Shown: positions 1 through 61,192 of the stretch, in pieces
Numbering within the stretch: the first letter of the stretch is position 1
How the letters are laid out: each line of letters opens with the position of its first letter
Virus record (IMG/VR): IMGVR_UViG_3300031669_000025
Span: 1-61,192 of that record
DNA from: a virus
Lineage: Duplodnaviria > Caudoviricetes
Direction: 5' to 3' (one strand)
Length of the DNA: 61,192 nt
The notes under the pieces: generated by a model
Told to the model about the DNA's origin: nothing
The model's database searches: none
Seen by the model: the letters and a program-made list of their open reading frames with translations, nothing else
Program-made: the position numbers and the translations under genes

Positions 1-200
1 AATGTTTTATATTTGTTGTTATGTTCTTTTAAAAATGGGGATATGATGCAGTAATGTATCATCGACAAACATAATCTTCTATAACCTCTGGGAATCGGCA
101 CGTTATGGAGTGAAAGAGATGCCAAACTGAAACAGGACGCTAAAAGCCGATATATAGCCGAGTAGGTTGGTCTGGTGCGATAATGCCCCATTTTTATTGA

Positions 201-331
201 ACATAACGGCTGGCAATAAGAAATGTATGGGATTTAGAAGCAGTAACCTATCCCACTACACGAAATTAAATTAAAGGCACAACTGCACAATTTGGCACTG
301 ACACCCATATATTTTTTATTGTGTGTTATAG
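201..331. repeat. attC-like hairpin S1
   Basis: ACATAAC-ggctg-GCAATAAGAAATGTATGGG ... CCCATATATTTTTTATTGT-gt-GTTATAG. Confidence 0.8.
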
Positions 332-349
332 CCAGTTAATTTAAAAACT

Positions 350-553
350 ATGAACAAATTATTACTTACATTGAAAAGAGATTATAACGATTCAATTACT
401 TTAGTCGCAAATAATCACAAAGATTTAGAAGATTACTTACGTTCCAATTATGATTTTCATAAAATAACAGTAAGAGACGATTCTGTTAGTATTGTTGCTC
501 GTGAAGGTTATGAAACAGAGTTTGGAACGCTTGAATGGATACGCCACGTTTAA
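350..553 (+). CDS. Hypothetical cassette protein (67 aa)
   Basis: ORF fills cassette 325-564; its stop lies in the terminal inverted repeat. Confidence 0.8.
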   Translation: MNKLLLTLKRDYNDSITLVANNHKDLEDYLRSNYDFHKITVRDDSVSIVAREGYETEFGTLEWIRHV

Positions 554-557
554 TTGG

Positions 558-799
558 CTATAACGGACGGGAATAAACGACTTTTAAAAATTATACGATG
601 GAATATACAAAAGCAGATTTAAACTGGTTGATGAGCAAAATGGAATGCACATCAGAACGCTATATGGAAGCGGAAAAAATGATAATTGAGATTATAGATA
701 TGCCTTGGTGGAAGCGTCTATTTTGCGGACGCAAACTACTACGCTTCTTAAAAAGCCGAGACAAGTATAATTTTTAATTGCGTTTATTTATTGTTGTGC
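558..799. repeat. attC-like hairpin S2 with an ORF in its loop
   Basis: CTATAAC-ggacg-gGAATAAACGacTTTTAAAAATTATAC ... GTATAATTTTTAAttgCGTTTATTTa-tt-GTTGTGC. Confidence 0.7.
598..777 (+). CDS. Small hypothetical protein (59 aa, not in the ORF track)
   Basis: Translated by hand: MEYTKADLNWLMSKMECTSERYMEAEKMIIEIIDMPWWKRLFCGRKLLRFLKSRDKYNF*. It has an A-rich leader and exactly fills the hairpin loop. Confidence 0.7.
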   Translation: MEYTKADLNWLMSKMECTSERYMEAEKMIIEIIDMPWWKRLFCGRKLLRFLKSRDKYNF

Positions 800-823
800 T
801 TAACGAAGTGGCGTTTTAATGAA

Positions 824-884
824 GCATAACGTATGGTTGTATGATTTCGTTGCTTTTCGCAATGAATTATACAACGTGTTAGTA
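824..884. repeat. attC-like hairpin S3 (61 bp, minimal)
   Basis: GCATAAC-gtatg-GTTGTATGATTTCGTTGC-ttttc-GCAATGAATTATACAAC-gt-GTTAGTA. Confidence 0.85.
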
Positions 885-976
885 GCTGGCGGTTTAATTA
901 CCCACCACCGCCCGAACGAAGCACTAAAAAAAAGAAAAGCGAAGCGTGGGGATTTTTAATTTTAAAACTAGATATT

Positions 977-1411
977 ATGAAAGATTTTGATTCGATTAAA
1001 GGACTAATTAACAAAGATGCCTTACAAAAAAGCATAGATGCTAACACCGATGGATATGGTGGGGCTTGCGTAAATGTTGCAATAAATGTAATGAAGCATT
1101 TAGACGAGTTTAAGGATGAGTTTAACATTGGTTATAACCCAGACATGACAACACCACACGGCATTATTTGCAAATGTGATGACCAGGGAGGGATTACTGG
1201 CTTTATGGCTGGTGCTGCAAGAAATATAATTGCTAATTGCCACGTTTTAGGATGGAAATTTTACTTGGCTGATACATTAAGTCCATACGATATTGAGAGA
1301 GATGAAGATATTGAAAAAGCGATTAAAAATGTTGTAGATGCTAAACTAGTAAGCTACGATGAAGCAAAAGCATACACTGCTGACTTAATTAAAAGATATA
1401 AATCCAAATAA
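977..1411 (+). CDS. Hypothetical cassette protein (144 aa)
   Basis: ORF within cassette 878-1504; contains a GITGFMAG motif; no function assigned. Confidence 0.8.
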   Translation: MKDFDSIKGLINKDALQKSIDANTDGYGGACVNVAINVMKHLDEFKDEFNIGYNPDMTTPHGIICKCDDQGGITGFMAGAARNIIANCHVLGWKFYLADTLSPYDIERDEDIEKAIKNVVDAKLVSYDEAKAYTADLIKRYKSK

Positions 1412-1497
1412 GTTTGAAAAACTTAAAGCGGGTGGGGCTTTTCTTTTTTTGTTCCAATTACGCAGGAACTTTGATACGAGAACTAAACCCCGCTTGC

Positions 1498-1592
1498 TAC
1501 TAACGGTTGGGTGTATGAAACGTAATCTAACCACGAACTTTGATATTAACCACTGAACTATAATAGGTTATGTTTTATACACCTTGTTATGG
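1498..1592. repeat. attC-like hairpin S4
   Basis: TACTAAC-ggttg-GGTGTATGAAACGTAATCTA ... TAGGTTATGTTTTATACACC-tt-GTTATGG. Confidence 0.85.
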
Positions 1593-1634
1593 TTTAGTTA
1601 AAAAATTATTATACAAACTTAAAATAAAAAACAT

Positions 1635-1844
1635 ATGGAAAACAATTTAATGGAAATCGGTAAAAGATTTCATCAACTAAAAAGTGAATTATTACACGGT
1701 GGATACACTGGTGAAATGTTAGAAAATCACATAACAGATGTAATATCTGATGAAATCTTGTCTGAATTAGGTGAGATAGAAAGATATGATGAAGTAAAAA
1801 GAGCGTTAGTTAATATGTTTTTTCTTGGACAACTCTCGAAATAA
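1635..1844 (+). CDS. Hypothetical cassette protein (69 aa)
   Basis: ORF fills cassette 1586-1863. Confidence 0.8.
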   Translation: MENNLMEIGKRFHQLKSELLHGGYTGEMLENHITDVISDEILSELGEIERYDEVKRALVNMFFLGQLSK

Positions 1845-1856
1845 TTTTTTAATTAA

Positions 1857-1950
1857 CCATAACGTATTGCAATATGAAACGGTTGCCTTGTAAGACGTTT
1901 CACAATATAGATGCAGTTTTCTGGCAACTGTTTTATATTGCGTGTTATCG
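1857..1950. repeat. attC-like hairpin S5
   Basis: CCATAAC-gtatt-GCAATATGAAACGGTTGCC ... GGCAACTGTTTTATATTGC-gt-GTTATCG. Confidence 0.85.
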
Positions 1951-1987
1951 GCTGCCTTTATTGTTAAATCATTAAAATATCAAATAA

Positions 1988-2395
1988 ATGAAAAGAGAAA
2001 TATTATTTAAAGGGAAATTATCACATTCAAAAGAATGGATTGAAGGCAATTTAATTATTGCACAAAATGGAAAACCTTACATAATTCCATTTGATGTTAT
2101 TGAACCCGATGGGCATCATTTGATTATTGATTCAGATAATCCATTTTGGGTTGATGAAAATACTATTAGTCAATTTATAAACCAAACCGACAAAAATGGT
2201 AAAAAGATTTTTGAAGGCGATTATGATTCAGATGGTAATTGTATAGTTTGGTGCAAAGAATGTAATGGTTTTGAATTTGCTGCAATAGATTTACCAACGA
2301 AAGATATTTGCATCCCATGTCATAGATGCGATGGAAATTTCTTCTTTGGCGACCAAATAAACGACTTTGAGATTGTAGGGAATGTTGCGGATTAA
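1988..2395 (+). CDS. YopX-family protein (cassette-borne)
   Basis: MKREILFKGK...W..G and TISQF...DKNGKKIFEGD...FEIVGN are YopX signatures; it also has two extra CxxC pairs. Confidence 0.8.
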   Translation: MKREILFKGKLSHSKEWIEGNLIIAQNGKPYIIPFDVIEPDGHHLIIDSDNPFWVDENTISQFINQTDKNGKKIFEGDYDSDGNCIVWCKECNGFEFAAIDLPTKDICIPCHRCDGNFFFGDQINDFEIVGNVAD

Positions 2396-2404
2396 GGTTG
2401 CCGA

Positions 2405-2441
2405 TAACTCGTTTATATATACAGTTCAAAAAATTGAACCA
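2405..2441. other. Array-terminal site T1 (candidate attI-like docking site)
   Basis: TAACTCGTTTATATATACAGTTCAAAAAATTGAACCA; 29/37 ungapped identity to 6715-6751; no partner hairpin arm. Confidence 0.55.
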
Positions 2442-2505
2442 AGAGGAAATCTAACAAAGTAACTTAAAACTAATTTAATGTTTAAATTTACCTATAAATA
2501 ATACA

Positions 2506-2883
2506 ATGAAAAAACTAATTTTAATATTACTCCTATTAATACCTATAACTATATTCTCAAGTCCTCTTCATATTGGTCATGCTAAAGTATATGTTAAATA
2601 TTGTATTACTTCAGATAGACATGATACCTATGATGAAGAAAGTAACTATATAAGAGAATATTGTTCTAATAATGTTCAAGTATTTTATTTCTTTAATAGT
2701 AATAATACTTGCTATGAACAAACTACATTCTATGATAAGTCTATCCTTGCTAAACTTTATACTCAACTATCTAGTTTAACACCTGTTACAACTAATATTT
2801 GGATTGATACTAGTAATGGAGTATACTATGAATTATTAATACAAGATAAAGATACCTATTTCTGTATAAGAAATTGGAAATAA
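2506..2883 (+). CDS. Hypothetical exported protein
   Basis: N-terminal signal peptide MKKLILILLLLIPITIFS. Confidence 0.7.
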   Translation: MKKLILILLLLIPITIFSSPLHIGHAKVYVKYCITSDRHDTYDEESNYIREYCSNNVQVFYFFNSNNTCYEQTTFYDKSILAKLYTQLSSLTPVTTNIWIDTSNGVYYELLIQDKDTYFCIRNWK

Positions 2884-2935
2884 TAAATTACTATGAAAAA
2901 AGCATACTTATAGTGTATTAACACCTTGTTAAAAT

Positions 2936-3163
2936 ATGAGAGCATTTATAATAAAACACAGAGGTAAATCAAGATGGCAAAATATGGTATTTGATAGAGA
3001 AATAACTTTTTCTGATAAAGATAAAATATATGCAGGATTATTATTTTTTAGAAAGAAAGATGCTCAAAAATATCTTGAAACATATCAATATAAAGAATAC
3101 TATGAAGTCATTGGTGTGACTATTGATGATTCTAGTAAAGATAATAGGTTTACAAAAACTTAA
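2936..3163 (+). CDS. Hypothetical protein
   Basis: ORF in co-oriented gene run. Confidence 0.65.
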   Translation: MRAFIIKHRGKSRWQNMVFDREITFSDKDKIYAGLLFFRKKDAQKYLETYQYKEYYEVIGVTIDDSSKDNRFTKT

Positions 3164-3190
3164 ATTTATAATTCATAAACTTTAAATACA

Positions 3191-3412
3191 ATGACAAATG
3201 AACAAATTTATAAAAAGGTAGTGGGACATAAGCCAAATAAAAAGTTTGGTATAAAAGGCTCATTTAGTTGGGATGATATAAATAAATTAATGAATGAAAC
3301 AATAGAAAATTACATCATATCTAATGGTATAAAACTTTATTCCCAAGAAGAAATTGATATGGTTTATGATAAAGGTTTTGAAGATGGATGTATTTATTTA
3401 GCAAATAAGTAA
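3191..3412 (+). CDS. Hypothetical protein
   Basis: ORF in co-oriented gene run. Confidence 0.65.
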   Translation: MTNEQIYKKVVGHKPNKKFGIKGSFSWDDINKLMNETIENYIISNGIKLYSQEEIDMVYDKGFEDGCIYLANK

Positions 3413-3427
3413 TAAATTTTAAATGTA

Positions 3428-3634
3428 ATGAAACATCAATTTAATATTAGAAGAAGAAGCTATGTTTCAGTAATAACTCCAGAAATAGAGTATATTGTAG
3501 AACATAAGAATATAGGTTATAAATCTAACTTTATATCAGCAAAGTTAAGTATGAAACCTACAACAGTAAGTTATATCCTTAAAAGATATACACTTAAAGA
3601 TAAGAATAACAAGTATATAATGCATAATAAATAA
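3428..3634 (+). CDS. Small basic protein, possible HTH
   Basis: ISAKLSMKPTTVSYIL resembles an HTH recognition segment; its stop overlaps the polymerase start. Confidence 0.5.
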   Translation: MKHQFNIRRRSYVSVITPEIEYIVEHKNIGYKSNFISAKLSMKPTTVSYILKRYTLKDKNNKYIMHNK

Positions 3635-5508
3635 TGATTCATTTCATAAGCACACAAAAAATCATAGAAACAGATGAAATAAGAGAATCTACTGTAGAGG
3701 AAGCATTAAATTATCTTAATAATTTAGATATAATTGGATTAGATTTAGAAACTACGGGATTTGATCCATATAAAGATAAAATATTATTAATGCAATTAGG
3801 TGATAGAGAGAATCAATATGTTATAGATACAATTACAGTAGATATTCTTATTTTTAAAGAATTACTAGAAAGTGATAGGTTATTTATAGGTCAAAATATA
3901 AAATTTGATTTAAGATTTTTATTAGTTCAAAAAATTATAGTAAAAGATGTTTATGATACCTATATTGTTGAAGAAATTTTATATAATGGTATTGTAGGAA
4001 TAAGAAAAAGTTTAGATTATATAGCAGAAAGATATTGCAAAGTATTTCTTGATAAATCTATTAGAGGAAATATTCATAGAGAAGGAAATTCTTATAGAGT
4101 TATAAGATATGCAGCTGATGATGTAAAGTATCTACATGAAATTAGAGAGAAACAGTTACTAGATGTATATAAAAAGGATTTAAATAGATCAATAGAACTT
4201 AATAACTTATTTGTTCCAGTTCTTGCCTATGTTGAAATATCTGGATTTACTTTAGATAGTAGCAAGTGGAAAGAAAAAATGAGACAAGATAAAATAGAAT
4301 TAGAATCTAGACTAAATATTTTAAATAATTATATACTTGATAATAAAATAGACCAATTTATAGAGAAACAACTAGATTTATTTAATTCTAATACTACAGT
4401 TACAATAAATTGGAAATCTCCAAAACAAGTTGTAGAATTTCTAAAAATTATAGGTATTGATTCTAGGGAATTAGATAAAGATTCTGGAGAATTAAAATGG
4501 AAAGCAAATGCTACAGTATTACAGAAGAAAATAAGTGAAAATCCTATTATATCTACATTTATAGAGTATGGAGAATATTATAAAAAATGTTCTACTTATG
4601 GGGAGAACTTTTTAAAACAAATCCATCCTATAACTGGAAAATTACATACTAAGTTTCAACAATGGATGAAAACTGGTAGAATGTCTTCAGGTGGGAAGGA
4701 TAAAAGTGCTAATATTGAATATATAAACTTTCAAAATATCCCAGCAGATAGTGAAACTAGAAGTTGTTTTGTTGCTTCTGAAGGTAATATATTAATAGAT
4801 GCAGATTATTCTGGCCAAGAACAAATAGTTTTAGCTAATAAGTCCTTAGACCCAAATATTCTAGAGTTTTATGATAAGAAATTGGGAGATATGCATTCCT
4901 ATATTGCTAAATTATGTTTTAAAGAAGAGTTAGAAGGTATTGAACTCAGTGATGTAAAGAAGTTAAGACCAGATTTAAGACAACTTGCTAAAGCAGCAGG
5001 TTTTGCGATAAATTATGGTGGCAATGGATTTACTATAGCAAACAATTTAAATGTATCTCAAGATTTAGGAGATAAAGTATATGAAGCATATTTTAAAGCA
5101 TTTCCAGGATTAAAGAATTATTTTGATGGTGGATATAAAAATGCTAAAATGAGACATTATATTCTTTATAATGAAGTTACCAGAGATAAATTCTTTATTC
5201 CTTATTCTATGAAGGATGGGGAAATAAAAAGAGCATCAATGAATTTTCCTATACAAGGAACATCAGCTTCAATTACTAAATATGCAGCAATTTTATACTA
5301 TAGAAAATTACTAGAAAGAAATTTACTTTTTAAAATATTTATACCTAATATAATTCATGATGAAATTATACTAGATTGTCCTAAAGAAATAGCAAATGAA
5401 GAAAGTATAGTATTAAAACAATGTATGGAAGATGCAGGAGTAAGATTTAACCAAACTAGAGTTCCATTGTATGCAGAACCATGTATTACAGAATTTTGGA
5501 AACATTAA
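3634..5508 (+). CDS. polA: Family A DNA polymerase with 3'-5' exonuclease domain
   Basis: ExoI DLETTG, ExoII NIKFD, ExoIII YAADD; TGRMSS; motif A DADYSGQE; motif B RQLAKAAGFAINYG; NFPIQG; motif C IHDE. Confidence 0.97.
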   Translation: MIHFISTQKIIETDEIRESTVEEALNYLNNLDIIGLDLETTGFDPYKDKILLMQLGDRENQYVIDTITVDILIFKELLESDRLFIGQNIKFDLRFLLVQKIIVKDVYDTYIVEEILYNGIVGIRKSLDYIAERYCKVFLDKSIRGNIHREGNSYRVIRYAADDVKYLHEIREKQLLDVYKKDLNRSIELNNLFVPVLAYVEISGFTLDSSKWKEKMRQDKIELESRLNILNNYILDNKIDQFIEKQLDLFNSNTTVTINWKSPKQVVEFLKIIGIDSRELDKDSGELKWKANATVLQKKISENPIISTFIEYGEYYKKCSTYGENFLKQIHPITGKLHTKFQQWMKTGRMSSGGKDKSANIEYINFQNIPADSETRSCFVASEGNILIDADYSGQEQIVLANKSLDPNILEFYDKKLGDMHSYIAKLCFKEELEGIELSDVKKLRPDLRQLAKAAGFAINYGGNGFTIANNLNVSQDLGDKVYEAYFKAFPGLKNYFDGGYKNAKMRHYILYNEVTRDKFFIPYSMKDGEIKRASMNFPIQGTSASITKYAAILYYRKLLERNLLFKIFIPNIIHDEIILDCPKEIANEESIVLKQCMEDAGVRFNQTRVPLYAEPCITEFWKH

Positions 5509-5523
5509 TTAAATAAACTAATT

Positions 5524-5820
5524 ATGGGACAAGCAGTAAGTAAAAAGATCGTAGAATATCTAACCTACGAGGAGTTCAAGCAGCAACTGAAACTTCTCGA
5601 AACTACATCAACAACCAATTTTTTCAGGGATGTTCCAGTATACATTTCCAGTGATGGTAAAGGATGTATTATTGCTCTAATAGGTAACTTTATTTATTTT
5701 AATAAAGAGGATATTCTTATTGTAGATGAAATAGGTGATAATCCCCTTAAAGCCATCACCAAGGAGCAGTTCAATGAGGACTATACTCCCATTGAGGAGA
5801 TAAAGGTTAACCCAGTTTAA
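5524..5820 (+). CDS. Hypothetical protein
   Basis: 98-aa ORF. Confidence 0.65.
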   Translation: MGQAVSKKIVEYLTYEEFKQQLKLLETTSTTNFFRDVPVYISSDGKGCIIALIGNFIYFNKEDILIVDEIGDNPLKAITKEQFNEDYTPIEEIKVNPV

Positions 5821-5925
5821 AAACTAAAGATATGGAAGTAAAAGAATTTATTGGAGAAAAGGTAGTCTATGATGATCTAGATTAGTTTACGTATAATTAG
5901 TATATAATGTTCATTAAAAATTGTA

Positions 5926-6055
5926 CCCTAACGTTAAGTATATGGCAAGGTGGGGATTAAAACGTGCTGCCCTATCGAGCCAAAAGAAAGTAAATTAACA
6001 GCACAAATATTGCAAACTGGAATACGCCCCCAATTTGCTATATACATTGTTAGGG
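5926..6055. repeat. attC-like hairpin S6
   Basis: CCCTAAC-gttaa-GTATATGGCAAggTGGGG ... CCCCAatTTGCTATATAC-att-GTTAGGG. Confidence 0.75.
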
Positions 6056-6074
6056 TGCGTTTATTCTTATTAAA

Positions 6075-6401
6075 ATGGAAGCAAAAGAAGAAAAATTTAA
6101 AATAGAGGTAAGATTCTCAAAAAATAGACACTACCCTGAATATGGAAGTGAAGCATATAGTATTGAAAGCCATTCTATTTATATTCCGTATGGTAAAAGA
6201 TTTGATTTTAAAAATAGTAGCAGGGCAATAGAATTTATAAAAGGCAGAATTGATTCAAAAGTTTTAGAACATTTCGATTCTGTTTGCATAACAAAATGGC
6301 GTGGTTACGGAGGAACTTACGAATATTTGAAGGAATGTAAAGAAAAAAGCGACACCAAACCAATTGATAAAGAATTTGCTGAAAGTATACTGTTTTTTTA
6401 A
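6075..6401 (+). CDS. Hypothetical cassette protein (108 aa)
   Basis: ORF fills cassette 6049-6413. Confidence 0.8.
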   Translation: MEAKEEKFKIEVRFSKNRHYPEYGSEAYSIESHSIYIPYGKRFDFKNSSRAIEFIKGRIDSKVLEHFDSVCITKWRGYGGTYEYLKECKEKSDTKPIDKEFAESILFF

Positions 6402-6406
6402 ATGCA

Positions 6407-6536
6407 CCCTAACGGTTGCAAATATAAAATCGGTGGGATTTTACTCACCGACTTTGATAAATTGAATTAATGTAACTTAAACAGACTGGGCTAACAAGAC
6501 CACTAACACCCCACTGTTTTATATTTGTTGTTATGT
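6407..6536. repeat. attC-like hairpin S7
   Basis: CCCTAAC-ggttg-CAAATATAAAAtCGGTGGG ... CCCACTGTTTTATATTTG-tt-GTTATGT; the right arm matches the partial site at 3-24. Confidence 0.85.
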
Positions 6537-6549
6537 GGCGTTAATTATT

Positions 6550-6717
6550 ATGGACTGCCAACGACCAGTAAAAAACAAAGAAACAAACCAATGGGAAGTA
6601 TGGGATTTTGCTTACGAAGAAAATGGCGAAAGATACTATGAACTTCATAAGTTTTTTACATACAAAGAGGCTATTGATTTTTGGAAAGTTAGAAATCAGA
6701 AACTTAATGCCACATAA
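6550..6717 (+). CDS. Hypothetical cassette protein (55 aa)
   Basis: ATG at 6550 preferred over GTG 6535, which lies in the repeat; the stop TAA is the TAAC core. Confidence 0.75.
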   Translation: MDCQRPVKNKETNQWEVWDFAYEENGERYYELHKFFTYKEAIDFWKVRNQKLNAT

Positions 6718-6751
6718 CTAGTTTATAACCTTAGCTAAAAAAATTGAACCA
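6715..6751. other. Array-terminal site T2 (candidate attI-like docking site)
   Basis: TAACTAGTTTATAACCTTAGCTAAAAAAATTGAACCA; paralog of 2405-2441. Confidence 0.55.
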
Positions 6752-6809
6752 CATGAAAAGTGTCGAATCTATTGAATAAGATTTTAACTCATACATAAAA
6801 ACTAAAGAT

Positions 6810-7154
6810 ATGAAAAAGTTACTATTATTACTATCATTATTGCTACTATTTACTACAATTAATGCTACAGAAAAAAACATTCAATCAGTTGTAATAGTAA
6901 ATAATAATGTTAAATTAGGTAATGGATTTTATTCAATACCTAAACATTATAAATATACAATGAAACAAAAAGTAATACATTGTATAATTGCAGAAGCTAT
7001 AATATTTGCAATAGGTGAATATGCTATTAAAACTAGAAATGCACAATTATGGAATGCTGATGGTATTCTCTTTGTAGCATCTATTCCTGCTAATATTATA
7101 TATTTGAATAATTACAAAAGACCTATTGGTTGTAGTGGAATGAATAATCCTTAA
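6810..7154 (+). CDS. Hypothetical membrane/exported protein
   Basis: Signal peptide plus two hydrophobic segments. Confidence 0.7.
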   Translation: MKKLLLLLSLLLLFTTINATEKNIQSVVIVNNNVKLGNGFYSIPKHYKYTMKQKVIHCIIAEAIIFAIGEYAIKTRNAQLWNADGILFVASIPANIIYLNNYKRPIGCSGMNNP

Positions 7155-7157
7155 ATT

Positions 7158-7448
7158 ATGAATTTTAACTCATTTAAAAAGCATTTCAATAAATTATCTA
7201 TATGCTTAGATATTGCAGATATTGAGTTAAAAACTATATGGAATGATTTACCTCTAACTGATGATAAGAAAGCAAAAGAAGTCATTAAGAGAGGTAAATC
7301 TTTCAATATAGCACTCAATAGTTGGATTAATAGTATGGATAATAAGAATATTAGTGAAGATGCTAAACTATCATTAGGTAAGATGTATGATGATGTTAAT
7401 GACATTATTGATGAATATTTTGATGAACTTTATAAAGAAAGAAAATGA
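7158..7448 (+). CDS. Hypothetical protein
   Basis: ORF with overlapping start/stop junction to the next gene. Confidence 0.7.
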   Translation: MNFNSFKKHFNKLSICLDIADIELKTIWNDLPLTDDKKAKEVIKRGKSFNIALNSWINSMDNKNISEDAKLSLGKMYDDVNDIIDEYFDELYKERK

Positions 7449-7756
7449 GTTTCTTAAATAAATATGTAAAAGCAGTAGAAGATTATTATGGTAAACCTAT
7501 GATATATACACCTCAAGATGGAAAGGGAAGAAATGCAAGAATTGACTTAGAAATGGTTAGAATGCTAATTTTACTTTTAAATGAAGAAGAGGGATTAAAA
7601 TACAGTGAAATAGCTCTTTTATTACCCTTTAAAAAGAAAAGATTAGCTCTCCGTAATGATTCTATAATTGCATCTGATTTATATAGATTAGATAGGTTTT
7701 TTAGAAAAAGATATAGTGAAATTTTACAAACTATTCCTAAAATTATTATAGAATGA
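7445..7756 (+). CDS. Hypothetical protein, possibly DnaA C-terminal/TrpR-like HTH
   Basis: VEDYYG...R.MLI.LL.EEEGLKYSEIA...D..F pattern recalls DnaA domain IV. Confidence 0.45.
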   Translation: MSFLNKYVKAVEDYYGKPMIYTPQDGKGRNARIDLEMVRMLILLLNEEEGLKYSEIALLLPFKKKRLALRNDSIIASDLYRLDRFFRKRYSEILQTIPKIIIE

Positions 7757-9054
7757 CAAGAGAAGAAATACAACAACAAGCATTAAATATTGCTAAAGAA
7801 CATAATTATACTGGTATTCTATGTTTAGATATGGGTAGTGGTAAGTCTAAAGTAGCAATAGATTGTATTAAACAGGGTAGTTTTAAAAATATTCTTATTA
7901 CTAGTCCTAGAACTAATTTAAAAGAGATGTGGAGAAAGGAACTAGCTAAATGGGGCATAAAAGACTATAGAGTTGGCATAGATCCTACAGAAATTGTACC
8001 TAAATTTGATAAAATACTATGGAGATATAATGATATTTTTCTTAATATAACTATTGAAAATATACAAACTTGTTACAAATGGACTAAAGAAAAAATTAAA
8101 CAATTTGATTTAATAATTTGTGATGAAGTTCATTTAATAGCAACTCTAGAATATGGTCAATTAATTATTAATGCTAGAGAACTTAATATTCCTGTTATTG
8201 GACTTACTGGAACTCTTAACTTAGAAGATACTTTTAAGAAAGAATTTTACAATACACATATTCCAATATTACTTGAATATTATGATAGTGCAAAAGATGG
8301 ATTAATTAATAAGAGGCACTATTATATTTATAAGTATAAGTTAGATGATAGTTATAAGATAATAACAGGTAGTAAGAAAAAGAAATGGCAAGTAGGAGAA
8401 TTATCTCAATATTCTTACTTAACAGAACAAATCAAAAAAGGTCAAAAATTAATGGCTCAAACAGGAAGTCAAGATTGGTTTAAAGATGCCGCAGATTGGT
8501 TTTGGAAAGGTAATGGAACTACTACAGAAAAGAATGCAGCAAGAATTTATTTACAAGCTATTAAGTATAGAAAAGAATTTCTATGGAATTTGAGTAGCAG
8601 TGCAGATATTGCTGTTAGAATAAAAAATAGAATTCTTGATACAAAAACTGAGAATAAAGTATTACTATTTTCTGAATTAACTACTCAAGCAGAGAAACTT
8701 TCAGCATATTCTATCCACAGTAAACAAGATGAAGACACTAATAAAGAACTTCTTCATATGTTTGATAGTGGTAATATTAAAGAATTAAGTGCTGTTAGAA
8801 GTCTTTCATTAGGTCTTAATTTAGTTGGGGCAAATTGGGCTATTTTAGAAAGTTTTAATAGTAGTTCTACTGATATACTACAAAAAATGGGTAGAACAAA
8901 CCGTTTAGATACTAATGAGGTAGCTAATATTGTAATTATTGTTCCTGTAGAAACACAATCAGAAACTTGGTTTAATAAATTTATTGAGGATATAAATGAG
9001 AGAGACCCTGATATGGCCGTTAGTTATATTAATTCTATTAATGAAATTATATAA
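7753..9054 (+). CDS. Superfamily II (DExH) helicase
   Basis: Walker A MGSGKS, DEVH, GLTGT, motif VI QKMGRTNR. Confidence 0.93.
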   Translation: MTREEIQQQALNIAKEHNYTGILCLDMGSGKSKVAIDCIKQGSFKNILITSPRTNLKEMWRKELAKWGIKDYRVGIDPTEIVPKFDKILWRYNDIFLNITIENIQTCYKWTKEKIKQFDLIICDEVHLIATLEYGQLIINARELNIPVIGLTGTLNLEDTFKKEFYNTHIPILLEYYDSAKDGLINKRHYYIYKYKLDDSYKIITGSKKKKWQVGELSQYSYLTEQIKKGQKLMAQTGSQDWFKDAADWFWKGNGTTTEKNAARIYLQAIKYRKEFLWNLSSSADIAVRIKNRILDTKTENKVLLFSELTTQAEKLSAYSIHSKQDEDTNKELLHMFDSGNIKELSAVRSLSLGLNLVGANWAILESFNSSSTDILQKMGRTNRLDTNEVANIVIIVPVETQSETWFNKFIEDINERDPDMAVSYINSINEII

Positions 9055-9323
9055 TGAGCAACATAGAAATAAAGTTAGATAATGTGGAAAATACTACTTT
9101 ATCTGTAACTTATAATTATGAATTTACTCCTGGATTATGGACTTATCCTAATGGTGATCCTGGTTATCCTGAATTTGAAAATATTAATATTGTAACAATA
9201 CTAACTAATCAAGATATAACAGATATGTTGTATTCTTATAAAACTTGTCCAAATATTATTGAAGAAATAGAGGATAAAATTTCAGAATATGAAAGAAATA
9301 AAAGAATTACAGGAAAAGAATAA
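9054..9323 (+). CDS. Hypothetical protein
   Basis: ORF with YPNGDPGYP motif. Confidence 0.65.
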   Translation: MSNIEIKLDNVENTTLSVTYNYEFTPGLWTYPNGDPGYPEFENINIVTILTNQDITDMLYSYKTCPNIIEEIEDKISEYERNKRITGKE

Positions 9324-9543
9324 ACTTAGAAATGTATCACCCAATGCACTAGGAGAACTTATTTCTATTGCACAACATACATTAGGTGGAGTTTCTGATT
9401 ATATTGAGATAAGTAATTTTATAAGAAATAGATTTAATGCTAATGTTAGCAGAGATGATATAGTAAACTATTTTACACCAATTATCTGTGAGATAGAAAG
9501 TGAATTGTTATATAAAACTTATGGTTATGATAAAACTGTTTAG
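9289..9543 (+). CDS. Hypothetical protein
   Basis: ORF in gene run. Confidence 0.6.
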   Translation: MKEIKELQEKNKLRNVSPNALGELISIAQHTLGGVSDYIEISNFIRNRFNANVSRDDIVNYFTPIICEIESELLYKTYGYDKTV

Positions 9544-9877
9544 ATTTCAGTATAAGGAAGATTATGTAAAATTTCTTAATGAACTGAAATCATTAAAAGT
9601 ATTAACTGGAGAATTAGAATTGTTAGAATATGCTTTGCTTGAATATAAAGCAAGTAAATATATCCCAAGAGAATCTACTGCTAGAGGATTCTGTTTATAT
9701 TTTATGAATCAATTTGGTATAGATTCTTTATATTATCATTTACCTACTCTTTATAGACAAAAGTCTTGGTATAAAGATGCAAGTGAACATTGGTGGAAAC
9801 CAGGTAAATTAAATCCTAGAATTAGGGCGCTAAAAGGGGCTATTAAACTATATAAAAAGATACATAAGGTAAACTAA
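9521..9877 (+). CDS. Hypothetical protein
   Basis: ORF; start probably ATG 9521 or 9527 rather than GTG 9500. Confidence 0.6.
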   Translation: MVMIKLFRFQYKEDYVKFLNELKSLKVLTGELELLEYALLEYKASKYIPRESTARGFCLYFMNQFGIDSLYYHLPTLYRQKSWYKDASEHWWKPGKLNPRIRALKGAIKLYKKIHKVN

Positions 9878-9972
9878 TCTAATCTAATACATTATGAACA
9901 AAATAAACACAAGTAAATACAATTAGTTATAAAAATTGGATATTAAGGCCTTACTAAAACTGTATATAAATT

Positions 9973-10503
9973 ATGAATATTTTAAGTATTGATTTAGATT
10001 TAATGAAGGAATCTGGGTTATTTCCTGATGAATTTATGCTAATAAGTATAATAAATTCAGGAATTAATCCAGATTTATTTCAATGGAGAGAAGATATGAT
10101 TCAGAGTATGAAAGATACTCTATGGATTGATAAACCATTGGATGAATACATTTTAAGAAGTAAAAGTTTAGAAATTTTGGAAAAACCAAATAATTCTATT
10201 AACTTTGACGAGTTTTGGGATTCTTTTCCAACTCAAACTAATAAAGGAAGAGTGCTTAGAACAACTAGTAAAGAATGGGGTGGTAAACCAACTAGAGATT
10301 ATCTAGTTTGTAAAAAGAAGTATTTAAGTAAAGTTAAAACACCTGAAGCACACAAAAAGATTGTAGAAATTATTAAGGCTAGAGTTATTTCTAATGATAC
10401 AGAATATATGAATAACTTAGAAACTTATATAAATCAGGCAATTTGGGAAAGAGATATAAAATATATTCTTATGGTGCAAGATTGGGCTAATAAAAGAGTA
10501 TGA
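9973..10503 (+). CDS. Putative replication initiator/helicase loader
   Basis: FDEFWDSFP and YMNNLETYINQAIWE motifs of phage replisome-organiser C-termini; overlaps the DnaB start. Confidence 0.65.
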   Translation: MNILSIDLDLMKESGLFPDEFMLISIINSGINPDLFQWREDMIQSMKDTLWIDKPLDEYILRSKSLEILEKPNNSINFDEFWDSFPTQTNKGRVLRTTSKEWGGKPTRDYLVCKKKYLSKVKTPEAHKKIVEIIKARVISNDTEYMNNLETYINQAIWERDIKYILMVQDWANKRV

Positions 10504-11612
10504 GTTTATTTAAAAGTGTTCAAGAACAAATTATTGAAAATAAAAGATTAAGAGAGTCAGGTAAAGATATATCAATACCTTTTCCTTTCCCCAGATTTTC
10601 TGAGGAAATCCCTGGTATTCAAAAAGGTAGATATATAATTACAACTGCTGCTAGTAAGATTGGTAAGACTAAGTTTACTGATTCTCTTTTTCTTTATAAT
10701 CCTTATAGATTTACTAAGGAAACTAGCACAAATATTAAAATAAAAGTTCTTTACTTTAGTTTAGAAATGAGTAAAGAAGATAAAGTTAAGGAAGCAATAT
10801 CATATTTTCTATATATAAAGAAAAATATTAGATTGACTCCAGATAAGATGGATTCTATTTTTAAGAAGTATATCTTAGAAAATAGTGTTGTTAAAGCCAT
10901 AGAAGAAATTCAGCCTACAATGGAAGAATTTTTAGATTTAGTAACATTCATAGATCATACAAGAAATCCATATGGAATATATAAAACAGTTAGAGACTAT
11001 GCTCATGCTAATGGCTACTATGTAGATGGCAAAGGATATAGACTTAATACAGAATGGATTGAAAAAGGTTTAAATGAAGAGGCCAAAAAGATATTTAAAT
11101 ATATTCCAAATAATCCAGATGAATTTGTTATAGTTATTACAGATCATGTTAGTTTATTAACTCCAGAAAATCAGGATACTCTGCATGAGGCAATGGGTAA
11201 ATTTTCATCCCAGTATTGTTTGAGTATAAGAGATAGATGGAAGTATATTGTAGTTAATGTTCAGCAACAGGCTGCTGCAATGGAGAGTGTAGAAAATGCT
11301 CAAGCTAATATGCTTAGACCATCTGCTAATGGATTAGGAGATAACAAATTAACTGGTAGAGATTGTGATATGATGTTAGGATTATTTTCTCCATATAGAT
11401 TTAGAAGAAGAGAATGGGAAGGATATGATATTACTAAATTACAAGATTCTTATAGAGAACTTTCTGTAATATTAAATAGAAGGGGAAGTACTGTTATGAC
11501 TGATTTATATTTTGATGGTGGTGTAAACTATTTCAAAGAATTATCTAAATCAGTAGATATGACTCAAGCTTTATACACACAATTAATAGAACGAGATATT
11601 AAAATAAAATGA
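10500..11612 (+). CDS. dnaB: DnaB-like replicative helicase
   Basis: Walker A AASKIGKT, YFSLEM, Walker B VITDHVSLL, QQ motif, late LNRRG. Confidence 0.9.
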   Translation: MSLFKSVQEQIIENKRLRESGKDISIPFPFPRFSEEIPGIQKGRYIITTAASKIGKTKFTDSLFLYNPYRFTKETSTNIKIKVLYFSLEMSKEDKVKEAISYFLYIKKNIRLTPDKMDSIFKKYILENSVVKAIEEIQPTMEEFLDLVTFIDHTRNPYGIYKTVRDYAHANGYYVDGKGYRLNTEWIEKGLNEEAKKIFKYIPNNPDEFVIVITDHVSLLTPENQDTLHEAMGKFSSQYCLSIRDRWKYIVVNVQQQAAAMESVENAQANMLRPSANGLGDNKLTGRDCDMMLGLFSPYRFRRREWEGYDITKLQDSYRELSVILNRRGSTVMTDLYFDGGVNYFKELSKSVDMTQALYTQLIERDIKIK

Positions 11613-11908
11613 TACAGAATAAGACATATAAGAAAATAAGAAAGTTTGAATTAAAACTAGATAAATTCTTATTTAGAGGAAAATTTCAGAATATTATTTA
11701 TGCTAATGAAAAAGAATTTAACAGAATGAAAAACTTAATACAATGAAAGATACTTATGCATTACTAAAAGAACCTGTTCTTAATCATACAGATATTAATA
11801 TTCCTGTTAAAATTATTAAGATTGTATGGACTACTAATGAAGCATTTGTTCAAGGGACTGAGGAAAAAACATTTTGTGTTCAAGCATCTAATTTAATTAT
11901 TGAAGATA

Positions 11909-12397
11909 ATGCCAGTTAATGTAAGATTTATATCTGATTTACATTTACAACATAAGAATATGGCTATTCATAGGGGATTTAAAGATGAATTTAAATGTGA
12001 TGAATTCATTATAGATTCTTGGAATAGTATTGTTAAATCACCTAAAGATTTAACTTATATTCTTGGAGATATTGCTATGGAAAAATCATCTTCATACTAT
12101 ATCTTAGATAGATTAGTAGGTAGAAAAGTAGTAATACTTGGAAATCATGAGATGAAACAACATATTAGGGAACTGCTTAACTATGTTGAAAATGTTGCGG
12201 GAATGATAGATTATTATGGCTTTGCATTAACACATTGTCCTATACATCCAATTGAGTTAGAAAGATACAGAGGTAATATACATGGTCATACACATGAAGC
12301 AATATATGAAGATAAAAGATACATAAATGTATGTGCAGAAGTAATTAACTATCAACCTAAAACCATTGAAGAATTAATTGCATTATATAAACTATAA
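11909..12397 (+). CDS. Calcineurin-like metallophosphoesterase
   Basis: SDLH, LGD, GNHE, THCP, HGHTH motifs. Confidence 0.93.
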   Translation: MPVNVRFISDLHLQHKNMAIHRGFKDEFKCDEFIIDSWNSIVKSPKDLTYILGDIAMEKSSSYYILDRLVGRKVVILGNHEMKQHIRELLNYVENVAGMIDYYGFALTHCPIHPIELERYRGNIHGHTHEAIYEDKRYINVCAEVINYQPKTIEELIALYKL

Positions 12398-12401
12398 TAT
12401 T

Positions 12402-12710
12402 ATGGGTAAAAGTATTAGACTTCCTATTATTAAAGATAGACCAAGAAATAATAAAAAATCTACATTATATTGGCAAAAAGTAAGAAGGAATAATAAACAA
12501 TTTATTCATAAAATTAATGATGCTAAATGGAAAGAATTTGAAGAAATTTATCAAAATGATTTTGATGGATCAGATGAAGAATTCTTATCGATACCTACAA
12601 CATTATTAGAAGAAACTATTTTAATGAAAAAATCTAAAGAAATAGTTAATGACTATGACTATTCTGATTATACATTTAGAATTGATGATGTTAAATATAC
12701 TAGAAAATAA
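12402..12710 (+). CDS. Hypothetical protein
   Basis: ORF; ATG 12402 preferred. Confidence 0.65.
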   Translation: MGKSIRLPIIKDRPRNNKKSTLYWQKVRRNNKQFIHKINDAKWKEFEEIYQNDFDGSDEEFLSIPTTLLEETILMKKSKEIVNDYDYSDYTFRIDDVKYTRK

Positions 12711-12716
12711 AATACC

Positions 12717-13112
12717 ATGAATGAACCATTAATCACATTTAGAACAGCCAAGCTGGCTAAAGAGAAAGGATTTAACATTGAGTCGCATAACTGGTATGAC
12801 CAAACAGAAACGTTGAATCCAACTAAGGGTGTTCGAGGAAGTATGTGTTATACAAATGAAGGGTATGCTCCACCCCAATCTCTTCTTCAGAAATGGCTTA
12901 GAGAAGAACATAACATTGATGTATGGGCACAGCCATTTGTTGAGGGATACCGAACTGATAATTTTGAACTATACCTTCCTGATGAATCTTACTCCTATTT
13001 CCTATTTAAAGATGGAGTTTGGGCAACCGATGAAGTTGACTTTATTGATTTTGAAGAAGCCCTTGAAGAAGGACTATATCAGGCATTATTATTAATCAAG
13101 GATAACAAATGA
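12717..13112 (+). CDS. Hypothetical phage protein
   Basis: TAKLAKEKGF...PQSLLQKWLRE...EEALEEGL pattern typical of Bacteroidota phage proteins. Confidence 0.75.
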   Translation: MNEPLITFRTAKLAKEKGFNIESHNWYDQTETLNPTKGVRGSMCYTNEGYAPPQSLLQKWLREEHNIDVWAQPFVEGYRTDNFELYLPDESYSYFLFKDGVWATDEVDFIDFEEALEEGLYQALLLIKDNK

Positions 13113-13357
13113 TTTCTAAAAAAGAATTTGAAAAATTATTAAAAGAAGATAAATTCTTTACAGATTTTGATAAACAATGGGAATATAGATATCCTGTTGT
13201 AGAATATTATATTCATAACTATGGCCCAAAGATTATAATAAATGGGCAACCTATGGATATATTACTAATTAGACCTATAGATGATAATAATAAATTACTT
13301 GTTAATCAAGCATTTATGAGTATTAAATATAGGTTTGATAATGGTGAATTCAAATAA
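13109..13357 (+). CDS. Hypothetical protein
   Basis: ORF with ATGA overlap. Confidence 0.65.
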   Translation: MISKKEFEKLLKEDKFFTDFDKQWEYRYPVVEYYIHNYGPKIIINGQPMDILLIRPIDDNNKLLVNQAFMSIKYRFDNGEFK

Positions 13358-13379
13358 AGTATTAACCAAATTTTAAAAT

Positions 13380-13931
13380 ATGAAAAGTATATGTATAACA
13401 CTAATAAGTATAATAATCATTCTCCACCCTACTAAGGGTTTTGCACCTGATTTGCACTTTTGTAATATTCCTATTACACAAACGCAAATAATTGTAAAAA
13501 AATATCATATTATTTCGCAGAAATATATAGATTTATTAGCATTCTTAGAATCCAGTAATAATCCTGATAAAGTTAATCAACTTAATTACATAGGATTATT
13601 TCAATTTGGTCAAAGTTCTATTGACTTTTTAAAGTTAGGATTTACAGTTCAGGATTTTAAAGATAATCCTAAGATATTCCCAAAAGATGCGCAAGTATTA
13701 GCTTTAAGAGCTTATACTAAATATCATAAAAAAGCTTTAAAAAGATACATAGCAAAATATAAAAATAAGTATCATAATGGTATTTATATTACTGAATATG
13801 GTATACTAGCAGCAGCACATTTAGGTGGGACTGGTAGTGTTAAAGATTACTTTGATAAAGGTAAAGTAGCAAAGGATGCTAATGGAACCTCTGTGGAAAA
13901 ATATATGGAACTTTTTAAAAATATAAGGTGA
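13380..13931 (+). CDS. Lysozyme-fold/lytic transglycosylase-like protein with N-terminal signal
   Basis: Catalytic ES motif (FLESSNN), GLFQF, LAAAHLG; hydrophobic N-terminus. Confidence 0.75.
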   Translation: MKSICITLISIIIILHPTKGFAPDLHFCNIPITQTQIIVKKYHIISQKYIDLLAFLESSNNPDKVNQLNYIGLFQFGQSSIDFLKLGFTVQDFKDNPKIFPKDAQVLALRAYTKYHKKALKRYIAKYKNKYHNGIYITEYGILAAAHLGGTGSVKDYFDKGKVAKDANGTSVEKYMELFKNIR

Positions 13932-13954
13932 TAATATAAATAAAGCAAGGAAAA

Positions 13955-16348
13955 ATGAATAGAAATTATTATTGTAAAGTTGATTCTCAAGAAGAAGCAG
14001 ATACTTTACTAGAAGAATTAAAAGAATTAGGTGAAAAAATAGAAACTAAATATCTATATGATCCTTTATGGACATATATCAGTTTTAATAAAGAAAAACT
14101 AACTTGGGGTTTACTTAGTAGAAGTTACATTGGTAGTAATGCAATGCTAGTAAAATCTTCAGAATTAATATCTTATGTAAAAGGAGAAACACCTGAAACT
14201 AAATTTATAGTTGGTAAATGGTATAAGAATCTTGGTTCACCTAAAATTTACACAGCAAAATTTAGTTTTATTGATAGTAATAATATTTTTTGCACTACAG
14301 ATGCTGGATATATTTATGGAAGGAAATATGAATTAGCTACTTCAGAAGGAAGAATAACACCCAACTATAAAGATGCAATAGAATGTTCTTTAGAAGAAAT
14401 ACAAGATTATTTACCATTTAATCACCCTGATAAGTTAACTAAGAAAACTGAAGAGTTTGTATTACCTGATAGATGGCATGTTGTAGTTACTGAAGAAAAT
14501 CAGGAAATTCTATCAAGGTGGAGAGAATACTTGGGTATGCTTCCTATAGATAATATTGTAGGTATTTGTAATAAAGATGGAAACAAAGGTAATAATCCTA
14601 AAAGTAGTTTAGTAGGAAAAGATTATGATTTTGGTAAAGAAATAACCTTTGACCAATTTAAGAAATATGTTCTTAAAGATCAAGTAAAATCCAATAATAA
14701 GTTTGAGGTTGGAAAGTGGTATAAAGATGACAACTGGACTTCAAACTCTTATGCTAAATTTCTTAGATTAGAAGATGATAGATTCTATTTTTCTGAAAGA
14801 ATTAAAAATTGGTATAAAAAAGTAGAAAGTTGGTGGAGAATAGATGATAAAACTATTTGTAAAGAAGTATCATTGGAAGAAATACAGCAATATCTTCCTG
14901 AAGGACATTCTGATAAGATTGTTAAGAGTATTAAAAAATGGAGTGTTGGAACCTATGTTGTTTGTGTAACAAATTATGGTGCATATAGTAGAATTGGGGA
15001 TATAGATAAAATAGATAGAATTGTTGATAAAGACCCAAGACTGGAAAAAGAAGGAATATTTGCTCAGGAAGATGATTGGTTTAGATGGTTTCCTACATTA
15101 AAAGAAGCAGAAGAATTCTCTAAAACTATTAAACCTATGACAACTAATAAATTAGAATTAAATAAGTGGTATAAAGATAAATTAAGCTATAATCAACTAG
15201 TTTTTAGAACAAATAAGTCTGGGGGATATGGATTTGTTGATGATATTTGGAGTAACAGTTTATCCTGTCAATCTACTAGAGAATGGATTTTAGCAGATGA
15301 AAAAGAAGTTAAAGAAAGATTATTAAAATATGCTGATAATAAATATAGTCTAGGAAAAGGAAATACTAGGGGAACTACTATTAAAAGTAAATTTGATGAA
15401 AGTGGTAAATATTCTTTAAATGATGCTAAAATACATATATCTCGTGAAGATAATGATCCTTATGGAATTAGAGGTGGTGGAGCATGTTTATACTCAAATG
15501 GTAACTGGGCTGAAATAATTACAATTCCTAAAACTGATACTACATTACAATTTCCAATGATTACTGACAAGGATTATAAAGTTGGAGATGTAGTTGAAAT
15601 TACTAATTTAGGTAAAATTTATTCTACTTTTGATTCTGTGTTTAAAGAAGTAGGATTTAGAAATACTGTAAGTAATTCTATTGAAAATAGTAAGACTGGT
15701 AAAATTTTTCATATTTGTAAACATTCATTTAATAGTTTAACATTGCTATCACTTAATCTAGATGATGGTGCTCAGGTTCTTATTAGTAAAGATGGAGTAA
15801 AACATAAAGAATCAGATAATTATCAAGTAGGAGATTGGGTATTTATTACTGGAAAAAATGCAGGTAATGGATTAGAGTATCATGGTAAAGAAGATGGTAT
15901 ATTTCAATTATTAGAAATAGATATAAGTAAGAATCCATCAGGTAATTTACGTAGTATTTCTCATTTTATGTTTAAGTTTAAAGAAAATTATTTTCTAACT
16001 AATAAAAAACATATACTTAGAAAAGCAACGTTTGATGAGGTTGTTAAAATTTTAGAACCTAATTTAAAACAATATGGTCAATTACTTGAGGAAAAGGCAC
16101 TACAAATCTTAAATCCTGTAAATGATTTAATTGGATTAGGATTTACTGGTGGCCCTGATTATTCTCATTATACATCAGTTCCATCTTATGACTATGGAGT
16201 TTATAATATTTATATTGATCCAGTAGAATATTCTATTAAACCTTCATTATTTACTAAGAAAGAGAAAACAAAAGTTCCTTCTTTAATGAGTAAGGAAAAG
16301 ATTGATGTTAAAATTATTAAAACAAAAGCAAAACAAATTAAACTTTAA
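13955..16348 (+). CDS. Large modular hypothetical protein with tandem small beta-domains
   Basis: Recurrent FxVGKWYK / YxVGDxV starts and a duplicated SLEEIQxYLPxxHxDK. Confidence 0.75.
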   Translation: MNRNYYCKVDSQEEADTLLEELKELGEKIETKYLYDPLWTYISFNKEKLTWGLLSRSYIGSNAMLVKSSELISYVKGETPETKFIVGKWYKNLGSPKIYTAKFSFIDSNNIFCTTDAGYIYGRKYELATSEGRITPNYKDAIECSLEEIQDYLPFNHPDKLTKKTEEFVLPDRWHVVVTEENQEILSRWREYLGMLPIDNIVGICNKDGNKGNNPKSSLVGKDYDFGKEITFDQFKKYVLKDQVKSNNKFEVGKWYKDDNWTSNSYAKFLRLEDDRFYFSERIKNWYKKVESWWRIDDKTICKEVSLEEIQQYLPEGHSDKIVKSIKKWSVGTYVVCVTNYGAYSRIGDIDKIDRIVDKDPRLEKEGIFAQEDDWFRWFPTLKEAEEFSKTIKPMTTNKLELNKWYKDKLSYNQLVFRTNKSGGYGFVDDIWSNSLSCQSTREWILADEKEVKERLLKYADNKYSLGKGNTRGTTIKSKFDESGKYSLNDAKIHISREDNDPYGIRGGGACLYSNGNWAEIITIPKTDTTLQFPMITDKDYKVGDVVEITNLGKIYSTFDSVFKEVGFRNTVSNSIENSKTGKIFHICKHSFNSLTLLSLNLDDGAQVLISKDGVKHKESDNYQVGDWVFITGKNAGNGLEYHGKEDGIFQLLEIDISKNPSGNLRSISHFMFKFKENYFLTNKKHILRKATFDEVVKILEPNLKQYGQLLEEKALQILNPVNDLIGLGFTGGPDYSHYTSVPSYDYGVYNIYIDPVEYSIKPSLFTKKEKTKVPSLMSKEKIDVKIIKTKAKQIKL

Positions 16349-16382
16349 TTATTTTTTTATTAACAATTTAAATTAAATTATT

Positions 16383-16826
16383 ATGACAACAGAAAAAGGA
16401 AAAGTAACAGAAATGTCTTGGGTAACAAAAGTTCTAGGTAGGTTGAACCTCAATGAAGAAGGTAAAGTAGGTCTATTTGGTGACAAGTTGATTAGTGAGT
16501 GGAATAAGCAAATTAGGGACAAGAAGAGAACTATTGCTCAACTTGAAATTGAGATGGAAGATGAGATTCTTGAAGAAAAGGAAAAATTAACTGACCTAAA
16601 GGAAGAATATGCTGAAGCTTTTCTTACTGTAGATGTTAATAGGATTGCTACTTCTGATAAGAGGACTTCTTATGTTGAATCATTTACTGAGAATCTTTTA
16701 GCAAAGAAGAATAGGGTTCTTGCACAAGAACAAGTAGTAAAGGATTCTGAGGATAGTTATAAGAGTCAAATTGAAGAAGTTCAAGAACAAATTGATCTAT
16801 TAGAAGAATTCAAGAGTAATCTTTAA
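16383..16826 (+). CDS. Coiled-coil hypothetical protein
   Basis: E/K-rich heptad pattern. Confidence 0.7.
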   Translation: MTTEKGKVTEMSWVTKVLGRLNLNEEGKVGLFGDKLISEWNKQIRDKKRTIAQLEIEMEDEILEEKEKLTDLKEEYAEAFLTVDVNRIATSDKRTSYVESFTENLLAKKNRVLAQEQVVKDSEDSYKSQIEEVQEQIDLLEEFKSNL

Positions 16827-16840
16827 TAAGCATATTTTAA

Positions 16841-16878
16841 ATCCCCATCTATATAATTATAGGTGGGGATTATTTTTT
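16841..16878 (+). terminator. Intrinsic terminator
   Basis: ATCCCCATCTATA-taat-TATAGGTGGGGAT followed by TATTTTTT. Confidence 0.8.
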
Positions 16879-16899
16879 AACATATTTAACAAATAATTT

Positions 16900-17415
16900 A
16901 TGCAAGTAAAAATTAAAAAATGTATTCCTAGTGCAGTAATTCCTACTTATGCCAAAGAAGGAGATGCAGGAATGGATTTAACTACTACAAGTAAAGTATA
17001 TGATGAATTTGGAAATGTATCCTTTGGAACTGGTATAGCTGTTGAAATTCCAGAAGGATATGTAGGATTAGTTTTTCCTAGAAGTAGTAATTGCAAGAAA
17101 GATTTACTATTAAGTAATAGTGTAGGAGTAATAGATAGCAATTACCGAGGTGAAATTATTCTTAAATTTAAGCCTAGTCTATTTTTTGCACTAGATTCTC
17201 CCGCTCCTGAAGGAAGACTTGGAGAAGATTCTTATGAATTTGACTTCATTAAATTTCCTGATTTAATAGATGATTTTGGATATGAAGAATATAATTTGGG
17301 AGATAGAATTGCACAATTAGTAATCATTCCTTATCCTAAAATTAAGTTTATTGAAGTAGATGAATTATCTAATACTGAAAGAGGAGAAGGTGGATTTGGT
17401 TCAACTAATAAATAA
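16900..17415 (+). CDS. dut: Trimeric dUTPase
   Basis: AGMDL, PRSS, GVIDSNYRGE, GDRIAQL, RGEGGFGST. Confidence 0.97.
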   Translation: MQVKIKKCIPSAVIPTYAKEGDAGMDLTTTSKVYDEFGNVSFGTGIAVEIPEGYVGLVFPRSSNCKKDLLLSNSVGVIDSNYRGEIILKFKPSLFFALDSPAPEGRLGEDSYEFDFIKFPDLIDDFGYEEYNLGDRIAQLVIIPYPKIKFIEVDELSNTERGEGGFGSTNK

Positions 17416-17422
17416 GTAAATT

Positions 17423-17656
17423 ATGACAGTTACAACTTTATATGATGTAGAGGAAAAGATTTGGATTTTATATCATCAGAAAGCTAAACTAGTAGAGATT
17501 AAGTCTATTACTATTGCAACAAAACCTAAAGAAAGGTTAGAAATAGATTACTTTGTTGATGTTAGTGAAACTCCAGGAACATATATACCTTATATTATTA
17601 ATGAGAAAGATATGTTTAGAAGTAAAGAGGAATTAATTAAATATATTAGTGAATAA
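17423..17656 (+). CDS. Hypothetical protein
   Basis: ORF; stop overlaps the ATPase start. Confidence 0.7.
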   Translation: MTVTTLYDVEEKIWILYHQKAKLVEIKSITIATKPKERLEIDYFVDVSETPGTYIPYIINEKDMFRSKEELIKYISE

Positions 17657-19275
17657 TGAGTAGTATAGCAATAGCAGGTAAAAGTGGGACTGGTAAAAGC
17701 ACTTCCTATGGACAATTTTTAGATTTAGGAATTAAGGGACTTATTCCTAAAGAAACAGTAATTATTAATGTTGCTGGAAAAGATTTACCATTTAGAGGTT
17801 GGAAAAAACTATATTCTGGTAAAATTACTGAAGGGGGTAATTATTTTGAATCTTCTGATAGTAGTCAAATAGCACAGGCAATTACTTTTATATCAAATAG
17901 TAGAACTGATGTAAAAAATATTGTAATTGATGATGCACAATATACAATGGCTTTTGAATTTATGCGTAGGGCTAAAGAATCTGGTTATGGTAAATTTGCT
18001 GATATCGGTGTGAATACTGGTAAAATTGTTGAAGCAGCAAGAAATACTAGGAAAGATTTAAAAGTATATTTTTTGTGGCACCCTGAACAAGATAGAGATA
18101 CAGGATTTAAGTTAAAGACTGTTGGTAAGATGGTAGCGTAAAATCCGCCATTATCTGCTTAATTGCTGGAATTTCCTAAAGACAATAAAACTACAAAATA
18201 ATCTGAAAAGATAAGTTTGAAAGTTTGAAAATTTATTGTATATTTAATGGACAATCAGCAGCCAAGCCTCTAAGGTCAATTAATTGATTATGAGGAAGGT
18301 TCACAGACTATCTCCTGTTGTGGGAGAGTACATTAAAAAGTAATTAACTTTAATGGAAAGAGCAGACATAAGAATAAAAGTTTATTGTTTAAAGCATCCT
18401 GACACATTAGAAATAAGATATGTTGGAATAACTTCTAAGAGTCTAAACAAAAGGTTGAGTAAACATTTGGATAATGCTAGGTATACAAAACATAATAAGC
18501 ATTTGTATAATTGGATAAATAGCATATTAAAAAATGATAAAAAACCTATTATAGAAATAATAGAAGAAGTGGATTATGATATTTGGCAAGAGAAAGAAAA
18601 ATATTATATATCTCATTATCCCAATTTATTAAATTCTACAGAAGGTGGCGAAGGTGTATTTGGGTTCAGACATTCAGAAGCATCTAAAAAGAAGATGGGC
18701 AGAAAAGGTGTGTATCCAACAAAAGAAACACTACTGAAAAGAAGTAAGGCTTTAAAGGGGCGCATTGTATCGGAGGAACACAGAAGAAAGATAGGAGAAG
18801 CCAATTCAGGTAAGATATATACTAAATATAAAATTTTAGTAAAAGATTTATTGAATGATACTTCTATTATTTACAGTAGTGTTAAAGAGATTCATTCATC
18901 TTTAAGCATTGGAGAGATGACAGTCAGGAGGAATTTAAGCAATAACAAAATTGTTAAATCAAGATTTATTTTTATGAAAATATAGTCGAGACTTAATAGA
19001 AATATTAAGAATAATGCTGGAAGAATAATTAACTTCCTATAAAAAGCATTATTGAAATTTGAGATGATTACCTCACATTAGAAGGATTATTTACCGTAAT
19101 TCTTTATACTAGAGTAACTAAAGGTGCTGATAATAAGATTAAGTATGAATTTGTAACCAATAATGATGGAGAATTTCCAGCAAAAAGTCCTATTGGTATG
19201 TTTAAGGATATCTATATTCAAAATGATTTAGGTCTTGTATCTGAAATCATTGATAAGTATAATGAAGATGAATAA
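17656..19275 (+). CDS. AAA_24/Sak4-like P-loop ATPase, spliced: exon 1 17656-18134 + exon 2 19062-19275 (230 aa)
   Basis: Walker A GKSGTGKST, Walker B IVIDD. Joining exons (479+214=693 nt) gives KTVGKMV-DDYLTLEGLFTVILY...AKSPIGMF...NDL, a continuous family-like sequence. Confidence 0.9.
18135..19061 (+). ncRNA. Group I self-splicing intron (927 nt)
   Basis: Exon ends in U and intron ends in G; P1 AUGGU/GCCAU with G-U at the splice site; P AATTGCTGGAA, Q AATCAGCAGCC, R GTTCACAGACTA, S AAATATAGTCG. Confidence 0.92.
18353..18985 (+). CDS. Intron-encoded GIY-YIG homing endonuclease with NUMOD3 repeats
   Basis: KVY...YVG...R...H, LLNSTEGGEG, HSEASKKKM and SEEHRRKIGEA; sits between the R and S elements. 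Confidence 0.9.
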   Translation: MERADIRIKVYCLKHPDTLEIRYVGITSKSLNKRLSKHLDNARYTKHNKHLYNWINSILKNDKKPIIEIIEEVDYDIWQEKEKYYISHYPNLLNSTEGGEGVFGFRHSEASKKKMGRKGVYPTKETLLKRSKALKGRIVSEEHRRKIGEANSGKIYTKYKILVKDLLNDTSIIYSSVKEIHSSLSIGEMTVRRNLSNNKIVKSRFIFMKI

Positions 19276-19297
19276 GTAACAAATAAATAATAAATAT

Positions 19298-19636
19298 ATG
19301 AATAACACAATTAAAGTAGGACTAACTCTTCTACATGCAATTTTTAAAGGAATTTTTGCAGTTCCACTAGCAGTAATTATGCTTTTTACAGTAACATTTA
19401 TTGGAGTAACAAATTTAATTAAGTTGCTTTATAGTGACTCAGAAGTTCCTATTAAGTTATCAATTGAGTTCTTAGGTGAAGTAAAAGAAGTAGTGGAAGA
19501 AGTAAAGAATGAAGAAGTAAAGATTGAAAAAGAAGTAGAAGAAGTAGTTGCTAAGGTTAGAAAACCTAGAGGCCCAAGGAAGCCTAAAGTAGTTGCTGAA
19601 GAAGTAGCTGCACCAATTCAAACACCAGTAGTATAA
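19298..19636 (+). CDS. Membrane-anchored protein with E/V/K-rich linker and basic tail
   Basis: Hydrophobic N-terminal segment; KVRKPRGPRKPK tail. Confidence 0.65.
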   Translation: MNNTIKVGLTLLHAIFKGIFAVPLAVIMLFTVTFIGVTNLIKLLYSDSEVPIKLSIEFLGEVKEVVEEVKNEEVKIEKEVEEVVAKVRKPRGPRKPKVVAEEVAAPIQTPVV

Positions 19637-19643
19637 GTAAATG

Positions 19644-19659
19644 TATATTTGTAAATTAA
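19644..19659 (+). promoter_or_regulatory. Bacteroidota-type -7 promoter element
   Basis: TATATTTG matches TAnnTTTG; 16-mer identical to 53207-53222 (-). No TTTG -33 box seen. Confidence 0.5.
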
Positions 19660-19686
19660 TTAATAACAATAATAAATTATAATTTT

Positions 19687-20280
19687 ATGGCTGAGAACTT
19701 ATTTGTAATTAACGAAGGAACATCAGAAGGAACATCCAAGAACATTAATGTTAGGGAAGAAGTTGATTTTATTCAACAAGGTAAGTTGACTAAGTATGAA
19801 CTAAGTGAAGATAATAGGTATATTCAAATTGAATTTACTAACACTAGAGGACAAGTTTCTAACAGAAGAATGTATCTCCCAAAAGATGCTTCTGAGTATC
19901 AAAGTGATGATAAATATAAGAAAGCAATTAGTATTTTTATGGGAAATATGGCTAATGTTTCTCGTAAGTATATGGGAGATACCTATACTACTCAAGGTAA
20001 TACTGCATTGGAAATTGCAATCAAGGTTATTAAGGATATTACACCAAAGTTATCAACTGTAGTTCTATTCTGTTTAATGGAACTTAATGAAACAGATAAG
20101 GGTATCTTTACTAATGTTGGTTCATTTAGTCCATTCAGTATGACAGGTAGTGACTTGGTAGTTTCTAAGAAGCAGAAGGATTTGCTTCAGAAGAAACTTG
20201 CTTATAAACCAGATACTGATACTATGCCTACTATTCCAGGTAATGGGCCTATTGCTAATGATAGTGGATTACCTTTCTAA
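19687..20280 (+). CDS. Putative single-stranded DNA-binding protein
   Basis: OB-like beta region, flexible tail ending DSGLPF, position between AAA ATPase and primase. Confidence 0.65.
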   Translation: MAENLFVINEGTSEGTSKNINVREEVDFIQQGKLTKYELSEDNRYIQIEFTNTRGQVSNRRMYLPKDASEYQSDDKYKKAISIFMGNMANVSRKYMGDTYTTQGNTALEIAIKVIKDITPKLSTVVLFCLMELNETDKGIFTNVGSFSPFSMTGSDLVVSKKQKDLLQKKLAYKPDTDTMPTIPGNGPIANDSGLPF

Positions 20281-20306
20281 TTATTAAGTAGTTAGAGTTT
20301 AATTTT

Positions 20307-20346
20307 ATTCCCTCACTATTAATTTAGTGGGGGAATTTTATATTTT
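20307..20346 (+). terminator. Intrinsic terminator
   Basis: ATTCCCTCACTA-ttaatt-TAGTGGGGGAAT followed by T-rich run. Confidence 0.7.
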
Positions 20347-20350
20347 ATAC

Positions 20351-21334
20351 ATGCTAGGATTTGGAGAAGAATTAACAATAGAAAATATATATAAGAAAAT
20401 AAGTAGTTATGATTTATTTAAAGCCTACTGTTCACCTTTCAAAAAAGTAGGTATAAATTTTATTTCTGAATTAAGAACAGATTCTAATCCATCTTGTGTA
20501 GTTAATTTATATAATGGAGACTTATTATATAAAGATTTTGGTGATCTATGCACCTATAGAGCAATAGATTATATTAAGGAAAAATATAAACTATCTTTCT
20601 TTGAAGTATTAGATAAGATTAATACTGATTTTGCTTTAGGATTAGGAATATTACAATCCAATACTAAAAATTATAAATCTGTTTATGCAATAAATAAGGA
20701 TATACAGCATAAAGAAAAACAGATAAATACAATACAAAAAAGAGCTAGAAAATTTACAAGTAAAGATTTAGATTACTGGAAACAATTTGGTATTCACATA
20801 GATACATTAAATAAATTTAATGTTGAAGCAATAGATGCATTTTGGATTAATGATGTAATATATTTTGCAGCAGAATATTCTTATGTTTATAATTTTTATT
20901 GGGAAAATAGTGTGTTTAGAAGAAAAATATATCAACCTTTTGACTCCTTTAAATGGGCTTCCAATGGAGGAAAAATATGTCAAGGTGAAAATATGTTACC
21001 CTATTCTGGAGAATTACTTATTATTAGTAAATCATTAAAAGATGTAATGTCTCTGTGGGAATTAGGTTATACTTCAGTGGCACCACCTTCTGAATCTACT
21101 TTTTTACCTATAGAATATTTTAATAAGCAAAAAGATAGATTTAAAAAGATAGTATTATTTTTTGATAACGATATTTCTGGGATAAAAATGAATAAGAAAT
21201 TTTCTGAACAATTAGGAATTCCTTATATTATTTCTCCAGAATTAAAAGCTAAGGATATAAGTGATTATATTAAAATGTTTGGATTAAATAAAGCTAAAGA
21301 ATTACTTAAAACTTTATTATATGAAGTGGTTTAA
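20351..21334 (+). CDS. dnaG: DNA primase (TOPRIM)
   Basis: N-terminal SELRTDSNPSC...YKDFG; SKSLKDVM; FDNDISG; KDISDY. Confidence 0.88.
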   Translation: MLGFGEELTIENIYKKISSYDLFKAYCSPFKKVGINFISELRTDSNPSCVVNLYNGDLLYKDFGDLCTYRAIDYIKEKYKLSFFEVLDKINTDFALGLGILQSNTKNYKSVYAINKDIQHKEKQINTIQKRARKFTSKDLDYWKQFGIHIDTLNKFNVEAIDAFWINDVIYFAAEYSYVYNFYWENSVFRRKIYQPFDSFKWASNGGKICQGENMLPYSGELLIISKSLKDVMSLWELGYTSVAPPSESTFLPIEYFNKQKDRFKKIVLFFDNDISGIKMNKKFSEQLGIPYIISPELKAKDISDYIKMFGLNKAKELLKTLLYEVV

Positions 21335-21578
21335 ATCTAAAAAATCTTTAAAAAATACTAATACATCTATTGATATAAGTATAGGACAAAAATGGAAGGA
21401 TAAAATATGGGGTGAAGATGTCATAGAAATAGTTGCTATTAGTTTAGAAAAAACTCGAATAAGATACAAGTGGAAAATAATGGTATTAGGTGGTGAAGTT
21501 GTTCACTGTACTTCAGATACAACACATATTTATGAAATGCCAACAAGTCAGTTACATGATGAATATATTTTAATTTAA
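21321..21578 (+). CDS. Hypothetical protein
   Basis: ORF in gene run. Confidence 0.6.
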   Translation: MKWFKSKKSLKNTNTSIDISIGQKWKDKIWGEDVIEIVAISLEKTRIRYKWKIMVLGGEVVHCTSDTTHIYEMPTSQLHDEYILI

Positions 21579-21759
21579 AACTTTACTATATGGATTATAA
21601 AGCAATTTATCAGCAGGCTTTAAACAAAAGAAGTTTAAGGCAAATAGAACAGTCTTTAACTATTAGGTCTAGGATTGATAAGTTTAACCAACAAACAGAA
21701 AGACTTGAGAATAAAAAGACTAAAACCTTTGTTCAGAATATTCTTACTAAGTTAAATTA

Positions 21760-22200
21760 ATGGAAACTAGTATTTTTATACCAGGACAAATTCCATCACT
21801 TAAAAATTCTAAGATTAAAACTTCTAAAGGTATATTTCCATCAAAAACAGTTATGAATTGGTTAAGAACCTTTGGAATACAATCTTATAGTGCTCACAGA
21901 AAAGAAGTTAAGTTTTTTAAGACTATAAAAGGAAAATATGATTTTAAAGAAATATGTTCTCCTTTATTTGAACAAGAATTAGAATACCCTATTAAGTTGG
22001 GATTTCATTTTATAAGAAAGACAAAGGGGGGATGGGATTTCAACAATGCAAATCATATCATAACAGACCTATTTACAGCATTTAATTTTATCCCTGATGA
22101 TAATGTATTTTATATATTACCTTTCCCAATGGAAATGAATGGTAATTACTGGAGTTATGATAAAGAAACTCCAGGAGTATTTATAACAGTAATTAATTAA
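21760..22200 (+). CDS. RusA-like Holliday junction resolvase
   Basis: IPSLKNSK, DFNN...ITD...IPDDN acidic motifs, C-terminal PGV strand. Confidence 0.75.
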   Translation: METSIFIPGQIPSLKNSKIKTSKGIFPSKTVMNWLRTFGIQSYSAHRKEVKFFKTIKGKYDFKEICSPLFEQELEYPIKLGFHFIRKTKGGWDFNNANHIITDLFTAFNFIPDDNVFYILPFPMEMNGNYWSYDKETPGVFITVIN

Positions 22201-22223
22201 TGTTTAACAAATAAATTTTTATT

Positions 22224-22769
22224 ATGACAACAAGAACAATTAAGTTGAAGAGTTTAACTCAAAGCACACTGATTCCAATTGTAACAGATGTTAGAACTTT
22301 TGGTGAATTTAAAAATCTACCTGAAGTAAGGGGTATGGAAGTTAATTGGAATGAAACAAAGTTGATTGATAGGGCAAGTAAGTCTTCTTTTGATGTAGAT
22401 GAGGCAGTATTACCAGCTATTGATAGTATTATGTTTATTACTCCTACTAAGACTAAGAGTGGTAGTTATTATACAGAATTAAAGGCAAAGATTAAAGAAT
22501 ATCTAGATAATGGTGGTTATGTTCCTTTTAACTATACTCATGCTACTACTCAAATTATGCAAGATTTTGTGGCAAGTATTGAAAATATGGATGTAGTTAG
22601 TTCTAAACCTTCTAGTAAGAAGACTTATCGTGAAGTAATTCAACGAGTTATTATTCTTGAAGAGGAAGAAATTGATTCTACTCTTGAAGAGCCTACTAAT
22701 TTAGCAGACTATACTACTGAAGAAGAACTTCAAGATGAAGCAGAAATGCTTCGAGAAAGGTTTAATTAA
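22224..22769 (+). CDS. Putative ubiquitin-like (beta-grasp) precursor with C-terminal extension
   Basis: About 80-aa domain with strand-strand-helix (TFGEFK) pattern ending FITPTKTKSG (G80); directly upstream of E2/JAB/E1-like genes. Confidence 0.65.
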   Translation: MTTRTIKLKSLTQSTLIPIVTDVRTFGEFKNLPEVRGMEVNWNETKLIDRASKSSFDVDEAVLPAIDSIMFITPTKTKSGSYYTELKAKIKEYLDNGGYVPFNYTHATTQIMQDFVASIENMDVVSSKPSSKKTYREVIQRVIILEEEEIDSTLEEPTNLADYTTEEELQDEAEMLRERFN

Positions 22770-22778
22770 TAACAATAT

Positions 22779-22829
22779 TAGTAAAGAAATAAGGAATAGT
22801 AAATAGTTCTTTATTTCTTTACTATTTTT
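22779..22829 (+). terminator. Long AT-rich hairpin with T-tract between Ubl and E2-like genes
   Basis: TAGTAAAGAAATAAGGAA...TTCTTTATTTCTTTACTA then TTTTT. Confidence 0.7.
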
Positions 22830-22857
22830 ATTAACTTATTTTTAATAGGTATTAACT

Positions 22858-24102
22858 ATGGTTATTCTTCCAGAAGAATTAGTAAAGTTGGATGATGAAA
22901 AACTAAAAAAGGAATTAAGTAAAAGTAATTCAGAATATCAACGTATTTATCAAATAACAGAGGGTAAAATTTATAAAAGAGTAACTAATATTGTAGATAG
23001 AAAAGCCATCTATAAAAATATAAGTAGTAATTATACTACAAGTGCTCTTATAAATTCTTTTGAAACTCCTCTAACTTATAGTAAGTTTAAAGAAATTCAA
23101 TATCAAAATAAAATAGAAAGAATTAGAAAAGTTTCTATACCTCAATTTGCAAAGATTTTAAATATAGCAGCAAATACTGTAATAGATAAAGATAATTTTG
23201 AAATATCTATAGATAACTCTTCTGAATCTATCACTATGATAATTAGATTTCCAGATTATGAAATTACTAATGGAATATTTAATCATAGAATTAGGGATTT
23301 ATTTGTAAAGTTAGATTTTTTCAGAGAGATAAATTTAATATGCTTAAATAGTATTAAGATATTAAGAACTACCTATACTGAAAAAGAAATAGTAGGTGAT
23401 TATATGTTTTCCCATTGTTCTGATAGTCCTGAGTTTACTTGGGTATCGGGACTATGTTTAGGACATACTAATTTTAGTAAAATAGTTCAAAATTTCAAAT
23501 CTTATCATTCTAGTGGAGAAATCTCAACTTTAACTTCTTTTTTACTACAACTTGTTGAATATTTTAAGTGGGAAAGTTTAGATGGAGTTCCTTATAAAAA
23601 AATAGAAGGCTTAAATAAGAATATAAATAATTTATCTTTTGTAGACGTATATGTTAATAGATATGTAGATACTGAAACAATACTTGAAGCTATATTTAAG
23701 AATACTAAGTTAATTGATAGTTTAAGATATACATTTTTACCTAATTCAAACTTAAAAACAAAAAATTATTTTGAAGTAAGATTAAATCAAGATAGTATTG
23801 ATAATATAGATGATTTATTAACATCTTTATACCCTGAGTATAAATATATTAGAATTGATGGAGAATCTTATATAGATAATAATTTACAATCATTATCTTC
23901 CTATGAAAGTAGAATTGGAGAAAAAATGTTAACTTTTAAAAATAAAGATTATTTCTTCAACATAATTAAGGAAGAAAATATTTCAGATAGTTATATTTAT
24001 AAGATTGATGCAAATATACTTGATAGAGTAGTAAATTCTTTAGAAAAATTAATAACAAAAAGTGTTTTACAAAATAAATTAATGGAGGAATATAATGGTT
24101 AA
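22858..24102 (+). CDS. Putative prokaryotic E2-like conjugating enzyme
   Basis: YMFSH(186)...GLC(200)LG resembles the E2 HxN...xCLG active site; operon context. Confidence 0.6.
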   Translation: MVILPEELVKLDDEKLKKELSKSNSEYQRIYQITEGKIYKRVTNIVDRKAIYKNISSNYTTSALINSFETPLTYSKFKEIQYQNKIERIRKVSIPQFAKILNIAANTVIDKDNFEISIDNSSESITMIIRFPDYEITNGIFNHRIRDLFVKLDFFREINLICLNSIKILRTTYTEKEIVGDYMFSHCSDSPEFTWVSGLCLGHTNFSKIVQNFKSYHSSGEISTLTSFLLQLVEYFKWESLDGVPYKKIEGLNKNINNLSFVDVYVNRYVDTETILEAIFKNTKLIDSLRYTFLPNSNLKTKNYFEVRLNQDSIDNIDDLLTSLYPEYKYIRIDGESYIDNNLQSLSSYESRIGEKMLTFKNKDYFFNIIKEENISDSYIYKIDANILDRVVNSLEKLITKSVLQNKLMEEYNG

Positions 24103-25168
24103 TACAATTGGAAATATTGGTAAAATAATTGTTACAAAAAGATTACAAAAATATATTGATTATTTACATTATAAAGTAGGAGCAACTGAATGGTCAGGAG
24201 TTTTATTTTATAAACTTACTAGTGGAAACATTAAGGAAATGAAGGATTTAGTATTTACAGCAGATTTTTTATATCCAATGGATATTGGTAGTGCTACCTA
24301 TACTGAATTTGATTTTAGTGGAGAAGTAGTAAATGCTTATGATATTAATCCAGATTTGATGGAAAGTGCTATGGGGCAAATACATACACATCATTCTATG
24401 GCTACCTTCTTTAGTTCTACAGATCAAGAAGAGTTAGAAAGTAATTGTAAGAATTATAATTTCTATGTTTCTTTAATAGTAAACTTTGCTCATGCTTATA
24501 GTGCTAAAATTGCTTTTCCAAGTAAAACTACAGTAACTAAAGTTGCTACTATTAAAGGAACTAATGGAGAATTTATTACTGTTGAGATACCTTCTTCTGA
24601 AGAAAATATTCTTATTGGAGATTTAGAACCAGTTATTGAGGGAGAAGAAAATGTAGATTCTTGGTTAGATGCTGTAATAGTAAAATTACAAGAAAAGAAG
24701 AAGGAAAAAGAAGCATTTAAACCTATCACTAACTATAATAAGTATCCTTCTACTTCATTTGGATATGGAAGAGCCTATACTGATTTAGATGATTATGATA
24801 CACCTATTAATTCATATAGTAGCTCTAACTATACCAAAAAGGGTGTAACATTACCATCATCTAAAGTAAAAAAAGAGAATTTAACATTGCAATTTTTAAC
24901 AGCTCTTACTTACTTAGATTCAAAAAAGAAAGATGAAAATATCTATCTTGAGTTTAGTGAATTAGCGCAATTAACTGATGATGAATTAATACAATTTTCT
25001 GGACAGTTAGAGGAAAATATAGAAATTATTCATGTTGATATTTATGATTCTTTAACTAATATGGCTGACCATTGTTTAGAAGCTATTCTAGAACTTAGAG
25101 ATTACCAAAATTATTTGCAATTTGAATTTTATGAAATACTTAGAGATAACTTATTAATATATGCTTAG
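24095..25168 (+). CDS. JAB/MPN+ (JAMM) metalloprotease
   Basis: EWSG plus exact HxH-x7-S-x2-D (HTHHSMATFFSSTD). Confidence 0.9.
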   Translation: MVNTIGNIGKIIVTKRLQKYIDYLHYKVGATEWSGVLFYKLTSGNIKEMKDLVFTADFLYPMDIGSATYTEFDFSGEVVNAYDINPDLMESAMGQIHTHHSMATFFSSTDQEELESNCKNYNFYVSLIVNFAHAYSAKIAFPSKTTVTKVATIKGTNGEFITVEIPSSEENILIGDLEPVIEGEENVDSWLDAVIVKLQEKKKEKEAFKPITNYNKYPSTSFGYGRAYTDLDDYDTPINSYSSSNYTKKGVTLPSSKVKKENLTLQFLTALTYLDSKKKDENIYLEFSELAQLTDDELIQFSGQLEENIEIIHVDIYDSLTNMADHCLEAILELRDYQNYLQFEFYEILRDNLLIYA

Positions 25169-25832
25169 TATAAATGATAGATTTAAGGATGCACCCTGGT
25201 ATAAAGGGTGCATAGATGAAGATATAACTGTAGTTGGTGTTGGTGGAATAGGTAGTAATGCACTATATTATTTAACTAAAACTATTCCTGCTAACTATAG
25301 TATATTAGACCCAGATATAGTTGAGGAATATAATATTGGTAGCCAATTTTTTAATATGAAAGATATTAAAAAGTATAAAGTATCTGCCATATATGAAATG
25401 ATATCAGGTTACTTTACAAATAGGAATAAACTACATATTTATAACTCTAAATTTAAGAGAGAATTTTATTCCCCAATTATGATTTCTGCACTAGATAATA
25501 TGAAAACTAGAAAAGAAATTTATGATGTGTGGAAGACAGATAAGAATAGAGAAATACTTATAGATGGCAGATTACGGGCTAATATGTATGAAGTATTTGT
25601 AGTAACTAAAGGTAAGGAAGAAGAGTATGAAAAAACTCTTTTTGATGATTCAGAAGTAGATGGGGGGCCATGCACATTTAAACAAACTGCTTATTTTGGT
25701 GGATTAATTGGAGCAAGAATTACCCATGTATTAGTTAATTATTTAACTAATAAGTATTCTGAAGAACCTGTTGCTACATTGCCTTTTAAAATTACAGAAG
25801 TAGGTGAACCTTTTTATATTGAAATTTTATGA
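25161..25832 (+). CDS. ThiF/E1-family adenylyltransferase
   Basis: VVGVGGIGS, DPDIVEEYNIGSQ, K, LDNMKTR, IDGR, putative catalytic PCT. Confidence 0.93.
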   Translation: MLSINDRFKDAPWYKGCIDEDITVVGVGGIGSNALYYLTKTIPANYSILDPDIVEEYNIGSQFFNMKDIKKYKVSAIYEMISGYFTNRNKLHIYNSKFKREFYSPIMISALDNMKTRKEIYDVWKTDKNREILIDGRLRANMYEVFVVTKGKEEEYEKTLFDDSEVDGGPCTFKQTAYFGGLIGARITHVLVNYLTNKYSEEPVATLPFKITEVGEPFYIEIL

Positions 25833-26332
25833 TACTATCAAGAACAGATGAATATATTCCTATTATTTTCAATGGAAATAATAAAAAATATATTGATGTA
25901 AATGCAGAAAATTATAAAATAAATAGATCATTAAGTAAAGATAATCATTTTAAATTATCTATTGTTAACATTGATAGTGGACCTCAATACTATTTTATTC
26001 CTAGATTAATAAATTATATTGAATTTTATGGTGGTATTATATATCAAGATATTTTAATATGTTTAGTTGTAGTGGATAAAGATAATACTCCTTGGTTATT
26101 AATAGATAATAATATAACTCATTTACCAGCATCTATACTAATAAGATTAAAACAATCGGCAATTTTATTTGGAGTTAAAAGAAAAAATATAATAATACTG
26201 GAAAAAGAAGGTGAGTTACATCAAATATTTGCTTCAGGTATTGAACTTAGTCCTTTAGATTATAAAGAAAAAACTCAACAGGAATATAATAGATTAGTTA
26301 TTGAGAAATATAAGAAAGATCAAGAAGTATAA
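25829..26332 (+). CDS. Hypothetical protein coupled to the E1 gene
   Basis: ATGA overlap with E1. Confidence 0.65.
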   Translation: MILSRTDEYIPIIFNGNNKKYIDVNAENYKINRSLSKDNHFKLSIVNIDSGPQYYFIPRLINYIEFYGGIIYQDILICLVVVDKDNTPWLLIDNNITHLPASILIRLKQSAILFGVKRKNIIILEKEGELHQIFASGIELSPLDYKEKTQQEYNRLVIEKYKKDQEV

Positions 26333-26349
26333 ATGATAAACCTTTTTAA

Positions 26350-27264
26350 ATGAATACAAAACTAGCAATTATTGATGGGGATGCTTTAACATATACAAGT
26401 TCTAAAGAAACAATAGAGGAATCTATTGTTATTATGAATGAAAAAATTAACAATATATTTGTTAAAACTGAAGCAACTCACTATGTAATATTTTTATCAA
26501 ATACACCTTATTTTAGACATAAAATAGACCCTTTATATAAGAATGCAAGAACTAAGTCACCTTCTACTTTAAAGTGGCTTAAAACTCTTAAAAAGTATCT
26601 TATTGAAGCCTGGAATGCTCAGAGTATGTATTTAGTTGAAGCAGATGATTTATGTACATATTGGATAAATAAGGATATATGTATTACTGATGATAATACT
26701 ACTTTTGAAACTAGAGGAACTTTAGAATCAGCATTATATTTATGTAAAAGTGAATCTTTGCCTAAATTTTCTTTTACTTCTATAGATAAAGTATTATGTG
26801 CTGTTGATAAGGATTTACTAAAGAATATACCTGGAAAACATTTTAATTATTACTATAAGTTAGAAGATAAAACTGATGTAAATAGTTTAATTAAAGGTTG
26901 GTGGGTTGAGACTACAACTAAAGAGGCTCATACAAACTTCTGGAAATCAATGATTACTGGAGATGTTTCTGATGGTATAAAAGGATTAGAGGGGAAAGGA
27001 GAAAAATTCTTTGAAAAATTAATTGTTCCAATTAAATTAAGTGATAATTCTATACTTCAACAACCTTATTATCAACTAATTTTGGCTTCTTATCTAGAAC
27101 AATATGGATTTGCTCAGGGAATATTTAATTTTCAAAAGAACTATAGACTTCTTCATATGTTAGATTGTGATGAAGATTTTATGAGAGAAGTAGGTGGTGA
27201 ATTACCTAGTTTCCCAATAATTACTCCAGTAACTACTTTAGAAGAAGTTAAACTTACTTTTTAA
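26350..27264 (+). CDS. 5'-3' exonuclease (T7 gp6/T5 FEN-like)
   Basis: IDGD, YKNAR, EADD, DKDL, GDVSDGIKGLEGKG. Confidence 0.92.
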   Translation: MNTKLAIIDGDALTYTSSKETIEESIVIMNEKINNIFVKTEATHYVIFLSNTPYFRHKIDPLYKNARTKSPSTLKWLKTLKKYLIEAWNAQSMYLVEADDLCTYWINKDICITDDNTTFETRGTLESALYLCKSESLPKFSFTSIDKVLCAVDKDLLKNIPGKHFNYYYKLEDKTDVNSLIKGWWVETTTKEAHTNFWKSMITGDVSDGIKGLEGKGEKFFEKLIVPIKLSDNSILQQPYYQLILASYLEQYGFAQGIFNFQKNYRLLHMLDCDEDFMREVGGELPSFPIITPVTTLEEVKLTF

Positions 27265-27275
27265 TAGTATTAATT

Positions 27276-27566
27276 ATGAATATTGAAGATAGTGATGAGT
27301 TAACTCTAATTTTTAACTACAGAAAGGATAAAACTATGGTATTAGTAAATGAGGTAGAATTAGCAGCAGCATTGGCACATAATGCTATGTTAAGTAAATT
27401 ACTAAATCAATACAATGAAGATGGTAATGGTATAGATAATAGTGATATCTATACAGATGGAGAGGATGGAACTGAGTATACTGATTTTGCTCAAAGAATA
27501 TTTGATGAAAATTATGATTATTTTTATGACATAATTGTTAAAACAGCAAATAGAGAGGAAGAATAA
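27276..27566 (+). CDS. Hypothetical acidic protein
   Basis: ORF. Confidence 0.65.
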   Translation: MNIEDSDELTLIFNYRKDKTMVLVNEVELAAALAHNAMLSKLLNQYNEDGNGIDNSDIYTDGEDGTEYTDFAQRIFDENYDYFYDIIVKTANREEE

Positions 27567-27569
27567 CTT

Positions 27570-27806
27570 ATGGCTGTATTAATTAGAAGAGATAGATTGG
27601 TAGAATTCTTAATATCAGAAGAAATTGTTATAGATGCCCCAACAGTTGCTGATGGTATTAGAATTCTTAAATCTACAAGTCAGGATAAAGTAAACTCTAC
27701 TTTTCAAGTTAATGAATTAGATGTTAAATTTGTTCAAAACGGAAGTAGTTTTATAAACTCAGATAAATGTAAAATAATTCCAACTCAGATTAAACTAAAT
27801 GTTTGA
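27570..27806 (+). CDS. Hypothetical protein
   Basis: ORF. Confidence 0.6.
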   Translation: MAVLIRRDRLVEFLISEEIVIDAPTVADGIRILKSTSQDKVNSTFQVNELDVKFVQNGSSFINSDKCKIIPTQIKLNV

Positions 27807-27822
27807 GTTATAAAACCTATAT

Positions 27823-28587
27823 ATGAAAGAAGTAGAATTTCTTACTAAAAATTTGAATGCTGGTAAAAAACTTAATTACAAAGTTATAGATTCCAGAAGT
27901 ATAGAAATTCTTTCCAATGGATTACAGATAATAGAAACAATTTCACAAAATAATAAGATTACTGCAATTAAAATTAATGAAGAATTAGAGATTGCTGTTG
28001 GGACAGAGTTTAAAGTGAATATAGATACTATACAAAGTAACTATATTATAGAATTTATTGAGAAGGGAGTAAATAAGTATACATTGTATACACATAGGAG
28101 AAATTTAACTTCCTATTATTTACTCCCTATGTTGGGAATAAAAGAATTATCATTGAATATAGTAAATAATTTTTATAGACATTATGTAATAAATGCCTAT
28201 CTAAATGAAGAATTAAATAAAATGTATGTGTTAACTAGATTTAGCACATATGATAAATATAATGAGTTTGAGAAAACTCTACTAAAGAGTGATAAAATAG
28301 TAAAAGTAACACATCCAAGTCCTGGATTAGATTTATTTGAGTTTAATATTTCAATTAGTTACTTACCAGATATACAAAACTTTTTAAAAGGCAAATATTC
28401 ACAATTTACACCAATGTTAACTAATAAAATACTTGAATCATGTAATGGAAATAAAAAAGCAAGAGTATATCAAGTAATTACAAAAGATGAGAATTTAGTT
28501 AAACTAATGGAAAAGGAATGGGGATGTTCTTTTAACAATATTGATTTAGAGTGTAAACCAATTAAAACTGAAGAAATATGGCAATGA
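27823..28587 (+). CDS. Hypothetical protein
   Basis: 254-aa ORF with FLKGKYSQF motif. Confidence 0.7.
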   Translation: MKEVEFLTKNLNAGKKLNYKVIDSRSIEILSNGLQIIETISQNNKITAIKINEELEIAVGTEFKVNIDTIQSNYIIEFIEKGVNKYTLYTHRRNLTSYYLLPMLGIKELSLNIVNNFYRHYVINAYLNEELNKMYVLTRFSTYDKYNEFEKTLLKSDKIVKVTHPSPGLDLFEFNISISYLPDIQNFLKGKYSQFTPMLTNKILESCNGNKKARVYQVITKDENLVKLMEKEWGCSFNNIDLECKPIKTEEIWQ

Positions 28588-28869
28588 CTGAAGAATGGGA
28601 AAAATGCCCTAACTATGAACTAACAGATGAAGATAAGGAATGGTTAGGTATGCCTGATGATATTGAGATTGATGAATGTGATATAACTGAGTCTAACTAT
28701 TTAGATGATGATTACTAAAGTAATAACAATTATAGGTGGAGTGACAATAGGATTTGCTATTGTCATTCTACTAGGATTAATTCATGTTTGGAAACAGTTT
28801 GAACCACATCTTACATTTATAGAATTTTTAAAAAAATGGTTGTATGAGTAATTTTATAAAAATAAATAT

Positions 28870-30069
28870 ATGAATGAACAAAGAAAATTAGCACATATAG
28901 AAATAATAACAGCACTAAATTCCATAGAAGGAGCTGATAAAATTGAAGTGGCAGAAGTTTTAGGTTGGCAATGTGTAGTTAAAAAAGGTGAATTTAAGGT
29001 AGGTGAAAAGATAATCTATATAGAAGTAGATTCAGTAATGCCTGAAAAACCTGAATATGAATTTCTTAGAGATAGAAAATTTAGGATCCGCACGATTCGT
29101 CTCAAAGGTCAGATAAGCCAGGGGTTAATACTACCATTAAGAACTATACATACTAGTCTTGATACTATGTTAACTTCCCCAGATAAAATTGGAGATGATG
29201 TAACAGAAATATTAGGAATTACTAAATACCTATTTCCATCTGAAAGAGAAGAAATTAATCAACAAGAAAGAAGGTTTGCAAATGATAAAAATAAACTAAG
29301 AAAATTTATGATGAGATATTCTTGGTTTAGAAAGTTATGGAGAAGGTATGTAGAAGGATATAAAGAATTAAGAAGGTGGCCTTACTGGTGTACACATACC
29401 GATGAGGAGCGCATCCAAAATATTCCTCACGTAATTAAACAGTTTGCAGATAAAGAAGTTTACATTACTGAAAAGATAGATTATCAAAGTGGTACATGGA
29501 CAGGTAAAATGATACAAAATCCTACTCCAATTATAGGTAAGTTTCTTCCTAAGAAATATCAATTTGTTGTATGCAGTAGAAATTTAACTACTAATGATAA
29601 AAATAGTTTATATTGGAAGATTGCTAAGAAGTATAACTTAGAACAAATACTTAAAGAGAATCCTACTTTAACTATTCAAGGTGAACAAGGTGCTTCTAAT
29701 GTTCAAGGTAATAAATATGGTATTAAAGAACCTACAATGTGGGTATTTAATATTATAGATCATGAAAAGAATTATCATTACAACTGGACTGAATTACAGA
29801 GTTTTTGTTTAAAATATTCTTTGCAGACTGTTCCAATTTTAGAATACTATGATTCTATAAAAGTTAAAGATGGAAGAAATATGACTTACTATCCTAAACT
29901 ATCAAGATTAGGTTCAACAGTACAAGAATTAGTTGAATTTAGTAAAAGCAAATCTGTATTAGCTGATATTCCAAGAGAAGGTATTGTTGTAAGATGCATT
30001 GAAAATGGTCAGAAATTATTAAGTTTTAAGGTTATAAATCCAGATTTTTTACTGAAATATAATGATTAA
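28870..30069 (+). CDS. RNA ligase, DRB0094 family
   Basis: N-terminal OB module (IEGADKIE...GWQCVVKKGEF...ISQGL), TDEERIQN, TEKID, CSRN, QGE, REGIV, SFKVINPDFLL. Confidence 0.92.
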   Translation: MNEQRKLAHIEIITALNSIEGADKIEVAEVLGWQCVVKKGEFKVGEKIIYIEVDSVMPEKPEYEFLRDRKFRIRTIRLKGQISQGLILPLRTIHTSLDTMLTSPDKIGDDVTEILGITKYLFPSEREEINQQERRFANDKNKLRKFMMRYSWFRKLWRRYVEGYKELRRWPYWCTHTDEERIQNIPHVIKQFADKEVYITEKIDYQSGTWTGKMIQNPTPIIGKFLPKKYQFVVCSRNLTTNDKNSLYWKIAKKYNLEQILKENPTLTIQGEQGASNVQGNKYGIKEPTMWVFNIIDHEKNYHYNWTELQSFCLKYSLQTVPILEYYDSIKVKDGRNMTYYPKLSRLGSTVQELVEFSKSKSVLADIPREGIVVRCIENGQKLLSFKVINPDFLLKYND

Positions 30070-30088
30070 TAATTTAAAACCTATTTAG

Positions 30089-30331
30089 ATGAAAACAGCT
30101 GAAGATATATATCAGAATAATTATAATCTTGATAAAGATGAAGATGGTAATGAAGTATTTTATAAATGGCAAGTATTAGACGCTATAAAACAAGCGCAAG
30201 AAGATGCAATAAAGGAAACTATTAAAGAATGTTTAACTTTATCAAAACTTAAATTTTATGCTGGAGAATCTGGATATTTAGATAAAGAAACTGGAAAAAT
30301 TTTAGCAGATAAATTAATTAAAGAGTTATGA
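30089..30331 (+). CDS. Hypothetical protein
   Basis: ORF. Confidence 0.65.
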   Translation: MKTAEDIYQNNYNLDKDEDGNEVFYKWQVLDAIKQAQEDAIKETIKECLTLSKLKFYAGESGYLDKETGKILADKLIKEL

Positions 30332-30426
30332 GTAAACTATATGTAATTACATACAAATTACTAGTATTTAATGAAATTATATCTAAATAAATATAATTAT
30401 GGAAATTAAAAATTGATTAAAGAGTT

Positions 30427-30798
30427 ATGAAAACTATCAAAACACAATCTTCTAATTTAATTGTAGTAGAAATAACTAAAGATCAAGATATAATGTTTGA
30501 TAATGTTGATGGAAGAATATTATCATATTTAAGACATGAAAATAAAAATGTAGAATATATTGGAAGATTATCAGAACTTACTGATAAAGATTGTGAAGAG
30601 TTTATAGATAAAATGTATATAAATTATGGTACAACAAACCCAATACATTTTGAATATAATAACTATAATAAACCAAAGAAGAATACATTACATCTAGCTT
30701 GCAATACAGCAAAAGAATCCTTTATATCTCTACTACAATCAAATGGAGTAGAAACTAATGGTAAAGAATATTTAATTATAAAAGAAAAAGATGAGTAA
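30427..30798 (+). CDS. Hypothetical protein
   Basis: ORF. Confidence 0.65.
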   Translation: MKTIKTQSSNLIVVEITKDQDIMFDNVDGRILSYLRHENKNVEYIGRLSELTDKDCEEFIDKMYINYGTTNPIHFEYNNYNKPKKNTLHLACNTAKESFISLLQSNGVETNGKEYLIIKEKDE

Positions 30799-31039
30799 AA
30801 ATAGAAAATTAACTACACAATGGTTCACTAATTGGAGAACAATGTTTCCACCAGAAGGATTTAGTGCTCATTATTTTAATTTATTTCCTTCATTAGAATT
30901 TTGTTATGATAGTGTGGGGTATCCAGATTGGATAGATGATACAAATCCTTATAAATCATTCGATATAGAGTTTAAATTTTTAATGATAAAAATACAAGTT
31001 GTATTTTATTGGAGAAAAATAGTATGCGTAAAAAATTAG
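30791..31039 (+). CDS. Hypothetical protein
   Basis: ORF. Confidence 0.55.
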   Translation: MSKNRKLTTQWFTNWRTMFPPEGFSAHYFNLFPSLEFCYDSVGYPDWIDDTNPYKSFDIEFKFLMIKIQVVFYWRKIVCVKN

Positions 31040-31275
31040 GTCAAGAACCTGCATTTCCAATATCAGCAGAAAAATATGAACCAAATTTTGGAGTGTCAAA
31101 AAGATTTTATGCTGCTTGTTTTGCTATGCAAGGAATAATATCAAATCCAAATACAGCATATCAGTTATTACAAAGATTAGGTGCTGATGGTGATAAAAAA
31201 GAAGCTGATAAACTAGTAATTGAACAGTCATATATCCTTGCAGATGAACTTTTAAAACAAGAAAATGAAGATTAA
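31024..31275 (+). CDS. Conserved small phage protein
   Basis: PAFP...G.SKRFYAA..AMQG...SY.LADELL is a widespread phage motif. Confidence 0.75.
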   Translation: MRKKLGQEPAFPISAEKYEPNFGVSKRFYAACFAMQGIISNPNTAYQLLQRLGADGDKKEADKLVIEQSYILADELLKQENED

Positions 31276-31501
31276 ACTTATAAAAATTTCAGAATTACCT
31301 AATGCTTTGCATCCTAACAATATAGTTGTAGGACATGAAGTTGTTAGAAGTGTTGATTCTGAACTATTTAAACCACCTGAACTTGGAGAAAGATTCTGGT
31401 TAGGATGGTTTAGCACAAGTGAAGTTAGAGAAATAGTAGATGAAAATACTTTCAAAACTTGGAGTAGTATTTACAAATGGGAAAAATTAGAAGATGAGTA
31501 A
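31265..31501 (+). CDS. Hypothetical protein
   Basis: ORF with TS.V.EI...FKT..SIY pattern. Confidence 0.65.
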   Translation: MKIKLIKISELPNALHPNNIVVGHEVVRSVDSELFKPPELGERFWLGWFSTSEVREIVDENTFKTWSSIYKWEKLEDE

Positions 31502-31623
31502 TATTATAGAATTAATATTAAATGTATTCATAGATGTTATAGTTGGAGTAATTGTTGGTATTATATTAGCTATGATTATAATATGGATTCATGATAAATT
31601 ATTTAAGAAACATTGGAAATAAT

Positions 31624-31974
31624 ATGAATAACAAAATAATTTATTTATGTATACCTTATAGTTGGAACCCAGAAAAATCATTTGAGATAGCAAATAAAGT
31701 TACTGCTAAATTAATGCAAGAAGGTAATATTGTATTTAGTCCTGTAAGTCATTCACATCCAATATCTTTGGAAATGCAGGACTATTTACAAACTAATCAT
31801 GATTTTTGGATGAGTCAAGATTTACCTATGCTTGAAAGATGTGATGAATTATTAGTAGTAATAATAGGTGAAGAAGGGCCAAATTTAATTAGTAATAGTA
31901 AAGGATGCCAAGCAGAAATTAATACTGCTAATACTTTTGGTATGCCTATTAATTATATTGAATATTATGAGTGA
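31624..31974 (+). CDS. DUF1937 / nucleoside 2-deoxyribosyltransferase-like protein
   Basis: IYLCIPYS, VFSPVSHSH, W...D..ML..CD, SKG...E. Confidence 0.8.
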   Translation: MNNKIIYLCIPYSWNPEKSFEIANKVTAKLMQEGNIVFSPVSHSHPISLEMQDYLQTNHDFWMSQDLPMLERCDELLVVIIGEEGPNLISNSKGCQAEINTANTFGMPINYIEYYE

Positions 31975-32299
31975 ATTAGCAGATAGGAAAAATGATGGAA
32001 AATTAAGATGGAGAAATTTTCCTCTTTTTTTAATGAGACCTTTAGCACAAGTAGCACAATATGGTGAAGGAAAGTATGATATGTACAATTTCTTAAAAGG
32101 TGGTTCACAAAATCAATATTTAGATTCTTTAAAAAGACATTTAGATTCTTATGAAGACCCTAAACAAAGTGATCTTGATTCTGAGAGTCAACTTAACCAT
32201 TTATATCATGTTGCTTGGAATGCATTAGTTGGAGCATATATGTTGGAAAATTTTCCAGAGTTAGATGATAGATTTAAATTAGAGAAAAAAGATGAATAA
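31967..32299 (+). CDS. DUF5664 dATP/dGTP diphosphohydrolase-like protein
   Basis: KNDGKLRW, YGEGKYD..N...G, SLKRH, DSESQLNHLYHVAWNA, DDR. Confidence 0.85.
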   Translation: MSELADRKNDGKLRWRNFPLFLMRPLAQVAQYGEGKYDMYNFLKGGSQNQYLDSLKRHLDSYEDPKQSDLDSESQLNHLYHVAWNALVGAYMLENFPELDDRFKLEKKDE

Positions 32300-32585
32300 A
32301 TTATTAGAAGAAACTAAAATATGTCAAATATGTTATTCTTCTAACTTGGAGTATATTGATAACTATGAACATGAGGATATAATGCTTAATAGTTATGATC
32401 CTGATGAACCAGCAATAATGAGAATTGATAATGTAGTAAAATGTAAAGATTGTGATACATTACATTTTATTGAAAATGATAATGTATCTATTCAATTTAC
32501 TCCAAGTTTAATTCAAGAAAGAAAATTAAATTGGGTTAGTGATTATCAAGCAAGTATAAATAAGAAACTAAAAACTATAGTATAA
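32292..32585 (+). CDS. Zn-ribbon hypothetical protein
   Basis: CQIC...CKDC. Confidence 0.65.
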   Translation: MNKLLEETKICQICYSSNLEYIDNYEHEDIMLNSYDPDEPAIMRIDNVVKCKDCDTLHFIENDNVSIQFTPSLIQERKLNWVSDYQASINKKLKTIV

Positions 32586-32758
32586 CTATGAATGAACTAG
32601 AGAAAGAACATGATGAACTTACTACATTTCTTATTTCTTGGGCTAAGAAATATGATTATTTTCTAGATGTTGATGTTCAAGATGAAGAACAGGAGATTAC
32701 ATCAATAAAGATAAATTTAAAAGAAAAGATTGTTTATTTTGATTAATAATTATTAGTT

Positions 32759-32950
32759 ATGACAGAAGAAAATTTTAAAAGAGGTGTAAGTAAAACCAAT
32801 AAAACTATTGCTAATGAAGATAGGGATAGATTTGTATATCTAAATTCAAAATTAATAGATGCAATAATTTATCTTAAAGAAAGAGATGCAAAAGGTTTAG
32901 ATATAGATGATTGGGAATGTTGGTTAAGTAAACTAATATTTACACTATAA
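32759..32950 (+). CDS. Hypothetical protein
   Basis: Last + strand ORF before the convergence point. Confidence 0.55.
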   Translation: MTEENFKRGVSKTNKTIANEDRDRFVYLNSKLIDAIIYLKERDAKGLDIDDWECWLSKLIFTL

Positions 32951-32955
32951 ATAAA

Positions 32956-32976
32956 GGGGAGTAATATATACTCCCC
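32956..32976. terminator. Hairpin at the convergence of the two transcription blocks
   Basis: GGGGAGTA-atata-TACTCCCC with an A-rich left flank (T-tract for - strand transcripts). Confidence 0.75.
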
Positions 32977-33007
32977 AATATTTCCCTTGCTTCAAAAAAA
33001 ATTTACA

Positions 33008-36000
33008 TCACAATGCAGTTTTGTTAAAAATTGATGTAGTCATACTTTTTAATCTATCTATATTAGATGCACCTGGAAGTGCCTGTTTTGTTGATGCCCA
33101 TGTTTTAGATTGTCCTTTTCTATAACCATTTTTATATATATCATCACCACCAGTAACTAAAGTAAAACTTCTAGTCATAATATCAGAAGCATTACCTAAT
33201 ACACCCATAATAGGTAGTGGATCACGTAATATAGACTTAAACTGCCTTGGGTCAATATAAAACATAATATCACGTTCCATTCTACCAAGTTGATTTATAT
33301 AAAACATTGCTAAATATTTAGCATCAGAATCTTTATCATCTGCTGTAAGTCCTTTAAGTAAAAGTGCTAATGAAGTAATTGCTACCATAAACATAATCTC
33401 AGTTAAATTCTTTCTCATATTAGCTGCATCAACTTCATTTAATTTTTCATCAAAATTAGTGCTAATTGCTCCAAAACTCATCTTCTTAATAAGATTAGTA
33501 GTGAGAGAAAATATACCACCAAAGGCACCATATTCTTTAAAGAAATCACCATAACTATTCCATCTACCTTTATCACTTAAATTATCAATAGGGTTAAGCA
33601 TACCACTTTCACTTTTTAACCTATGATAATATGAGTTAATCATCCATTTTCTAAATACTAAAAGACTCCTACCCATAATATTTTTATTAGCTAATATAGG
33701 TGCATCTTTATCATAGTTACCATGAATAGCCTTAATAATATTATCAATTCTATTTTTAACACCAAATTCTCCTTGCTGATCTTGTAAGAATTCTATATTA
33801 CTTGGTAAATTAGCTTCATTATCATATGCTTCCCACAATGACATTTCTTTACCATCTACTTTTACTTTAGTATTAAGTAACATAGCAACCATAATAGGTG
33901 ACTGGTTTAAATACTCTGCTTTATTAGTTAAATAAAATGGAGCTAATCTTCTCATTGCACCTTTAGCAATACCGACAGTATTATATGCTTCATTTTGAAC
34001 TTCTTTTAGAGTATCTAATTTTTCCATAAGTCTAGCAACTTTACCACTTTTATCTCCTAAAACTAACCCATAAGCTCTTAAAAGTTGACCAGTATCAAAT
34101 CTTAATCCTCCAGCAGCTTCAGTCATATTAGTAAAGAAACCAACATTAAAGTTCATAATAGGAGCAAAGAAATTCCATCCTAAACCTTTCATTCTTATAT
34201 AGGAATTAATCATATCACCTATACCAGATAGAGTTTTCTTACCACCTAATTTATTAAGTTGTTCATCAAGAACTTTTTCATTCTCTATGAAAGTAAGTTT
34301 ATCAATATTACCTTTAGTTAAGTTGTCTAAATTTTCTTGCTTAGTTTTTTCTAACTGTTCTTTCTTAATTTTTTCTTCTGAATTATATATTTTCTCTCCA
34401 AAAGCAAATTCTTGTAAAACCTTAGGTTCACCATAAAAATTAGCCATAAAATAATCTAGGGATGCTTTTAAATTAGCTAAACCTTTTTTTGCTACTTTTT
34501 TATCCTGATTCTTTATTTCATCACCAGCATTGGTAAGTTGTTGCTCTAACTTATCATTAAGAATAGTATTAGCAATACTCATAGCATCCTCAATCTTAGA
34601 CTTATGTGCATAACTAACTGCTGCTAAAGAATATATTTTAATTACTTTTTCTAAATCAAAACTTTTTTCTTCTGCTAATCTATCTTGAATTTCTTTTTTC
34701 CATTCTAACTTTAATTCAAGCATTTCTTCAGGACTAGTATTACCTTTACCTACTTTTAAATTATGTTCAATAGTTTTTTGAGCTATGTAGTCATTAATCT
34801 GGTTAACATTACCTACCATTCCATTAAACTGAACTCCTCTAATTTTATTACCTTCAATATCTCTTTGACTACTGTGTTCAATAATACCACCCATACCTGT
34901 TCTAAGTGCTTCATTCCAATTTTTATTAATAGATTGAAGTCCTTTAAATACTCCACCTTGCATAAAGGATTGAACTACAGACTTTCTTATAAAAGGTAAA
35001 GTATTAGATTGTAACTCACCCTTAACATCTTCAGGTAAATACTGATTTACATTATGCATTGTATCAGTAAGATAATTATATAGTGCAAGTAAATCATTAT
35101 CATTTTCTATCTTAGAAAAGTTATCATCATAAAATCCTGTATCTTTTCCATCAATAGTTCTTCTAGGAACAGTTTCTGTGTATGTATTCCTTGTATTAAT
35201 GTATTCATTACCTACCTTTGATGTAGTATTATCATAAAAACTATCTGCTGCCTTATACGGGCTATTTTGGGCCTCCCAACGTTGCATTTCCATAAGTTTA
35301 GCAGCTTCGTCTCCACTATATTCATCATTAAGGTAACTTTCTTCTGCTTCTTTTAATTCATTATACTCTTCAATACTTTTCTTTAATCTTTCATTATAAA
35401 AATCAAAACCTTTTTGGCCTAAAGTATTAATTAATTCTTGCTTATGTGCTGCTATTTCATCTTCACTAAATCTATCATCAATAGGAAATAATTTTCTAGC
35501 ATCCAGCATTATACTATGCTTCTTGATATCTTCATTATTTCTAATGATAGCATTTTTTTTAGCCTCACCAGTGGTTCTCTCAATAGTTAAATTATGTTTA
35601 TCCCTTCTTAACTTATTCCAATCAAAATAATGTTGAGTAAATCTAGATACAGTATTACCTGTTTTCCTAGAATCTGTATTACTTTGTCTTTGTGCAAATA
35701 ATTCTTTAATCTGAGAGTTACTAAATCTTTTTTTAACATGTTCCATAACTTTATCTATACCATGAAATATCACATTTATTTCTTGATTAGTATTATGAGT
35801 TGCTTCTTTATTCCAAGTATACATGGCTTTAGTAATAATATTATCTATCTCTCCAATATCAAGTAGTAAGGAAGCAGATTTACTAATATCATTAATAATC
35901 CTATTCATATCATACTCAGCATCTTCACCAAAAGTATTCTTAATTCTTTGACCTAGTATCTTTTCAGCAATATTATTCCATTTTGTTTCTAAACTCTCAG

Positions 36001-36610
36001 CAGCAACTTGTATATTCTTTAAACTAGTAGCAATATTTTGAGCAGTAAGATTATCTTCTTCACCAAATGATTCTAATTCATTGACACTAAATAAAGGATT
36101 ATCTCTATCTAATGAAGAAACTCTTTGCCATAACTTTAATACTCTAAGACTTCTCTTTAAATCCGTTTCAGTAATCTTAGGATTATTTAATATCTGCCTA
36201 ATATCATTTAAATCAGATTGAGCATAAGTATATATCTTTTCAACATTATCAATCTTTTCTAAATCTTCTATTTTTTTATTAATATCCTCAATCTTATGTT
36301 CAGTAGTTGCTATCTTTTTACCAGCAATTACTCTGTCCGCACCCTTGGCTTCTTTATATTCCCTTCTATAGTTACTTAGTTGTTTATGTAAAAAACTCTT
36401 TCTATCAAGCTGACTATCTATAATAGGTTGAAACTTATTAACTTTCTTTTCTTTTTGTAATATACCATCTTTCTTTAATTGTTCTGGAGTAGGAATGACA
36501 TTATCATAAGCTTTCCTTATACGGTATGCTTCCTCTTCATTACCATCTACAGCTTTAAGTAATCTTTTCCATTCTTTAGACCCTTTTTCTGGGCAACTTA
36601 ATCCACTCAT
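33008..36610 (-). CDS. Large virion ejection/cargo protein (1200 aa)
   Basis: Helical giant ORF downstream of the vRNAP, with a C-terminal hydrophobic segment; crAss-like synteny. Confidence 0.75.
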   Translation of the reverse strand: MSGLSCPEKGSKEWKRLLKAVDGNEEEAYRIRKAYDNVIPTPEQLKKDGILQKEKKVNKFQPIIDSQLDRKSFLHKQLSNYRREYKEAKGADRVIAGKKIATTEHKIEDINKKIEDLEKIDNVEKIYTYAQSDLNDIRQILNNPKITETDLKRSLRVLKLWQRVSSLDRDNPLFSVNELESFGEEDNLTAQNIATSLKNIQVAAESLETKWNNIAEKILGQRIKNTFGEDAEYDMNRIINDISKSASLLLDIGEIDNIITKAMYTWNKEATHNTNQEINVIFHGIDKVMEHVKKRFSNSQIKELFAQRQSNTDSRKTGNTVSRFTQHYFDWNKLRRDKHNLTIERTTGEAKKNAIIRNNEDIKKHSIMLDARKLFPIDDRFSEDEIAAHKQELINTLGQKGFDFYNERLKKSIEEYNELKEAEESYLNDEYSGDEAAKLMEMQRWEAQNSPYKAADSFYDNTTSKVGNEYINTRNTYTETVPRRTIDGKDTGFYDDNFSKIENDNDLLALYNYLTDTMHNVNQYLPEDVKGELQSNTLPFIRKSVVQSFMQGGVFKGLQSINKNWNEALRTGMGGIIEHSSQRDIEGNKIRGVQFNGMVGNVNQINDYIAQKTIEHNLKVGKGNTSPEEMLELKLEWKKEIQDRLAEEKSFDLEKVIKIYSLAAVSYAHKSKIEDAMSIANTILNDKLEQQLTNAGDEIKNQDKKVAKKGLANLKASLDYFMANFYGEPKVLQEFAFGEKIYNSEEKIKKEQLEKTKQENLDNLTKGNIDKLTFIENEKVLDEQLNKLGGKKTLSGIGDMINSYIRMKGLGWNFFAPIMNFNVGFFTNMTEAAGGLRFDTGQLLRAYGLVLGDKSGKVARLMEKLDTLKEVQNEAYNTVGIAKGAMRRLAPFYLTNKAEYLNQSPIMVAMLLNTKVKVDGKEMSLWEAYDNEANLPSNIEFLQDQQGEFGVKNRIDNIIKAIHGNYDKDAPILANKNIMGRSLLVFRKWMINSYYHRLKSESGMLNPIDNLSDKGRWNSYGDFFKEYGAFGGIFSLTTNLIKKMSFGAISTNFDEKLNEVDAANMRKNLTEIMFMVAITSLALLLKGLTADDKDSDAKYLAMFYINQLGRMERDIMFYIDPRQFKSILRDPLPIMGVLGNASDIMTRSFTLVTGGDDIYKNGYRKGQSKTWASTKQALPGASNIDRLKSMTTSIFNKTAL

Positions 36611-36625
36611 AGTTTAATATTTAAA

Positions 36626-39600
36626 TTAACCTCTACATTTTCTCATTTCATCTAAAATCTCATCTCTAGATATAGAATTATACTTATTAAGTATATTTTC
36701 CTCTCTAGGAATAAGTTTAATATAATAGTATTGTCTACCATTACTTCTAACCTCTTCTCCAGAAGTTGTTCCTACCTTGGCAGTATATTCTGTTTGATTA
36801 TTGTTGATATTTTGTGCTTTCTTTATCATCTTATTATAAATAGTAATACCACCATTTCTATCTACAGGAACTAACTTAACTCTACCTTGAGAATTTAATT
36901 CTCCAAATTTACGCAATACTTCATCTGGATTAGTTCTATCTTTACTTGGTAAGAAACTTTCAACTGTTTGATAATCATCATAGAAGTCATCCTTACCATA
37001 TTCAGGATTAATATCATAAAATTCATCCATAGAATCTTTAGGTTGTTCTTCATAATTCATAGTATTCTTATCACTAATTAAAGTTCTACTATTATTACCA
37101 TTAATAAGTATCAAACTATTCTTTAAAGCACCTTCAAGTAAACTATTTTTATTAACATTAAATCCCAGCGAAGATAGTAATTTATTTAATAAGTCAGATA
37201 ACTTATCTAGTAAACCTTTGTTTTTATTATCAGGATCATTTATATCATTTAAAACTTCCTGTATATGCTTATTAGTAGTAGTAAGAGTTACAAACTCATT
37301 TAACTTGTCTACTTGAGAAGCATATATTTCCATAAGTTCATCATTGGTATCAAGTAAATCATACTTTTTACCTTTAATTGCATCTAACTTTGTTGCATAT
37401 TTATCACCATACTTATCTTTAATTCTAGCATTATAAATAGATTGTAATCTCTTCAACTCTTTAATTGCATCTCTAGTTTCAGGAGACACATTTTTAGGAT
37501 TCTTTTCATACTCTTTAATGCTACTATTAATGAAGTGATGTATAGTTTCATGTAACATAGTTTCTGCTACACCTTCTACAGTTTTATTTTTATCACTATT
37601 TAAGTTAAGATATATCTTATTATCTTTATAAGAACCAGCAGTTCCTTCCATATTAGAAGTGGAATCTAAAGATACATTCTCTTTATCTAATAACTTAATA
37701 AATTCTCTTGCTAATACTTGTTGAAATACATCAGAAGAATTTATAGTAATATTATCTAAAATATCCTGAATATCTTTAGTATCACCTTGAGGAACTATTC
37801 TAAGTAACTCTTCTACATTCTCTTTACTACTTTCAGGATTATCATATTCTTCAGAATAACCTTTTTCTGTAGGATATTTTTCATCCTTTTGTTCTACACC
37901 ATCAGCAGCATAAATAGGATTATACTGATTAATCATAGATGTAGCATTGTCAATACCAAAGTTATACTCATTAGTTGATCCCATACCTAAGTTAGCAACT
38001 CTAGTATAAATAGGTTGACCTTCTTCTGTCTTAATACCTTGATATATAAACAGTATATTCTTAGATAATCCTTTAAATCTACCAGCACTTGGTATTACTA
38101 AAAAGATAGGTGGTTCTTTAAATCTACCTGAACCAGTATAGTAATCTGTATTAGTTAAAGCAAAACTAGTAAGTTTATTATTAGTAACATAGTTATTATC
38201 CTTTTCTAAAGGTATAATAGAATTATTTAAATTTTCTCCAGATAATTGTGGTAATCCTCTCTGGTCATGTTGAAAATATTGCTGCACAAATGTAGGTATA
38301 ACCCAATTAGGCATTTCATCATTAGGTATATCTAGTTTCTCATTGTCTTCAAAAAATTTTTCTCTCACCAAGTTTGACATATTGGTAGTAAAACCTATAC
38401 CCTGTAAATAAGAAACAGGCATAAATTTAAGATATTGAGAAAATTCTTGAACTCCACCATTTATATAAGCAGACTTAACTAAATCTTCAAATAGTTCTCT
38501 AGTATTCATCCCAATAGTAGGAATATCTACAACATTAGTATATAGACTTGCAGCAGCTTGCATTATATACAGTTCTGCTGAAGGTTCTACATTAGTGTTC
38601 ATAGATAAAGTAGAAGGTTTGGCACCTTTACTTAAATAAGGAACTAATCTAGATATAAATGGATCATTAATAAATTTAGGTAAATTCTGAATCATCTTAA
38701 TCTTAGTTGCTAAAGACTTATTATCTTTAGTATCTAACATTAATCTTTTTCTCTCAGCATCTATATTTTGATTTAGTAAACCTAAGTTTTGTAAAGTAAA
38801 TAGATAAGACTTAAAATTCTTCCAAATAGTATTCTTAATATCAGATTTTTCTGAAACACCAATTTCATCTTTATTAAAAATATTTTCAACAATATTAAAT
38901 ATCTTAGTTACTCCATCTTGAGTGTAAGGAAAGAAATTACCCCAAAGTTTATTGTTAAATCTTAATCCATACTCAGTAGCGGCACCATTAATAGTTCCTT
39001 CCAATACTTTATTAACATTGGCAATACCACTAGTATTTAATCTATCTATAATTTCTTCTTTAGAAATAGTTTCAAATAGACTCTTATCTAACCCCTTACT
39101 ATCTGTATTAATTACAGATTGAACTAGTTGTAACTTATCAGCATATTTTTTAAGATACATAAGTTGACTTAGTGCTGCCTGTTGAATATAGTTAAAATCA
39201 GCACCAGGATTAAGAATAGATTGTTTCATTGCTTCTATACTCAATCCATGACCTTTATCAAATAACTTTTCAAACTTTTCTTTACTAAAATTTTCATCTC
39301 CATATTTACTTATAGCAAAGAATAATGCTTGAGTATCAGCATTAGGAGTAAAGTCACCCAAAGAAGATTTAAGTCTTTTAAGTTCATTAAAGTAATCTAC
39401 TATAATAGGTTGTTTTACAAAATATGCTACTTCTTCTCCAAATCCAAGTTGAGCAAGTAGCTTAACATATTTGGAAGTATCAGAGTTAAGAAATAACTTA
39501 TCAAGTATTTGTTCCTTTTCATTATCTACAGCAGCAGAAGCTAATCCAGAAATAACCTGAGACTTAAAAGTTATGTCTTTTAAATCTAAGTATTGTTGAA

Positions 39601-42600
39601 TTTTAGGTAAGTAAGTATTAATATCTTTTCTTACTTCTTTAGCATCTAACTTTTCAGTAGCAGCAACTTTAAAAATAAGTTTATTTAAAGTTTTTAAAGT
39701 AAAGATACCACTTAAATCTCCATTAGATACATTAGAACCAAATCTAAAATGTATATTATTACCATCTTTATTTACAAAATGTAAGTCTTTACCTTGTGCT
39801 ACAGCATTAAACATCATTAAGTTAGCAAAATCTCCAACTAATGCTTTACCCATAGCAGCATTAAGTCTCTTATCTCTTTGATAAGAATCTGATAGTGGTG
39901 TAAAATTTTTATTAATTTCTTTTGCTGCATCTATTTCATCGGCAATCTCTTTAAATTTCCAGAATCCTAAAGGTTCAACAATTTGAGATTGAACTAACAT
40001 ATTAGTATTTTGATGTAAAGCAATATGTATATCAAGTAACCTATTCTGTAGTTCTTGTTGCCATACCTTATCTACATCATCAATAAATTTTGCTTCCTTA
40101 TTTATTTCAGGAACTTCATTTTCATTTAATGTAAATGCAAGTTTAGTTAAAGTTTCTTCTTTAAGTTGTTCTATTTCTTCCTTACTATTAAATCTAAGTT
40201 TAGATAATTTACTATCCTTATACATATAGTTATACATGTAGGAGTAAAGTTTATCCACGTCAAAGTCAGAACCCATCTGTGCTAAGAAATCTCTAGGTGC
40301 AACTATAATATCACCACATTCTTTTGGTAAAAATCCAGCAATTTCCATCCAAGATTGTGAATTAGCACCTTGGTTTGGAATTCTCATTCCAAATAAGTTA
40401 AGTAATTCTTCTGGTAACTTACTAGTGTCTATTAGATTAATCTCTGGATCAACAAAATCATTAATATTAAGTTTCTCATTACCCCATTGAAATTTCCAAG
40501 GAATAAAAACTTGTGCTGGAGTTTTAACAATAGCAGTTCCTTCTTTAAATGCTTTTGCTAATTCTTTACCAGTTAATTTTTTACCAGTAGCATCTTCAAA
40601 ATGTCCTGGGTCTAAAGAACCTTTCCATTTAGGAGTATATTTAATACCGCTTTTTTCATTAGGAGTTAAATCATCCTCAGATTTACTATTACTTTGATAA
40701 CCTTCCTCAGTAGATAAGACAAAGGATTTACCTCTAAACTTCATCTTTAATACCTTATTCTTAACAATAGAATTAAGAAGTGCTTCATATTTAGCAGCAG
40801 ATGGCATAAAGGATATATAATCCAGTGCATCATCTAAATTTAAAGATTCTATGTCATTAATAGGATAACCTCTTTGTGTGGCTTCTTCTAGTAAAGTTTT
40901 CTTTAAAGCATCTCTATCTAAAGATTTTATATTACCTCTAGCATCAAACTGAACATTTAACTTTTTAATTAAATTACTATAGTTAGATTTATAAAGATCA
41001 GTATAATGTTGTTCATACTCTTTTTGTAACTCAGCACCAGTATATTCCTTACCTCTATACTTAAATCCTGTTATACTTAGTAGATTAGTAAATAGGTTTT
41101 TATCAGCCTGAGATACTCTATTAATAGCATCTTTTAATTCTTCATAAGGAACTTCCTGCTGTATTCTAAATCCCATTCTAGGTAATTCTTTAGAGGCACC
41201 TTCTATCTCTTCTAAAGGTATATCAGTTCTAATATTGTTATTTTCATCCCATAAATTAACAGCATTTACAGGCATACCTAACTTAGTTCCAGAAGCAAAA
41301 GAAAGTCTATGTAATCCATTCTTTTCCATTGCTATTCTAATGTTATCCATATCTAATCCACTAGTTAAACTAGGAATTAAGGGGTAAGCAGAAGTTTTAA
41401 TATACATTGGAGTAAGACCTGTATTACCTACTTCAAACCAACTATATACAGGTTTTGTTACTTGTAATACTAAATGATTATAGGTATCTTTAAATTCATC
41501 TGACAGTTTATCTTTAATAGCCTGTTCGTAGTAATGATTACCTTTATTAATCTCATCTTGAACAATGCTAGCAATTTCATTATAAAATCCAAGTGGTAAT
41601 AATCCACTTGTATCCATATTATGTAGATGTTCAAGATAGGTAGTAAATTCTTGCGCATTAGTTCCTTCACTTAAAATACCTTCTTTGCTATAATCCTTAG
41701 ATTCATTACCTATTAATACTTTATATTGATCTAAACTTTTAGAATCAACTGCCCTATCATTAGCAAAAATATATTTAACTTTTCCTTCATAATCTGCACT
41801 AGATTTACCTGGAGCAATATGCATAGCAAGTCTCTTACCTACATTGTCAAAGATATCTTTAACTACTCTTAATCTAGTAGTTTCTGACATTGTAGCCCAT
41901 ACTTTCTGTCTATCATTAATATCTTCCTTAGCAAGAAGATTATTTCTAACTAACTTCTTAGATTCTTCTTTATATACTTTAGATTTATAGAAATTAGCAG
42001 CATCACCTACAATACCTGTAAAGATATTTGCATTATTAATAATATACTGAAACACCATATCAGTAGCAACTACTTTACTATAATCCTCAACTCTAGAACC
42101 CTCAAATATTTTATGTTCATTAAATACTCTTAAATCAAGCATAGTAGGTTCTAATACACCTTTACTATTCTCTGTAACAATACCATACTTAGTCCATAGT
42201 TCTAACTTTTCTGCAACTAGACTATTAACTACATTCATAATCTCATCATTAATTTTACTTCTAAACTCAACACTTTCTACATTCTTATTAAGACTACCAT
42301 CTTTTTCCCAAATATCATTCATATTATTCATAGATGGTATAAGTAAAAACATATGCCCACCTTGTTCAAACTCTTTATTAGGAAATGAACTTCTAGACTT
42401 TTTAATATTTTCCCACTGCTTAATTCTTCTAATTTCAGGTAAAACAGCCTGTTCATAAAGTAAATCTATACTTTCCTGTGCTAGTTCACCATTCTCTAAC
42501 TTAATCTTAGCTAAAACAGTCCTAACTGTCATTGCAGTAGATTTATCTGAGTTAGTAACAGAGTTAAGTGTTCCTATTCTTTGTCCTGTGTTAGATTCAT

Positions 42601-44326
42601 CTGTCTGAGGCGCATTTAAGTTAATAAGTTCCTGCATCTCATATTCATCCTCATTAAGATTATGCAACTCTTTACCATCTCTATCTTTAGTATCCATTTT
42701 CTTTATGGAAAGTAAAGATACACTACCTATTCTAAAGTTATCAGTAAATGCAGTATTTTTAGCAGCAAAGTTTTTAAGTATAATACTTTCATTAGCATAT
42801 ACTCCACCTGATGTTAATATTCTTTGAGCAAGTCCTGAAAACTTTAGTTCTCTAACAAAGTCTATAATATACTTATTAAGTCCATAGGATTGAACAGTTT
42901 TATTACCTACTCTATGTGAAGTAGAAAGTATTTGCTTATTATACTTAGCATCTTCTTTAGATAAGTTTTTAAATGCTGTATCTTTAAATACATCATATTC
43001 TTCTATATTCTTACTTCCAACTAACTTAATGTTTTTGTATAGTAAGAGAAATGGACTATTATTATTATTTAGAAATGATTTAAAATCTGTTTTAGTATCT
43101 TTCTTATTTAATTTATATTGGCCTTTAACTATCTTATCCCAGAATTTATCTGAAATAGTTATACCTAAATCTTCTAAAAGTTGTCTTGCTTCATCTGGAT
43201 TACCATCTTTAAGAATCTTTTCAAACCTATCTACAACTTCTTTCTTATTATGTAATACTCCCTCAGAATCTAAATATTTACTATTATTTAAGTTGGCTTT
43301 CCAACTATCAAAAATATTTTTACTTATAGCATTCTGGTTAGCAATAACTTGAACAAATTGCATTGCTTTACCTTTTACCTTAGACCACATACCCATAGTA
43401 TGTTCTACATAGTGACAAGTTAAACTGGTGACAAATTTATTCCTAGTATTAACTCCCATAGCATCTAACTTATCAACTAACTGAGTTACCCAAGGGTATG
43501 CTTCAACATACTCAAGTAACCTATCTTTCATAAGTTCATAATCCTGTGGAATACCCGCAAGAATACTTCTAGTTATGCTTTCAACATAGGTTCCATCTAA
43601 ACTATCAACTTCACCTAAGGCATTCTTTGTTCCTGAGTCTATATCTGAAAATATTCTTTTTAACTCAGCATCTAACTCAATTTTAGCTTCATAAGAAGAC
43701 TTATTAAAATCTAATTTTTCATTAACACTTGCTTCTTCTTGTTCTAAATTAATATCATCATTAACACTACTTGCCAGATTATTAATTCTCTTTAACTTAA
43801 TATTTACTAGATTAGATAAAGTAGTAAAATTATCAATAACAGGATTAAGTAATCCATTTAAAATCTTTTCTTTAGTAGGAATATCAGAGTTTTCTATCTC
43901 TGACTTCATTCTTTTAAATCTATCTAATTCTGCCTTTAATACATTATTTCTAACTGTATTAATATCAGCATTAGGATTTTTAAGAAGTTCTCTATTAATT
44001 TTTCTAGTTAGAGAATTAGTAATTTGTTCTTGTCTAATAGCATCTAAGTCTTTAACTAAATATTTAGATAGAGACTCTTCTATCTTTTCACTAATAGATT
44101 TACCTGTATAGTTAGCATCAGCAGTAATTAACTTCTTATCACCAGCATATTTATCCCATAGATAGTAAGTAGCATCCATAGCAGTCTTATTAATACCTTT
44201 TCTCTTATCTCTAAGTTGAGGGTCTTTAAATTCCTGTTCTGTAAGTTTCTGTCCACCAAAATGTTCAACTATACTGTTGAAATCATCAACTACATCTTTA
44301 TTTACTACATTAGGACAATATGACAT
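36626..44326 (-). CDS. Virion-packaged RNA polymerase (2566 aa) with C-terminal zincin-like motif
   Basis: RIPNQ...QMGSDFDVDKL catalytic DxDxD variant of crAss-like vRNAPs; KPVY, KTS, AVDNEK; HETIH near the C-terminus. Confidence 0.92.
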   Translation of the reverse strand: MSYCPNVVNKDVVDDFNSIVEHFGGQKLTEQEFKDPQLRDKRKGINKTAMDATYYLWDKYAGDKKLITADANYTGKSISEKIEESLSKYLVKDLDAIRQEQITNSLTRKINRELLKNPNADINTVRNNVLKAELDRFKRMKSEIENSDIPTKEKILNGLLNPVIDNFTTLSNLVNIKLKRINNLASSVNDDINLEQEEASVNEKLDFNKSSYEAKIELDAELKRIFSDIDSGTKNALGEVDSLDGTYVESITRSILAGIPQDYELMKDRLLEYVEAYPWVTQLVDKLDAMGVNTRNKFVTSLTCHYVEHTMGMWSKVKGKAMQFVQVIANQNAISKNIFDSWKANLNNSKYLDSEGVLHNKKEVVDRFEKILKDGNPDEARQLLEDLGITISDKFWDKIVKGQYKLNKKDTKTDFKSFLNNNNSPFLLLYKNIKLVGSKNIEEYDVFKDTAFKNLSKEDAKYNKQILSTSHRVGNKTVQSYGLNKYIIDFVRELKFSGLAQRILTSGGVYANESIILKNFAAKNTAFTDNFRIGSVSLLSIKKMDTKDRDGKELHNLNEDEYEMQELINLNAPQTDESNTGQRIGTLNSVTNSDKSTAMTVRTVLAKIKLENGELAQESIDLLYEQAVLPEIRRIKQWENIKKSRSSFPNKEFEQGGHMFLLIPSMNNMNDIWEKDGSLNKNVESVEFRSKINDEIMNVVNSLVAEKLELWTKYGIVTENSKGVLEPTMLDLRVFNEHKIFEGSRVEDYSKVVATDMVFQYIINNANIFTGIVGDAANFYKSKVYKEESKKLVRNNLLAKEDINDRQKVWATMSETTRLRVVKDIFDNVGKRLAMHIAPGKSSADYEGKVKYIFANDRAVDSKSLDQYKVLIGNESKDYSKEGILSEGTNAQEFTTYLEHLHNMDTSGLLPLGFYNEIASIVQDEINKGNHYYEQAIKDKLSDEFKDTYNHLVLQVTKPVYSWFEVGNTGLTPMYIKTSAYPLIPSLTSGLDMDNIRIAMEKNGLHRLSFASGTKLGMPVNAVNLWDENNNIRTDIPLEEIEGASKELPRMGFRIQQEVPYEELKDAINRVSQADKNLFTNLLSITGFKYRGKEYTGAELQKEYEQHYTDLYKSNYSNLIKKLNVQFDARGNIKSLDRDALKKTLLEEATQRGYPINDIESLNLDDALDYISFMPSAAKYEALLNSIVKNKVLKMKFRGKSFVLSTEEGYQSNSKSEDDLTPNEKSGIKYTPKWKGSLDPGHFEDATGKKLTGKELAKAFKEGTAIVKTPAQVFIPWKFQWGNEKLNINDFVDPEINLIDTSKLPEELLNLFGMRIPNQGANSQSWMEIAGFLPKECGDIIVAPRDFLAQMGSDFDVDKLYSYMYNYMYKDSKLSKLRFNSKEEIEQLKEETLTKLAFTLNENEVPEINKEAKFIDDVDKVWQQELQNRLLDIHIALHQNTNMLVQSQIVEPLGFWKFKEIADEIDAAKEINKNFTPLSDSYQRDKRLNAAMGKALVGDFANLMMFNAVAQGKDLHFVNKDGNNIHFRFGSNVSNGDLSGIFTLKTLNKLIFKVAATEKLDAKEVRKDINTYLPKIQQYLDLKDITFKSQVISGLASAAVDNEKEQILDKLFLNSDTSKYVKLLAQLGFGEEVAYFVKQPIIVDYFNELKRLKSSLGDFTPNADTQALFFAISKYGDENFSKEKFEKLFDKGHGLSIEAMKQSILNPGADFNYIQQAALSQLMYLKKYADKLQLVQSVINTDSKGLDKSLFETISKEEIIDRLNTSGIANVNKVLEGTINGAATEYGLRFNNKLWGNFFPYTQDGVTKIFNIVENIFNKDEIGVSEKSDIKNTIWKNFKSYLFTLQNLGLLNQNIDAERKRLMLDTKDNKSLATKIKMIQNLPKFINDPFISRLVPYLSKGAKPSTLSMNTNVEPSAELYIMQAAASLYTNVVDIPTIGMNTRELFEDLVKSAYINGGVQEFSQYLKFMPVSYLQGIGFTTNMSNLVREKFFEDNEKLDIPNDEMPNWVIPTFVQQYFQHDQRGLPQLSGENLNNSIIPLEKDNNYVTNNKLTSFALTNTDYYTGSGRFKEPPIFLVIPSAGRFKGLSKNILFIYQGIKTEEGQPIYTRVANLGMGSTNEYNFGIDNATSMINQYNPIYAADGVEQKDEKYPTEKGYSEEYDNPESSKENVEELLRIVPQGDTKDIQDILDNITINSSDVFQQVLAREFIKLLDKENVSLDSTSNMEGTAGSYKDNKIYLNLNSDKNKTVEGVAETMLHETIHHFINSSIKEYEKNPKNVSPETRDAIKELKRLQSIYNARIKDKYGDKYATKLDAIKGKKYDLLDTNDELMEIYASQVDKLNEFVTLTTTNKHIQEVLNDINDPDNKNKGLLDKLSDLLNKLLSSLGFNVNKNSLLEGALKNSLILINGNNSRTLISDKNTMNYEEQPKDSMDEFYDINPEYGKDDFYDDYQTVESFLPSKDRTNPDEVLRKFGELNSQGRVKLVPVDRNGGITIYNKMIKKAQNINNNQTEYTAKVGTTSGEEVRSNGRQYYYIKLIPREENILNKYNSISRDEILDEMRKCRG

Positions 44327-44329
44327 ATG

Positions 44330-47300
44330 TTAACATTTTTTATTAGAGTCTATAATATCTTTATCAAAAGTATCACTTGGTTTATCTGAAGGAACATAAG
44401 GTAAATCTGACCAACTATCAAAAGCATTTATTAAGTCTAAAGAATCTTGAGATAATTCAGATTTAGTAGTTTTAACTTCTTTAATTTTAGGTTCTTTAAC
44501 TTCCTTAGTTTCTTCTTGTAATTTCTTACTTTCTTCATTAAATTCTGAAAAATCTGCTCTAACTACTGGATTGAGTGTATAAGAATAAACAGGTTTACTA
44601 TTTCTTTCTCCTACCTTATTACCTTTAACTTTAGTAGTTAGATTATTCATAACAAATTCTTTGTAAGGTCTTGAATTAAATTTTTCACCATCAAAGATAG
44701 CAATATTTTTATTATCTGCAAATTCTTCAATATTAGTATTTAAATATAATCCATCTAAAGTTCTTTCCAATCTATCCATTACTAGACCTCTTAATTCTTG
44801 ATGTTCTTTAGAAATACTATATGGTCTACCACCTTTTCTATCTAAGTTGCCATCAAAGAATTCTATAACACCATTATTCATAGTAAAGTAAGTATTATTA
44901 GTAGCATGAGGAATACTATCAATAATATCTCTTAGCATACTTCCTCTAGTATCATAACGGTATAAAAACATATTTAAGAAGTCACTTAATCCTTGTGAAG
45001 TCAATACATTTTTTTTAGTTATATCTTCAATATTTTTAGCAACTTCTTCATTACCATCTAAATGTGCATTAATAGCCTCAAGTATACTTTGTTTTATTTC
45101 ATCTCTTTCATCCATAGTTTCAATCCTAGGACTATTGAGAACAATACCTAAGTTCTTACCATTGGCAGTTTTAACTATAAGATAAGTAGCACCAGGTATA
45201 ACATGCTGGTTAACTACTTCTTCTTTAAAAACATCATTTTTACCTGTTTTAAACTCAGTTCTAGTTGCAACTGCTATAGTATACCTACTATCTTCTCCTA
45301 CTGCATCCTTAGCACTGTGAGATTCATTATTAGATAGTAAAAATAATACACCATTACTTACATCTTCAATCTTAGTTTTATACTTTCCTTTATTATTAAT
45401 AATACCAGTTCTAATATTTCTAAGTTGTAACTTACTTCTTTGTAAATCAGCAATGGTATTTTCTGGATTAATCCAACTATCATTATGAAGAAATACATTC
45501 TGTCCTGTAACTCTAATTGGAACATTATCTATATATTCCTGTAACTTTGTCACATCTTCATTAGGATGAGTGTCAATAAGTCTTTGCTTATAAGCACCCC
45601 AACTAATTAATTCTTTACCTTCTGTATCAGGATCATAAATTTGTATCTCACCATCATCAGCAACTTCAAAAGATATGTTATCACCTACATTAAACTTATA
45701 TGGATTCATTAAGTCTAATGCAGCATCTTTATCTAACTCATTAGTTTCATCTGTATAAACTACTCTAGTTTTACCATTAACTTCTCTAACTTCTCTTTTA
45801 TACTGTCTATCTCTATGTGCTAAAGCATTACTAGGATTATCTATCTTAGTATTAGTATATGATATAGTTCCATTATCATTAATTTCTTTGGCACCATTAT
45901 TATCCTGTAAAGTTTTATTAGTATTAGCAAACTCTTCACTAATTTCTTTTTCTTTATCTGAATCTAAATTTAATGGATCAGCAACTACCTTAGTAACAGT
46001 TTCACTAATTACTTCCTGTCTATTTTGAGAAATAACATTCCAATCTTCTTTAGATATACCATTCTTTAATATAACTTCTCTATCCTGTCTAGATAAATTA
46101 TCTACATCAGAATCCTTGTAACCCATAGTATTAAGTTGTTTTCTTGCTCCAGGATTAACATCTGTTGCAATTTTAACTTCAGGTTGAGTATTAGATTCAG
46201 CAGACTCTAATTTAGCTAATTCTGCATCATATTTAGCGTTGATTTCTTTATATTGATTGTAAAGCTCATTTAATTTAGTAATATCTCCTTTCCTTGCTAC
46301 ATTTATCATAGCAGTAGAAAATATACCAGCTATTTCTTTTTTATTTTCATCTTGAAATTTATCAGGATGTGTCTCTTTTAAGTATTGTTTTAAAAGTTTA
46401 TTAGCTCTTTCATTTTCAATTTTCTCATTTCCATTTAAAACATTTGATATTTTACTAAAAAGGTTATCAAAATGGTCTTTTGGTAATGGTTTTTTATCTT
46501 CTTCTGTTATTGGTCCACTTCTTTTATTTTCTTCTCCTCTATTTACAATTTTTTCTACTATATTATCAGATTCTTCATTTCTTCTCTTTTCAATATCAGC
46601 TTTTTTAGTTTCTAATTCTGAAGTAACATTTGTTGAAATATTTTCCTGTTTAGATTTAGGTTGAGAAGCAAACTCATCATTAGCATTTAAAGCATTATAT
46701 TCATCTATATCTACAGGATTAGAAATAACTTCTTGATTAGGAATTACTTCATTTAATTTTTCTGCTTGAGCCTTAACCCTCGCATCTTTTACTTCCCCTT
46801 TAAGTTGAACTAATACTTTATTTAAATTACCAGTAAATTCATTATCATTAATTCTTTTCTTTTCTTCTGTAATTTTATTTAATCTTTTAACACCTTCAGG
46901 AGTAGAATATAAATCTAAAGTTTTAATAGCATTTCTTCTATCCATTGCTAACCTTAAATAGTCAGAAACTAGTTGAGTTCCATTCTCTCCAGTTTGTGTA
47001 AAAATATGGTTATTATCTTTAATAGTTTTTTCTAATATTTTAGAGTTCTCATCATTAGAGTTTTCTAAAAAGTTCTGCATTGCTGCATGAATTTCTGGTG
47101 ACTTACTAATAGTTGAAAGTAACTCATCATTTCTCCTACCTAAGTTTTGCAACTTAGATGCTTCTCCATACATTACTTCTAAAGTTTCCTGAGATGCTTC
47201 TGGATGAAGTATTTGTAAATTATTATAAAGGTCATTAAGTTTAGTAGCTTCCTGCTTCATCATCTCAATATACTGCATAGGTTGTTTACTATCTACAGCA

Positions 47301-49162
47301 GGATCAATACCAAAGTATTGTTGAAATTCTTCTTTAGGTAATGATTTAAAATCATCTATATCATCCATGAGTTGTTCAAACTTTCCAGTTTTAACTCTGG
47401 AAAGGACAAAACTTTTGAATGAATCATTCTTTAAATTCTTATAAGTATAAATATCATTATTCTTGATAGCCTCATCCATCTCCTTTTGGAGTGTAAGAAA
47501 TCTAACTCCATTATCTATCTTATCTGAATTTTTATTAAATATATCTTTACCTTGAGAATTAAGTATATCAACAAATTTTTTACCTAACTCATTTTTTTCA
47601 TCAATTTCTTTTAATGACCTTCTTATTTCACCAGTAACAGTTCCAGATATTACACCAGTTAATCCACCAAGTAACATAGATTCCTGACCATTCTTAGTTC
47701 CAAAACTTTGGTCAATACCATACTTAGTAGCCTCAACTAAATCTGCAAAATCTGCTTTACCATTCTTATTAAACTTCTTATCATAATAATCTTGAGTAGA
47801 AGCCTGAAAAATATTCTGCATATTTTCCTCGTTACTTTCTGTAATAAGCCCAGGAGTCCAAGCCTTTACTTTAGCCATAACTTTAGATAACTTAGTAGCA
47901 TCATTAAGAACATAGTTACTACCTTCTTTAGTTATCCTCTCAGCAACTTCTTGAGTTGCTTTACCCATATCCTGTATTGCAGTTTTTTGAAGTGTTTTAT
48001 GACCAGATAGATATTTACTAAACTGTATTAAATCACTGCCAGCAAGAAGAGGTAAATTTAAAAGGTAATCCCAATTACCAGCAGAAGAAGAATATTTATC
48101 TACATCTTTAAGTTTATTTTCATAAAGATTAGGTTCCCATACTTGTAACTCTTTACTTAAAGCTTCTTGTCCTTGTGGAGTTATTTGTTTTTCCCATTTT
48201 TCTCGATCTCCAACTCCTGATCTATTAAATGTATAATATTCTGGATGTGCAATTTCAAAATCATTAATAACTTGCGCTCTAGTTTTAACTTTACCTTCCT
48301 TAACCTGTTGGTTAAGTTCATCCATATAAGCCTGTTGAGAACTTTGCTTAGTCTGAAGTGCTTCTGATGTAGCTTCAGTTCCAGCAGAAAGTAATGCAGA
48401 ACCTGCTTTAGTGGCTGCATTTACTATTGAACTTTGTTTTGCTGTTATATCTAAAGCTTTTTCTAAAGCTTGTGCTTTATTCATACCCTGAGCTAGATAA
48501 GCTGCCTCATACTTTAAAGCATTACCTGTTAATTCAGCACCTCTAGCAGAAGCCATCAATTTACCAGCAGCAGAAAATGCTTTAAATAATGCTCCACTAC
48601 CAACCCAACCACCACCAATAGCACCTACTATATATCCTGCATTCTTTAATATCTTATCGGAGAGAAAATTCCAAGTAAAAATATTATGTTTTAAATTGAA
48701 TGCCCCAGCATTTAATTCTTCATTAGTATAATAATTAGGAAGATAATCTTCCATTGCTTTATTAAACTCATCAAATTTTCTAGATATATCATTATCATAT
48801 ACCTTAGAAAAATCACCTTCCGCAATTGCTTGAATTATACCATAAGGTAATGATGTAAAAGTAGTAGCAAATGTAGTAGCGGCTAAACCTGTTCCTTTCA
48901 ATAATCCAGCACCTACTTTTTCATACCAATGTTGATCTAAACCTCTAATTTCTGATAAATTATCTAAAGCACCAGCAGGAGTTCCATTATCAAATTTAGA
49001 TGAATATTTATCACCTATACCTAAAAATTCTGGAGTATCTTGAAATGTACTTCCATAATTATATCCTGTTTGAAAAAATGGAGATTTAGTTAAATCTTTG
49101 TTAGTAGGAGGTAATAATGAATTAACATTATCATCTTGTAAAAAAGTATTGTCAATTGGCAT
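44330..49162 (-). CDS. Large virion ejection/cargo protein (1610 aa)
   Basis: Gly/Ala-rich membrane-like N-terminal part, EENMQ motif, internal HPD module; upstream of the vRNAP. Confidence 0.75.
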   Translation of the reverse strand: MPIDNTFLQDDNVNSLLPPTNKDLTKSPFFQTGYNYGSTFQDTPEFLGIGDKYSSKFDNGTPAGALDNLSEIRGLDQHWYEKVGAGLLKGTGLAATTFATTFTSLPYGIIQAIAEGDFSKVYDNDISRKFDEFNKAMEDYLPNYYTNEELNAGAFNLKHNIFTWNFLSDKILKNAGYIVGAIGGGWVGSGALFKAFSAAGKLMASARGAELTGNALKYEAAYLAQGMNKAQALEKALDITAKQSSIVNAATKAGSALLSAGTEATSEALQTKQSSQQAYMDELNQQVKEGKVKTRAQVINDFEIAHPEYYTFNRSGVGDREKWEKQITPQGQEALSKELQVWEPNLYENKLKDVDKYSSSAGNWDYLLNLPLLAGSDLIQFSKYLSGHKTLQKTAIQDMGKATQEVAERITKEGSNYVLNDATKLSKVMAKVKAWTPGLITESNEENMQNIFQASTQDYYDKKFNKNGKADFADLVEATKYGIDQSFGTKNGQESMLLGGLTGVISGTVTGEIRRSLKEIDEKNELGKKFVDILNSQGKDIFNKNSDKIDNGVRFLTLQKEMDEAIKNNDIYTYKNLKNDSFKSFVLSRVKTGKFEQLMDDIDDFKSLPKEEFQQYFGIDPAVDSKQPMQYIEMMKQEATKLNDLYNNLQILHPEASQETLEVMYGEASKLQNLGRRNDELLSTISKSPEIHAAMQNFLENSNDENSKILEKTIKDNNHIFTQTGENGTQLVSDYLRLAMDRRNAIKTLDLYSTPEGVKRLNKITEEKKRINDNEFTGNLNKVLVQLKGEVKDARVKAQAEKLNEVIPNQEVISNPVDIDEYNALNANDEFASQPKSKQENISTNVTSELETKKADIEKRRNEESDNIVEKIVNRGEENKRSGPITEEDKKPLPKDHFDNLFSKISNVLNGNEKIENERANKLLKQYLKETHPDKFQDENKKEIAGIFSTAMINVARKGDITKLNELYNQYKEINAKYDAELAKLESAESNTQPEVKIATDVNPGARKQLNTMGYKDSDVDNLSRQDREVILKNGISKEDWNVISQNRQEVISETVTKVVADPLNLDSDKEKEISEEFANTNKTLQDNNGAKEINDNGTISYTNTKIDNPSNALAHRDRQYKREVREVNGKTRVVYTDETNELDKDAALDLMNPYKFNVGDNISFEVADDGEIQIYDPDTEGKELISWGAYKQRLIDTHPNEDVTKLQEYIDNVPIRVTGQNVFLHNDSWINPENTIADLQRSKLQLRNIRTGIINNKGKYKTKIEDVSNGVLFLLSNNESHSAKDAVGEDSRYTIAVATRTEFKTGKNDVFKEEVVNQHVIPGATYLIVKTANGKNLGIVLNSPRIETMDERDEIKQSILEAINAHLDGNEEVAKNIEDITKKNVLTSQGLSDFLNMFLYRYDTRGSMLRDIIDSIPHATNNTYFTMNNGVIEFFDGNLDRKGGRPYSISKEHQELRGLVMDRLERTLDGLYLNTNIEEFADNKNIAIFDGEKFNSRPYKEFVMNNLTTKVKGNKVGERNSKPVYSYTLNPVVRADFSEFNEESKKLQEETKEVKEPKIKEVKTTKSELSQDSLDLINAFDSWSDLPYVPSDKPSDTFDKDIIDSNKKC

Positions 49163-49166
49163 ATTA

Positions 49167-51050
49167 TTACCTATTTTGTTTTTGTTGTTGTGTGAAATTT
49201 AAACCATAATTTCCTAAATTAGATAAATGTCCAGCCATCATACTATTAATAGCATTAACAAAAGTTCCATAATCAACATCTTTTGCTTGTTGACCATGAA
49301 TTTTATCCACAATAGTATATTTATCATCTCCATTATATGTAGCAGAGAATAAAGAATTATCATCTATTACTTGAGAATTTTTAATATTATCAGATAATAT
49401 TTTTCTAGCTTTTTGTAAAGAATGAGATACTGCATTAGTAAAAGTATCAAAAGTTAAATTAATATTCTTTGACTTACCATTACCTAAATCAATTGAGGTA
49501 GAAAATTCCCCAGTTCTAGTATTATAATTTAATGCATTATTAGTTATCTGTTTAATTATTTCATTTTGATCTAAATCTAATTTATCTGCGACCTGTGCTA
49601 TACCTATATTACCAGAAGAGTCATTACCCAATCTAAAAGTCATACTATTAACAAATTGAGGATTATTATCTTTTAATGCTGAAATACCTTTTTGAACTAA
49701 AGGATTAATAGCATTATATTTTGGAACATCTTTATATGTATATTCTTTATCTGAATCATACATTTCTGCCCATCCTTTATCTGTAGTAGGTAATGCAATA
49801 CCATTAGCTTTTAATAATTGACTTTGATTTTTTTTATAATCATCTAAAATATCTTGAGCTTGTTTTATTTTTTCTTCTTTATTTTTTAATTTGTATGCTA
49901 GTATATCTGGTGCTAATGATCCAGCAAGGTCCATAATATTAGAACCCTTTGTATTTGCTATATAGTTATCTACATTTTCTTTTGCTTTTTCAATATCACT
50001 TAAATTATTGAAATCTCCAGTAAACCAATATGGCTTATCAAACAAGCTAGTCATAGATTCTTTTCTGGTAGCAAAAGCATTGTCTTCTAATGTTCCATCA
50101 AAAGAATTCATAAAAGGATTTATAGGTTGATTTAAAGTATTTTGTCTTTGATCTGCTGGAACTTCTAAATGTTGAATATCATTAGCCTTAGAAGTTTGAC
50201 CTTTAATTATATTTGCAACATATTGTCCAATAGCATTAGGATTTTTTATGTTAGCAAACTCTTGACTAGCTTGAGGTGCGTCATTAAGAAAATGTTTAAC
50301 TATTTCTTGCCCAGTAGAATTAAGATTACCATCCTTATTAAACATATAATCTTGAATTTCTTGATCACTTTTACCTCTATATTTTATAGAGTTCATTAAC
50401 CAAGCATATTTAGGGTCTTGTGCTAAGTTTGTTTCACTACCACTTTGTTGTAATGCCTTAGAATATTCTTCATCAATCCATTTACTAAAGTCTCCAGCAG
50501 CTCTAACATTATAAGTAGGTAAAGCATAAGTTCCATTAGGTTGTAATACAGATTTATTACCAAATATTTCATCAGGAGATATATCAACCCTATTAACATT
50601 ACCATTATCATCAATTACAGCTTTCTTTGGGCCAATACCTTGTGCTACTAAAGTATCATAAAGTTGTTTTGCTTTAGCCTGATTATCATAATTAGTTTGA
50701 ATCAAGTTGAAGATAGGTTTTGATGCAATAAGTTTAGATGCAATAGACTTTCTAGCTAAAGCATAATCACCATTATATTTAGTATCTACTTCTTTTTGAA
50801 TATCATCATTAACTTTCTGTAATGCTTGAGCAGCTACAGGCATATCATCATTAGTAGCTTTCATATCACCAACTTGAGCAGCAAATTGTTCAGGCATCAT
50901 AGAAGCCTCATTATACTCCTTATTACGCTCAGTAAGATACTGCATTGCTAAAGCATCTCCACCACTATAATCTGTAGGATTATAATTAACTACTTGTGCT
51001 TGAGATTGATTTTGATTCTGATATGGATAACTATATCTATTATTAGGCAT
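49167..51050 (-). CDS. Virion cargo protein (627 aa)
   Basis: N/Q/D-rich, Cys-free, in the cargo gene block. Confidence 0.65.
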   Translation of the reverse strand: MPNNRYSYPYQNQNQSQAQVVNYNPTDYSGGDALAMQYLTERNKEYNEASMMPEQFAAQVGDMKATNDDMPVAAQALQKVNDDIQKEVDTKYNGDYALARKSIASKLIASKPIFNLIQTNYDNQAKAKQLYDTLVAQGIGPKKAVIDDNGNVNRVDISPDEIFGNKSVLQPNGTYALPTYNVRAAGDFSKWIDEEYSKALQQSGSETNLAQDPKYAWLMNSIKYRGKSDQEIQDYMFNKDGNLNSTGQEIVKHFLNDAPQASQEFANIKNPNAIGQYVANIIKGQTSKANDIQHLEVPADQRQNTLNQPINPFMNSFDGTLEDNAFATRKESMTSLFDKPYWFTGDFNNLSDIEKAKENVDNYIANTKGSNIMDLAGSLAPDILAYKLKNKEEKIKQAQDILDDYKKNQSQLLKANGIALPTTDKGWAEMYDSDKEYTYKDVPKYNAINPLVQKGISALKDNNPQFVNSMTFRLGNDSSGNIGIAQVADKLDLDQNEIIKQITNNALNYNTRTGEFSTSIDLGNGKSKNINLTFDTFTNAVSHSLQKARKILSDNIKNSQVIDDNSLFSATYNGDDKYTIVDKIHGQQAKDVDYGTFVNAINSMMAGHLSNLGNYGLNFTQQQKQNR

Positions 51051-51055
51051 ACTCT

Positions 51056-53197
51056 TTATTTTTTATTTTTTACTTTAGGAACAAACATTGGTCTACCTGT
51101 TGATGGATTTTTATAAATATCATAATTTTCATTAAGTTGTGCCATATCCCACATATTCTTTCTGGAACCTGCTCTACTAAAGGCATCTACAGGAGTTTGA
51201 ATCACAGCAGCTCTATATCCTGCTTGAGTGTTATTATAAGTTTGATTCTGATTATTATTAATCTCAGCCTCTCTATTACCAATCTCAGCATTAGTCATAT
51301 CTGCTTGAGTTCCTAACTGAGCATTACTTTGTGCTTCTTGACTATAACTATTTAAAGTATTTTCTCCTAAACTCTTATCTACACCTTGAATAGCATTAAT
51401 AGAATTGGCTCTATACCCAGCATCTTTAGGCATACCCCTCATCATATTAACTTTAGTATTTTGAGCAGAATCTTCCATTGCAGTTCTAGCAGCAGATAAG
51501 TCTACAGTTCTAGGTGTTACTCTAGATAATCTAATATTACCAGGTTTTTTATTTAAAGCCATTTGTGCTAAATTTCCCACCATACTTGCTCCAGCACTAA
51601 TATAATCCATTGTATTATTACCAGTGTATAGTTTATTACCTACATCACCATTATTATCTATTAGTGTTCCATATCCATCATAATTTTTTCCAACTATATT
51701 AAATCCACCATCATCATACTTAGGTAAAGTTCCACCATATTTATAATCCTCAGCATTTTGATTCTCATTCTGGAATGTAGGAAACTTAAAAGGTTTTGGT
51801 GCAGTTTGTCCTGCTGAATTACCACTGAATCCATAGTCTCCTGCTTGACTTGGAAGTAATGCAGGAACTAAAGTATTATAATTAATAGTAGGTATACCTT
51901 CTTTATCTACATGATAATAATCTGTAAATGCATCTGGATGTTGTTCTAGATAAGGTTCTACAAGTTTATTGAAACCTTTTATATCATTATAAGAAGCACC
52001 AGCTACTTTATTAGTATTAGCCCATCCAGCTTTCTTTAATATCCAGCCTAAGTCTTCTCTAATTTTTGCTGCATCATTAGTATTAGTAGGAGTTGCAACT
52101 GCTGTTCCAGAATTAAATCCTGCACTAGGATCATATATTGGAACAGTAGTATTTTCATTAGAAGGAGATATATTACTAGCCATTGGTATAGTTACATCAT
52201 CATTAGTTTTAAAAATAGGTGGTGGAGTTAATTTCTCAGGCCCACCAGTTAAATACATTGGAACTTCACCATCTAACATACCACCATAAGCATGATGCCA
52301 CTTAGCAGCATTTTGTGCAAATACAGCTCTCTTACGAGTTAGAGGATTTTTACTATGAGTTAACTCTTCAGTAGTTTTACCCGTTTTTTCTTTAGTTTCA
52401 GTAAATTTACCTTTATTTGCTGGATTAATATGTATACCGCCATCAGCATACATTAACCCACCATAAGCCATCATAGGTTGTTCTTGTTGTTCCATAGGTT
52501 GTTCTTGTGTTTGAGGTTGACCTTGAACTTGTTGTTGTGTATTTTCACTATTCATTATCTTCTTAGTTGCTTCTTGTTGAGCAGCTAAATCATCAAGGTC
52601 TTGAGTTAAACCTTTTAATGCAATAGGATCATGTTTATCTAACTTCTTTCCAAGTCTTGTCTCATACTTAGAATATATTTTTTTAGCTTCTTTAGCAAAA
52701 CCTAATCTTTCTGAAAAGATATAGGTATTACCAGTAGGTAATTTCCATGCAACTTCTTTATCTTCAGTTAGTCCTGTAACTGGTGCTCCTGATTGTGCTG
52801 AAGGATTGCCATTAGCATCAATAGGTATTCCACCATTTGGCCCCTCATGAGTTTGACCAGTATAGTTAACTATTCCACCAGTAGCAAAAGTAGGAATATT
52901 AGGTTGATTAGGTTTCATATTAGCATTTAAAGAATTAACAGCACTATTATAATCTTGCTGCTGATTATTACTTTCTTGTGCTTTTTTCATGGCATCATTT
53001 TCTTGAATTGAGCCTCCCATCTTACCTCCAATTGAGGCCCCAATAGATGTTCCAATTCCTGGAGCAATTACAGTTCCTATAGCACCACCAACAATAGCCC
53101 CAGTAACTCCTGCATTTTCTTTTAACCAACTACCTAAACTATATTCAGGAAACTGAGTTAAATCAATCTTTTTATATTTTTTATATTTATTTCTCAT
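51056..53197 (-). CDS. Virion cargo protein (713 aa) with glycine-zipper and repeated aromatic-x-x-GG motifs
   Basis: GAIVGGAIG...GASIGG; THEG..GGI; IHINPANKGKFT...FAQNA; multiple (Y/F)xxGG. Confidence 0.75.
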   Translation of the reverse strand: MRNKYKKYKKIDLTQFPEYSLGSWLKENAGVTGAIVGGAIGTVIAPGIGTSIGASIGGKMGGSIQENDAMKKAQESNNQQQDYNSAVNSLNANMKPNQPNIPTFATGGIVNYTGQTHEGPNGGIPIDANGNPSAQSGAPVTGLTEDKEVAWKLPTGNTYIFSERLGFAKEAKKIYSKYETRLGKKLDKHDPIALKGLTQDLDDLAAQQEATKKIMNSENTQQQVQGQPQTQEQPMEQQEQPMMAYGGLMYADGGIHINPANKGKFTETKEKTGKTTEELTHSKNPLTRKRAVFAQNAAKWHHAYGGMLDGEVPMYLTGGPEKLTPPPIFKTNDDVTIPMASNISPSNENTTVPIYDPSAGFNSGTAVATPTNTNDAAKIREDLGWILKKAGWANTNKVAGASYNDIKGFNKLVEPYLEQHPDAFTDYYHVDKEGIPTINYNTLVPALLPSQAGDYGFSGNSAGQTAPKPFKFPTFQNENQNAEDYKYGGTLPKYDDGGFNIVGKNYDGYGTLIDNNGDVGNKLYTGNNTMDYISAGASMVGNLAQMALNKKPGNIRLSRVTPRTVDLSAARTAMEDSAQNTKVNMMRGMPKDAGYRANSINAIQGVDKSLGENTLNSYSQEAQSNAQLGTQADMTNAEIGNREAEINNNQNQTYNNTQAGYRAAVIQTPVDAFSRAGSRKNMWDMAQLNENYDIYKNPSTGRPMFVPKVKNKK

Positions 53198-53214
53198 GGC
53201 TACTTCTTAATTTA

Positions 53215-53246
53215 CAAATATAGTATAATGATGAATTACTTGCAAA
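53215..53246 (-). promoter_or_regulatory. Bacteroidota sigma-A promoter for the cargo/vRNAP operon
   Basis: On the - strand: TTTG (53246-53243), 20-nt spacer, TATATTTG (53222-53215), matching TTTG-N19-21-TAnnTTTG. Confidence 0.75.
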
Positions 53247-53267
53247 TAAATTATTTAACAAATAATA

Positions 53268-56200
53268 TTAAGTATTTTTATTCCAAAGATTTAATGGAGT
53301 ATAAGTTGTTATTATATCATGTAGAATAAATGGATTTGTAGTATCACTATAGGTTAATTCTAATCCTAAGTAAGTATCCTTCATTCTACTATTTTCTGAA
53401 TCACTATCAAATATAGTATTAGTTCTCCAATTTCTAAATCTTTGAATAAATACATCTTCATCTGAAGTAGCTATTGAACCACTATTTTGATAGGAGTTGT
53501 AACATCTGTAAGTATCACATTTATAATCTCCAAAAGTAAAGGTAAGAACTTCATACCTGTTTACTATCTCACCATTTGGATTTATGATAACATTAATAAG
53601 GATAGGATAACTACTACCATAATATGTAGGAGCCTGACCAGCAGTTTCATCATGTTTATATAGTTTAGGTTTATTATTAATAAAATCAGTGCTAAATACA
53701 CTATTACCAATCTTATAATAATCTAGTGTTCCATAAGTATCTACTGAAATAAATGCATTAGTTAATTCATTATATACTAATGATTTACCTATATTACCAA
53801 AACTTATTAATATCTCATTTCTAAAGTAATCTGACATTAAAGTAATAGGTAAAGTTTTAGCATAAACTCCACTTGCTATATTAATCATTCCACTAATATT
53901 ACCATTAATAAAAGTTCCTACACCTAATACATCAGATAAAACTTTATGTTGACTAGCCCAGGTGCATATTTTATTATTATTAGTATCATAGAAATATAGG
54001 GCATTTTGAGTGCTAGTTAGATTTCTTAGATGAGTTATACCAGCACCTGTGTTTAAGTAGTCAAATCTATCTAAAACACCCCCTACACCAAGCACTGTTG
54101 CTTGACCATCAGTAGTAGTTGTAACACTTTTTTCTTGAACTGGTAAATAACCATATGCTTTTTCTTGAAAGAAAAATAGTTGGTTATTGAAAGTATAGAG
54201 TGCTATTAAATCATTAAATTTAGTATCTAAATCTTTAAAGTTATTGGGATAGAATTTTGACCAACTATCACTACTTTCTCCATTAACTTTTTCTTCAGCC
54301 CTAATTATTCTAGTAGGATATTCTTTATTACTTGAATATGTAGCAGGTTTAGATATATAAATTCTACTATCAAATATTTGTGAGTATGCTGAATTATAAG
54401 TATATAAAGAAAAATCTTGAGTATATAGTGTATCTACATTATTTAGTTGATAAACTCCAGGAATCTCGTGCATAGCATAGTAAGGAGCAGCAGTAGTTCC
54501 ACCATTATATAAAGTATTAATAGTTGGATTAACTACATAATTTAGATCAATAGTAGTTTCTACAGGAATAAACATTACTTCACCTAAGTTATCTGTTCCA
54601 TCTAATTTATCTTCCCATATAGTTCTATTGTATTCAAACATATTGATATTACAATCCCCAAACTGAGCATCAATAGTATAGGAATCTACTCCATCTTGTA
54701 GATAAACTACTCTAGAAGCAGGTATAAATGTATTATACTCTATAGCATTTAAACTAGGGCCACCATAAGGATATGTTACTTGTCTTAATCTACAGTATGG
54801 AGTTACATTATTAAGAGATGTAAAATTATCTACTAACTGAATCATTGGTGTGCTACCTTTATAAGCATGAACATTTTCTGTTAATCCTCTATTAACATTA
54901 TTTTTAATAGTTATTCCATCTATAGTAATAGAGTTATCATTATCATCCACACAGTTTCTTCCATAAATATTAGCAATATTTAAATAAAATGGAGATGTTG
55001 TATCATATTCTCTAACCTTAGTTACAGAATAACTACTATTTCCACCATCAATATCACTAATTATAGAAGTCTTAACTTTTCTTTTTATATCTAATCTTGT
55101 TCCTTGTAATATAGTTTTATTATTAAAATTATATTCTGGAGTAATAAATTCTAAAATATTTCTTTGAGATATATTAGTATTAGAATTATCTGCTAAAAAA
55201 GGTCTTATATAACCATATTGTGTAGGTGTATTAATTTGAAATAGTGTGGTAGTTCCTGTTTTACTTAAATGTCCTGCTATACCACATGCCACTACAGTTC
55301 TATCTGAAGGTGTTCTCTCACATCTAAGTATTTGAAAGGAATCTATACTATCATGTATATCTGTAGGAATATTTACAGTAAATTGCGGATATAAATATTT
55401 AGCTGTTATATTTGTACTTAGAGAATCATAAGTAATAAAATCTGTATTAGGAAACCTAATATCATCAATCCATTTTACAAAAGAAGATTGCCCATAACCA
55501 TTAAAGAATACAATTACAAATCTATATATTTCATCTCTAAAATAACTTTTAGGTATTCTATCTACCCCAGTTAGTAGTTGATTACCAGTATTTTTATCTC
55601 CTAAATTATCTATTAAAACATCAGCAGTAATAAAAGAGTAAGATATGTTGGCACCACTACCACCAGTAACAGAGCCGTTACTTTGAAAAGTTTTTACATC
55701 ACTTCCATTTGTAGAATCATTAGTAAGATAGTTATATGGGTTAAAATCACCTGTATAAGTATTACCTAAATAATCATATCTTTTTGCTCTGGCATCAAAA
55801 TCTATATCAAAAGAATCCTCATTAATATTACCTAAAAATAAATAGTTATTTTTAGTTTCTATTGTCTTAGGAGTAATTTTCCTAATTAAGTAATTTACTT
55901 CATCTTGAGTTAAAGTTCCTAAATCTTGACCACTATCTATAATCTCAGTTGTAGGAAATGTAGCAGTAGTATCTGCTATAATAGTATAAGTAGGTGGTTG
56001 TCCATATACATTATATTGAACTCTTACTACTCTTATTCTATCATAGGTATTATAAGAAGTAGAGTTGTAGTTAAATATTGTTAACCTAACTCCTTTATTA
56101 GTAACTTCTCCAACAGGAGTTCCTCTATAGTCTGTAGAATTACCACTTTCAGAACTTTTAGTTATACTTACTAGTTGGCTAAAATCTGGATTAAATACTG

Positions 56201-56846
56201 TCTCAACTCCATTAACATTATAAAATTGATGAGTATATTGAACTCTTCCTGCCTTTAATGTTCCTGAAGTTAAGTCTACTGCATATCCACCTACTCCAAA
56301 ATTAACTGCATATACCATATCAAATGAAGCAGGGTCTTGAGTTGCTATAGTAGGAGATACTACATTAACTATCTTCATTTGAGATTTACCATCAATAATA
56401 TAAAGTTTTAATAAATCTGGTCTTTCATTCCTAGGTATAATTTGAACAGGAGTATCTAACACATTATCTAACCTATTATAAAATAAACCTGTAGCACCAA
56501 TTTTACCATCTCTAATTTGATAGGATACTAAATTAAGATGAGGTGTTGCTACAAAATCTATAGTTGGGATTAAATAAAGTCTATTACTAAGGTTAGGAGA
56601 AGTTCCATAACAACTAATTATAGCAGTATAATCTCCTATCTCAGATACACCTATTAAATACTCATTACTAGTTTGAAATTGAATCCACTCAGTATTACCA
56701 GGAGAACCTGTAATAACACCATTAAGTCCTATTGAAGTATTATTAATGACTCTAACATTCTGAGCCATATAAGTTTCATTAGAAGATTTATTAAAGTTAG
56801 TATCATAGTCTAACCCTTTAGAGAAGGTATTTACAGTTTTAGCCAT
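53268..56846 (-). CDS. Tail muzzle/stabilisation protein (P22 gp10-like)
   Basis: NTFSKGLDYD...AQNVR start; SYFRDEIYRF.IVF...G..S...WI.DIRFP; beta-propeller character; C-terminal R..W...RMKD.Y. Confidence 0.8.
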   Translation of the reverse strand: MAKTVNTFSKGLDYDTNFNKSSNETYMAQNVRVINNTSIGLNGVITGSPGNTEWIQFQTSNEYLIGVSEIGDYTAIISCYGTSPNLSNRLYLIPTIDFVATPHLNLVSYQIRDGKIGATGLFYNRLDNVLDTPVQIIPRNERPDLLKLYIIDGKSQMKIVNVVSPTIATQDPASFDMVYAVNFGVGGYAVDLTSGTLKAGRVQYTHQFYNVNGVETVFNPDFSQLVSITKSSESGNSTDYRGTPVGEVTNKGVRLTIFNYNSTSYNTYDRIRVVRVQYNVYGQPPTYTIIADTTATFPTTEIIDSGQDLGTLTQDEVNYLIRKITPKTIETKNNYLFLGNINEDSFDIDFDARAKRYDYLGNTYTGDFNPYNYLTNDSTNGSDVKTFQSNGSVTGGSGANISYSFITADVLIDNLGDKNTGNQLLTGVDRIPKSYFRDEIYRFVIVFFNGYGQSSFVKWIDDIRFPNTDFITYDSLSTNITAKYLYPQFTVNIPTDIHDSIDSFQILRCERTPSDRTVVACGIAGHLSKTGTTTLFQINTPTQYGYIRPFLADNSNTNISQRNILEFITPEYNFNNKTILQGTRLDIKRKVKTSIISDIDGGNSSYSVTKVREYDTTSPFYLNIANIYGRNCVDDNDNSITIDGITIKNNVNRGLTENVHAYKGSTPMIQLVDNFTSLNNVTPYCRLRQVTYPYGGPSLNAIEYNTFIPASRVVYLQDGVDSYTIDAQFGDCNINMFEYNRTIWEDKLDGTDNLGEVMFIPVETTIDLNYVVNPTINTLYNGGTTAAPYYAMHEIPGVYQLNNVDTLYTQDFSLYTYNSAYSQIFDSRIYISKPATYSSNKEYPTRIIRAEEKVNGESSDSWSKFYPNNFKDLDTKFNDLIALYTFNNQLFFFQEKAYGYLPVQEKSVTTTTDGQATVLGVGGVLDRFDYLNTGAGITHLRNLTSTQNALYFYDTNNNKICTWASQHKVLSDVLGVGTFINGNISGMINIASGVYAKTLPITLMSDYFRNEILISFGNIGKSLVYNELTNAFISVDTYGTLDYYKIGNSVFSTDFINNKPKLYKHDETAGQAPTYYGSSYPILINVIINPNGEIVNRYEVLTFTFGDYKCDTYRCYNSYQNSGSIATSDEDVFIQRFRNWRTNTIFDSDSENSRMKDTYLGLELTYSDTTNPFILHDIITTYTPLNLWNKNT

Positions 56847-56850
56847 ATAA

Positions 56851-57711
56851 CTACACTCTTAATGTATCTTGTTGGTCTAGGTTTTGAAATCCTGAGTTAA
56901 ACTCATTTACTCTTGGAATAAGAGATATAACCCTATTTTTAATTTGTTCCATTCTAGCCATACCTGGAGTACTACTTTTAGTAATAGCAGATGCAGCAGA
57001 ATGATAATATTGTGTTTCTATCCAATCCTTTTTTTCTCTACTAAGTTCATCTTTAAACCATAGTTTAGTAGCAACCTTAAATGAGATATAATCTACACAC
57101 ATTCTAATTACATTAGCATCATTAGGTATTTTAGGAGTATAATCATCATACATTGGAAATGCTTGATAAGATATTTCAAGAACTGTATTCTTAATACCAC
57201 ATCTAAGTAAGTCACCATTAACTTTAAATGTATACCTATCAGTATTACCACCTACAGGAAGTATTGCACCATAGATAGTAGAATCTACACTACCATTGGG
57301 GTATACTACATTCTCTCCATAGGTAATAACTATAGGTGTATTAGCATCTAAACTACCTGGAGTTATGTTATTTTCACTATAGTTAAGTAGTGGAGTAGAT
57401 TGAAATGCATCAGGTCTACTAACAGTATTTCCAACATAGGTAAAAGAATCAGTAGTTTCTGTTAAAGGATACCTAGACTTCTTTTCCCTTATCATCATAT
57501 TAGTAGGATTATACAAATCTTCTGGAAGCATACCATTATAGTCCATAATTTCTATCTCACCAAATCTATCTACTAACATACTTTCATTAAAAGTATATCC
57601 TATAACATCCCATACAAATTCTTTTGCAGAGGATATATCTACATCTAATCCATAATTTTCTTTAATCTTATGAATAATTTCTTCTATCCTAGTATATCCT
57701 ACATTAATCAT
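56851..57711 (-). CDS. Tail ring/adaptor protein
   Basis: LPEDL, ISYQAFP..D...PKIP motifs; position next to the muzzle gene. Confidence 0.7.
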   Translation of the reverse strand: MINVGYTRIEEIIHKIKENYGLDVDISSAKEFVWDVIGYTFNESMLVDRFGEIEIMDYNGMLPEDLYNPTNMMIREKKSRYPLTETTDSFTYVGNTVSRPDAFQSTPLLNYSENNITPGSLDANTPIVITYGENVVYPNGSVDSTIYGAILPVGGNTDRYTFKVNGDLLRCGIKNTVLEISYQAFPMYDDYTPKIPNDANVIRMCVDYISFKVATKLWFKDELSREKKDWIETQYYHSAASAITKSSTPGMARMEQIKNRVISLIPRVNEFNSGFQNLDQQDTLRV

Positions 57712-57713
57712 AA

Positions 57714-58034
57714 CTATTTAATTAGATTGTTGATATCATTTGGATTAAATAATTTTTCTAAAGATAATTTATCATCTTCTTTAGATTTTTTATCTATTTC
57801 CATATCCATATCTTTCAAAGGATTTTCCTTAGAAAAGTATTTTTCATTTTTATCAATGTAATCTTTACTTCCTTCTTTAGTTCCATAAATATTTAAAGTG
57901 CATAAAAATCCATTTTCAATTTCTTCTACAGTTTTAGATACATGAAGATTACCTATATTTTTAGATATAGACCATCTTTTATTCTCTTTCTTTTCAGAAG
58001 TAGAATCCTCTATTGGCATAATACTATCACTCAT
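57714..58034 (-). CDS. Hypothetical protein
   Basis: ORF with VEEIENGF motif. Confidence 0.65.
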   Translation of the reverse strand: MSDSIMPIEDSTSEKKENKRWSISKNIGNLHVSKTVEEIENGFLCTLNIYGTKEGSKDYIDKNEKYFSKENPLKDMDMEIDKKSKEDDKLSLEKLFNPNDINNLIK

Positions 58035-58557
58035 AATAATTTAATTTTTTAGTATATTTTATAAATACTGCTAATTCTCTACTAAATTTTCTAACTGGTC
58101 TAAATAAATACATGTTCTTATTCTTAAAGTTAGATGTTACTTTACTCCATCTAAAATAAGCTCTTTGTCCATCTACATCTTCATTAAGATGATAAAAAAC
58201 TTTCTTATCTTTAATCTGCCTTATCTCATCTGTAGTTAAATCTTTATATATTTCTGCCCAATACTTAGTTGTTCTACCCCAATCTATAGGTAATTTATTA
58301 GTATTAACTTGACCATTATCATCATAGGATACTTTTTCACTAATTCTTTTTAATGATATATCTCCTAATCTATAAGGCATATAGTATATATAGTTATTAT
58401 ATATTACAAGTCTCATTATAGCCTCACCTATATCTTTAGAAACTTGAGAAAATTCCTTTCTAGATAAAGGTTTTCTAGTTAATTTACAGTAGTAATTATA
58501 AGTATCTAACTCTGTAAATGTCTTCTTATACTTTCTTCCACTAAATCCAAAATACAT
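58027..58557 (-). CDS. IHF/HU-like DNA-binding protein (crAss-type)
   Basis: MPYRLGDISL, PIDWGRT, YHLN, YLFRPVRKFSRELA; conserved position in the tail block. Confidence 0.7.
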   Translation of the reverse strand: MYFGFSGRKYKKTFTELDTYNYYCKLTRKPLSRKEFSQVSKDIGEAIMRLVIYNNYIYYMPYRLGDISLKRISEKVSYDDNGQVNTNKLPIDWGRTTKYWAEIYKDLTTDEIRQIKDKKVFYHLNEDVDGQRAYFRWSKVTSNFKNKNMYLFRPVRKFSRELAVFIKYTKKLNYYE

Positions 58558-59255
58558 TATTTCTTACCCATTCCTATGTTAACAATATCATTGGCACCAT
58601 TATCATTAGTATCTTCTTTTTCTTGTCCAAGAAGAAGTAAATTTTCTTTAAATATCATAGTTTCAATATCATGAACCATATCTTCTCCTAAAGCATAAGG
58701 ACTATTTTCATTATAGTTAGGATTAGTAAATTTAGCAGCAACATCTACATCTTGAAATACTCCAACTATATCAATATACTTAGTATTCTTTATTGCTAAA
58801 TCTCTTGATGCTAAATAAATTCTATTGTCTAGTTGAAATGCACATATATCTTTCTTATTAAATTTACCAAATCCAAAAGTTAGTGCATCATTAAAATCTG
58901 TTATTTTATACTTAATTTCATATCTATCAGCAGGGCCAATTCTGTAGAATGAACCTACATGACCCCTTCTATCAATAGTCTTAGGGATATCTACCTTAGT
59001 TCTTAAAAAGTATTTATTAGAGTTAATACCTGTAAATATAGAACTATCTACTAACTCTACTTCAACTGGGCCTAAAGATTGTAATATAGACTGGTCAAAA
59101 CCAAAGGTAGATTTATCTAGTCTTTGTTTAAGAAACTTAGTTCTAGCATTATTAATCCAGTTGTATACATACCTAATGTCTAAATCATCTGATACTTTAG
59201 ATTGTATCCTATAATTCTTTAAGATACTGTAAGCTATAGTATTAAGTGTTACCAT
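58557..59255 (-). CDS. Tail ring protein
   Basis: TLNTIAY...WINNAR...RTKVDIP...GVFQD...Y pattern of crAss-like ring proteins. Confidence 0.65.
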   Translation of the reverse strand: MVTLNTIAYSILKNYRIQSKVSDDLDIRYVYNWINNARTKFLKQRLDKSTFGFDQSILQSLGPVEVELVDSSIFTGINSNKYFLRTKVDIPKTIDRRGHVGSFYRIGPADRYEIKYKITDFNDALTFGFGKFNKKDICAFQLDNRIYLASRDLAIKNTKYIDIVGVFQDVDVAAKFTNPNYNENSPYALGEDMVHDIETMIFKENLLLLGQEKEDTNDNGANDIVNIGMGKK

Positions 59256-59824
59256 TTGATTATTTTATTTATATTAATATATGCTCCTATTACTGGTGTA
59301 TTATAGGTAATATTATACCCAGCCAATATACTAAATTTTTTTGTAGAATATACAACAGTTGGTGTAATTTCTTTACTACTAAAAGTTCCACCTAAATATA
59401 TACTATTTGCATAAACTGTATTAGTATTTGTAATAGTTTTTGTTATAGTAGGAAAATTCTTCTCTATACTTATTTCTCTACTAGTTACCTGATTTTGTGT
59501 AATAGTATCTTTTAACTTAACTACTAGATTACTGTCCTTATAAATAGTAGCTTGAGCCAAGTATTTAGAATAGTATTTTAGGTATAAATCCTTATATAAA
59601 CTATCACACTTGGTAGTATCATACTCAGGTGCTATGATAGTGTCTATAATGATAGGTTTATCAGGCTTTAATTTAATTGTAACAGTATCATGAATCCAGG
59701 TTGTATCTATCTTTATAGTTTGTTCATGTTTTATTATAGTAGTTGGAAAGTATCTGTGTTGAACAAATACTACTCCAACTATTATAAGAGATATAATAAA
59801 GGTATTAAGAAGAAACTTTTTCAT
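59249..59824 (-). CDS. Membrane-anchored protein, possible spanin
   Basis: Single N-terminal TM, DT-rich stalk, beta-rich C-terminus; follows endolysin and holin candidates. Confidence 0.55.
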   Translation of the reverse strand: MKKFLLNTFIISLIIVGVVFVQHRYFPTTIIKHEQTIKIDTTWIHDTVTIKLKPDKPIIIDTIIAPEYDTTKCDSLYKDLYLKYYSKYLAQATIYKDSNLVVKLKDTITQNQVTSREISIEKNFPTITKTITNTNTVYANSIYLGGTFSSKEITPTVVYSTKKFSILAGYNITYNTPVIGAYININKIIKW

Positions 59825-60023
59825 CTTCAGTATCTATTTTTACTAAACCACCTGTAACTCCAGTAAGCAAACTATTCTTAGCTGCTAAGTAAGTCCATCC
59901 TAACCCCATTGCTATACTAAATGAAGTAGTATCAATTTTAGAAAGAATCCATAATACTAGTGATGCTAGTATAATTACTCCACCTACAATAGTGCTAAAT
60001 ACTTGTTTAAATCTATCTTTCAT
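59805..60023 (-). CDS. Putative holin
   Basis: 72 aa, two TM segments, charged C-terminus. Confidence 0.6.
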   Translation of the reverse strand: MKDRFKQVFSTIVGGVIILASLVLWILSKIDTTSFSIAMGLGWTYLAAKNSLLTGVTGGLVKIDTEDEKVSS

Positions 60024-60030
60024 AACTTTA

Positions 60031-60477
60031 TTATTTAATTATTAATGTGTATTCTTCTTGCTTGTGTTTCTCTATGAGCGCAAGGAGTATGTTAAGGATG
60101 GCCACCGAGTTAGTAACTTTTCCTTTAACATTATTTACTCCTACCAATATGCACCCTCTGGTGTCTAAATCGGTTGTGCCGTTATGTATCTCAACAGCAG
60201 TAAAATTAGGCACATTTTGAAGTAAGGGAAGCACTCTTTTAAAGTGAGGTGAATAAACCATTTTAAATTTATATACTCCATAAGGAATAGCAGTTTTACC
60301 CCATATCTTTTTTTCACCATTATCAAACTTACCATCTTTATTTAAGTCTCTAACAGTATCTTCTAAGGTATTGCACAGTTTAGTATATGGTTGAGTATCA
60401 ATACTAAAACTTAAAGTTCCTATTGTATAAGTATCTTTAAGTGCAAATCTATCAATTTTAAAAATTATTTCTGACAT
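60031..60477 (-). CDS. DUF5675 protein, putative endolysin
   Basis: TIGTL...TLED...TAIPYGVY...VPNF...IHNG...DTRGCILVG. Confidence 0.85.
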   Translation of the reverse strand: MSEIIFKIDRFALKDTYTIGTLSFSIDTQPYTKLCNTLEDTVRDLNKDGKFDNGEKKIWGKTAIPYGVYKFKMVYSPHFKRVLPLLQNVPNFTAVEIHNGTTDLDTRGCILVGVNNVKGKVTNSVAILNILLALIEKHKQEEYTLIIK

Positions 60478-60503
60478 ATCTTTATAATTTTAAATTTCTT
60501 ACA

Positions 60504-60884
60504 CTACGTTTGTGTAATATAAATATACGCATTGGGATATATAGAAGCAACAGTAATTGTTGCTGTTCTTGGACCGAGAGATGATGTAACTGTTACCGTA
60601 AATCCTCCAGTTCCAGTGCCACTAGAAGAACTAAGTGTACACCATGTTCGATCGGATGTTGCACTCCAACCAATAGCTGGGTCTGTTGTTACTTGCACAT
60701 CGTTTGAACTAGTTGGAAGTCCATTAAGTGCAAAAGTAATACTTGTAAGTGAAACAGTTAAAGAATTTAATAATACTGTAAATGTTACCTCATCAATTGT
60801 AGAAATATTGGCAGCCAATACCCCATTTATCGAAGATACGTTTGAATCTGTTACTCCCGCTATACTAGATACTGTGTCGCTCAT
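60504..60884 (-). CDS. BACON/Ig-like domain protein
   Basis: WSATSDRTWCTLSSSSGTG...VTV...RTATITV. Confidence 0.8.
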   Translation of the reverse strand: MSDTVSSIAGVTDSNVSSINGVLAANISTIDEVTFTVLLNSLTVSLTSITFALNGLPTSSNDVQVTTDPAIGWSATSDRTWCTLSSSSGTGTGGFTVTVTSSLGPRTATITVASIYPNAYIYITQT

Positions 60885-60897
60885 TATTCTAAATCAT

Positions 60898-61191
60898 TTA
60901 TTTTAATAATATTACGTCTGGTGAAGGATTAAATATATAGTTGTATGCACTAACAGCAGTTCCTATACACTGAACATACTGTCCTGCTATGGTTGGTCTA
61001 GTGGTTGTAGGCAACCCTGTTGTTCCTAAGTATACTGGTGCACCTACTGTAAAAGTAACTGAATTATAACTATTACCTCCAAAAAGTAGAAATGAACCAG
61101 ATGCGCCACTTCCAACACTACTTGTAGAATTATTAACTCCAACTACTCTTGCTTTTGCAGCAGTATCTGCTCTCGCAATACCAACAGTTCC
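60898..61191 (-). CDS. Partial structural protein (C-terminal 97 aa; cement/tail-hub-like)
   Basis: Open frame from the window edge: ...ARADTAAKARVVG...FTVGAPVYLGTTGLPTTTRPTIAGQYVQCIGTAVS...FNPS. Confidence 0.65.
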   Translation of the reverse strand, partial: GTVGIARADTAAKARVVGVNNSTSSVGSGASGSFLLFGGNSYNSVTFTVGAPVYLGTTGLPTTTRPTIAGQYVQCIGTAVSAYNYIFNPSPDVILLK

Positions 61192-61192
61192 A

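Follow-up and report, generated by a model that had tools for sequence, protein, structure and literature searches.

Two integron-like cassette arrays flank the DNA polymerase A gene of a crAss-like phage

The window, meaning the whole stretch of 61,192 nt analysed here, is a phage contig that is 62% complete. The crAss-like identity proposed for it in an earlier note was borne out by the Pfam families crAss_MUZ, CrAss_Ring_1/2 and crAss_CARG1. Two cassette arrays were found, at positions 1-2441 (array 1) and 5929-6751 (array 2), flanking the DNA polymerase A gene and having a higher GC content (0.33-0.35) than the phage backbone (0.22-0.30). The earlier note had described a single array at 1-2441; its end at 2441 was correct, but the second array was missed. 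Array 1 is truncated at the contig start. The features are listed below with their scores by R1, a covariance model built from the phage hairpins; the attC calls rest on R1 and on our own scanner. Units run from the GTTA of one hairpin to the TAAC of the next, and numbers beginning with L denote loci compared in this work.

1-21, + strand: 3' arm of a cut-off hairpin, GTT at 18-20; bases 3-24 equal the 3' arm of S8 (6515-6536)
18-207, + strand: unit 1, bounds GTTATGTTC / GAACATAAC, flank complement 5/5; no + strand ORF of at least 35 aa in the ORF list
204-328, + strand: hairpin S1, attC-like, 125-nt class, fold -10.7 kcal/mol, R1 110.5 bits
325-564, + strand: unit 2, ORF 350-553 (67 aa), bounds GTTATAGCCAGTTAA / TTAATTGGCTATAAC
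561-796, + strand: hairpin S2, a 20-bp stem around ORF 598-777 (59 aa), fold -30.6 kcal/mol; no match by R1
793-830, + strand: unit 3, 38 nt, without ORF, flanks GTTGTGCTT / AAGCATAAC, the single mismatch being a G.T pair
827-881, + strand: hairpin S3, 55-nt class, fold -9.5 kcal/mol
878-1504, + strand: unit 4, ORF 977-1411 (144 aa), flanks GTTAGTAGC / GCTACTAAC; additional internal hairpin at about 1428-1497
1501-1589, + strand: hairpin S5, 89-nt class, folds, R1 58.8 bits
1586-1863, + strand: unit 5, ORF 1635-1844 (69 aa), flanks GTTATGGTT / AACCATAAC
1860-1947, + strand: hairpin S6, 88-nt class, fold -16.2 kcal/mol, R1 50.4 bits
1944-2408, + strand: unit 6, ORF 1988-2395 (135 aa, weakly YopX-like), flanks GTTATCGGC / GCCGATAAC
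2405-2441, + strand: end of array 1, TAAC-T-N4-TATATATA, then AAAAAATTGAACCA; candidate attI-like terminal site
5929-6052, + strand: hairpin Sa, opens array 2, fold -15.1 kcal/mol, R1 96.3 bits
6049-6413, + strand: array 2 unit, ORF 6075-6401 (108 aa), flanks GTTAGGGTGC / GCACCCTAAC
6410-6533, + strand: hairpin S8, folds, R1 76.3 bits
6530-6718, + strand: array 2 unit, ORF 6550-6717 (55 aa), flanks GTTATGTGGC / GCCACATAAC
6715-6751, + strand: end of array 2, TAAC-T-AGTTTATAACC...AAAAAATTGAACCA, resembling the end of array 1

A 14-mer of the array 1 end recurs only at 6738-6751.

The hairpins share cores, an asymmetric spacer and a covarying stem

The left motif, TAACG-N8-TAW, was found at 204, 561, 827, 1501 and 1860, and outside array 1 at 6410. 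These six occurrences compare with 1.72 expected, and six were reached in none of 100 shuffles. The right motif, WTA-N6-GTT, lies at 316-327, 784-795, 869-880, 1577-1588 and 1935-1946, and also at 9-20 and 2415-2426; taken alone it was not enriched (180 against 175.5 expected). All seven hairpins of the window fold (S1, S2, S3, S5, S6, Sa and S8), and roughly 5 nt following TAAC and roughly 2 nt preceding GTT stay unpaired, a basal asymmetry of 3 nt. The alternation of TAAC...GTT hairpins with ORFs and the 5-versus-2 nt loop reported earlier agree with these folds. In an alignment of 57 sequences, compensatory changes were observed at 16 of the 21 stem pairs and one G.U pair was conserved; the consensus holds a 1x1 mismatch and no fixed bulge. 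By eye, bulges were seen on the 5' arm of single hairpins, and bulged bases on the bottom-strand 3' arm of the canonical sites of L253 and L256. Extrahelical bases are central to the choice of strand by IntI.

The hairpins had also been called sequence-diverse, which is not simply so, since they fall into conserved families with copies 74-100% identical in other phages. S1 has copies of 74-90% identity at 9 other loci, the similarity beginning directly after TAAC. A 56-nt stretch at L106:13410-13465 matches S3 at 100% identity, with different flanks on both sides, S5 is 85% identical to LR756500.1, and copies of S6 (78-91% identity) occur in L007, L023, L049 and L067. Unit 2, over exactly its full extent, is 69% identical to L012:11927-12175, where both neighbouring hairpins differ. 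No Rfam family reached its gathering score across the whole window, only chance-level matches at E up to 10 being found in 1-7000, and no tRNA or tmRNA was found in the window. A promoter in the hairpin loop was considered and dropped because the conserved loop motifs also occur in bacterial copies that are antisense to their ORFs.

Each cassette is bracketed by its own complementary flanks

In all eight units, the 5 nt that follow GTTA (a) are perfectly complementary to the last 5 nt ahead of the following TAAC (a'). The pairs are 18/207, 325/564, 793/830, 878/1504, 1586/1863 and 1944/2408 in array 1, and 6049/6413 and 6530/6718 in array 2; outside the arrays, only 8 of 4538 GTTA-TAAC pairs were complementary. 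The earlier observation that the flanks are complementary within a cassette, not within a hairpin, was thus upheld. At other phage loci, at least 6 of 8 positions matched in 60 of 92 consecutive hairpin pairs, the corresponding figures being 90 of 2000 for random pairings and 3 of 146 for the two flanks of one hairpin. A second data set gave at least 4 of 5 matches in 173 of 210.

Complementarity between the core and the inverse core of the same cassette is an integron criterion, and it was found both in the window and in genuine arrays: every cassette beside intI in L252, L253, L255, L256 and L257 has exact 9-mer flanks of the form GTTAnnnnn...nnnnnTAAC. The integron cassette signature claimed for this region was therefore recovered, with the same flanks, on genuine arrays beside intI in the likely hosts' phylum. 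An invertible segment bounded by the a/a' repeats was also considered and dropped, as the ORFs never occur flipped.

Phage hairpins have the reverse orientation of canonical attC

On the ORF-sense strand, the phage hairpins contain 240 G.T against 29 A.C pairs (146 unique sites), and 426 against 77 in a second set (269 sites); their 5' spacer is about 3 nt longer. Canonical attC sites, read on the ORF-sense top strand, show the reverse, with 35 A.C against 1 G.T and a 3' spacer 3-4 nt longer (41 sites). As far as a covariance model can check the kinship, R1 did match genuine attC, only on the bottom strand and weakly (E 0.002-0.74). The ORF lies on the folding strand in 60/68 and 137/173 phage cassettes, and opposite to it in 9/11 bacterial cassettes of the same hairpin family.

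The fold on the ORF-sense strand corresponds to the integron bottom strand, so the phage cassettes are inverted. Crossover would then be expected at TAA/C, to the left of each hairpin, and each hairpin would travel with its downstream ORF. The earlier note had placed the crossover at G/TT, which the bottom-strand geometry and G.T bias of the + strand do not support. Hairpin cores at least 80% identical were compared between different loci (49 pairs): on the left, similarity stops 0-2 nt past TAAC in 42 pairs; on the right, it stops 0-3 nt past GTT in 30 and 12-18 nt past it in 19. These breakpoints fit the predicted crossover on the TAAC side. In L050 and L106, the same ORF end plus a'-TAAC is followed by different hairpins.

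Cargo of the cassettes

Phage cassettes encode proteins of 36-394 aa, and 62 of 69 had no Pfam match at E up to 0.001; DNA methylases are among the cargo. The 144-aa ORF (977-1411) had no Pfam or PHROG match and no tblastn match against GenBank phages. For ORF 1988-2395, the YopX assignment of the earlier note stood in part: two PHROGs match (phrog_8684, E 1.5e-17), while Pfam YopX stays below threshold (19.1 bits against a cut-off of 22.4), and tblastn against GenBank phages gave only matches of 30-41% identity. Comparison of cassette proteins with the ESM Atlas gave scores up to 0.84, to be read as leads only. In bacteria, cassettes of this hairpin family are bigger, and metabolic genes are found in them alongside defence-like ones (AIPR, ThsB-TIR, SLATT, GmrSD). 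The proposal of a phage-specific cassette pool agrees with these differences in cargo and with the differences in ORF orientation given above.

Distribution in phages and hosts

The hairpin family was found in many unrelated phages, among them Polaribacter phage P12002L, and in Bacteroidota chromosomes, where arrays L268-L272 scored up to 109 bits by R1. A scan of IMG/VR with the flank motif TTAATTGGCTATAAYG returned 102 stretches, of which roughly half were judged true arrays by eye. In the host phylum, the family was present in 41/70 IntI-positive and 30/70 IntI-negative genomes, so it is weakly linked to canonical IntI. Relatives of the DNA polymerase A gene were found at one IMG/VR locus (49% identical) and five metagenome loci (32-53%), and a single hairpin was detected across these six loci. 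All-against-all BLAST of the loci showed indel polymorphisms only in loci without arrays. In one metagenome, the summed contig depth of the hairpins was 270 against 9.8 for the backbone. Metagenome contig joints with sides of 20-34 nt show the same noncoding modules around other ORFs, and no more than that; among these contigs, neither a circular cassette nor an excision junction was seen.

A tyrosine recombinase and a terminal site adjoin the arrays of other phages

No tyrosine recombinase of any family was found in the 61-kb contig (74 ORFs, Pfam, with no Phage_integrase match; further search, E up to 1), and neither array end in the window is followed by one. Canonical IntI (TIGR02249 above cut-off) was found in none of 26 array-bearing records and, like the window, none of them shows this hallmark of the canonical integron; six of the virus records are at least 90% complete by CheckV and none of the six gave so much as a weak match, which means that arrays with no recombinase at all occur in many phages. 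Nor does the window show a canonical attI and Pc with ORFs reading away from intI, its ORFs being on the bottom-type strand. The earlier proposal that this phage employs an integron-type system is thus supported by the cassette signature and not by an enzyme, whether a recombinase of its own in these 61 kb or a canonical IntI in the 26 records.

In other phages, a recombinase of about 270 aa, Xer/IntI-like, is encoded on the same strand about 30-60 nt past a terminal site of the form TAAC-T..TATATA. This array-associated recombinase is encoded in 216 IMG/VR stretches. R1 matches near it were on its strand in 242 of 242 cases and upstream in 239. Wherever 1.5 kb or more of upstream sequence was available (53 phage loci), hairpins lie upstream; the terminal site is just upstream of the gene in 48 of these 53, and hairpins lie downstream in 5 of 75 loci. 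The cassette ORFs of complete phage platforms read towards the recombinase. The end of array 1 has the form of this terminal site, and the end of array 2 matches the pattern only partly.

A full-length match to XerA (E 1e-34 and 2e-32; PDB 4a8e, 5hxy and 2a3v compared) was obtained for the protein, which aligned with IntI4 over residues 19-179 only. NCBIfam models NF040815 (216 bits) and TIGR02249 (203 bits) were both below their curated cut-offs (220 and 265). The IntI-specific insert of about 45-55 residues is missing, TIGR02249 aligning in two stretches that skip its model positions about 180-250. In bacteria, homologues of the recombinase occur within about 12 kb of R1 matches in 13 of 16 genomes.

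Alternative explanations

Hairpins between small early genes could be RNA signals only, that is, terminators, RNase III-type processing sites or mRNA stabilisers. Ordinary homologous recombination at the conserved hairpins would then shuffle the arrays between co-infecting phages, as has been proposed for PeSLs, the promoter-terminator motifs of T4-like phages, and a/a' would hold the mRNA ends together. The strand that folds stably is the sense strand, which is transcribed, and G.U pairs are tolerated in it; the fold would also form in mRNA, so that a role as RNA is possible. Every a/a' mismatch in the window is compatible with G.U, and phages show a stronger G.T:A.C bias (240:29) than the bacterial copies do (28:10). 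Hairpin identity of 74-100% between unrelated phages suffices for homologous exchange, and PeSL-mediated shuffling has been described (PMC4122927). We nevertheless regard this explanation as unlikely. In 9 of 11 bacterial cassettes the hairpin of this family is antisense to the ORF, and there the mRNA would carry the poorly folding strand; the arrays finish at a dedicated site adjoining a tyrosine recombinase (53/53 phage loci); and the similarity of copies stops sharply at TAAC in 42/49 pairs, not within the hairpin. Moreover, translation would melt the proposed mRNA panhandle, as the stop codon falls within a' and the start codon some 12 nt downstream of a. Scans for sigma-70-type promoters, which do not cover those of Bacteroidota, and for intrinsic terminators gave no excess.

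The cassettes could also be of genuine attC type and yet relics, acquired as a block from another phage and no longer mobile. The contig has no recombinase, the array 2 end fits the terminal site only in part, units 1 and 3 lack an ORF and unit 4 contains a degenerate hairpin. The GC content of the arrays departs from the backbone, and in the six distant DNA polymerase A loci only one hairpin was detected. Flank complementarity of 5/5 in all 8 units and the folding of 7/7 hairpins speak against a long period of decay; the contig, which is 62% complete, begins inside array 1; and the full identity of S3 over 56 nt with another phage points to recent exchange. On this evidence, loss of mobility seems improbable.

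A third possibility is that the hairpins are REPIN-like elements or the ends of single-strand transposons, mobilised by an HUH (Y1) transposase; members of the IS200/IS605 family and their REP/RAYT relatives insert on the 3' side of a tetranucleotide, which here would be TAAC. Such elements would share the strand-specific fold with G.T pairs, the fixed TAAC to the left of each hairpin and the high copy number in one metagenome (depth 270 against 9.8), and Y1_Tnp occurs in 3 of 5 hairpin-bearing bacterial genomes, but Y1_Tnp (PF01797) was found in 0/20 array-bearing viral records, the window included, the associated enzyme is a tyrosine recombinase of Xer/IntI type, and unit-specific a/a' complementarity with ORF alternation are integron traits verified beside intI and, to our knowledge, not REPIN features, all of which makes this origin very improbable.

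Proposed model

The region probably consists of two integron-type cassette arrays without a recombinase of their own in the sequenced part, that is, CALINs. The rule given with IntegronFinder (10.1101/030866) asks for two or more attC on one strand, spaced by under 4 kb, and no integron-integrase in the vicinity. Array 1 holds five hairpins and a truncated one, array 2 two, all on the + strand and with no integrase. By our own model the sites have the cores, imperfect hairpin, unpaired spacer and variable tip of attC, and mirror 41 attC beside intI.

Each hairpin would act as an attC-like site with pairing TAAC/GTTA cores, an asymmetric spacer, a long covarying stem and a variable tip. It would fold as single-stranded DNA, the ORF-coding strand taking the place of the recombinogenic bottom strand of canonical attC. 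On the + strand a cassette would read C-G-hairpin-GTTA-a-short leader-ORF-a'-TAA. Once a cassette is excised and circular, pairing between a' and a would close the base of its hairpin, and this would account for the complementary flanks that each ORF has around it. A complete platform would run from the array through the terminal site TAAC-T..TATATA to the Xer/IntI-like recombinase gene. The enzyme would exchange strands at TAA/C, and new cassettes would enter at the terminal site, which, judging from its sequence and position, may play the part of attI. Activity of the arrays in this phage is something we infer; the enzyme could be supplied by the host, by a co-infecting phage or by a gene in the 38% of the genome that was not sequenced, and the cargo would be small accessory or early genes.

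Comparison with known systems and significance

Like integron arrays and CALINs, the arrays have AAC and GTT cores that close an imperfect hairpin with an asymmetric spacer and a variable tip of 55-130 nt, a one-strand fold bias, cassette-specific end complementarity, and co-oriented, mostly single small ORFs of unassigned function. They share the flank signature of sedentary chromosomal integrons (L252, L253, L255-L257) and, with host-phylum integrons, an integrase-proximal end that is the 3' end in hairpin (bottom-strand) orientation. Unlike in CALINs and integrons, the phage ORFs are on the folding (bottom) strand and the hairpin precedes its ORF. IntI is lacking, the recombinase of other phages is insert-less and its gene lies where the array ends, in the same direction as the cassettes, and a/a' pairing extends about 15 nt with conserved G.T; clear extrahelical bases were not seen. 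In the Bacteroidota arrays (L268-L272), by contrast, ORFs are opposite to the fold and cassettes are larger. As described for T4-like phages (PMC4122927), PeSLs are likewise short conserved stem-loops among small variable ORFs, in plastic regions of lytic phages and at indel boundaries, and are shared between phages; compared with that description, which involves homologous recombination and an early promoter, the phage arrays have cores, complementary flanks, a terminal site and a recombinase.

Integrons are regarded as bacterial devices. CALINs have already been published in virulent phages, including Polaribacter phage P12002L, one attC site of which was recombined by IntI1; according to the same report they are rare (17 in 10,705 genomes; Qi et al., 2023, PMC9892861). 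A phage-encoded integron-like platform, with arrays and their own recombinase, was not found in the published literature. We tentatively put forward, as a possibility still open to considerable doubt, that Bacteroidota phages run their own integron-like platform, with an insert-less XerA/IntI-like recombinase, a terminal entry site and a phage-specific pool of inverted cassettes. The same attC family would serve the hosts to stockpile anti-phage defence cassettes in the opposite orientation, as one currency for attack and defence, and crAss-like arrays would be serviced in trans.

If active, the arrays would give lytic phages a site-specific route for swapping small accessory genes, would help to explain plastic ORFan regions and would make available, for bench experiments, a compact set consisting of a recombinase, a hairpin and an entry site. 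That phage and host cassettes are oriented oppositely gives a simple, checkable rule for separating phage from bacterial cassettes in metagenomes.

Hairpin Arrays in the Phage Record

The record is linear and 61,192 bases long, with a completeness of 62% (CheckV), and it was identified as a crAss-like phage by Pfam crAss_MUZ (477 bits), CrAss_Ring_1, Ring_2, crAss_CARG1 and a BACON domain. Hairpins alternate with small plus-strand ORFs in its first 2.4 kb, where the GC content is 0.345 and 0.327, as compared with 0.22–0.30 beyond. A second array lies across the DNA polymerase A gene from the first. Window bases 3–24 are identical to the 3′ arm of hairpin 6410–6533, array 1 being cut by the contig start.

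Features of the two arrays
1–2441, plus strand: array 1
204–328, plus strand: hairpin S1
561–796, plus strand: hairpin S2
1501–1589, plus strand: hairpin S5
2405–2426: end of array 1, shaped like the terminal site found ahead of recombinase genes in other phages
5929–6751, plus strand: array 2, shorter
End of array 2: terminal-site form matched in part only

The window contains six copies of the motif TAACG-N8-TAW where 1.72 are expected, a count reached in 0 of 100 shuffles, and all six lie on the plus strand inside the two arrays. With DNA parameters the seven window hairpins fold, the plus strand being more stable than its complement in each, and leave about five unpaired bases after TAAC and about two ahead of GTT. 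In all eight window units, that is, the stretches between hairpins, the 5-nt sequence following GTTA is exactly complementary to the 5 nt that precede the next TAAC; elsewhere in the window, 8 of 4538 GTTA–TAAC pairs show such a match. Therefore, the hairpin and flank pattern that the earlier note had described is genuine and lies well outside what chance would give.

Two units whose flanks match perfectly, 793–830 (38 nt) and 18–207 (190 nt), contain no ORF; they are either cassettes without an ORF or remnants. Hairpin S2 holds a 59-aa ORF (598–777) in a loop closed by a 20-bp stem and is not matched by R1, the covariance model built from phage hairpins. It may be an attC-like site whose tip is coding, or else a sequence has been inserted into its loop. 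A free-standing GIY-YIG/NUMOD3 homing-endonuclease-like ORF was also observed amid the replication genes (18353–18985).

Spread and Conservation of the Hairpin Family

Copies of S1 and S5 were detected by BLAST in the 45-kb phage OP947161 and the 462-kb phage LR756500.1, both of which carry similar arrays. Scanning IMG/VR for the common flank TTAATTGGCTATAAYG yielded 102 stretches, of which about half were judged by eye to be true arrays, and a purpose-built scanner recovered 146 unique hairpins from them. Fifty-seven hairpins of the 120–130-nt class could be aligned end to end, with covariation in 16 of 21 stem pairs. In this alignment, the motifs GGATT, CTATCAA and CAC.AAAACC are kept in the tip of about 70 nt without predicted pairing (for example, at 232–300 of the window), and they are common to phage and bacterial copies.

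At the IMG/VR loci, 60 of 92 units between consecutive hairpins had flanks that were at least 6/8 complementary. This level was reached in 90 of 2000 controls with flanks paired at random and, when a hairpin's own two flanks were compared, in 3 of 146. A second, independently gathered phage set gave at least 4/5 complementary flank bases in 173 of 210 units. In most units a nearly invariant G:T pair (G in the left flank, T in the right) breaks the complementarity at flank position 11, as in window base 335 with 554, and the ORF stop codon occupies a fixed spot within the right flank (stop, T, 6 nt, TAAC).

Comparison with Genuine Integrons

The integron integrase model TIGR02249 (NCBIfam) scored above its curated cut-off in 113 of 401 sampled genomes belonging to the same phylum as a hairpin-bearing Leeuwenhoekiella genome. 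In arrays adjoining these intI genes, every cassette is flanked by exact 9-mers, GTTAnnnnn...nnnnnTAAC, a pattern identical to that of the window. The integron signature, which the earlier note had called established, holds against genuine arrays of the phylum.

Within this phylum, R1 matched at E up to 1e-6 in 41 of 70 IntI-positive genomes and 30 of 70 IntI-negative ones, often in clusters. In genome G021, an array of the family (locus L268, 5964–10508) is separated by 3.7 kb from a canonical intI (14233–15333, 429 bits) and points towards it, not away; the two may therefore not belong to one system.

Breakpoints and Orientation of the Phage Cassettes

Limits of similarity were analyzed in 49 pairs of hairpin cores from different loci, at least 80% identical. 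The left limit fell 0–2 nt past TAAC in 42 of the 49, and the right limit fell either 0–3 nt past GTT (30 of 49) or 12–18 nt into the flank (19 of 49). Window hairpin S3 and its copy at locus L106 are 100% identical over 56 nt and share neither flank; the unit at 325–564 is 69% identical to one at L012 that is bordered by other hairpins at either end; and L050 and L106 have a common ORF end and right flank with TAAC, followed by different hairpins. In the probable source metagenome, the summed contig depth of hairpin modules was far above that of the phage backbone (e.g., 270 vs. 9.8).

The strand of these cassettes was compared by counting mismatched pairs with a scoring that treats G.T and A.C equally. 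On the ORF-sense strand, phage hairpins had 240 G.T against 29 A.C pairs, and the second phage set (269 unique hairpins) had 426 against 77. The ORF-sense top strand of 41 attC sites adjoining intI showed the reverse, 35 A.C against 1 G.T, with the longer spacer at the 3′ side, and R1, built in ORF-sense orientation, matched canonical attC sites on the bottom strand only. The window plus strand is therefore equivalent to the bottom strand of integrons. By analogy, cleavage and crossover would take place at TAA|C, left of each hairpin, which is consistent with the sharp left breakpoints, and a hairpin would move together with its downstream ORF.

Of 68 phage cassettes, 60 have the ORF on the strand that folds, 1 has it on the opposite strand, 6 are ambiguous and 1 lacks an ORF. 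The second set comprised 137 cassettes with the ORF on the folding strand and 3 with it opposite, besides 14 ambiguous ones and 19 that lack an ORF. Of 11 bacterial cassettes of the same hairpin family, 9 have the ORF on the strand opposite the fold and 2 are ambiguous. Lying on the sense strand, the phage hairpins could possibly have a role as RNA alongside one in recombination.

A Recombinase and a Terminal Site at the Array End

No tyrosine recombinase was found in the window, nor was a canonical IntI above cut-off in 26 array-bearing records or a Y1 transposase in 20 viral records. Directly downstream of the array in two large phage contigs, a 268–269-aa Xer/IntI-like recombinase is encoded. 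The two proteins are 62% identical to one another and 44% identical to a 346-aa recombinase abutting a large array in bacterial genome G017. The phage recombinase is closest to solved XerA structures, aligns with IntI4 only to residue 179, just ahead of the IntI insert, and falls below the curated cut-offs of NF040815 and TIGR02249.

Homologues (E up to 1e-45) were detected in 16 of 30 IntI-negative, hairpin-positive genomes, and in 13 of these 16 within about 12 kb of R1 matches on the same contig. A relative is also encoded in 216 IMG/VR stretches. At the best 80 of these loci, all 242 R1 matches lay on the recombinase strand and 239 of them upstream of the gene. Where the sequence extended at least 1.5 kb upstream of the gene (53 loci), hairpins were always present there; downstream of it they occurred in only 5 of 75 loci. 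A terminal-type site, defined as TAAC, a non-G base, 1–5 nt and then TATAT or ATATA, was located within 220 nt of the gene in 48 of the 53; cassettes would enter the array at this site.

In L278, L282, L284, L288, L293, L294, L296 and other IMG/VR loci, the contig ends within a few hundred bases of the recombinase gene, on the expected array side, much as array 1 is truncated by the start of the window; the repeated hairpins may be break points of assemblies.

Cargo of Phage and Bacterial Arrays

Between them, three bacterial arrays of the family carry AIPR, two ThsB-type TIR proteins, SLATT, YLATT, GmrSD, RHS and metabolic enzymes. Phage cargo is largely uncharacterized: of 69 ORFs, 62 matched nothing in Pfam at E up to 0.001; the other seven include a DNA methylase, RtcB, an Rv2179c-like exoribonuclease and DUF7768, the rest being weak matches. 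A DUF7768 protein is encoded by a cassette of another phage (L067:7541–7861), and the window itself contains, outside its arrays, an ORF (31591–31974) with DUF1937/DUF7768/nucleoside 2-deoxyribosyltransferase-like domains.

In the chromosome of Leeuwenhoekiella sp. A16 (L143, 1040–5040), tandem hairpin units have matching flanks and similar T-rich spacers, each about 340 nt long and lacking a clear ORF; this genome has no IntI above cut-off. In genome G084 (contig 3, L273–L274), a hairpin-family array of about 20 kb sits within the NADH dehydrogenase (nuo) gene cluster, and the 40-kb region covered encodes no recombinase.

Relation to Published Work

Clusters of attC sites without an integron integrase (CALINs) have already been published in virulent phages, including Polaribacter phage P12002L, one attC site of which recombined in an IntI1-dependent manner (Qi et al., 2023; PMC9892861). 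The window hairpin family is also present in the P12002L genome (KR136259), adjoining its methylase genes, with hairpins at 32223–32281, 32491–32695, 38035–38090 and 38879–38936. A study of epsilon-crAss phages (PMC11054128) reports that an integrase was sought with IntegronFinder and none was found. In the literature searched, no description was found of cassette arrays in crAss-like phages, of the inverted cassette orientation, of an insert-less recombinase at the array end or of the terminal site.

Direct observation covers the array anatomy, the stem covariation, the strand bias, the breakpoints and the genomic association with the recombinase. The reading best supported by these results is an integron-like platform of inverted cassettes, which may be active in this phage and would be served by the Xer/IntI-like recombinase family or by a host IntI.

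Follow-up and report, generated by a model that had tools for sequence, protein, structure and literature searches.

What do the inverted repeats do that bound the small cassettes of a phage genome, and which enzyme could act on them where no integrase is found? The question is raised by a stretch of 61,192 nt (the window), which belongs to a crAss-like phage genome that is 62% complete and holds two orphan integron-like cassette arrays, A (1-2408) and B (5933-6718), with, by anatomy, six complete hairpin sites and no integrase. Integron recombination is thought to need an IntI-specific segment, which reads bulged bases in a short-stemmed hairpin. The present analysis indicates that the cassettes are integron-like and that the repeats are probably the outer portion of their recombination site, where they would form an arm stem, take part in the choice of strand, and be served by an Xer-like enzyme.

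The features of the two arrays are collected in Table 1. Array A extends upstream beyond the start of the record, and the phage backbone between the arrays is low in GC. A search of all six frames of the window finds no tyrosine recombinase. The only relative of the DNA polymerase A that was obtained has 49% identity, and no array was found near its polymerase gene, a comparison of little weight. Judged from their sequence, the arrays of the window are candidates for activity, and their recombinase would have to be supplied by the absent 38% of the genome, by another phage, or by the host.

Table 1. Features of arrays A and B and of the DNA that adjoins them
Feature	Position	Strand	Remarks
3' end of hairpin site cut by contig start	1..17	+	same 3' hairpin sequence at 6513-6529
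Cassette 1	18..207	+	arms 18-26/199-207; distal stem 31-40/186-195; no ORF on + strand, 58-aa frame on complement
Hairpin site of cassette 2, 117 nt, imperfect	208..324	+	predicted fold; 74-89% alike to hairpins of other phage loci
Cassette 2	325..564	+	arms 325-339/550-564, G·T at position 11; ORF 350-553
Degenerate cassette	565..830	+	truncated hairpin 565-597, ORF 598-777, no 5' arm; 3' end ...CATAAC at 830; not recovered in arm-pair search
Hairpin site of cassette 3, 47 nt	831..877	+	predicted fold
Cassette 3	878..1504	+	arms 878-892/1490-1504 (9 bp, T-T mismatch, G·T at position 11, then 4 bp); ORF 977-1411
Hairpin site of cassette 4, 81 nt	1505..1585	+	85% alike to hairpin in LR756500
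Cassette 4	1586..1863	+	arms 1586-1610/1840-1863 (9 bp, one-base bulge, then ~15 bp); ORF 1635-1844
Hairpin site of cassette 5, 80 nt	1864..1943	+	87-88% alike to hairpins in loci L007, L064 and L115
Cassette 5, last of array A	1944..2408	+	arms 1944-1958/2394-2408; ORF 1988-2395, match to phrog_8684/phrog_98 (unknown function)
Docking-site-like junction after array A	2409..2445	+	TAAC|TCGTTTATATATAC..., then small palindrome; similar to TAAC|TATTATATATA consensus 5' of recombinase gene in related loci
Low-GC phage backbone between arrays	2446..5925	+	DNA polymerase A at 3634-5508
Left junction of array B	5926..5932	+	CCCTAAC on phage side
Hairpin site of cassette 6, 116 nt	5933..6048	+	predicted fold
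Cassette 6	6049..6413	+	arms 6049-6063/6399-6413, G·T at position 11; ORF 6075-6401
Hairpin site of cassette 7, 116 nt	6414..6529	+	predicted fold
Cassette 7, last of array B	6530..6718	+	arms 6530-6544/6704-6718, G·T at position 11; ORF start 6535 or 6550, end 6717, stop codon inside TAAC core
Junction after array B	6719..6755	+	TAAC|TAGTTTATAAC..., resembles 2409-2445

The preliminary description had listed seven complementary end pairs, and all of these GTTA…TAAC pairs are recovered, at the outer coordinates of cassettes 1 to 7. Counted from the GTTA start and the TAAC end, every pair has at least nine perfectly complementary bases; the arm length is 15 bp in five pairs (with G·T counted as neutral), and in cassettes 1 and 4 the 9 bp are followed by a bulge or loop and a further 10-15 bp. 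The pairs tile both arrays without overlap. Cognate arms score 9-14, against a mean of 4.95 for non-cognate ones, and among the 5040 permutations of left and right arms only the true pairing reaches the observed sum, that is, shuffled pairings do not score as well. As a control, the remaining 54 kb contain 3258 GTTA/TAAC pairs at comparable distances, of which 17 score at least 9, two at least 11, and none 13 or more. The claim that every cassette is closed by its own unique repeat holds in part: both arms are present in seven of the eight cassette-like units (the exception is the degenerate cassette), and the arms are unique within the window only, recurring around unrelated genes elsewhere. 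The arm pair of cassette 2 flanks 25 different cassettes in other records. In four metagenomes there are contigs in which both arms of a window cassette enclose a different interior; for cassette 6 this is so in five contigs. The short sides of these joints measure 20-34 nt, and the joints most likely come from other elements with shared arms and hairpins. Among the contigs there was no circle, excision joint, or empty site.

The same architecture is shared by the GenBank phages OP947161, LR756500, and NC_028924 and by numerous IMG/VR contigs. The first 30 kb of MK672805 contained no array, and this record was left out. A 14-base arm scan of viral contigs gave at least 117 loci; among those listed, 94 had no partner arm and were taken as chance matches, and 23 were kept. 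The arm profile was drawn from 210 unique cassettes located upstream of an Xer-like recombinase of about 270 aa in viral contigs. In this set the stem opens with 10 bp, has its G·T wobble at position 11, and closes with 3-4 bp. Watson-Crick pairing amounts to 92-100% at positions 1-10 and 97-99% at positions 12-14, dropping to 74% at position 15 and to ∼40% farther out, with G·T at position 11 in 93% of the cassettes, values that arise partly by construction because the sets of 225 and 210 phage cassettes and of 166 folded sites were chosen by arm complementarity and G·T. With a selection blind past position 9, G·T is found at position 11 in 54% (n = 327) versus 8% of control flanks (n = 95), the bias in the arm figures being lessened by this selection and still present. 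The two arms covary: positions 5-10 hold 102 different hexamers in the 210 cassettes, and non-cognate pairs reach 26-50% Watson-Crick pairing at these positions. The profile also occurs beside homologous recombinases in Bacteroidota genomes. Equal complementarity, which would speak against the reading of the preliminary description, is routine there, arms of 14-15 bp being common in chromosomal arrays as well as in hundreds of phage cassettes.

The cassettes are tightly linked to the Xer-like recombinase. Seen from the recombinase side, one or more same-strand cassettes lie upstream in 62 of the 66 viral loci where this flank spans 600 nt or more, and the 225 cassettes upstream on the same strand, a set selected as described above, compare with 7 upstream in the opposite polarity and 9 + 10 downstream. 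Seen from the cassettes, 4 of 25 records carry the Xer-like gene, which starts 36-110 nt past the last TAAC, and none of the 25 contains an IntI-type protein above the family cut-off. On TIGR02249 (cut-off 265) the adjacent enzyme of the related loci reaches 151-170 bits, in two stretches from which approximately model positions 180-250 are absent; it lacks the IntI-specific insertion and has its best matches among XerA models and structures. The idea of a distinct recombination or cassette-genesis mechanism is supported in its recombination part, with an Xer-like enzyme devoid of the IntI insertion and different site rules.

In the related loci the start of the recombinase gene is preceded, at 36-73 nt, by a conserved docking site, TAAC|TATTATATATA; similar junctions occur in the window at 2409 and 6719, with no recombinase gene. 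The breakpoints of duplicated or shared cassettes fall directly behind TAAC on the coding strand, from ...TAAC to TAAC|. Of the alignment ends, 18 fall at the TAAC| junction, none at the GTTA side, 27 are classed as "other", and 19 lie at region edges; two further segments held in common have their ends at GTTA. One cassette is internal in one phage and adjoins the docking site in another. Cassettes moving as units with core borders are a feature of the related loci.

The window sites and the 166 sites folded elsewhere are attC-like imperfect hairpins with ...AAC and GTT... cores and one favored strand. In the predicted stems of the former, set positions are occupied by 1×1 mismatches or by G·T wobbles, not by bulges. 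The coding strand is the better-folding one in 6/6 window sites and in 164/166 of the others, which were chosen by their arms and G·T. Circularizing the cassettes in silico makes the hairpin site more stable in all six window cases, by 5-11 kcal/mol, and in 165 of the 166 cassettes elsewhere, with an overall stabilization of ∼8 kcal/mol. This is consistent with the earlier expectation that the stem would extend well beyond the core in an excised circle. The second register that had also been envisaged appears in the predictions as well: when a long single strand is folded at equilibrium, the cognate arms of 6/6 window cassettes pair with each other over the intervening gene.

The unit reads imperfect hairpin, GTTA arm, gene, arm TAAC, and on this basis we propose the following scheme. 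In the excised single-stranded circle, the 3' arm would be joined to the 5' side of the cassette's own hairpin, and the paired arms would form a stem of 14-15 bp continuing into it, composed of the GTTA/TAAC core, 6 free bp, the fixed G·T (position 11), T-A (position 12), and 2-3 further bp. The long arm could act as a full-length binding arm for a recombinase that has no IntI-specific segment, and the wobble, which would be G·T on the cut strand and A·C on the other, could mark the strand. The cognate pairing may stabilize the excised circle for insertion at the docking site; where the single strand is long, it would also bring the two cut points of one cassette together. A related case is XerCD, which integrates the folded single-stranded DNA of the CTX phage: a hairpin is recombined without the IntI segment, and mismatches set the exchanged strand. 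There, however, a whole phage genome enters dif, and no cassette array with a dedicated recombinase is known to be involved. More tentatively, the stem and the fixed wobble might be the recognition and strand-choice device of an undescribed Xer-type integron-like system, replacing the bulged bases and the IntI segment, with arms that may form a reusable set added to new genes by a dedicated cassette-building step.

The likeness to classical integrons extends to one-gene units between imperfect hairpins closed by ...AAC/GTT... cores, a cross-over at the core, a docking site beside a tyrosine recombinase gene, and one strand that folds better. The ends of a classical cassette are themselves complementary, over 9-11 bp in the chromosomal array of Vibrio and over 8-12 bp in three of four class 1 cassettes, so a limit of 7 bp for the pairing of classical ends is too strict; part of the feature may therefore be a need of any such cassette. 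The difference from classical cassettes is the degree of complementarity plus the fixed wobble, with arms of 14-15 bp and G·T at position 11 here versus the 7-nt R box given for classical sites in PMC7439510. In addition, the recombinase here is Xer-like and without the IntI insertion, the predicted folds have wobbles or mismatches in the stem in place of the two extrahelical (bulged) bases of attC, and the phage genes lie on the cut strand, pointing toward the recombinase, whereas integron cassette genes are read away from attI under a common promoter.

These similarities bring up an alternative in which the sites are ordinary attC sites (CALIN) served by a host IntI, the extra complementarity being a relic of cassette origin or a compensation for weak A+T-rich stems. 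CALINs in lytic phages were reported by Qi et al. 2023; their list includes Polaribacter phage P12002L, and IntI1 was able to recombine one of its sites in E. coli (PMC9892861). We find the same long-armed cassettes in P12002L, which agrees with this alternative, as do the 8-12 bp arms of classical cassettes and the 27-35% G+C of the DNA here. A relic or a stability need would not, however, give a defined stem length and a one-position wobble in hundreds of unrelated cassettes, and in view also of the missing IntI-type protein in the 25 records and the adjacent enzyme without the insertion, we consider this alternative unlikely. The CALINs of that study resemble the present case as attC-like arrays in lytic phage genomes, in a record without integrase, while its main text is silent on crAss-like phages, Bacteroidota, Flavobacteria, and Xer, and its supplementary tables may list more records (PMC9892861). 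In openly available full texts, with the main text of that study, we find no account of phage cassettes run by an Xer-like enzyme, nor of lengthened stems at cassette ends.

We have also considered that the arms and hairpins act in RNA, the pairing of the leader with the stop-codon region insulating or stabilizing each small transcript. One arm does sit immediately ahead of the start codon and the other covers the stop codon, RNA accommodates G·U wobbles readily, and some hairpin 3' halves carry TAnnTTTG-like motifs, a putative Bacteroidota promoter signal. In 185/210 cassettes of the phage arrays, the wobble is on the coding strand and the gene is directed toward the docking site, as an RNA role would have it; in the bacterial relatives, however, the genes are on the opposite strand, that is, in the classical direction, in 63/72 cassettes, and the wobble polarity relative to the recombinase is unchanged, following the recombinase side and not the gene, so that the transcript would hold A·C mismatches. 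An RNA role also leaves the TAAC breakpoints and the tight recombinase link unexplained, and no Rfam family matches positions 1-7200 at E ≤ 1, making this reading somewhat less probable still than the preceding one.

A third reading, which takes the units for miniature transposable elements with terminal inverted repeats, mobilized by a transposase, fits the bounding of the units by inverted repeats with a conserved terminal tetranucleotide but is very improbable and was rejected, because no transposase is present in the window or next to the arrays, the arms vary in sequence but stay complementary, the units invariably follow one another in a head-to-tail order with hairpins of set sizes between them, and no target duplication is seen at the array ends.

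Returning to the preferred reading, in which the repeats belong to the recombination site, a large family of arrays in Bacteroidota and in phages, including a crAss-like one, appears to do the job of an integron with a plain Xer-like enzyme and another site design, of which the cassette-end stem is the clearest mark. Such cassettes, which present integron finders probably overlook or recognize in part, can be sought by the rule GTTA-N6-GT ... AT-N6-TAAC, the two arms being paired over positions 1-15. The arm length and the wobble offer direct mutational targets for the study of strand choice without IntI. Small accessory genes are also shuffled as units, each after a conserved stem-loop, in the PeSL (promoter-stem-loop) cassettes of T4-type phages, for which no dedicated recombinase, AAC/GTT cores, or cassette-specific complementary ends are known.

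Identical arm pairs around unrelated genes have a bearing on the origin of cassettes, a long-standing question. In 66 of 88 same-arm pairs just 14-33 nt are shared, and because identical arm pairs, and little else, recur in this way, the arms may be a small reusable set. Nine homologous pairs occur among 301 distinct cassettes, and the arms are more conserved than the interior in four of the five with interior identity below 95%, five pairs being too few to count. The linkage of arm type to hairpin type is weak: the cassette's own hairpin is alike in 11.9% of same-arm pairs versus 1.5% of other pairs, and the next hairpin in 4.4% versus 1.2%.

The preliminary description, which listed seven pairs of inverted repeats at the cassette ends of the window (here written as left-arm start/right-arm end), is borne out at all seven positions, and the observation of the repeats is thus confirmed. 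Counted from GTTA and from TAAC, each pair has at least nine perfect complementary bases, and two of the five 15-bp pairs are mismatched (T-T) at position 10. The cognate arms, i.e., the two ends of one cassette, score 9–14, compared to a mean of 4.95 for non-cognate combinations of the window arms. Shuffled pairings do not score as well, as the observed score sum is attained by only one of the 5040 permutations, namely the true assignment. In the other 54 kb of the window, none of the 3258 comparable GTTA/TAAC pairs reaches a score of 13 or more. The feature is seen in seven of the eight cassette-like units rather than in all eight, because in unit 565–830 the hairpin is truncated and the 5′ arm is missing.

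Cassette ends in the window and cassettes with short arms in other phage loci
Locus	Position	Arms	Same arms around a different interior
Window	18/207	9 bp, then loop or bulge, then 10–15 bp more	
Window	325/564	15 bp (G·T neutral)	
Window	878/1504	15 bp (G·T neutral)	metagenome contigs
Window	1586/1863	9 bp, then loop or bulge, then 10–15 bp more	
Window	1944/2408	15 bp (G·T neutral)	metagenome contigs
Window	6049/6413	15 bp (G·T neutral)	5 contigs, 3 runs
Window	6530/6718	15 bp (G·T neutral)	3 contigs, 3 runs
Phage locus L131	2919–3240	10 bp	
Phage locus L131	13315–13540	10 bp	
Phage locus L131	15559–15813	10 bp	
Phage locus L002	2686–2905	10 bp	

The truncated hairpin of 565–830 comes after the arm ...TTGGCTATAAC, the next gene having no 5′ arm; in phage OP947161 (L001, 4316–4395), too, this arm type is followed by an incomplete hairpin. 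The coding strand of cassette 18–207 has no ORF (longest 6 aa), while on the complement a frame of 58 aa spans the 5′ arm and continues past the contig edge; this cassette may be non-coding, or may be carried in the opposite sense.

Among 210 unique cassettes from recombinase-anchored viral loci, picked by arm score and by the presence of a G·T pair, Watson–Crick pairing amounts to 92–100% at positions 1–10, position 11 is G·T in 93%, and pairing resumes at 97–99% at positions 12–14 and 74% at position 15, falling beyond this point to about 40%, near the non-cognate level. Positions 5–10 show 102 different hexamers, and the median stem is 15 bp. Since this set was chosen by arm score and G·T, a recount was made that asks only for nine perfect pairs. 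It gives G·T at position 11 in 54% of the viral cassettes (n = 327) versus 8% of control flanks (n = 95), and pairing at positions 12–14 in 66–74% versus 22–26%.

In phage locus L129, one cassette is present twice, and the identity between its copies begins at the TAAC preceding the upstream hairpin and stops at the cassette's own TAAC. With respect to the listed cassettes, the alignments between array regions (n = 32, each of at least 150 nt and at least 90% identity) end 18 times at the TAAC junction and never at the GTTA junction, with 19 ends at region edges and 27 classed as other; by eye, several of the latter also lie at a TAAC, and two shared segments stop at the GTTA side. One cassette is adjacent to the docking site, the TAAC junction before the recombinase gene, in one phage but internal to the array in a second phage. 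The sequences thus indicate that the mobile unit is [hairpin–GTTA–gene–TAAC], with its cut on the coding strand just past TAAC. A classical integron consists of a recombinase gene, a docking site and hairpin-ended cassettes, and the phage array is the same when turned over, with its genes antisense.

The inter-cassette segments of the window (47, 80, 81, 116, 116, and 117 nt) are predicted to fold into imperfect hairpins closed by ...TAAC and GTTA..., and match no Rfam family. The + (coding) strand is predicted to fold better than the − strand in all six hairpins, because at fixed positions the two strands differ, one forming G·T and the other A·C. In line with the expectation that the stem would extend beyond the core in an excised circle, in silico circularisation stabilises the site by 5–11 kcal/mol in six of six window cassettes. 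Outside the window it does so in 165 of 166 (median −7.9 kcal/mol), the cut strand being the more stable one in 164; these are the cassettes of the 210 with an identifiable hairpin, and the result partly follows from their selection. Of the two alternative registers proposed for the linear array, the cognate one is plausible: in equilibrium folding of long single strands, ignoring kinetics and proteins, the cognate arms are paired in the minimum-energy structure of all six window cassettes, with mean pair probabilities of 0.45–0.93. Pairing in the array register is negligible, 6049 being the exception: its probability there reaches 0.48 because the phage-side ACCCTAAC at the left junction of the second array (5925–5932) repeats the final 8 bases of the 3′ arm of the first cassette in that array (6406–6413). 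This match could be due to chance or be the trace of an earlier copy.

The arrays at 1–2408, which runs off the contig start, and 5933–6718 both start with a hairpin and finish with TAAC, followed by similar phage sequence (TCGTTTATATATAC... and TAGTTTATAAC..., respectively). The stretches 2409–2445 and 6719–6755 are alike (T[C/A]GTTTATA ... AAAAATTGAACCA), the former containing the palindrome GTTCAAAAAATTGAAC at 2425–2440, and are possibly a repeated phage intergenic signal doubling as docking site.

A distant DNA search returned two GenBank phages with matching hairpins, and the arrays of both are built in the same way. The 14-base arm of cassette 325–564 occurs in at least 117 viral loci by exact scan, with its partner 160–390 nt downstream in 23 of the listed ones; over all loci the pair flanks 25 distinct cassettes that differ in length and content, each with G·T at position 11. 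Long arms of this type are also found in Polaribacter phage P12002L, a published carrier of an attC site cluster without integrase (PMC9892861). A class of cassettes with 10-bp arms only (GTTATAAGTA/TACTTATAAC) and hairpins of about 40 nt recurs within and between phages.

In 4 of the 25 cassette-bearing records, a tyrosine recombinase gene (268–277 aa) begins 36–110 nt past the last TAAC, on the same strand as the cassette genes; one of the four is broken. In L130, a 334-kb phage contig, the recombinase gene (8208–8986) is split between a frame of 220 aa and a detached C-terminal piece. Among family models, the recombinase matches XerA best (168–193 bits, under the cut-off of 220), the integron-integrase model matching in two stretches only, with the middle skipped. 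Among solved structures, XerA proteins are its closest relatives and Vibrio IntI4 comes next, likewise matching in two stretches. With these proteins as queries, viral contigs yielded 175 relatives, 80 of which were retained. Sixty-six loci have 600 nt or more of upstream sequence, and in 62 of these at least one same-polarity cassette lies upstream, the last TAAC being within 200 nt of the gene in 39. The stretch after the last TAAC is conserved (TATTATATATA). Altogether, 225 same-polarity cassettes lie upstream, against 7 of the other polarity, with 9 + 10 downstream.

Bacterial genome contigs contain at least 565 relatives, of which 80, mostly from Bacteroidota (40–66% identity), were kept. 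In these, the recombinase gene points towards the array, which lies downstream in opposite polarity (72 cassettes versus 4), and the cassette genes have the classical direction; in the phage loci (L156–L235) the array lies ahead of the gene, and the cassette genes run against the polarity of the sites. The arm profile of these 80 bacterial loci (L237–L316) is the same as the viral one, with G·T at position 11 in 85% (61% versus 5% in control in a less selected count) and positions 12–15 paired in 92, 89, 79, and 64%, respectively. Equal flank complementarity is thus routine in Bacteroidota arrays, the very outcome that the preliminary description named as counting against its interpretation, and the long arms are family-wide. 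Of the 72 bacterial cassettes, 63 have their genes on the strand complementary to the cut one, but 185 of the 210 phage cassettes have them on the cut strand itself. Given this flip, the wobble tracks recombination polarity, not transcription, which argues against a role of the arms in RNA.

Contrary to the suggestion that each cassette has arms of its own, the arms are not unique across the family, since 29 arm pairs recur over 79 of the 210 viral cassettes. There is no shared cargo in 66 of the 88 same-arm cassette pairs, whose common sequence extends only 14–33 nt inward per end and mostly 1–4 nt outward. Contigs from four metagenomes of four studies likewise carry both arms of window cassettes around another interior. 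The reuse may reflect either convergence on favoured arms or a step attaching ready-made arms to new genes. In the likely source sample, hairpin-holding bins are 5–15 times deeper than the phage backbone. In run X1, bins of 1–7200 with hairpins and arms have depths of 77–145 versus about 10 for the backbone, and the site families are therefore common to many other elements in that community.

The interpretation given in the preliminary description is partly right. It took classical ends to pair over only 7 bp, the length of the R box consensus (PMC7439510). However, in Vibrio anguillarum, a chromosomal integron fragment encoding a true IntI has 9–11 perfect cognate pairs in seven tiling cassettes, and a class 1 array has 12 (psp), 12 (aadA2), 8 (cmlA1), and 4 (aadA1; 9 with one mismatch). 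Because classical ends pair beyond the R box, the contrast is one of degree. The system does rely on another enzyme and another site rule, but the long arms themselves are a stronger form of a trait that classical cassettes also show. We find no description of such long-armed stems in the searchable full-text literature.

The record, a single contig of 61,192 bases and the entire genome as recorded, is a crAss-like phage fragment with an estimated completeness of 62%. No tyrosine recombinase is found by family scans (Pfam, PHROG) of 74 of the 75 listed ORFs, all except the 2566-aa ORF at 36626–44326, or by six-frame searches of the window with PF00589 and A1, an alignment of the Xer-like recombinase; the giant ORFs adjoining 36626–44326 have no family match in these scans. 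The window encodes the Crassvirus muzzle, ring 1, ring 2, and cargo proteins. Its replication module includes DNA polymerase A and contains a GIY-YIG/NUMOD3 homing endonuclease gene (18353–18985). The G+C content of the cassette region is 33–35% at 1–2000, versus 22–29% for most of the phage.

Follow-up and report, generated by a model that had tools for sequence, protein, structure and literature searches.

The analyzed window, a 61,192-nt stretch of DNA from a crAss-like phage (Caudoviricetes), contained two clusters of small accessory genes, namely, array 1 (positions 1–2423) and array 2 (5919–6730), both located in the early/replication region of the phage. The G+C content of the arrays was 33–35%, against 22–29% in the backbone. 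The hairpins and cassette inverted repeats reported in the initial annotation were present where it had placed them. In each unit, a small ORF lay downstream of an attC-like hairpin. On the + strand, the hairpins had the form xTAAC-stem-loop-stem-GTTAK (six in the window and one cut right arm at 1–22) and were composed of TAAC, a 5-nt spacer, a stem of about 20 bp with a variable loop, a 2-nt spacer, and GTTA. The ORF of the unit was bracketed by an inverted repeat of 14–25 nt that extended the GTTA/TAAC boxes, in the form GTTAK-arm ... arm-xTAAC (seven in the window). The bases beyond the 4-base cores paired with the cassette repeat in 7/7 cases and within the hairpin in 3/6 cases. Hairpin model R1, run over the 61 kb at E-values up to 1, recovered the six window hairpins, which were its own training sequences, and nothing else.

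All features of array 1 were on the + strand. The array began with a hairpin right arm and GTTAT cut by the contig start (1–22), which was identical at 22/22 positions to a hairpin arm of LR756500 and carried the same motif as 6513–6534. A cassette-type inverted repeat at 18–207 (arms 18–42 and 183–207; 20 Watson–Crick pairs, two transversions, and one gap) enclosed no + strand ORF of at least 40 aa. The ATAAC...GTTAT hairpin at 203–329 (92.7 bits with R1, as a training sequence; three G-T and no A-C pairs) had a long loop conserved in OP947161. It was followed by a cassette body at 325–565, in which the repeat 325–339/551–565 surrounded ORF 350–553 (67 aa); in OP947161, this repeat brackets an unrelated ORF. 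An irregular unit at 561–830, comprising a left-arm-like sequence (561–582), ORF 598–777 (59 aa), and a right-arm-like sequence (779–800), gave no match to R1. A short ATAAC...GTTAG hairpin (826–882, 48.1 bits, more stable on the + strand) preceded the GTTAG...CTAAC cassette body at 882–1504 with ORF 977–1411 (144 aa). The CTAAC...GTTAT hairpin at 1500–1590 (63.7 bits) had 85% identity to a hairpin of LR756500, with the loop inverted between the two, and was followed by a cassette body (1586–1863) with a 25-nt inverted repeat around ORF 1635–1844 (69 aa). The ATAAC...GTTAT hairpin at 1859–1948 (67 bits; DNA fold energy −17.1 on the + strand and −12.3 on the − strand) preceded a cassette body (1944–2409) with a repeat around ORF 1988–2395 (135 aa, weak YopX match). 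The array ended at 2405–2423 with a lone ATAAC and a T/A-rich stretch, attI-like by similarity; homology extended between this end and 6713–6755.

Array 2, likewise on the + strand, was bracketed by two 16-nt copies of the start region of gene 6810–7154 (5819–5834 and 6797–6812). Its left edge was an orphan 3′-arm-like sequence with CTAAC (5919–5932), for which a partner 5′ arm was sought and not found. The CTAAC...GTTAG hairpin at 5928–6053 (71.9 bits) was followed by a cassette body at 6049–6413, in which a 15-nt repeat (14 pairs and one G-T) surrounded ORF 6075–6401 (108 aa); in contigs of three runs, these arms were retained without the ORF. The CTAAC...GTTAT hairpin at 6409–6534 (76.3 bits) preceded the cassette body 6530–6717, with a repeat around ORF 6550–6717 (55 aa, or 60 aa from a GTG at 6535), the stop codon of which lay within ATAAC. 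Both arms of this cassette flank unrelated ORFs in loci L009 and L015. The array ended with a lone ATAAC and a weaker attI-like stretch (6713–6730) homologous to 2405–2445.

It had been proposed in the initial annotation that nearly all stem mismatches were G-T pairs on the + strand. This was true of every transition mismatch, but for the cassette repeats the claim was overstated, as six transversions occurred there. In a fixed pairing register, the window hairpins contained 13 G-T pairs on the + strand, no A-C, and 12 other non-pairs, mostly register shifts in three hairpins. Isolated mismatches, i.e., those with two Watson–Crick pairs on either side, comprised nine G-T/T-G, no A-C, and no transversions. 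The seven cassette repeats contained six G-T on the + strand, no A-C, the six transversions, and eight gap positions. Taken together, 15 G-T were counted against 0 A-C, where strand composition skew would give approximately 53:47; the wobble bias thus survived a full count and was also seen in related hairpins. Fold energies calculated with DNA parameters were lower for the + strand in 6/6 window hairpins (+/−: −10.7/−9.9, −9.5/−7.5, −9.7/−6.5, −17.1/−12.3, −15.6/−12.4, and −13.6/−12.8), those calculated with RNA parameters in 5/6, and those of the repeat duplexes in 6/7.

R1 gave 206 matches in 73 viral loci, on a single strand per locus except for one double match. The isolated mismatches of 180 unique related hairpins were G/T (240), T/G (9), A/C (9), C/A (6), and transversions (30), i.e., 249 G-T against 15 A-C on the sense strand; these strand calls lean toward G-T because the covariance model that collected the hairpins was trained on G-T-bearing sequences. 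The sense strand was the more stable in 166/180 hairpins with DNA parameters (mean −13.1, compared with −10.7 for the other strand) and in 160/180 with RNA parameters, and 148 related cassette repeats had 103 G-T versus 18 A-C. In 60 further hairpins, oriented by the adjacent recombinase gene, the counts were G/T 72, T/G 1, A/C 2, C/A 3, and transversions 13 (73 versus 5), and 58/60 were more stable on the recombinase-oriented strand. TAAC was conserved at 93–100% and GTTA at 97–100% in the 180 hairpins, with the flanking + strand bases TAAC-G (95%) and T-GTTA (97%). The wobble positions were fixed (right-arm T-15 and T-20), and the mismatch was directional, 5′-arm G facing 3′-arm T in 240 cases and the reverse in 9; fold stability alone is insufficient to explain this. 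Stems were continuous and extrahelical bases were absent. On the better-folding + strand, the 5′ arm had about three extra nucleotides, grouped in a single block adjoining the core (542 left-only versus 29 right-only positions).

In classical integrons, 263 attC sites had on average 1.24 G:T pairs on the bottom strand versus 0.39 on the top strand, and the bottom strand was 2.12 kcal/mol more stable than the top (PMC5027507). The G-T excess on the + strand matches what has been published for the bottom strand of classical attC sites, the one that recombines, which supports the + strand as the folding strand. The bottom strands listed in Table S3 of Qi et al. 2023 (PMC9892861) have the same flanking bases as the + strand here. 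ORF strand, G-T signature, and fold energy together agree with the proposal of the initial annotation that the folding strand is probably the coding strand.

The same bias could, however, have been selected in RNA. In the + strand transcript, the hairpins and repeats would then form G-U-containing folds that serve mRNA stability, processing (e.g., by RNase III), or termination, and the cassettes might still move by means of any strand or by homologous recombination. The ORFs were predominantly on the hairpin-sense strand (241 on versus 47 off), so that every hairpin is transcribed as drawn; the repeat arms begin at the 5′ UTR and finish at the stop codon, the stems measure about 20 bp, and the RNA fold energies given above favor the sense strand. 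Since the mRNA has the sequence of the + strand, selection for RNA folding and for DNA folding are inseparable by computation. Nevertheless, no T-runs followed the hairpins, and the four terminator-like sites in 1–7200 (2.3 expected) were all on the − strand, with none on the + strand at a hairpin. Sigma-70-like promoters, the only promoter type covered by this count, were not enriched (40 found, 46.1 expected). The Bacteroidota −7 box occurred in 35/180 right arms, most of them collected by a search pattern containing that box, and the full −33/−7 pattern in 9/180 hairpins. Selection in RNA also leaves unexplained the TAAC/GTTA cores, the recombinase synteny and exact junctions described below, and the excess of G/U over U/G (240 versus 9), and we consider it unlikely, though deserving of attention.

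The polarity of the cassettes was assessed from inheritance of the flanks. Among 199 homologous hairpin pairs, the downstream flank alone was co-conserved in 45 and the upstream flank alone in 3, so that the hairpin was inherited with the ORF that follows it; this agrees with the suggestion that the array would run from right to left. Loci L015 and L040 had in common a near-identical, xTAAC-bounded block of hairpin plus ORF in otherwise different contexts, and a unit common to two contigs at 99.7% identity extended from one xTAAC to the next. ORFs between homologous hairpins or arms were unrelated, and in contigs of four metagenome runs the repeat arms were kept with other content between them.

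A small Xer-like tyrosine recombinase gene was located just past the gene-sense 3′ end of related arrays. Of 84 large ORFs adjoining arrays, two encoded tyrosine recombinases, relatives of which occurred in 26 viral loci. A stretch of 600 nt or more upstream of the recombinase was available in 21 loci, and 16 of these had hairpins in it. All 76 hairpin matches around recombinases were upstream and none downstream, with 74 on the recombinase strand. ORF direction and recombinase direction each independently gave the same hairpin orientation. The recombinase is about 265 aa long, and its gene is directed away from the array. Its best family match was NF040815 (XerA type; 191 and 177.5 bits, below the cut-off of 220), XerC/XerD models gave 143–156 bits against cut-offs of 330–335, and the closest solved structures were XerA of Pyrococcus (4a8e, E-value = 3.7e-34) and Thermoplasma (5hxy). 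The catalytic R, H-x-x-R, H, and Y aligned with XerA. Identity with IntI was rejected, since TIGR02249 gave 151.7 and 137.9 bits in two stretches (cut-off 265) and the IntI-specific insert was absent: relative to VchIntIA (2a3v), 32 residues stand where the integrase has 80, about 48 being missing between the catalytic blocks. The window, which is 62% complete, contained no match to PF00589 and no tyrosine recombinase, and none was present in the complete array-carrying records LR756500 and OP947161.

Between array and recombinase gene, the related viral loci had a conserved site starting with TAAC. TAAC and a T/A-rich box were located 45–70 nt before the recombinase start codon in 20/20 loci examined (15 by the strict pattern and five as variants). 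Loci L086 and L087 were 100% identical for 400 nt from TAAC toward the recombinase, whereas upstream of TAAC they contained unrelated cassettes with identity at the random level (60%), the switch falling exactly at TAAC. The position of this site and of the recombinase past the gene-sense 3′ end of related loci is consistent with the attI-like site proposed for the right end. Both window arrays terminated at the right in a lone TAAC and not in a complete hairpin. Their ends (2405–2423 and 6713–6730) were similar to the attI-like site, with no recombinase gene following; they required a 1-nt indel relative to the consensus, and such a loose pattern is not rare in this AT-rich DNA (8 found, 10.8 expected). 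The end of array 1 resembled the recombinase-upstream site with the 1-nt indel and was identical over 17 nt to the array end of L015. Thus, three independent results, namely, ORF linkage, recombinase position, and the TAAC site with its junction, support a reversed polarity at the level of sequence comparison, the ORFs pointing toward the attI-like site, as opposed to away from attI in classical cassettes.

If polarity were classical, the − strand would recombine, with its conserved A-C mismatches and 3′-arm bulge of 3 nt acting as extrahelical bases; the ORFs would have the usual top-strand location, and the attI-like site would be coincidental. On the − strand, the extra bases and mismatched C's are indeed on the 3′ arm, as are the unpaired bases of classical bottom strands (PMC5027507), and the fixed wobble positions are as expected of recognition features. 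This explanation is nonetheless quite improbable: the linkage is opposite, the unit common to contigs is the hairpin with its downstream ORF, recombinase and conserved site are at the gene-sense 3′ end in 16/16 arrays having one, the right array end is a lone TAAC, and the − strand folds less well in 166/180 hairpins.

It could also be supposed that no site-specific recombination is involved, the hairpins being conserved regulatory stem-loops comparable to the PeSLs (promoter-early stem-loops) of T4-type phages, with genes exchanged between them through homologous or microhomology-mediated recombination and the neighboring recombinase being an ordinary phage integrase. PeSLs are likewise short conserved stem-loops; they separate small accessory ORFs in the hyperplastic regions of lytic phages, are sites of gene swapping, and are composite terminator/promoter motifs acting by homologous recombination with no dedicated recombinase (PMC2839356, PMC4122927). 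Homologous hairpins flanking unrelated ORFs in several phage types, arrays occurring without any recombinase, and the loop inverted between two phages, producible by recombination between arms, are compatible with such shuffling. However, the hairpin families have only about 10 conserved bases in common, too few for homologous exchange between them, and the L086/L087 breakpoint falls at the 4-base core. The arrangement of recombinase, site, and array, both in order and in orientation, was invariant across 16 loci. The syntenic dedicated recombinase sets the arrays apart from PeSLs, and the core of the phage hairpins is a 4–5-base inverse repeat with no detected promoter or terminator signal. 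Moreover, the array-bearing phages are lytic-type and large (contigs of 200–460 kb), so that a lysogeny integrase is not expected; we regard this explanation, too, as having little probability.

Integrons are known as bacterial devices with one integrase family and one cassette polarity. The phage arrays resemble classical integrons and CALINs in their small, unrelated, mostly unknown ORFs between imperfect hairpins of 57–130 nt with inverse core sites (xTAAC/GTTAK) and variable loops; in their TAAC and GTTA cores, the 180 hairpins correspond to RYYYAAC ... GTTRRRY, the inverse core pattern of classical attC sites. As in integrons, G:T excess and lower fold energy fall on one strand, a tyrosine recombinase gene in related loci is directed away from the array, a conserved site lies between this gene and the first cassette, and the cassette body is proximal and the hairpin distal to the site. 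Clusters without recombinase recall CALINs, defined by at least two attC sites found by the IntegronFinder attC model with intI not nearby. The window had six hairpins and no recombinase, and a search of Rfam at gathering thresholds gave 0 hits. The differences are that phage ORFs are on the bottom-strand equivalent and directed toward the site, the Xer/XerA-like recombinase has no IntI insert, the two spacers differ in length (5 nt versus 2 nt), extra unpaired bases are on the opposite arm (5′ versus 3′), extrahelical bases are lacking, and cassette-specific 14–25-nt repeats extend the core boxes. A canonical integron was rejected for the window, which had no IntI, no recombinase, and no extrahelical bases. 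Unlike Xer/dif and archaeal XerA, to which its family match and structures relate it, the phage recombinase is encoded next to cassette arrays and not at a chromosome dimer resolution site. The CTX phage is integrated by XerCD through a folded single-stranded hairpin; therefore, an Xer enzyme without the IntI insert can use folded DNA.

The arrays are thus probably mobile gene cassettes of a phage-borne integron-like system with ORFs reversed relative to classical polarity. The platform in related phages consists of the array, the attI-like site (TAAC with the T/A-rich stretch), and the 265-aa Xer/XerA-like recombinase gene, with cassette body, hairpin, cassette body, and hairpin succeeding one another outward from the site, as in integrons. 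The ORFs are on the strand equivalent to the attC bottom strand and directed toward the site; as put forward in the initial annotation, the rightward early transcription of the phage would read them. The + strand would fold and be the reacting strand, and the recombinase would putatively perform exchange at TAA|C between the hairpin 5′ base and the attI-like site, so that cassettes would be excised as circles and inserted beside the site. The window arrays are recombinase-less clusters analogous to CALINs; a recombinase acting in trans may serve them, or they may be relics. Whether the system constitutes a second, phage-specific lineage of integron-like gene capture we judge to be evenly balanced. 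Such a lineage would be characterized by a XerA-like recombinase without the IntI insert, a TAAC-starting attI-like site, hairpins in which a 3-nt bulge and a pair of fixed G-T wobbles replace extrahelical bases, and cassettes each having its hairpin upstream of an ORF on the recombining strand. The cassettes would circulate among unrelated phages (crAss-like, jumbo, and siphovirus-type) and supply small accessory genes of early regions. So far, hairpins and recombinase have been encountered in viral contigs alone, and a single scan covering 185,579 species genomes yielded two distant recombinase relatives and 0 hairpins; the hosts of the cassette-carrying phages are probably Bacteroidota.

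If this is correct, gene capture by single-strand hairpins arose or diversified more than once. The departures from integrons would be three: the enzyme would be Xer-like and have no IntI insert, the recombining strand would carry the ORFs, and the carriers would be lytic phages. The system would likewise account mechanistically for how small 'ORFan' genes, many of them likely to act in anti-defence or host takeover, turn over in phage hyperplastic regions. As recombinase, site, and hairpins are now defined, the question is directly testable.

Full-text literature searches found no description of the system outlined here, the nearest paper being PMC9892861. According to PMC5027507, reverse-facing cassettes have never been seen in either mobile or chromosomal integrons. 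Only one member of the hairpin family has been published, P12002L_attC1, from the attC clusters in virulent phages of Qi et al. 2023. In it, CTAAC and GTTAG are separated from a G-T-containing stem by spacers of 5 nt and 2–3 nt, respectively, and it lies on the coding strand between two methyltransferase genes (PMC9892861). HattCI, which alone found it, assigned the coding strand as the bottom strand, and it was handled as an ordinary attC; in the sections consulted, neither a cognate recombinase nor an attI-like site nor a family-wide polarity is described (PMC9892861). It alone of six phage attC candidates failed to recombine, the enzyme being IntI1 and not a cognate one (PMC9892861). The gene downstream of P12002L_attC1 was bracketed by GTTAGGCAC and GTGCCTAAC.

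The window, an entire viral contig with an estimated completeness of 62%, comes from a crAss-like phage. Pfam matches were obtained for the crAss muzzle protein (E-value = 2.4e-142), ring proteins 1 and 2 and a cargo protein domain, a 2,565-aa ORF occupies the position of the virion RNA polymerase, and the replication module contains a family A DNA polymerase at 3634–5508. Genes are directed rightward up to ~33 kb and leftward beyond. Two islands, array 1 (1–2423) and array 2 (5919–6730), had a G+C content of 33–35% versus 22–29%, with ordinary backbone genes between them. A 16-nt direct duplication (5819–5834 and 6797–6812) of the ribosome-binding/start region of the gene at 6810–7154 flanks array 2 on both sides and left a truncated 17-codon ORF at 5832–5885. 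A search of the whole window against Rfam at gathering thresholds, in which no attC model was included, gave no matches. A free-standing ORF resembling GIY-YIG/NUMOD3 homing endonucleases was found in the replication module at 18353–18985.

In each island, two kinds of palindromic module alternate. The hairpin module (57–127 nt) reads on the + strand as xTAAC, a 5-nt spacer, a ~20-bp stem, a variable loop, the returning stem, a 2–3-nt spacer and GTTAK. Such attC-like hairpins were located on the + strand at 203–329, 826–882, 1500–1590, 1859–1948, 5928–6053 and 6409–6534, and a seventh, cut by the contig start, at 1–22. The cassette module is a + strand ORF of 55–144 aa inside a 14–25-nt inverted repeat (the cassette repeat), extending from GTTAK of the preceding hairpin to xTAAC of the following hairpin. 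The base just outside the 4-base core paired inside the cassette repeat every time (7 of 7) but inside the hairpin only three times out of six; the hairpin module is therefore delimited as TAAC...GTTA and the rest as cassette body. The right end of both arrays is, on the + strand, a lone ATAAC with a T/A-rich stretch behind it and not a hairpin (2405–2423 and 6713–6730). One + strand unit (561–830) is irregular: its ORF (598–777) lies between left-arm-like and right-arm-like sequences, so that the unit is either a decayed hairpin or a hairpin whose loop contains an ORF; at 796–830 there follows a tiny GTGCTT...AAGCAT repeat. It should be noted that the 3′ repeat arm together with xTAAC provides stops in at least two reading frames (6703–6717 and other cassette 3′ arms), that ORF 6550–6717 terminates at the TAA inside ATAAC, and that the 5′ repeat arm reaches the start codon in many cassettes. 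None of the cassette proteins of the window had a Pfam match above the family cut-off (ORF 1988–2395 had a sub-threshold YopX match), and none was similar to array ORFs of the phages LR756500, OP947161 and P12002L.

Related hairpins were found in other phages. A blastn search against phage records matched single hairpins and no genes, in OP947161 (a 44.8-kb phage) and LR756500 (a 462-kb phage). A covariance model, R1, built from 19 hairpins, six of them from the window, revealed 15 sites within 10 kb of LR756500 and no additional site in the window. In 73 viral loci retrieved with an 18-base arm motif, R1 identified 206 hairpins (up to ~19 per locus), which lay on a single strand within each locus except for one double hit. 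After removal of 11 hairpins from two overlapping loci and of the opposite-strand double hit, 194 remained and, together with 10 hairpins of the window and OP947161, gave 180 unique sequences. Within the array spans, 241 ORFs of at least 50 aa were on the hairpin strand and 47 on the other. A ~70-nt loop containing a common AATTTGGCAC stretch was conserved across phages (window 203–329; viral contig L004, 6056–6179 and 13246–13370).

According to the initial annotation, nearly all stem mismatches are G–T pairs on the + strand, which would thus be the strand that folds. In a fixed pairing register, the six complete hairpins of the window had 13 G–T mismatches on the + strand and no A–C (9 and 0, respectively, when only isolated mismatches were counted), whereas the seven cassette repeats had six G–T, no A–C, six transversions and eight gap positions; the statement is therefore correct for all transition mismatches and was overstated for the cassette repeats. 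The expectation from strand composition alone was ~53:47. When folding energies of the two strands were compared, as had been proposed, the + strand was favoured in all six hairpins with DNA parameters and in five of six with RNA parameters; it also paired better in six of the seven repeat duplexes. The bias persisted on a wider count: isolated stem mismatches in the 180 unique hairpins comprised 240 with G in the 5′ arm opposite T in the 3′ arm (G/T), 9 of the reverse (T/G), 9 A–C, 6 C–A and 30 transversions, i.e., 240 G/T and 9 T/G versus 15 A–C/C–A. With DNA parameters, the sense strand, which is the + strand in the window, was more stable in 166 of 180 hairpins, at a mean of −13.1 kcal/mol against −10.7 kcal/mol for the other strand; RNA parameters favoured it in 160 of 180. 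R1, having been trained on G–T-bearing hairpins, favours this strand; gene direction independently gives the same orientation. Sixty further hairpins, gathered via a protein and not via the arm motif, had 72 G/T, 1 T/G, 2 A–C, 3 C–A and 13 transversions (73 vs. 5), and the same strand was more stable in 58 of them.

The direction of the mismatches was the same in 148 unique cassette repeats (93 G/T and 10 T/G, with 12 A–C, 6 C–A and 42 transversions). The wobbles in the hairpins were located mainly at two fixed positions 5 bp apart, opposite T-15 (84% T) and T-20 (96% T) of the right arm, and the left arm was ~3 nt longer than the right one (542 left-only versus 29 right-only positions in the 180 hairpins). 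Stability does not explain the excess of G/T over T/G or the two fixed wobbles, which look like recognition features or a device making the arms differ. Mutational bias, e.g., C-to-T deamination, was dropped, since T/G would then be as frequent as G/T. The + strand is also the mRNA strand, and G–U pairing in RNA could give the same strand bias; however, no promoter or terminator signals were found at the hairpins, as scans for sigma-70 promoters and intrinsic terminators revealed no enrichment and the Bacteroidota −7 box was not general among them. N4-type hairpin promoters for the crAss virion RNA polymerase were rejected, since the same hairpins occur in non-crAss phages.

The reading of the + strand as the DNA strand that folds agrees with what is known of integron sites. 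In the available text of Nivina et al. 2016 (PMC5027507), the number of G:T pairs in 263 classical attC sites is 1.24 for the folded bottom strand and 0.39 for the top strand, and the bottom strand, which is the recombined one, is more stable by 2.12 kcal/mol; by this criterion, the + strand is the bottom-strand equivalent. The bases flanking the cores on the + strand were TAAC-G (95%) and T-GTTA (97%) in the 180 hairpins. The same TAAC-G/T-GTTA pattern is present in the presumed bottom strands that Qi et al. 2023 (PMC9892861; Table S3) list for aadA7 and the PH101 sites; that the forward primers are bottom strands is our own reading of the table, and it fits the statement, in the part of the paper available, that the two P12002L sites diverge. 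One of these, P12002L_attC1 of Polaribacter phage P12002L, had exactly the architecture of the window hairpins and is flanked by two methyltransferase genes, being on the coding strand; it was found by motif search, R1 giving no match in this phage (a short hairpin against a long model). As far as the same text covers it (PMC9892861), HattCI called the coding strand of P12002L_attC1 as the bottom strand, and it was by this call, indirectly, that the strand was checked against an attC model as initially suggested. This site alone among the six phage candidates did not recombine with IntI1. In contrast to classical attC bottom strands, the extra bases of the phage hairpins are on the opposite arm.

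The unit of exchange was assessed by a linkage test on 199 homologous hairpin pairs (inner identity of at least 75%) among 177 unique hairpin-plus-flank records. In gene sense, the 30-nt flank was co-conserved only downstream in 45 pairs, only upstream in 3, on both sides in 2 and on neither in 149. Two different viral contigs, L015 and L040, had in common a near-identical block with both sides differing. The block starts immediately ahead of one CTAAC, takes in the hairpin with the ORF behind it, and stops immediately past the CTAAC that comes next. The linkage counts and this block indicate that the unit is a hairpin plus its downstream ORF, with both ends at the hairpin 5′ bases. These results support the right-to-left array with reversed ORFs suggested for this region. 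In the window, a hairpin precedes each ORF, and the right end of array 1 was identical over 17 nt to the array end of L015. Identical repeat arms, one spanning GTTAK to the start codon and the other the stop codon to xTAAC, surround unrelated ORFs, and contigs from four metagenome runs, used only for stretches covered or bridged, retained the cassette arms of the window with different content between them. In hairpin 1500–1590, compared in gene sense with 27701–27790 of viral contig L003, the arms and spacers were near-identical and the ~35-nt loop was inverted (flip-flop), which would be the product expected of recombination between the arms.

Among 84 ORFs of at least 170 aa at 24 array-bearing loci, two encoded tyrosine recombinases (265 and 268 aa, 53% mutual identity) with PF00589 and a SAM-like N-terminal domain; IS200/IS605-type ends were dropped as an explanation, because no HUH transposase was present among these ORFs. 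Both recombinase genes are on the cassette strand and begin 45–60 nt past the lone TAAC at the end of the array. When viral contigs were scanned with the recombinase alignment, 26 loci were obtained, and 25 of them were searched with R1. In 21 of these 25, 600 nt or more of sequence preceded the gene, and 16 of the 21 had hairpins there. All 76 matches at recombinase loci were upstream (74 on the recombinase strand, the other two being second matches at the same places), with none downstream in flanks of up to 7 kb. All 20 loci inspected had, 45–70 nt before the start codon, a TAAC with a T/A-rich box after it (typically TATTATATATAC); 15 fitted a strict pattern and 5 were variants. Two viral contigs, L086 and L087, showed 100% identity over the 400 nt that lead from TAAC into the gene and 60% (random level) upstream, the switch falling exactly at TAAC (0.91/0.59 and 0.84/0.62 in other pairs); such a junction would be the trace expected of different cassettes inserted at one attachment site. 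The initial proposal of an attI-like site at the right end is in accordance with the TAAC and T/A-rich site at the gene-sense 3′ end of arrays in related loci; the ends in the window are similar, not identical, to the consensus, and such AT-rich motifs are common in the window.

The best NCBIfam matches of the recombinase were of the XerA type (191 bits, cut-off 220) and XerC/XerD (~150 bits, cut-offs ~330), and the integron integrase model TIGR02249 gave 151.7 bits (cut-off 265) in two stretches. The closest solved structures were archaeal XerA proteins, with which the catalytic residues align. The IntI-specific insert is missing, since the recombinase has 32 residues where VchIntIA has 80; the opposite-arm extra bases of the hairpins may be linked with the loss of this insert, which binds extrahelical bases. 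A tblastn search of 50,697 phage records gave 48 records, all with less than 60% identity, and the nearest relatives in isolated phages were those of Polaribacter and Cellulophaga phages (34–36%), which points to Bacteroidota hosts. Two distant relatives (49% and 31% identity), with no hairpins beside them, were found in 185,579 bacterial and archaeal species genomes by a two-peptide-pattern scan of limited sensitivity for bacterial members. Polaribacter phage Freya_10 (L107) gave no match with R1; at 4080–4150 it has an arm-like sequence, TAAC and a CCAATAAAATCAATA box upstream of a 35%-identical recombinase, like the array-linked genes. In ten Freya phage records, the start coordinate of the recombinase gene ranged from 104 to 4201.

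Outward from the conserved site, the order is that of an integron: a recombinase gene pointing away, the site, then cassette body and hairpin, repeatedly. Within this order only the ORFs are reversed: they point at the site, and the strand that carries them is the one with the bottom-strand signature. The arrays of the window fit this layout; no tyrosine recombinase was found in the window, LR756500 or OP947161, and the arrays of the window can be considered, by analogy, counterparts of CALINs. In the literature covered, no description was found of a cassette system in phages that has a Xer-like recombinase or cassettes of reversed polarity; the nearest published work, in the part available, is that of Qi et al. 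2023 (PMC9892861), whose Dryad annotation may list more members. The nearest functional analogues are the PeSLs of T4-type phages, which, in the available text, differ in having no recombinase (PMC4122927; see also PMC2839356).

Large cassettes in the arrays of four viral contigs (L034, L011, L029 and L052) encoded DNA methyltransferases (N6_N4_Mtase and C-5), a SwaI-like restriction enzyme, an ADP-ribosyltransferase domain and metallophosphatases, which points to anti-defence and host-takeover roles. In the probable source run among the metagenome runs X1–X4, the summed contig depth of the hairpin and repeat modules (window 150–7150) was 6–15 times that of the phage backbone, and these modules are therefore common to many genomes of that community.
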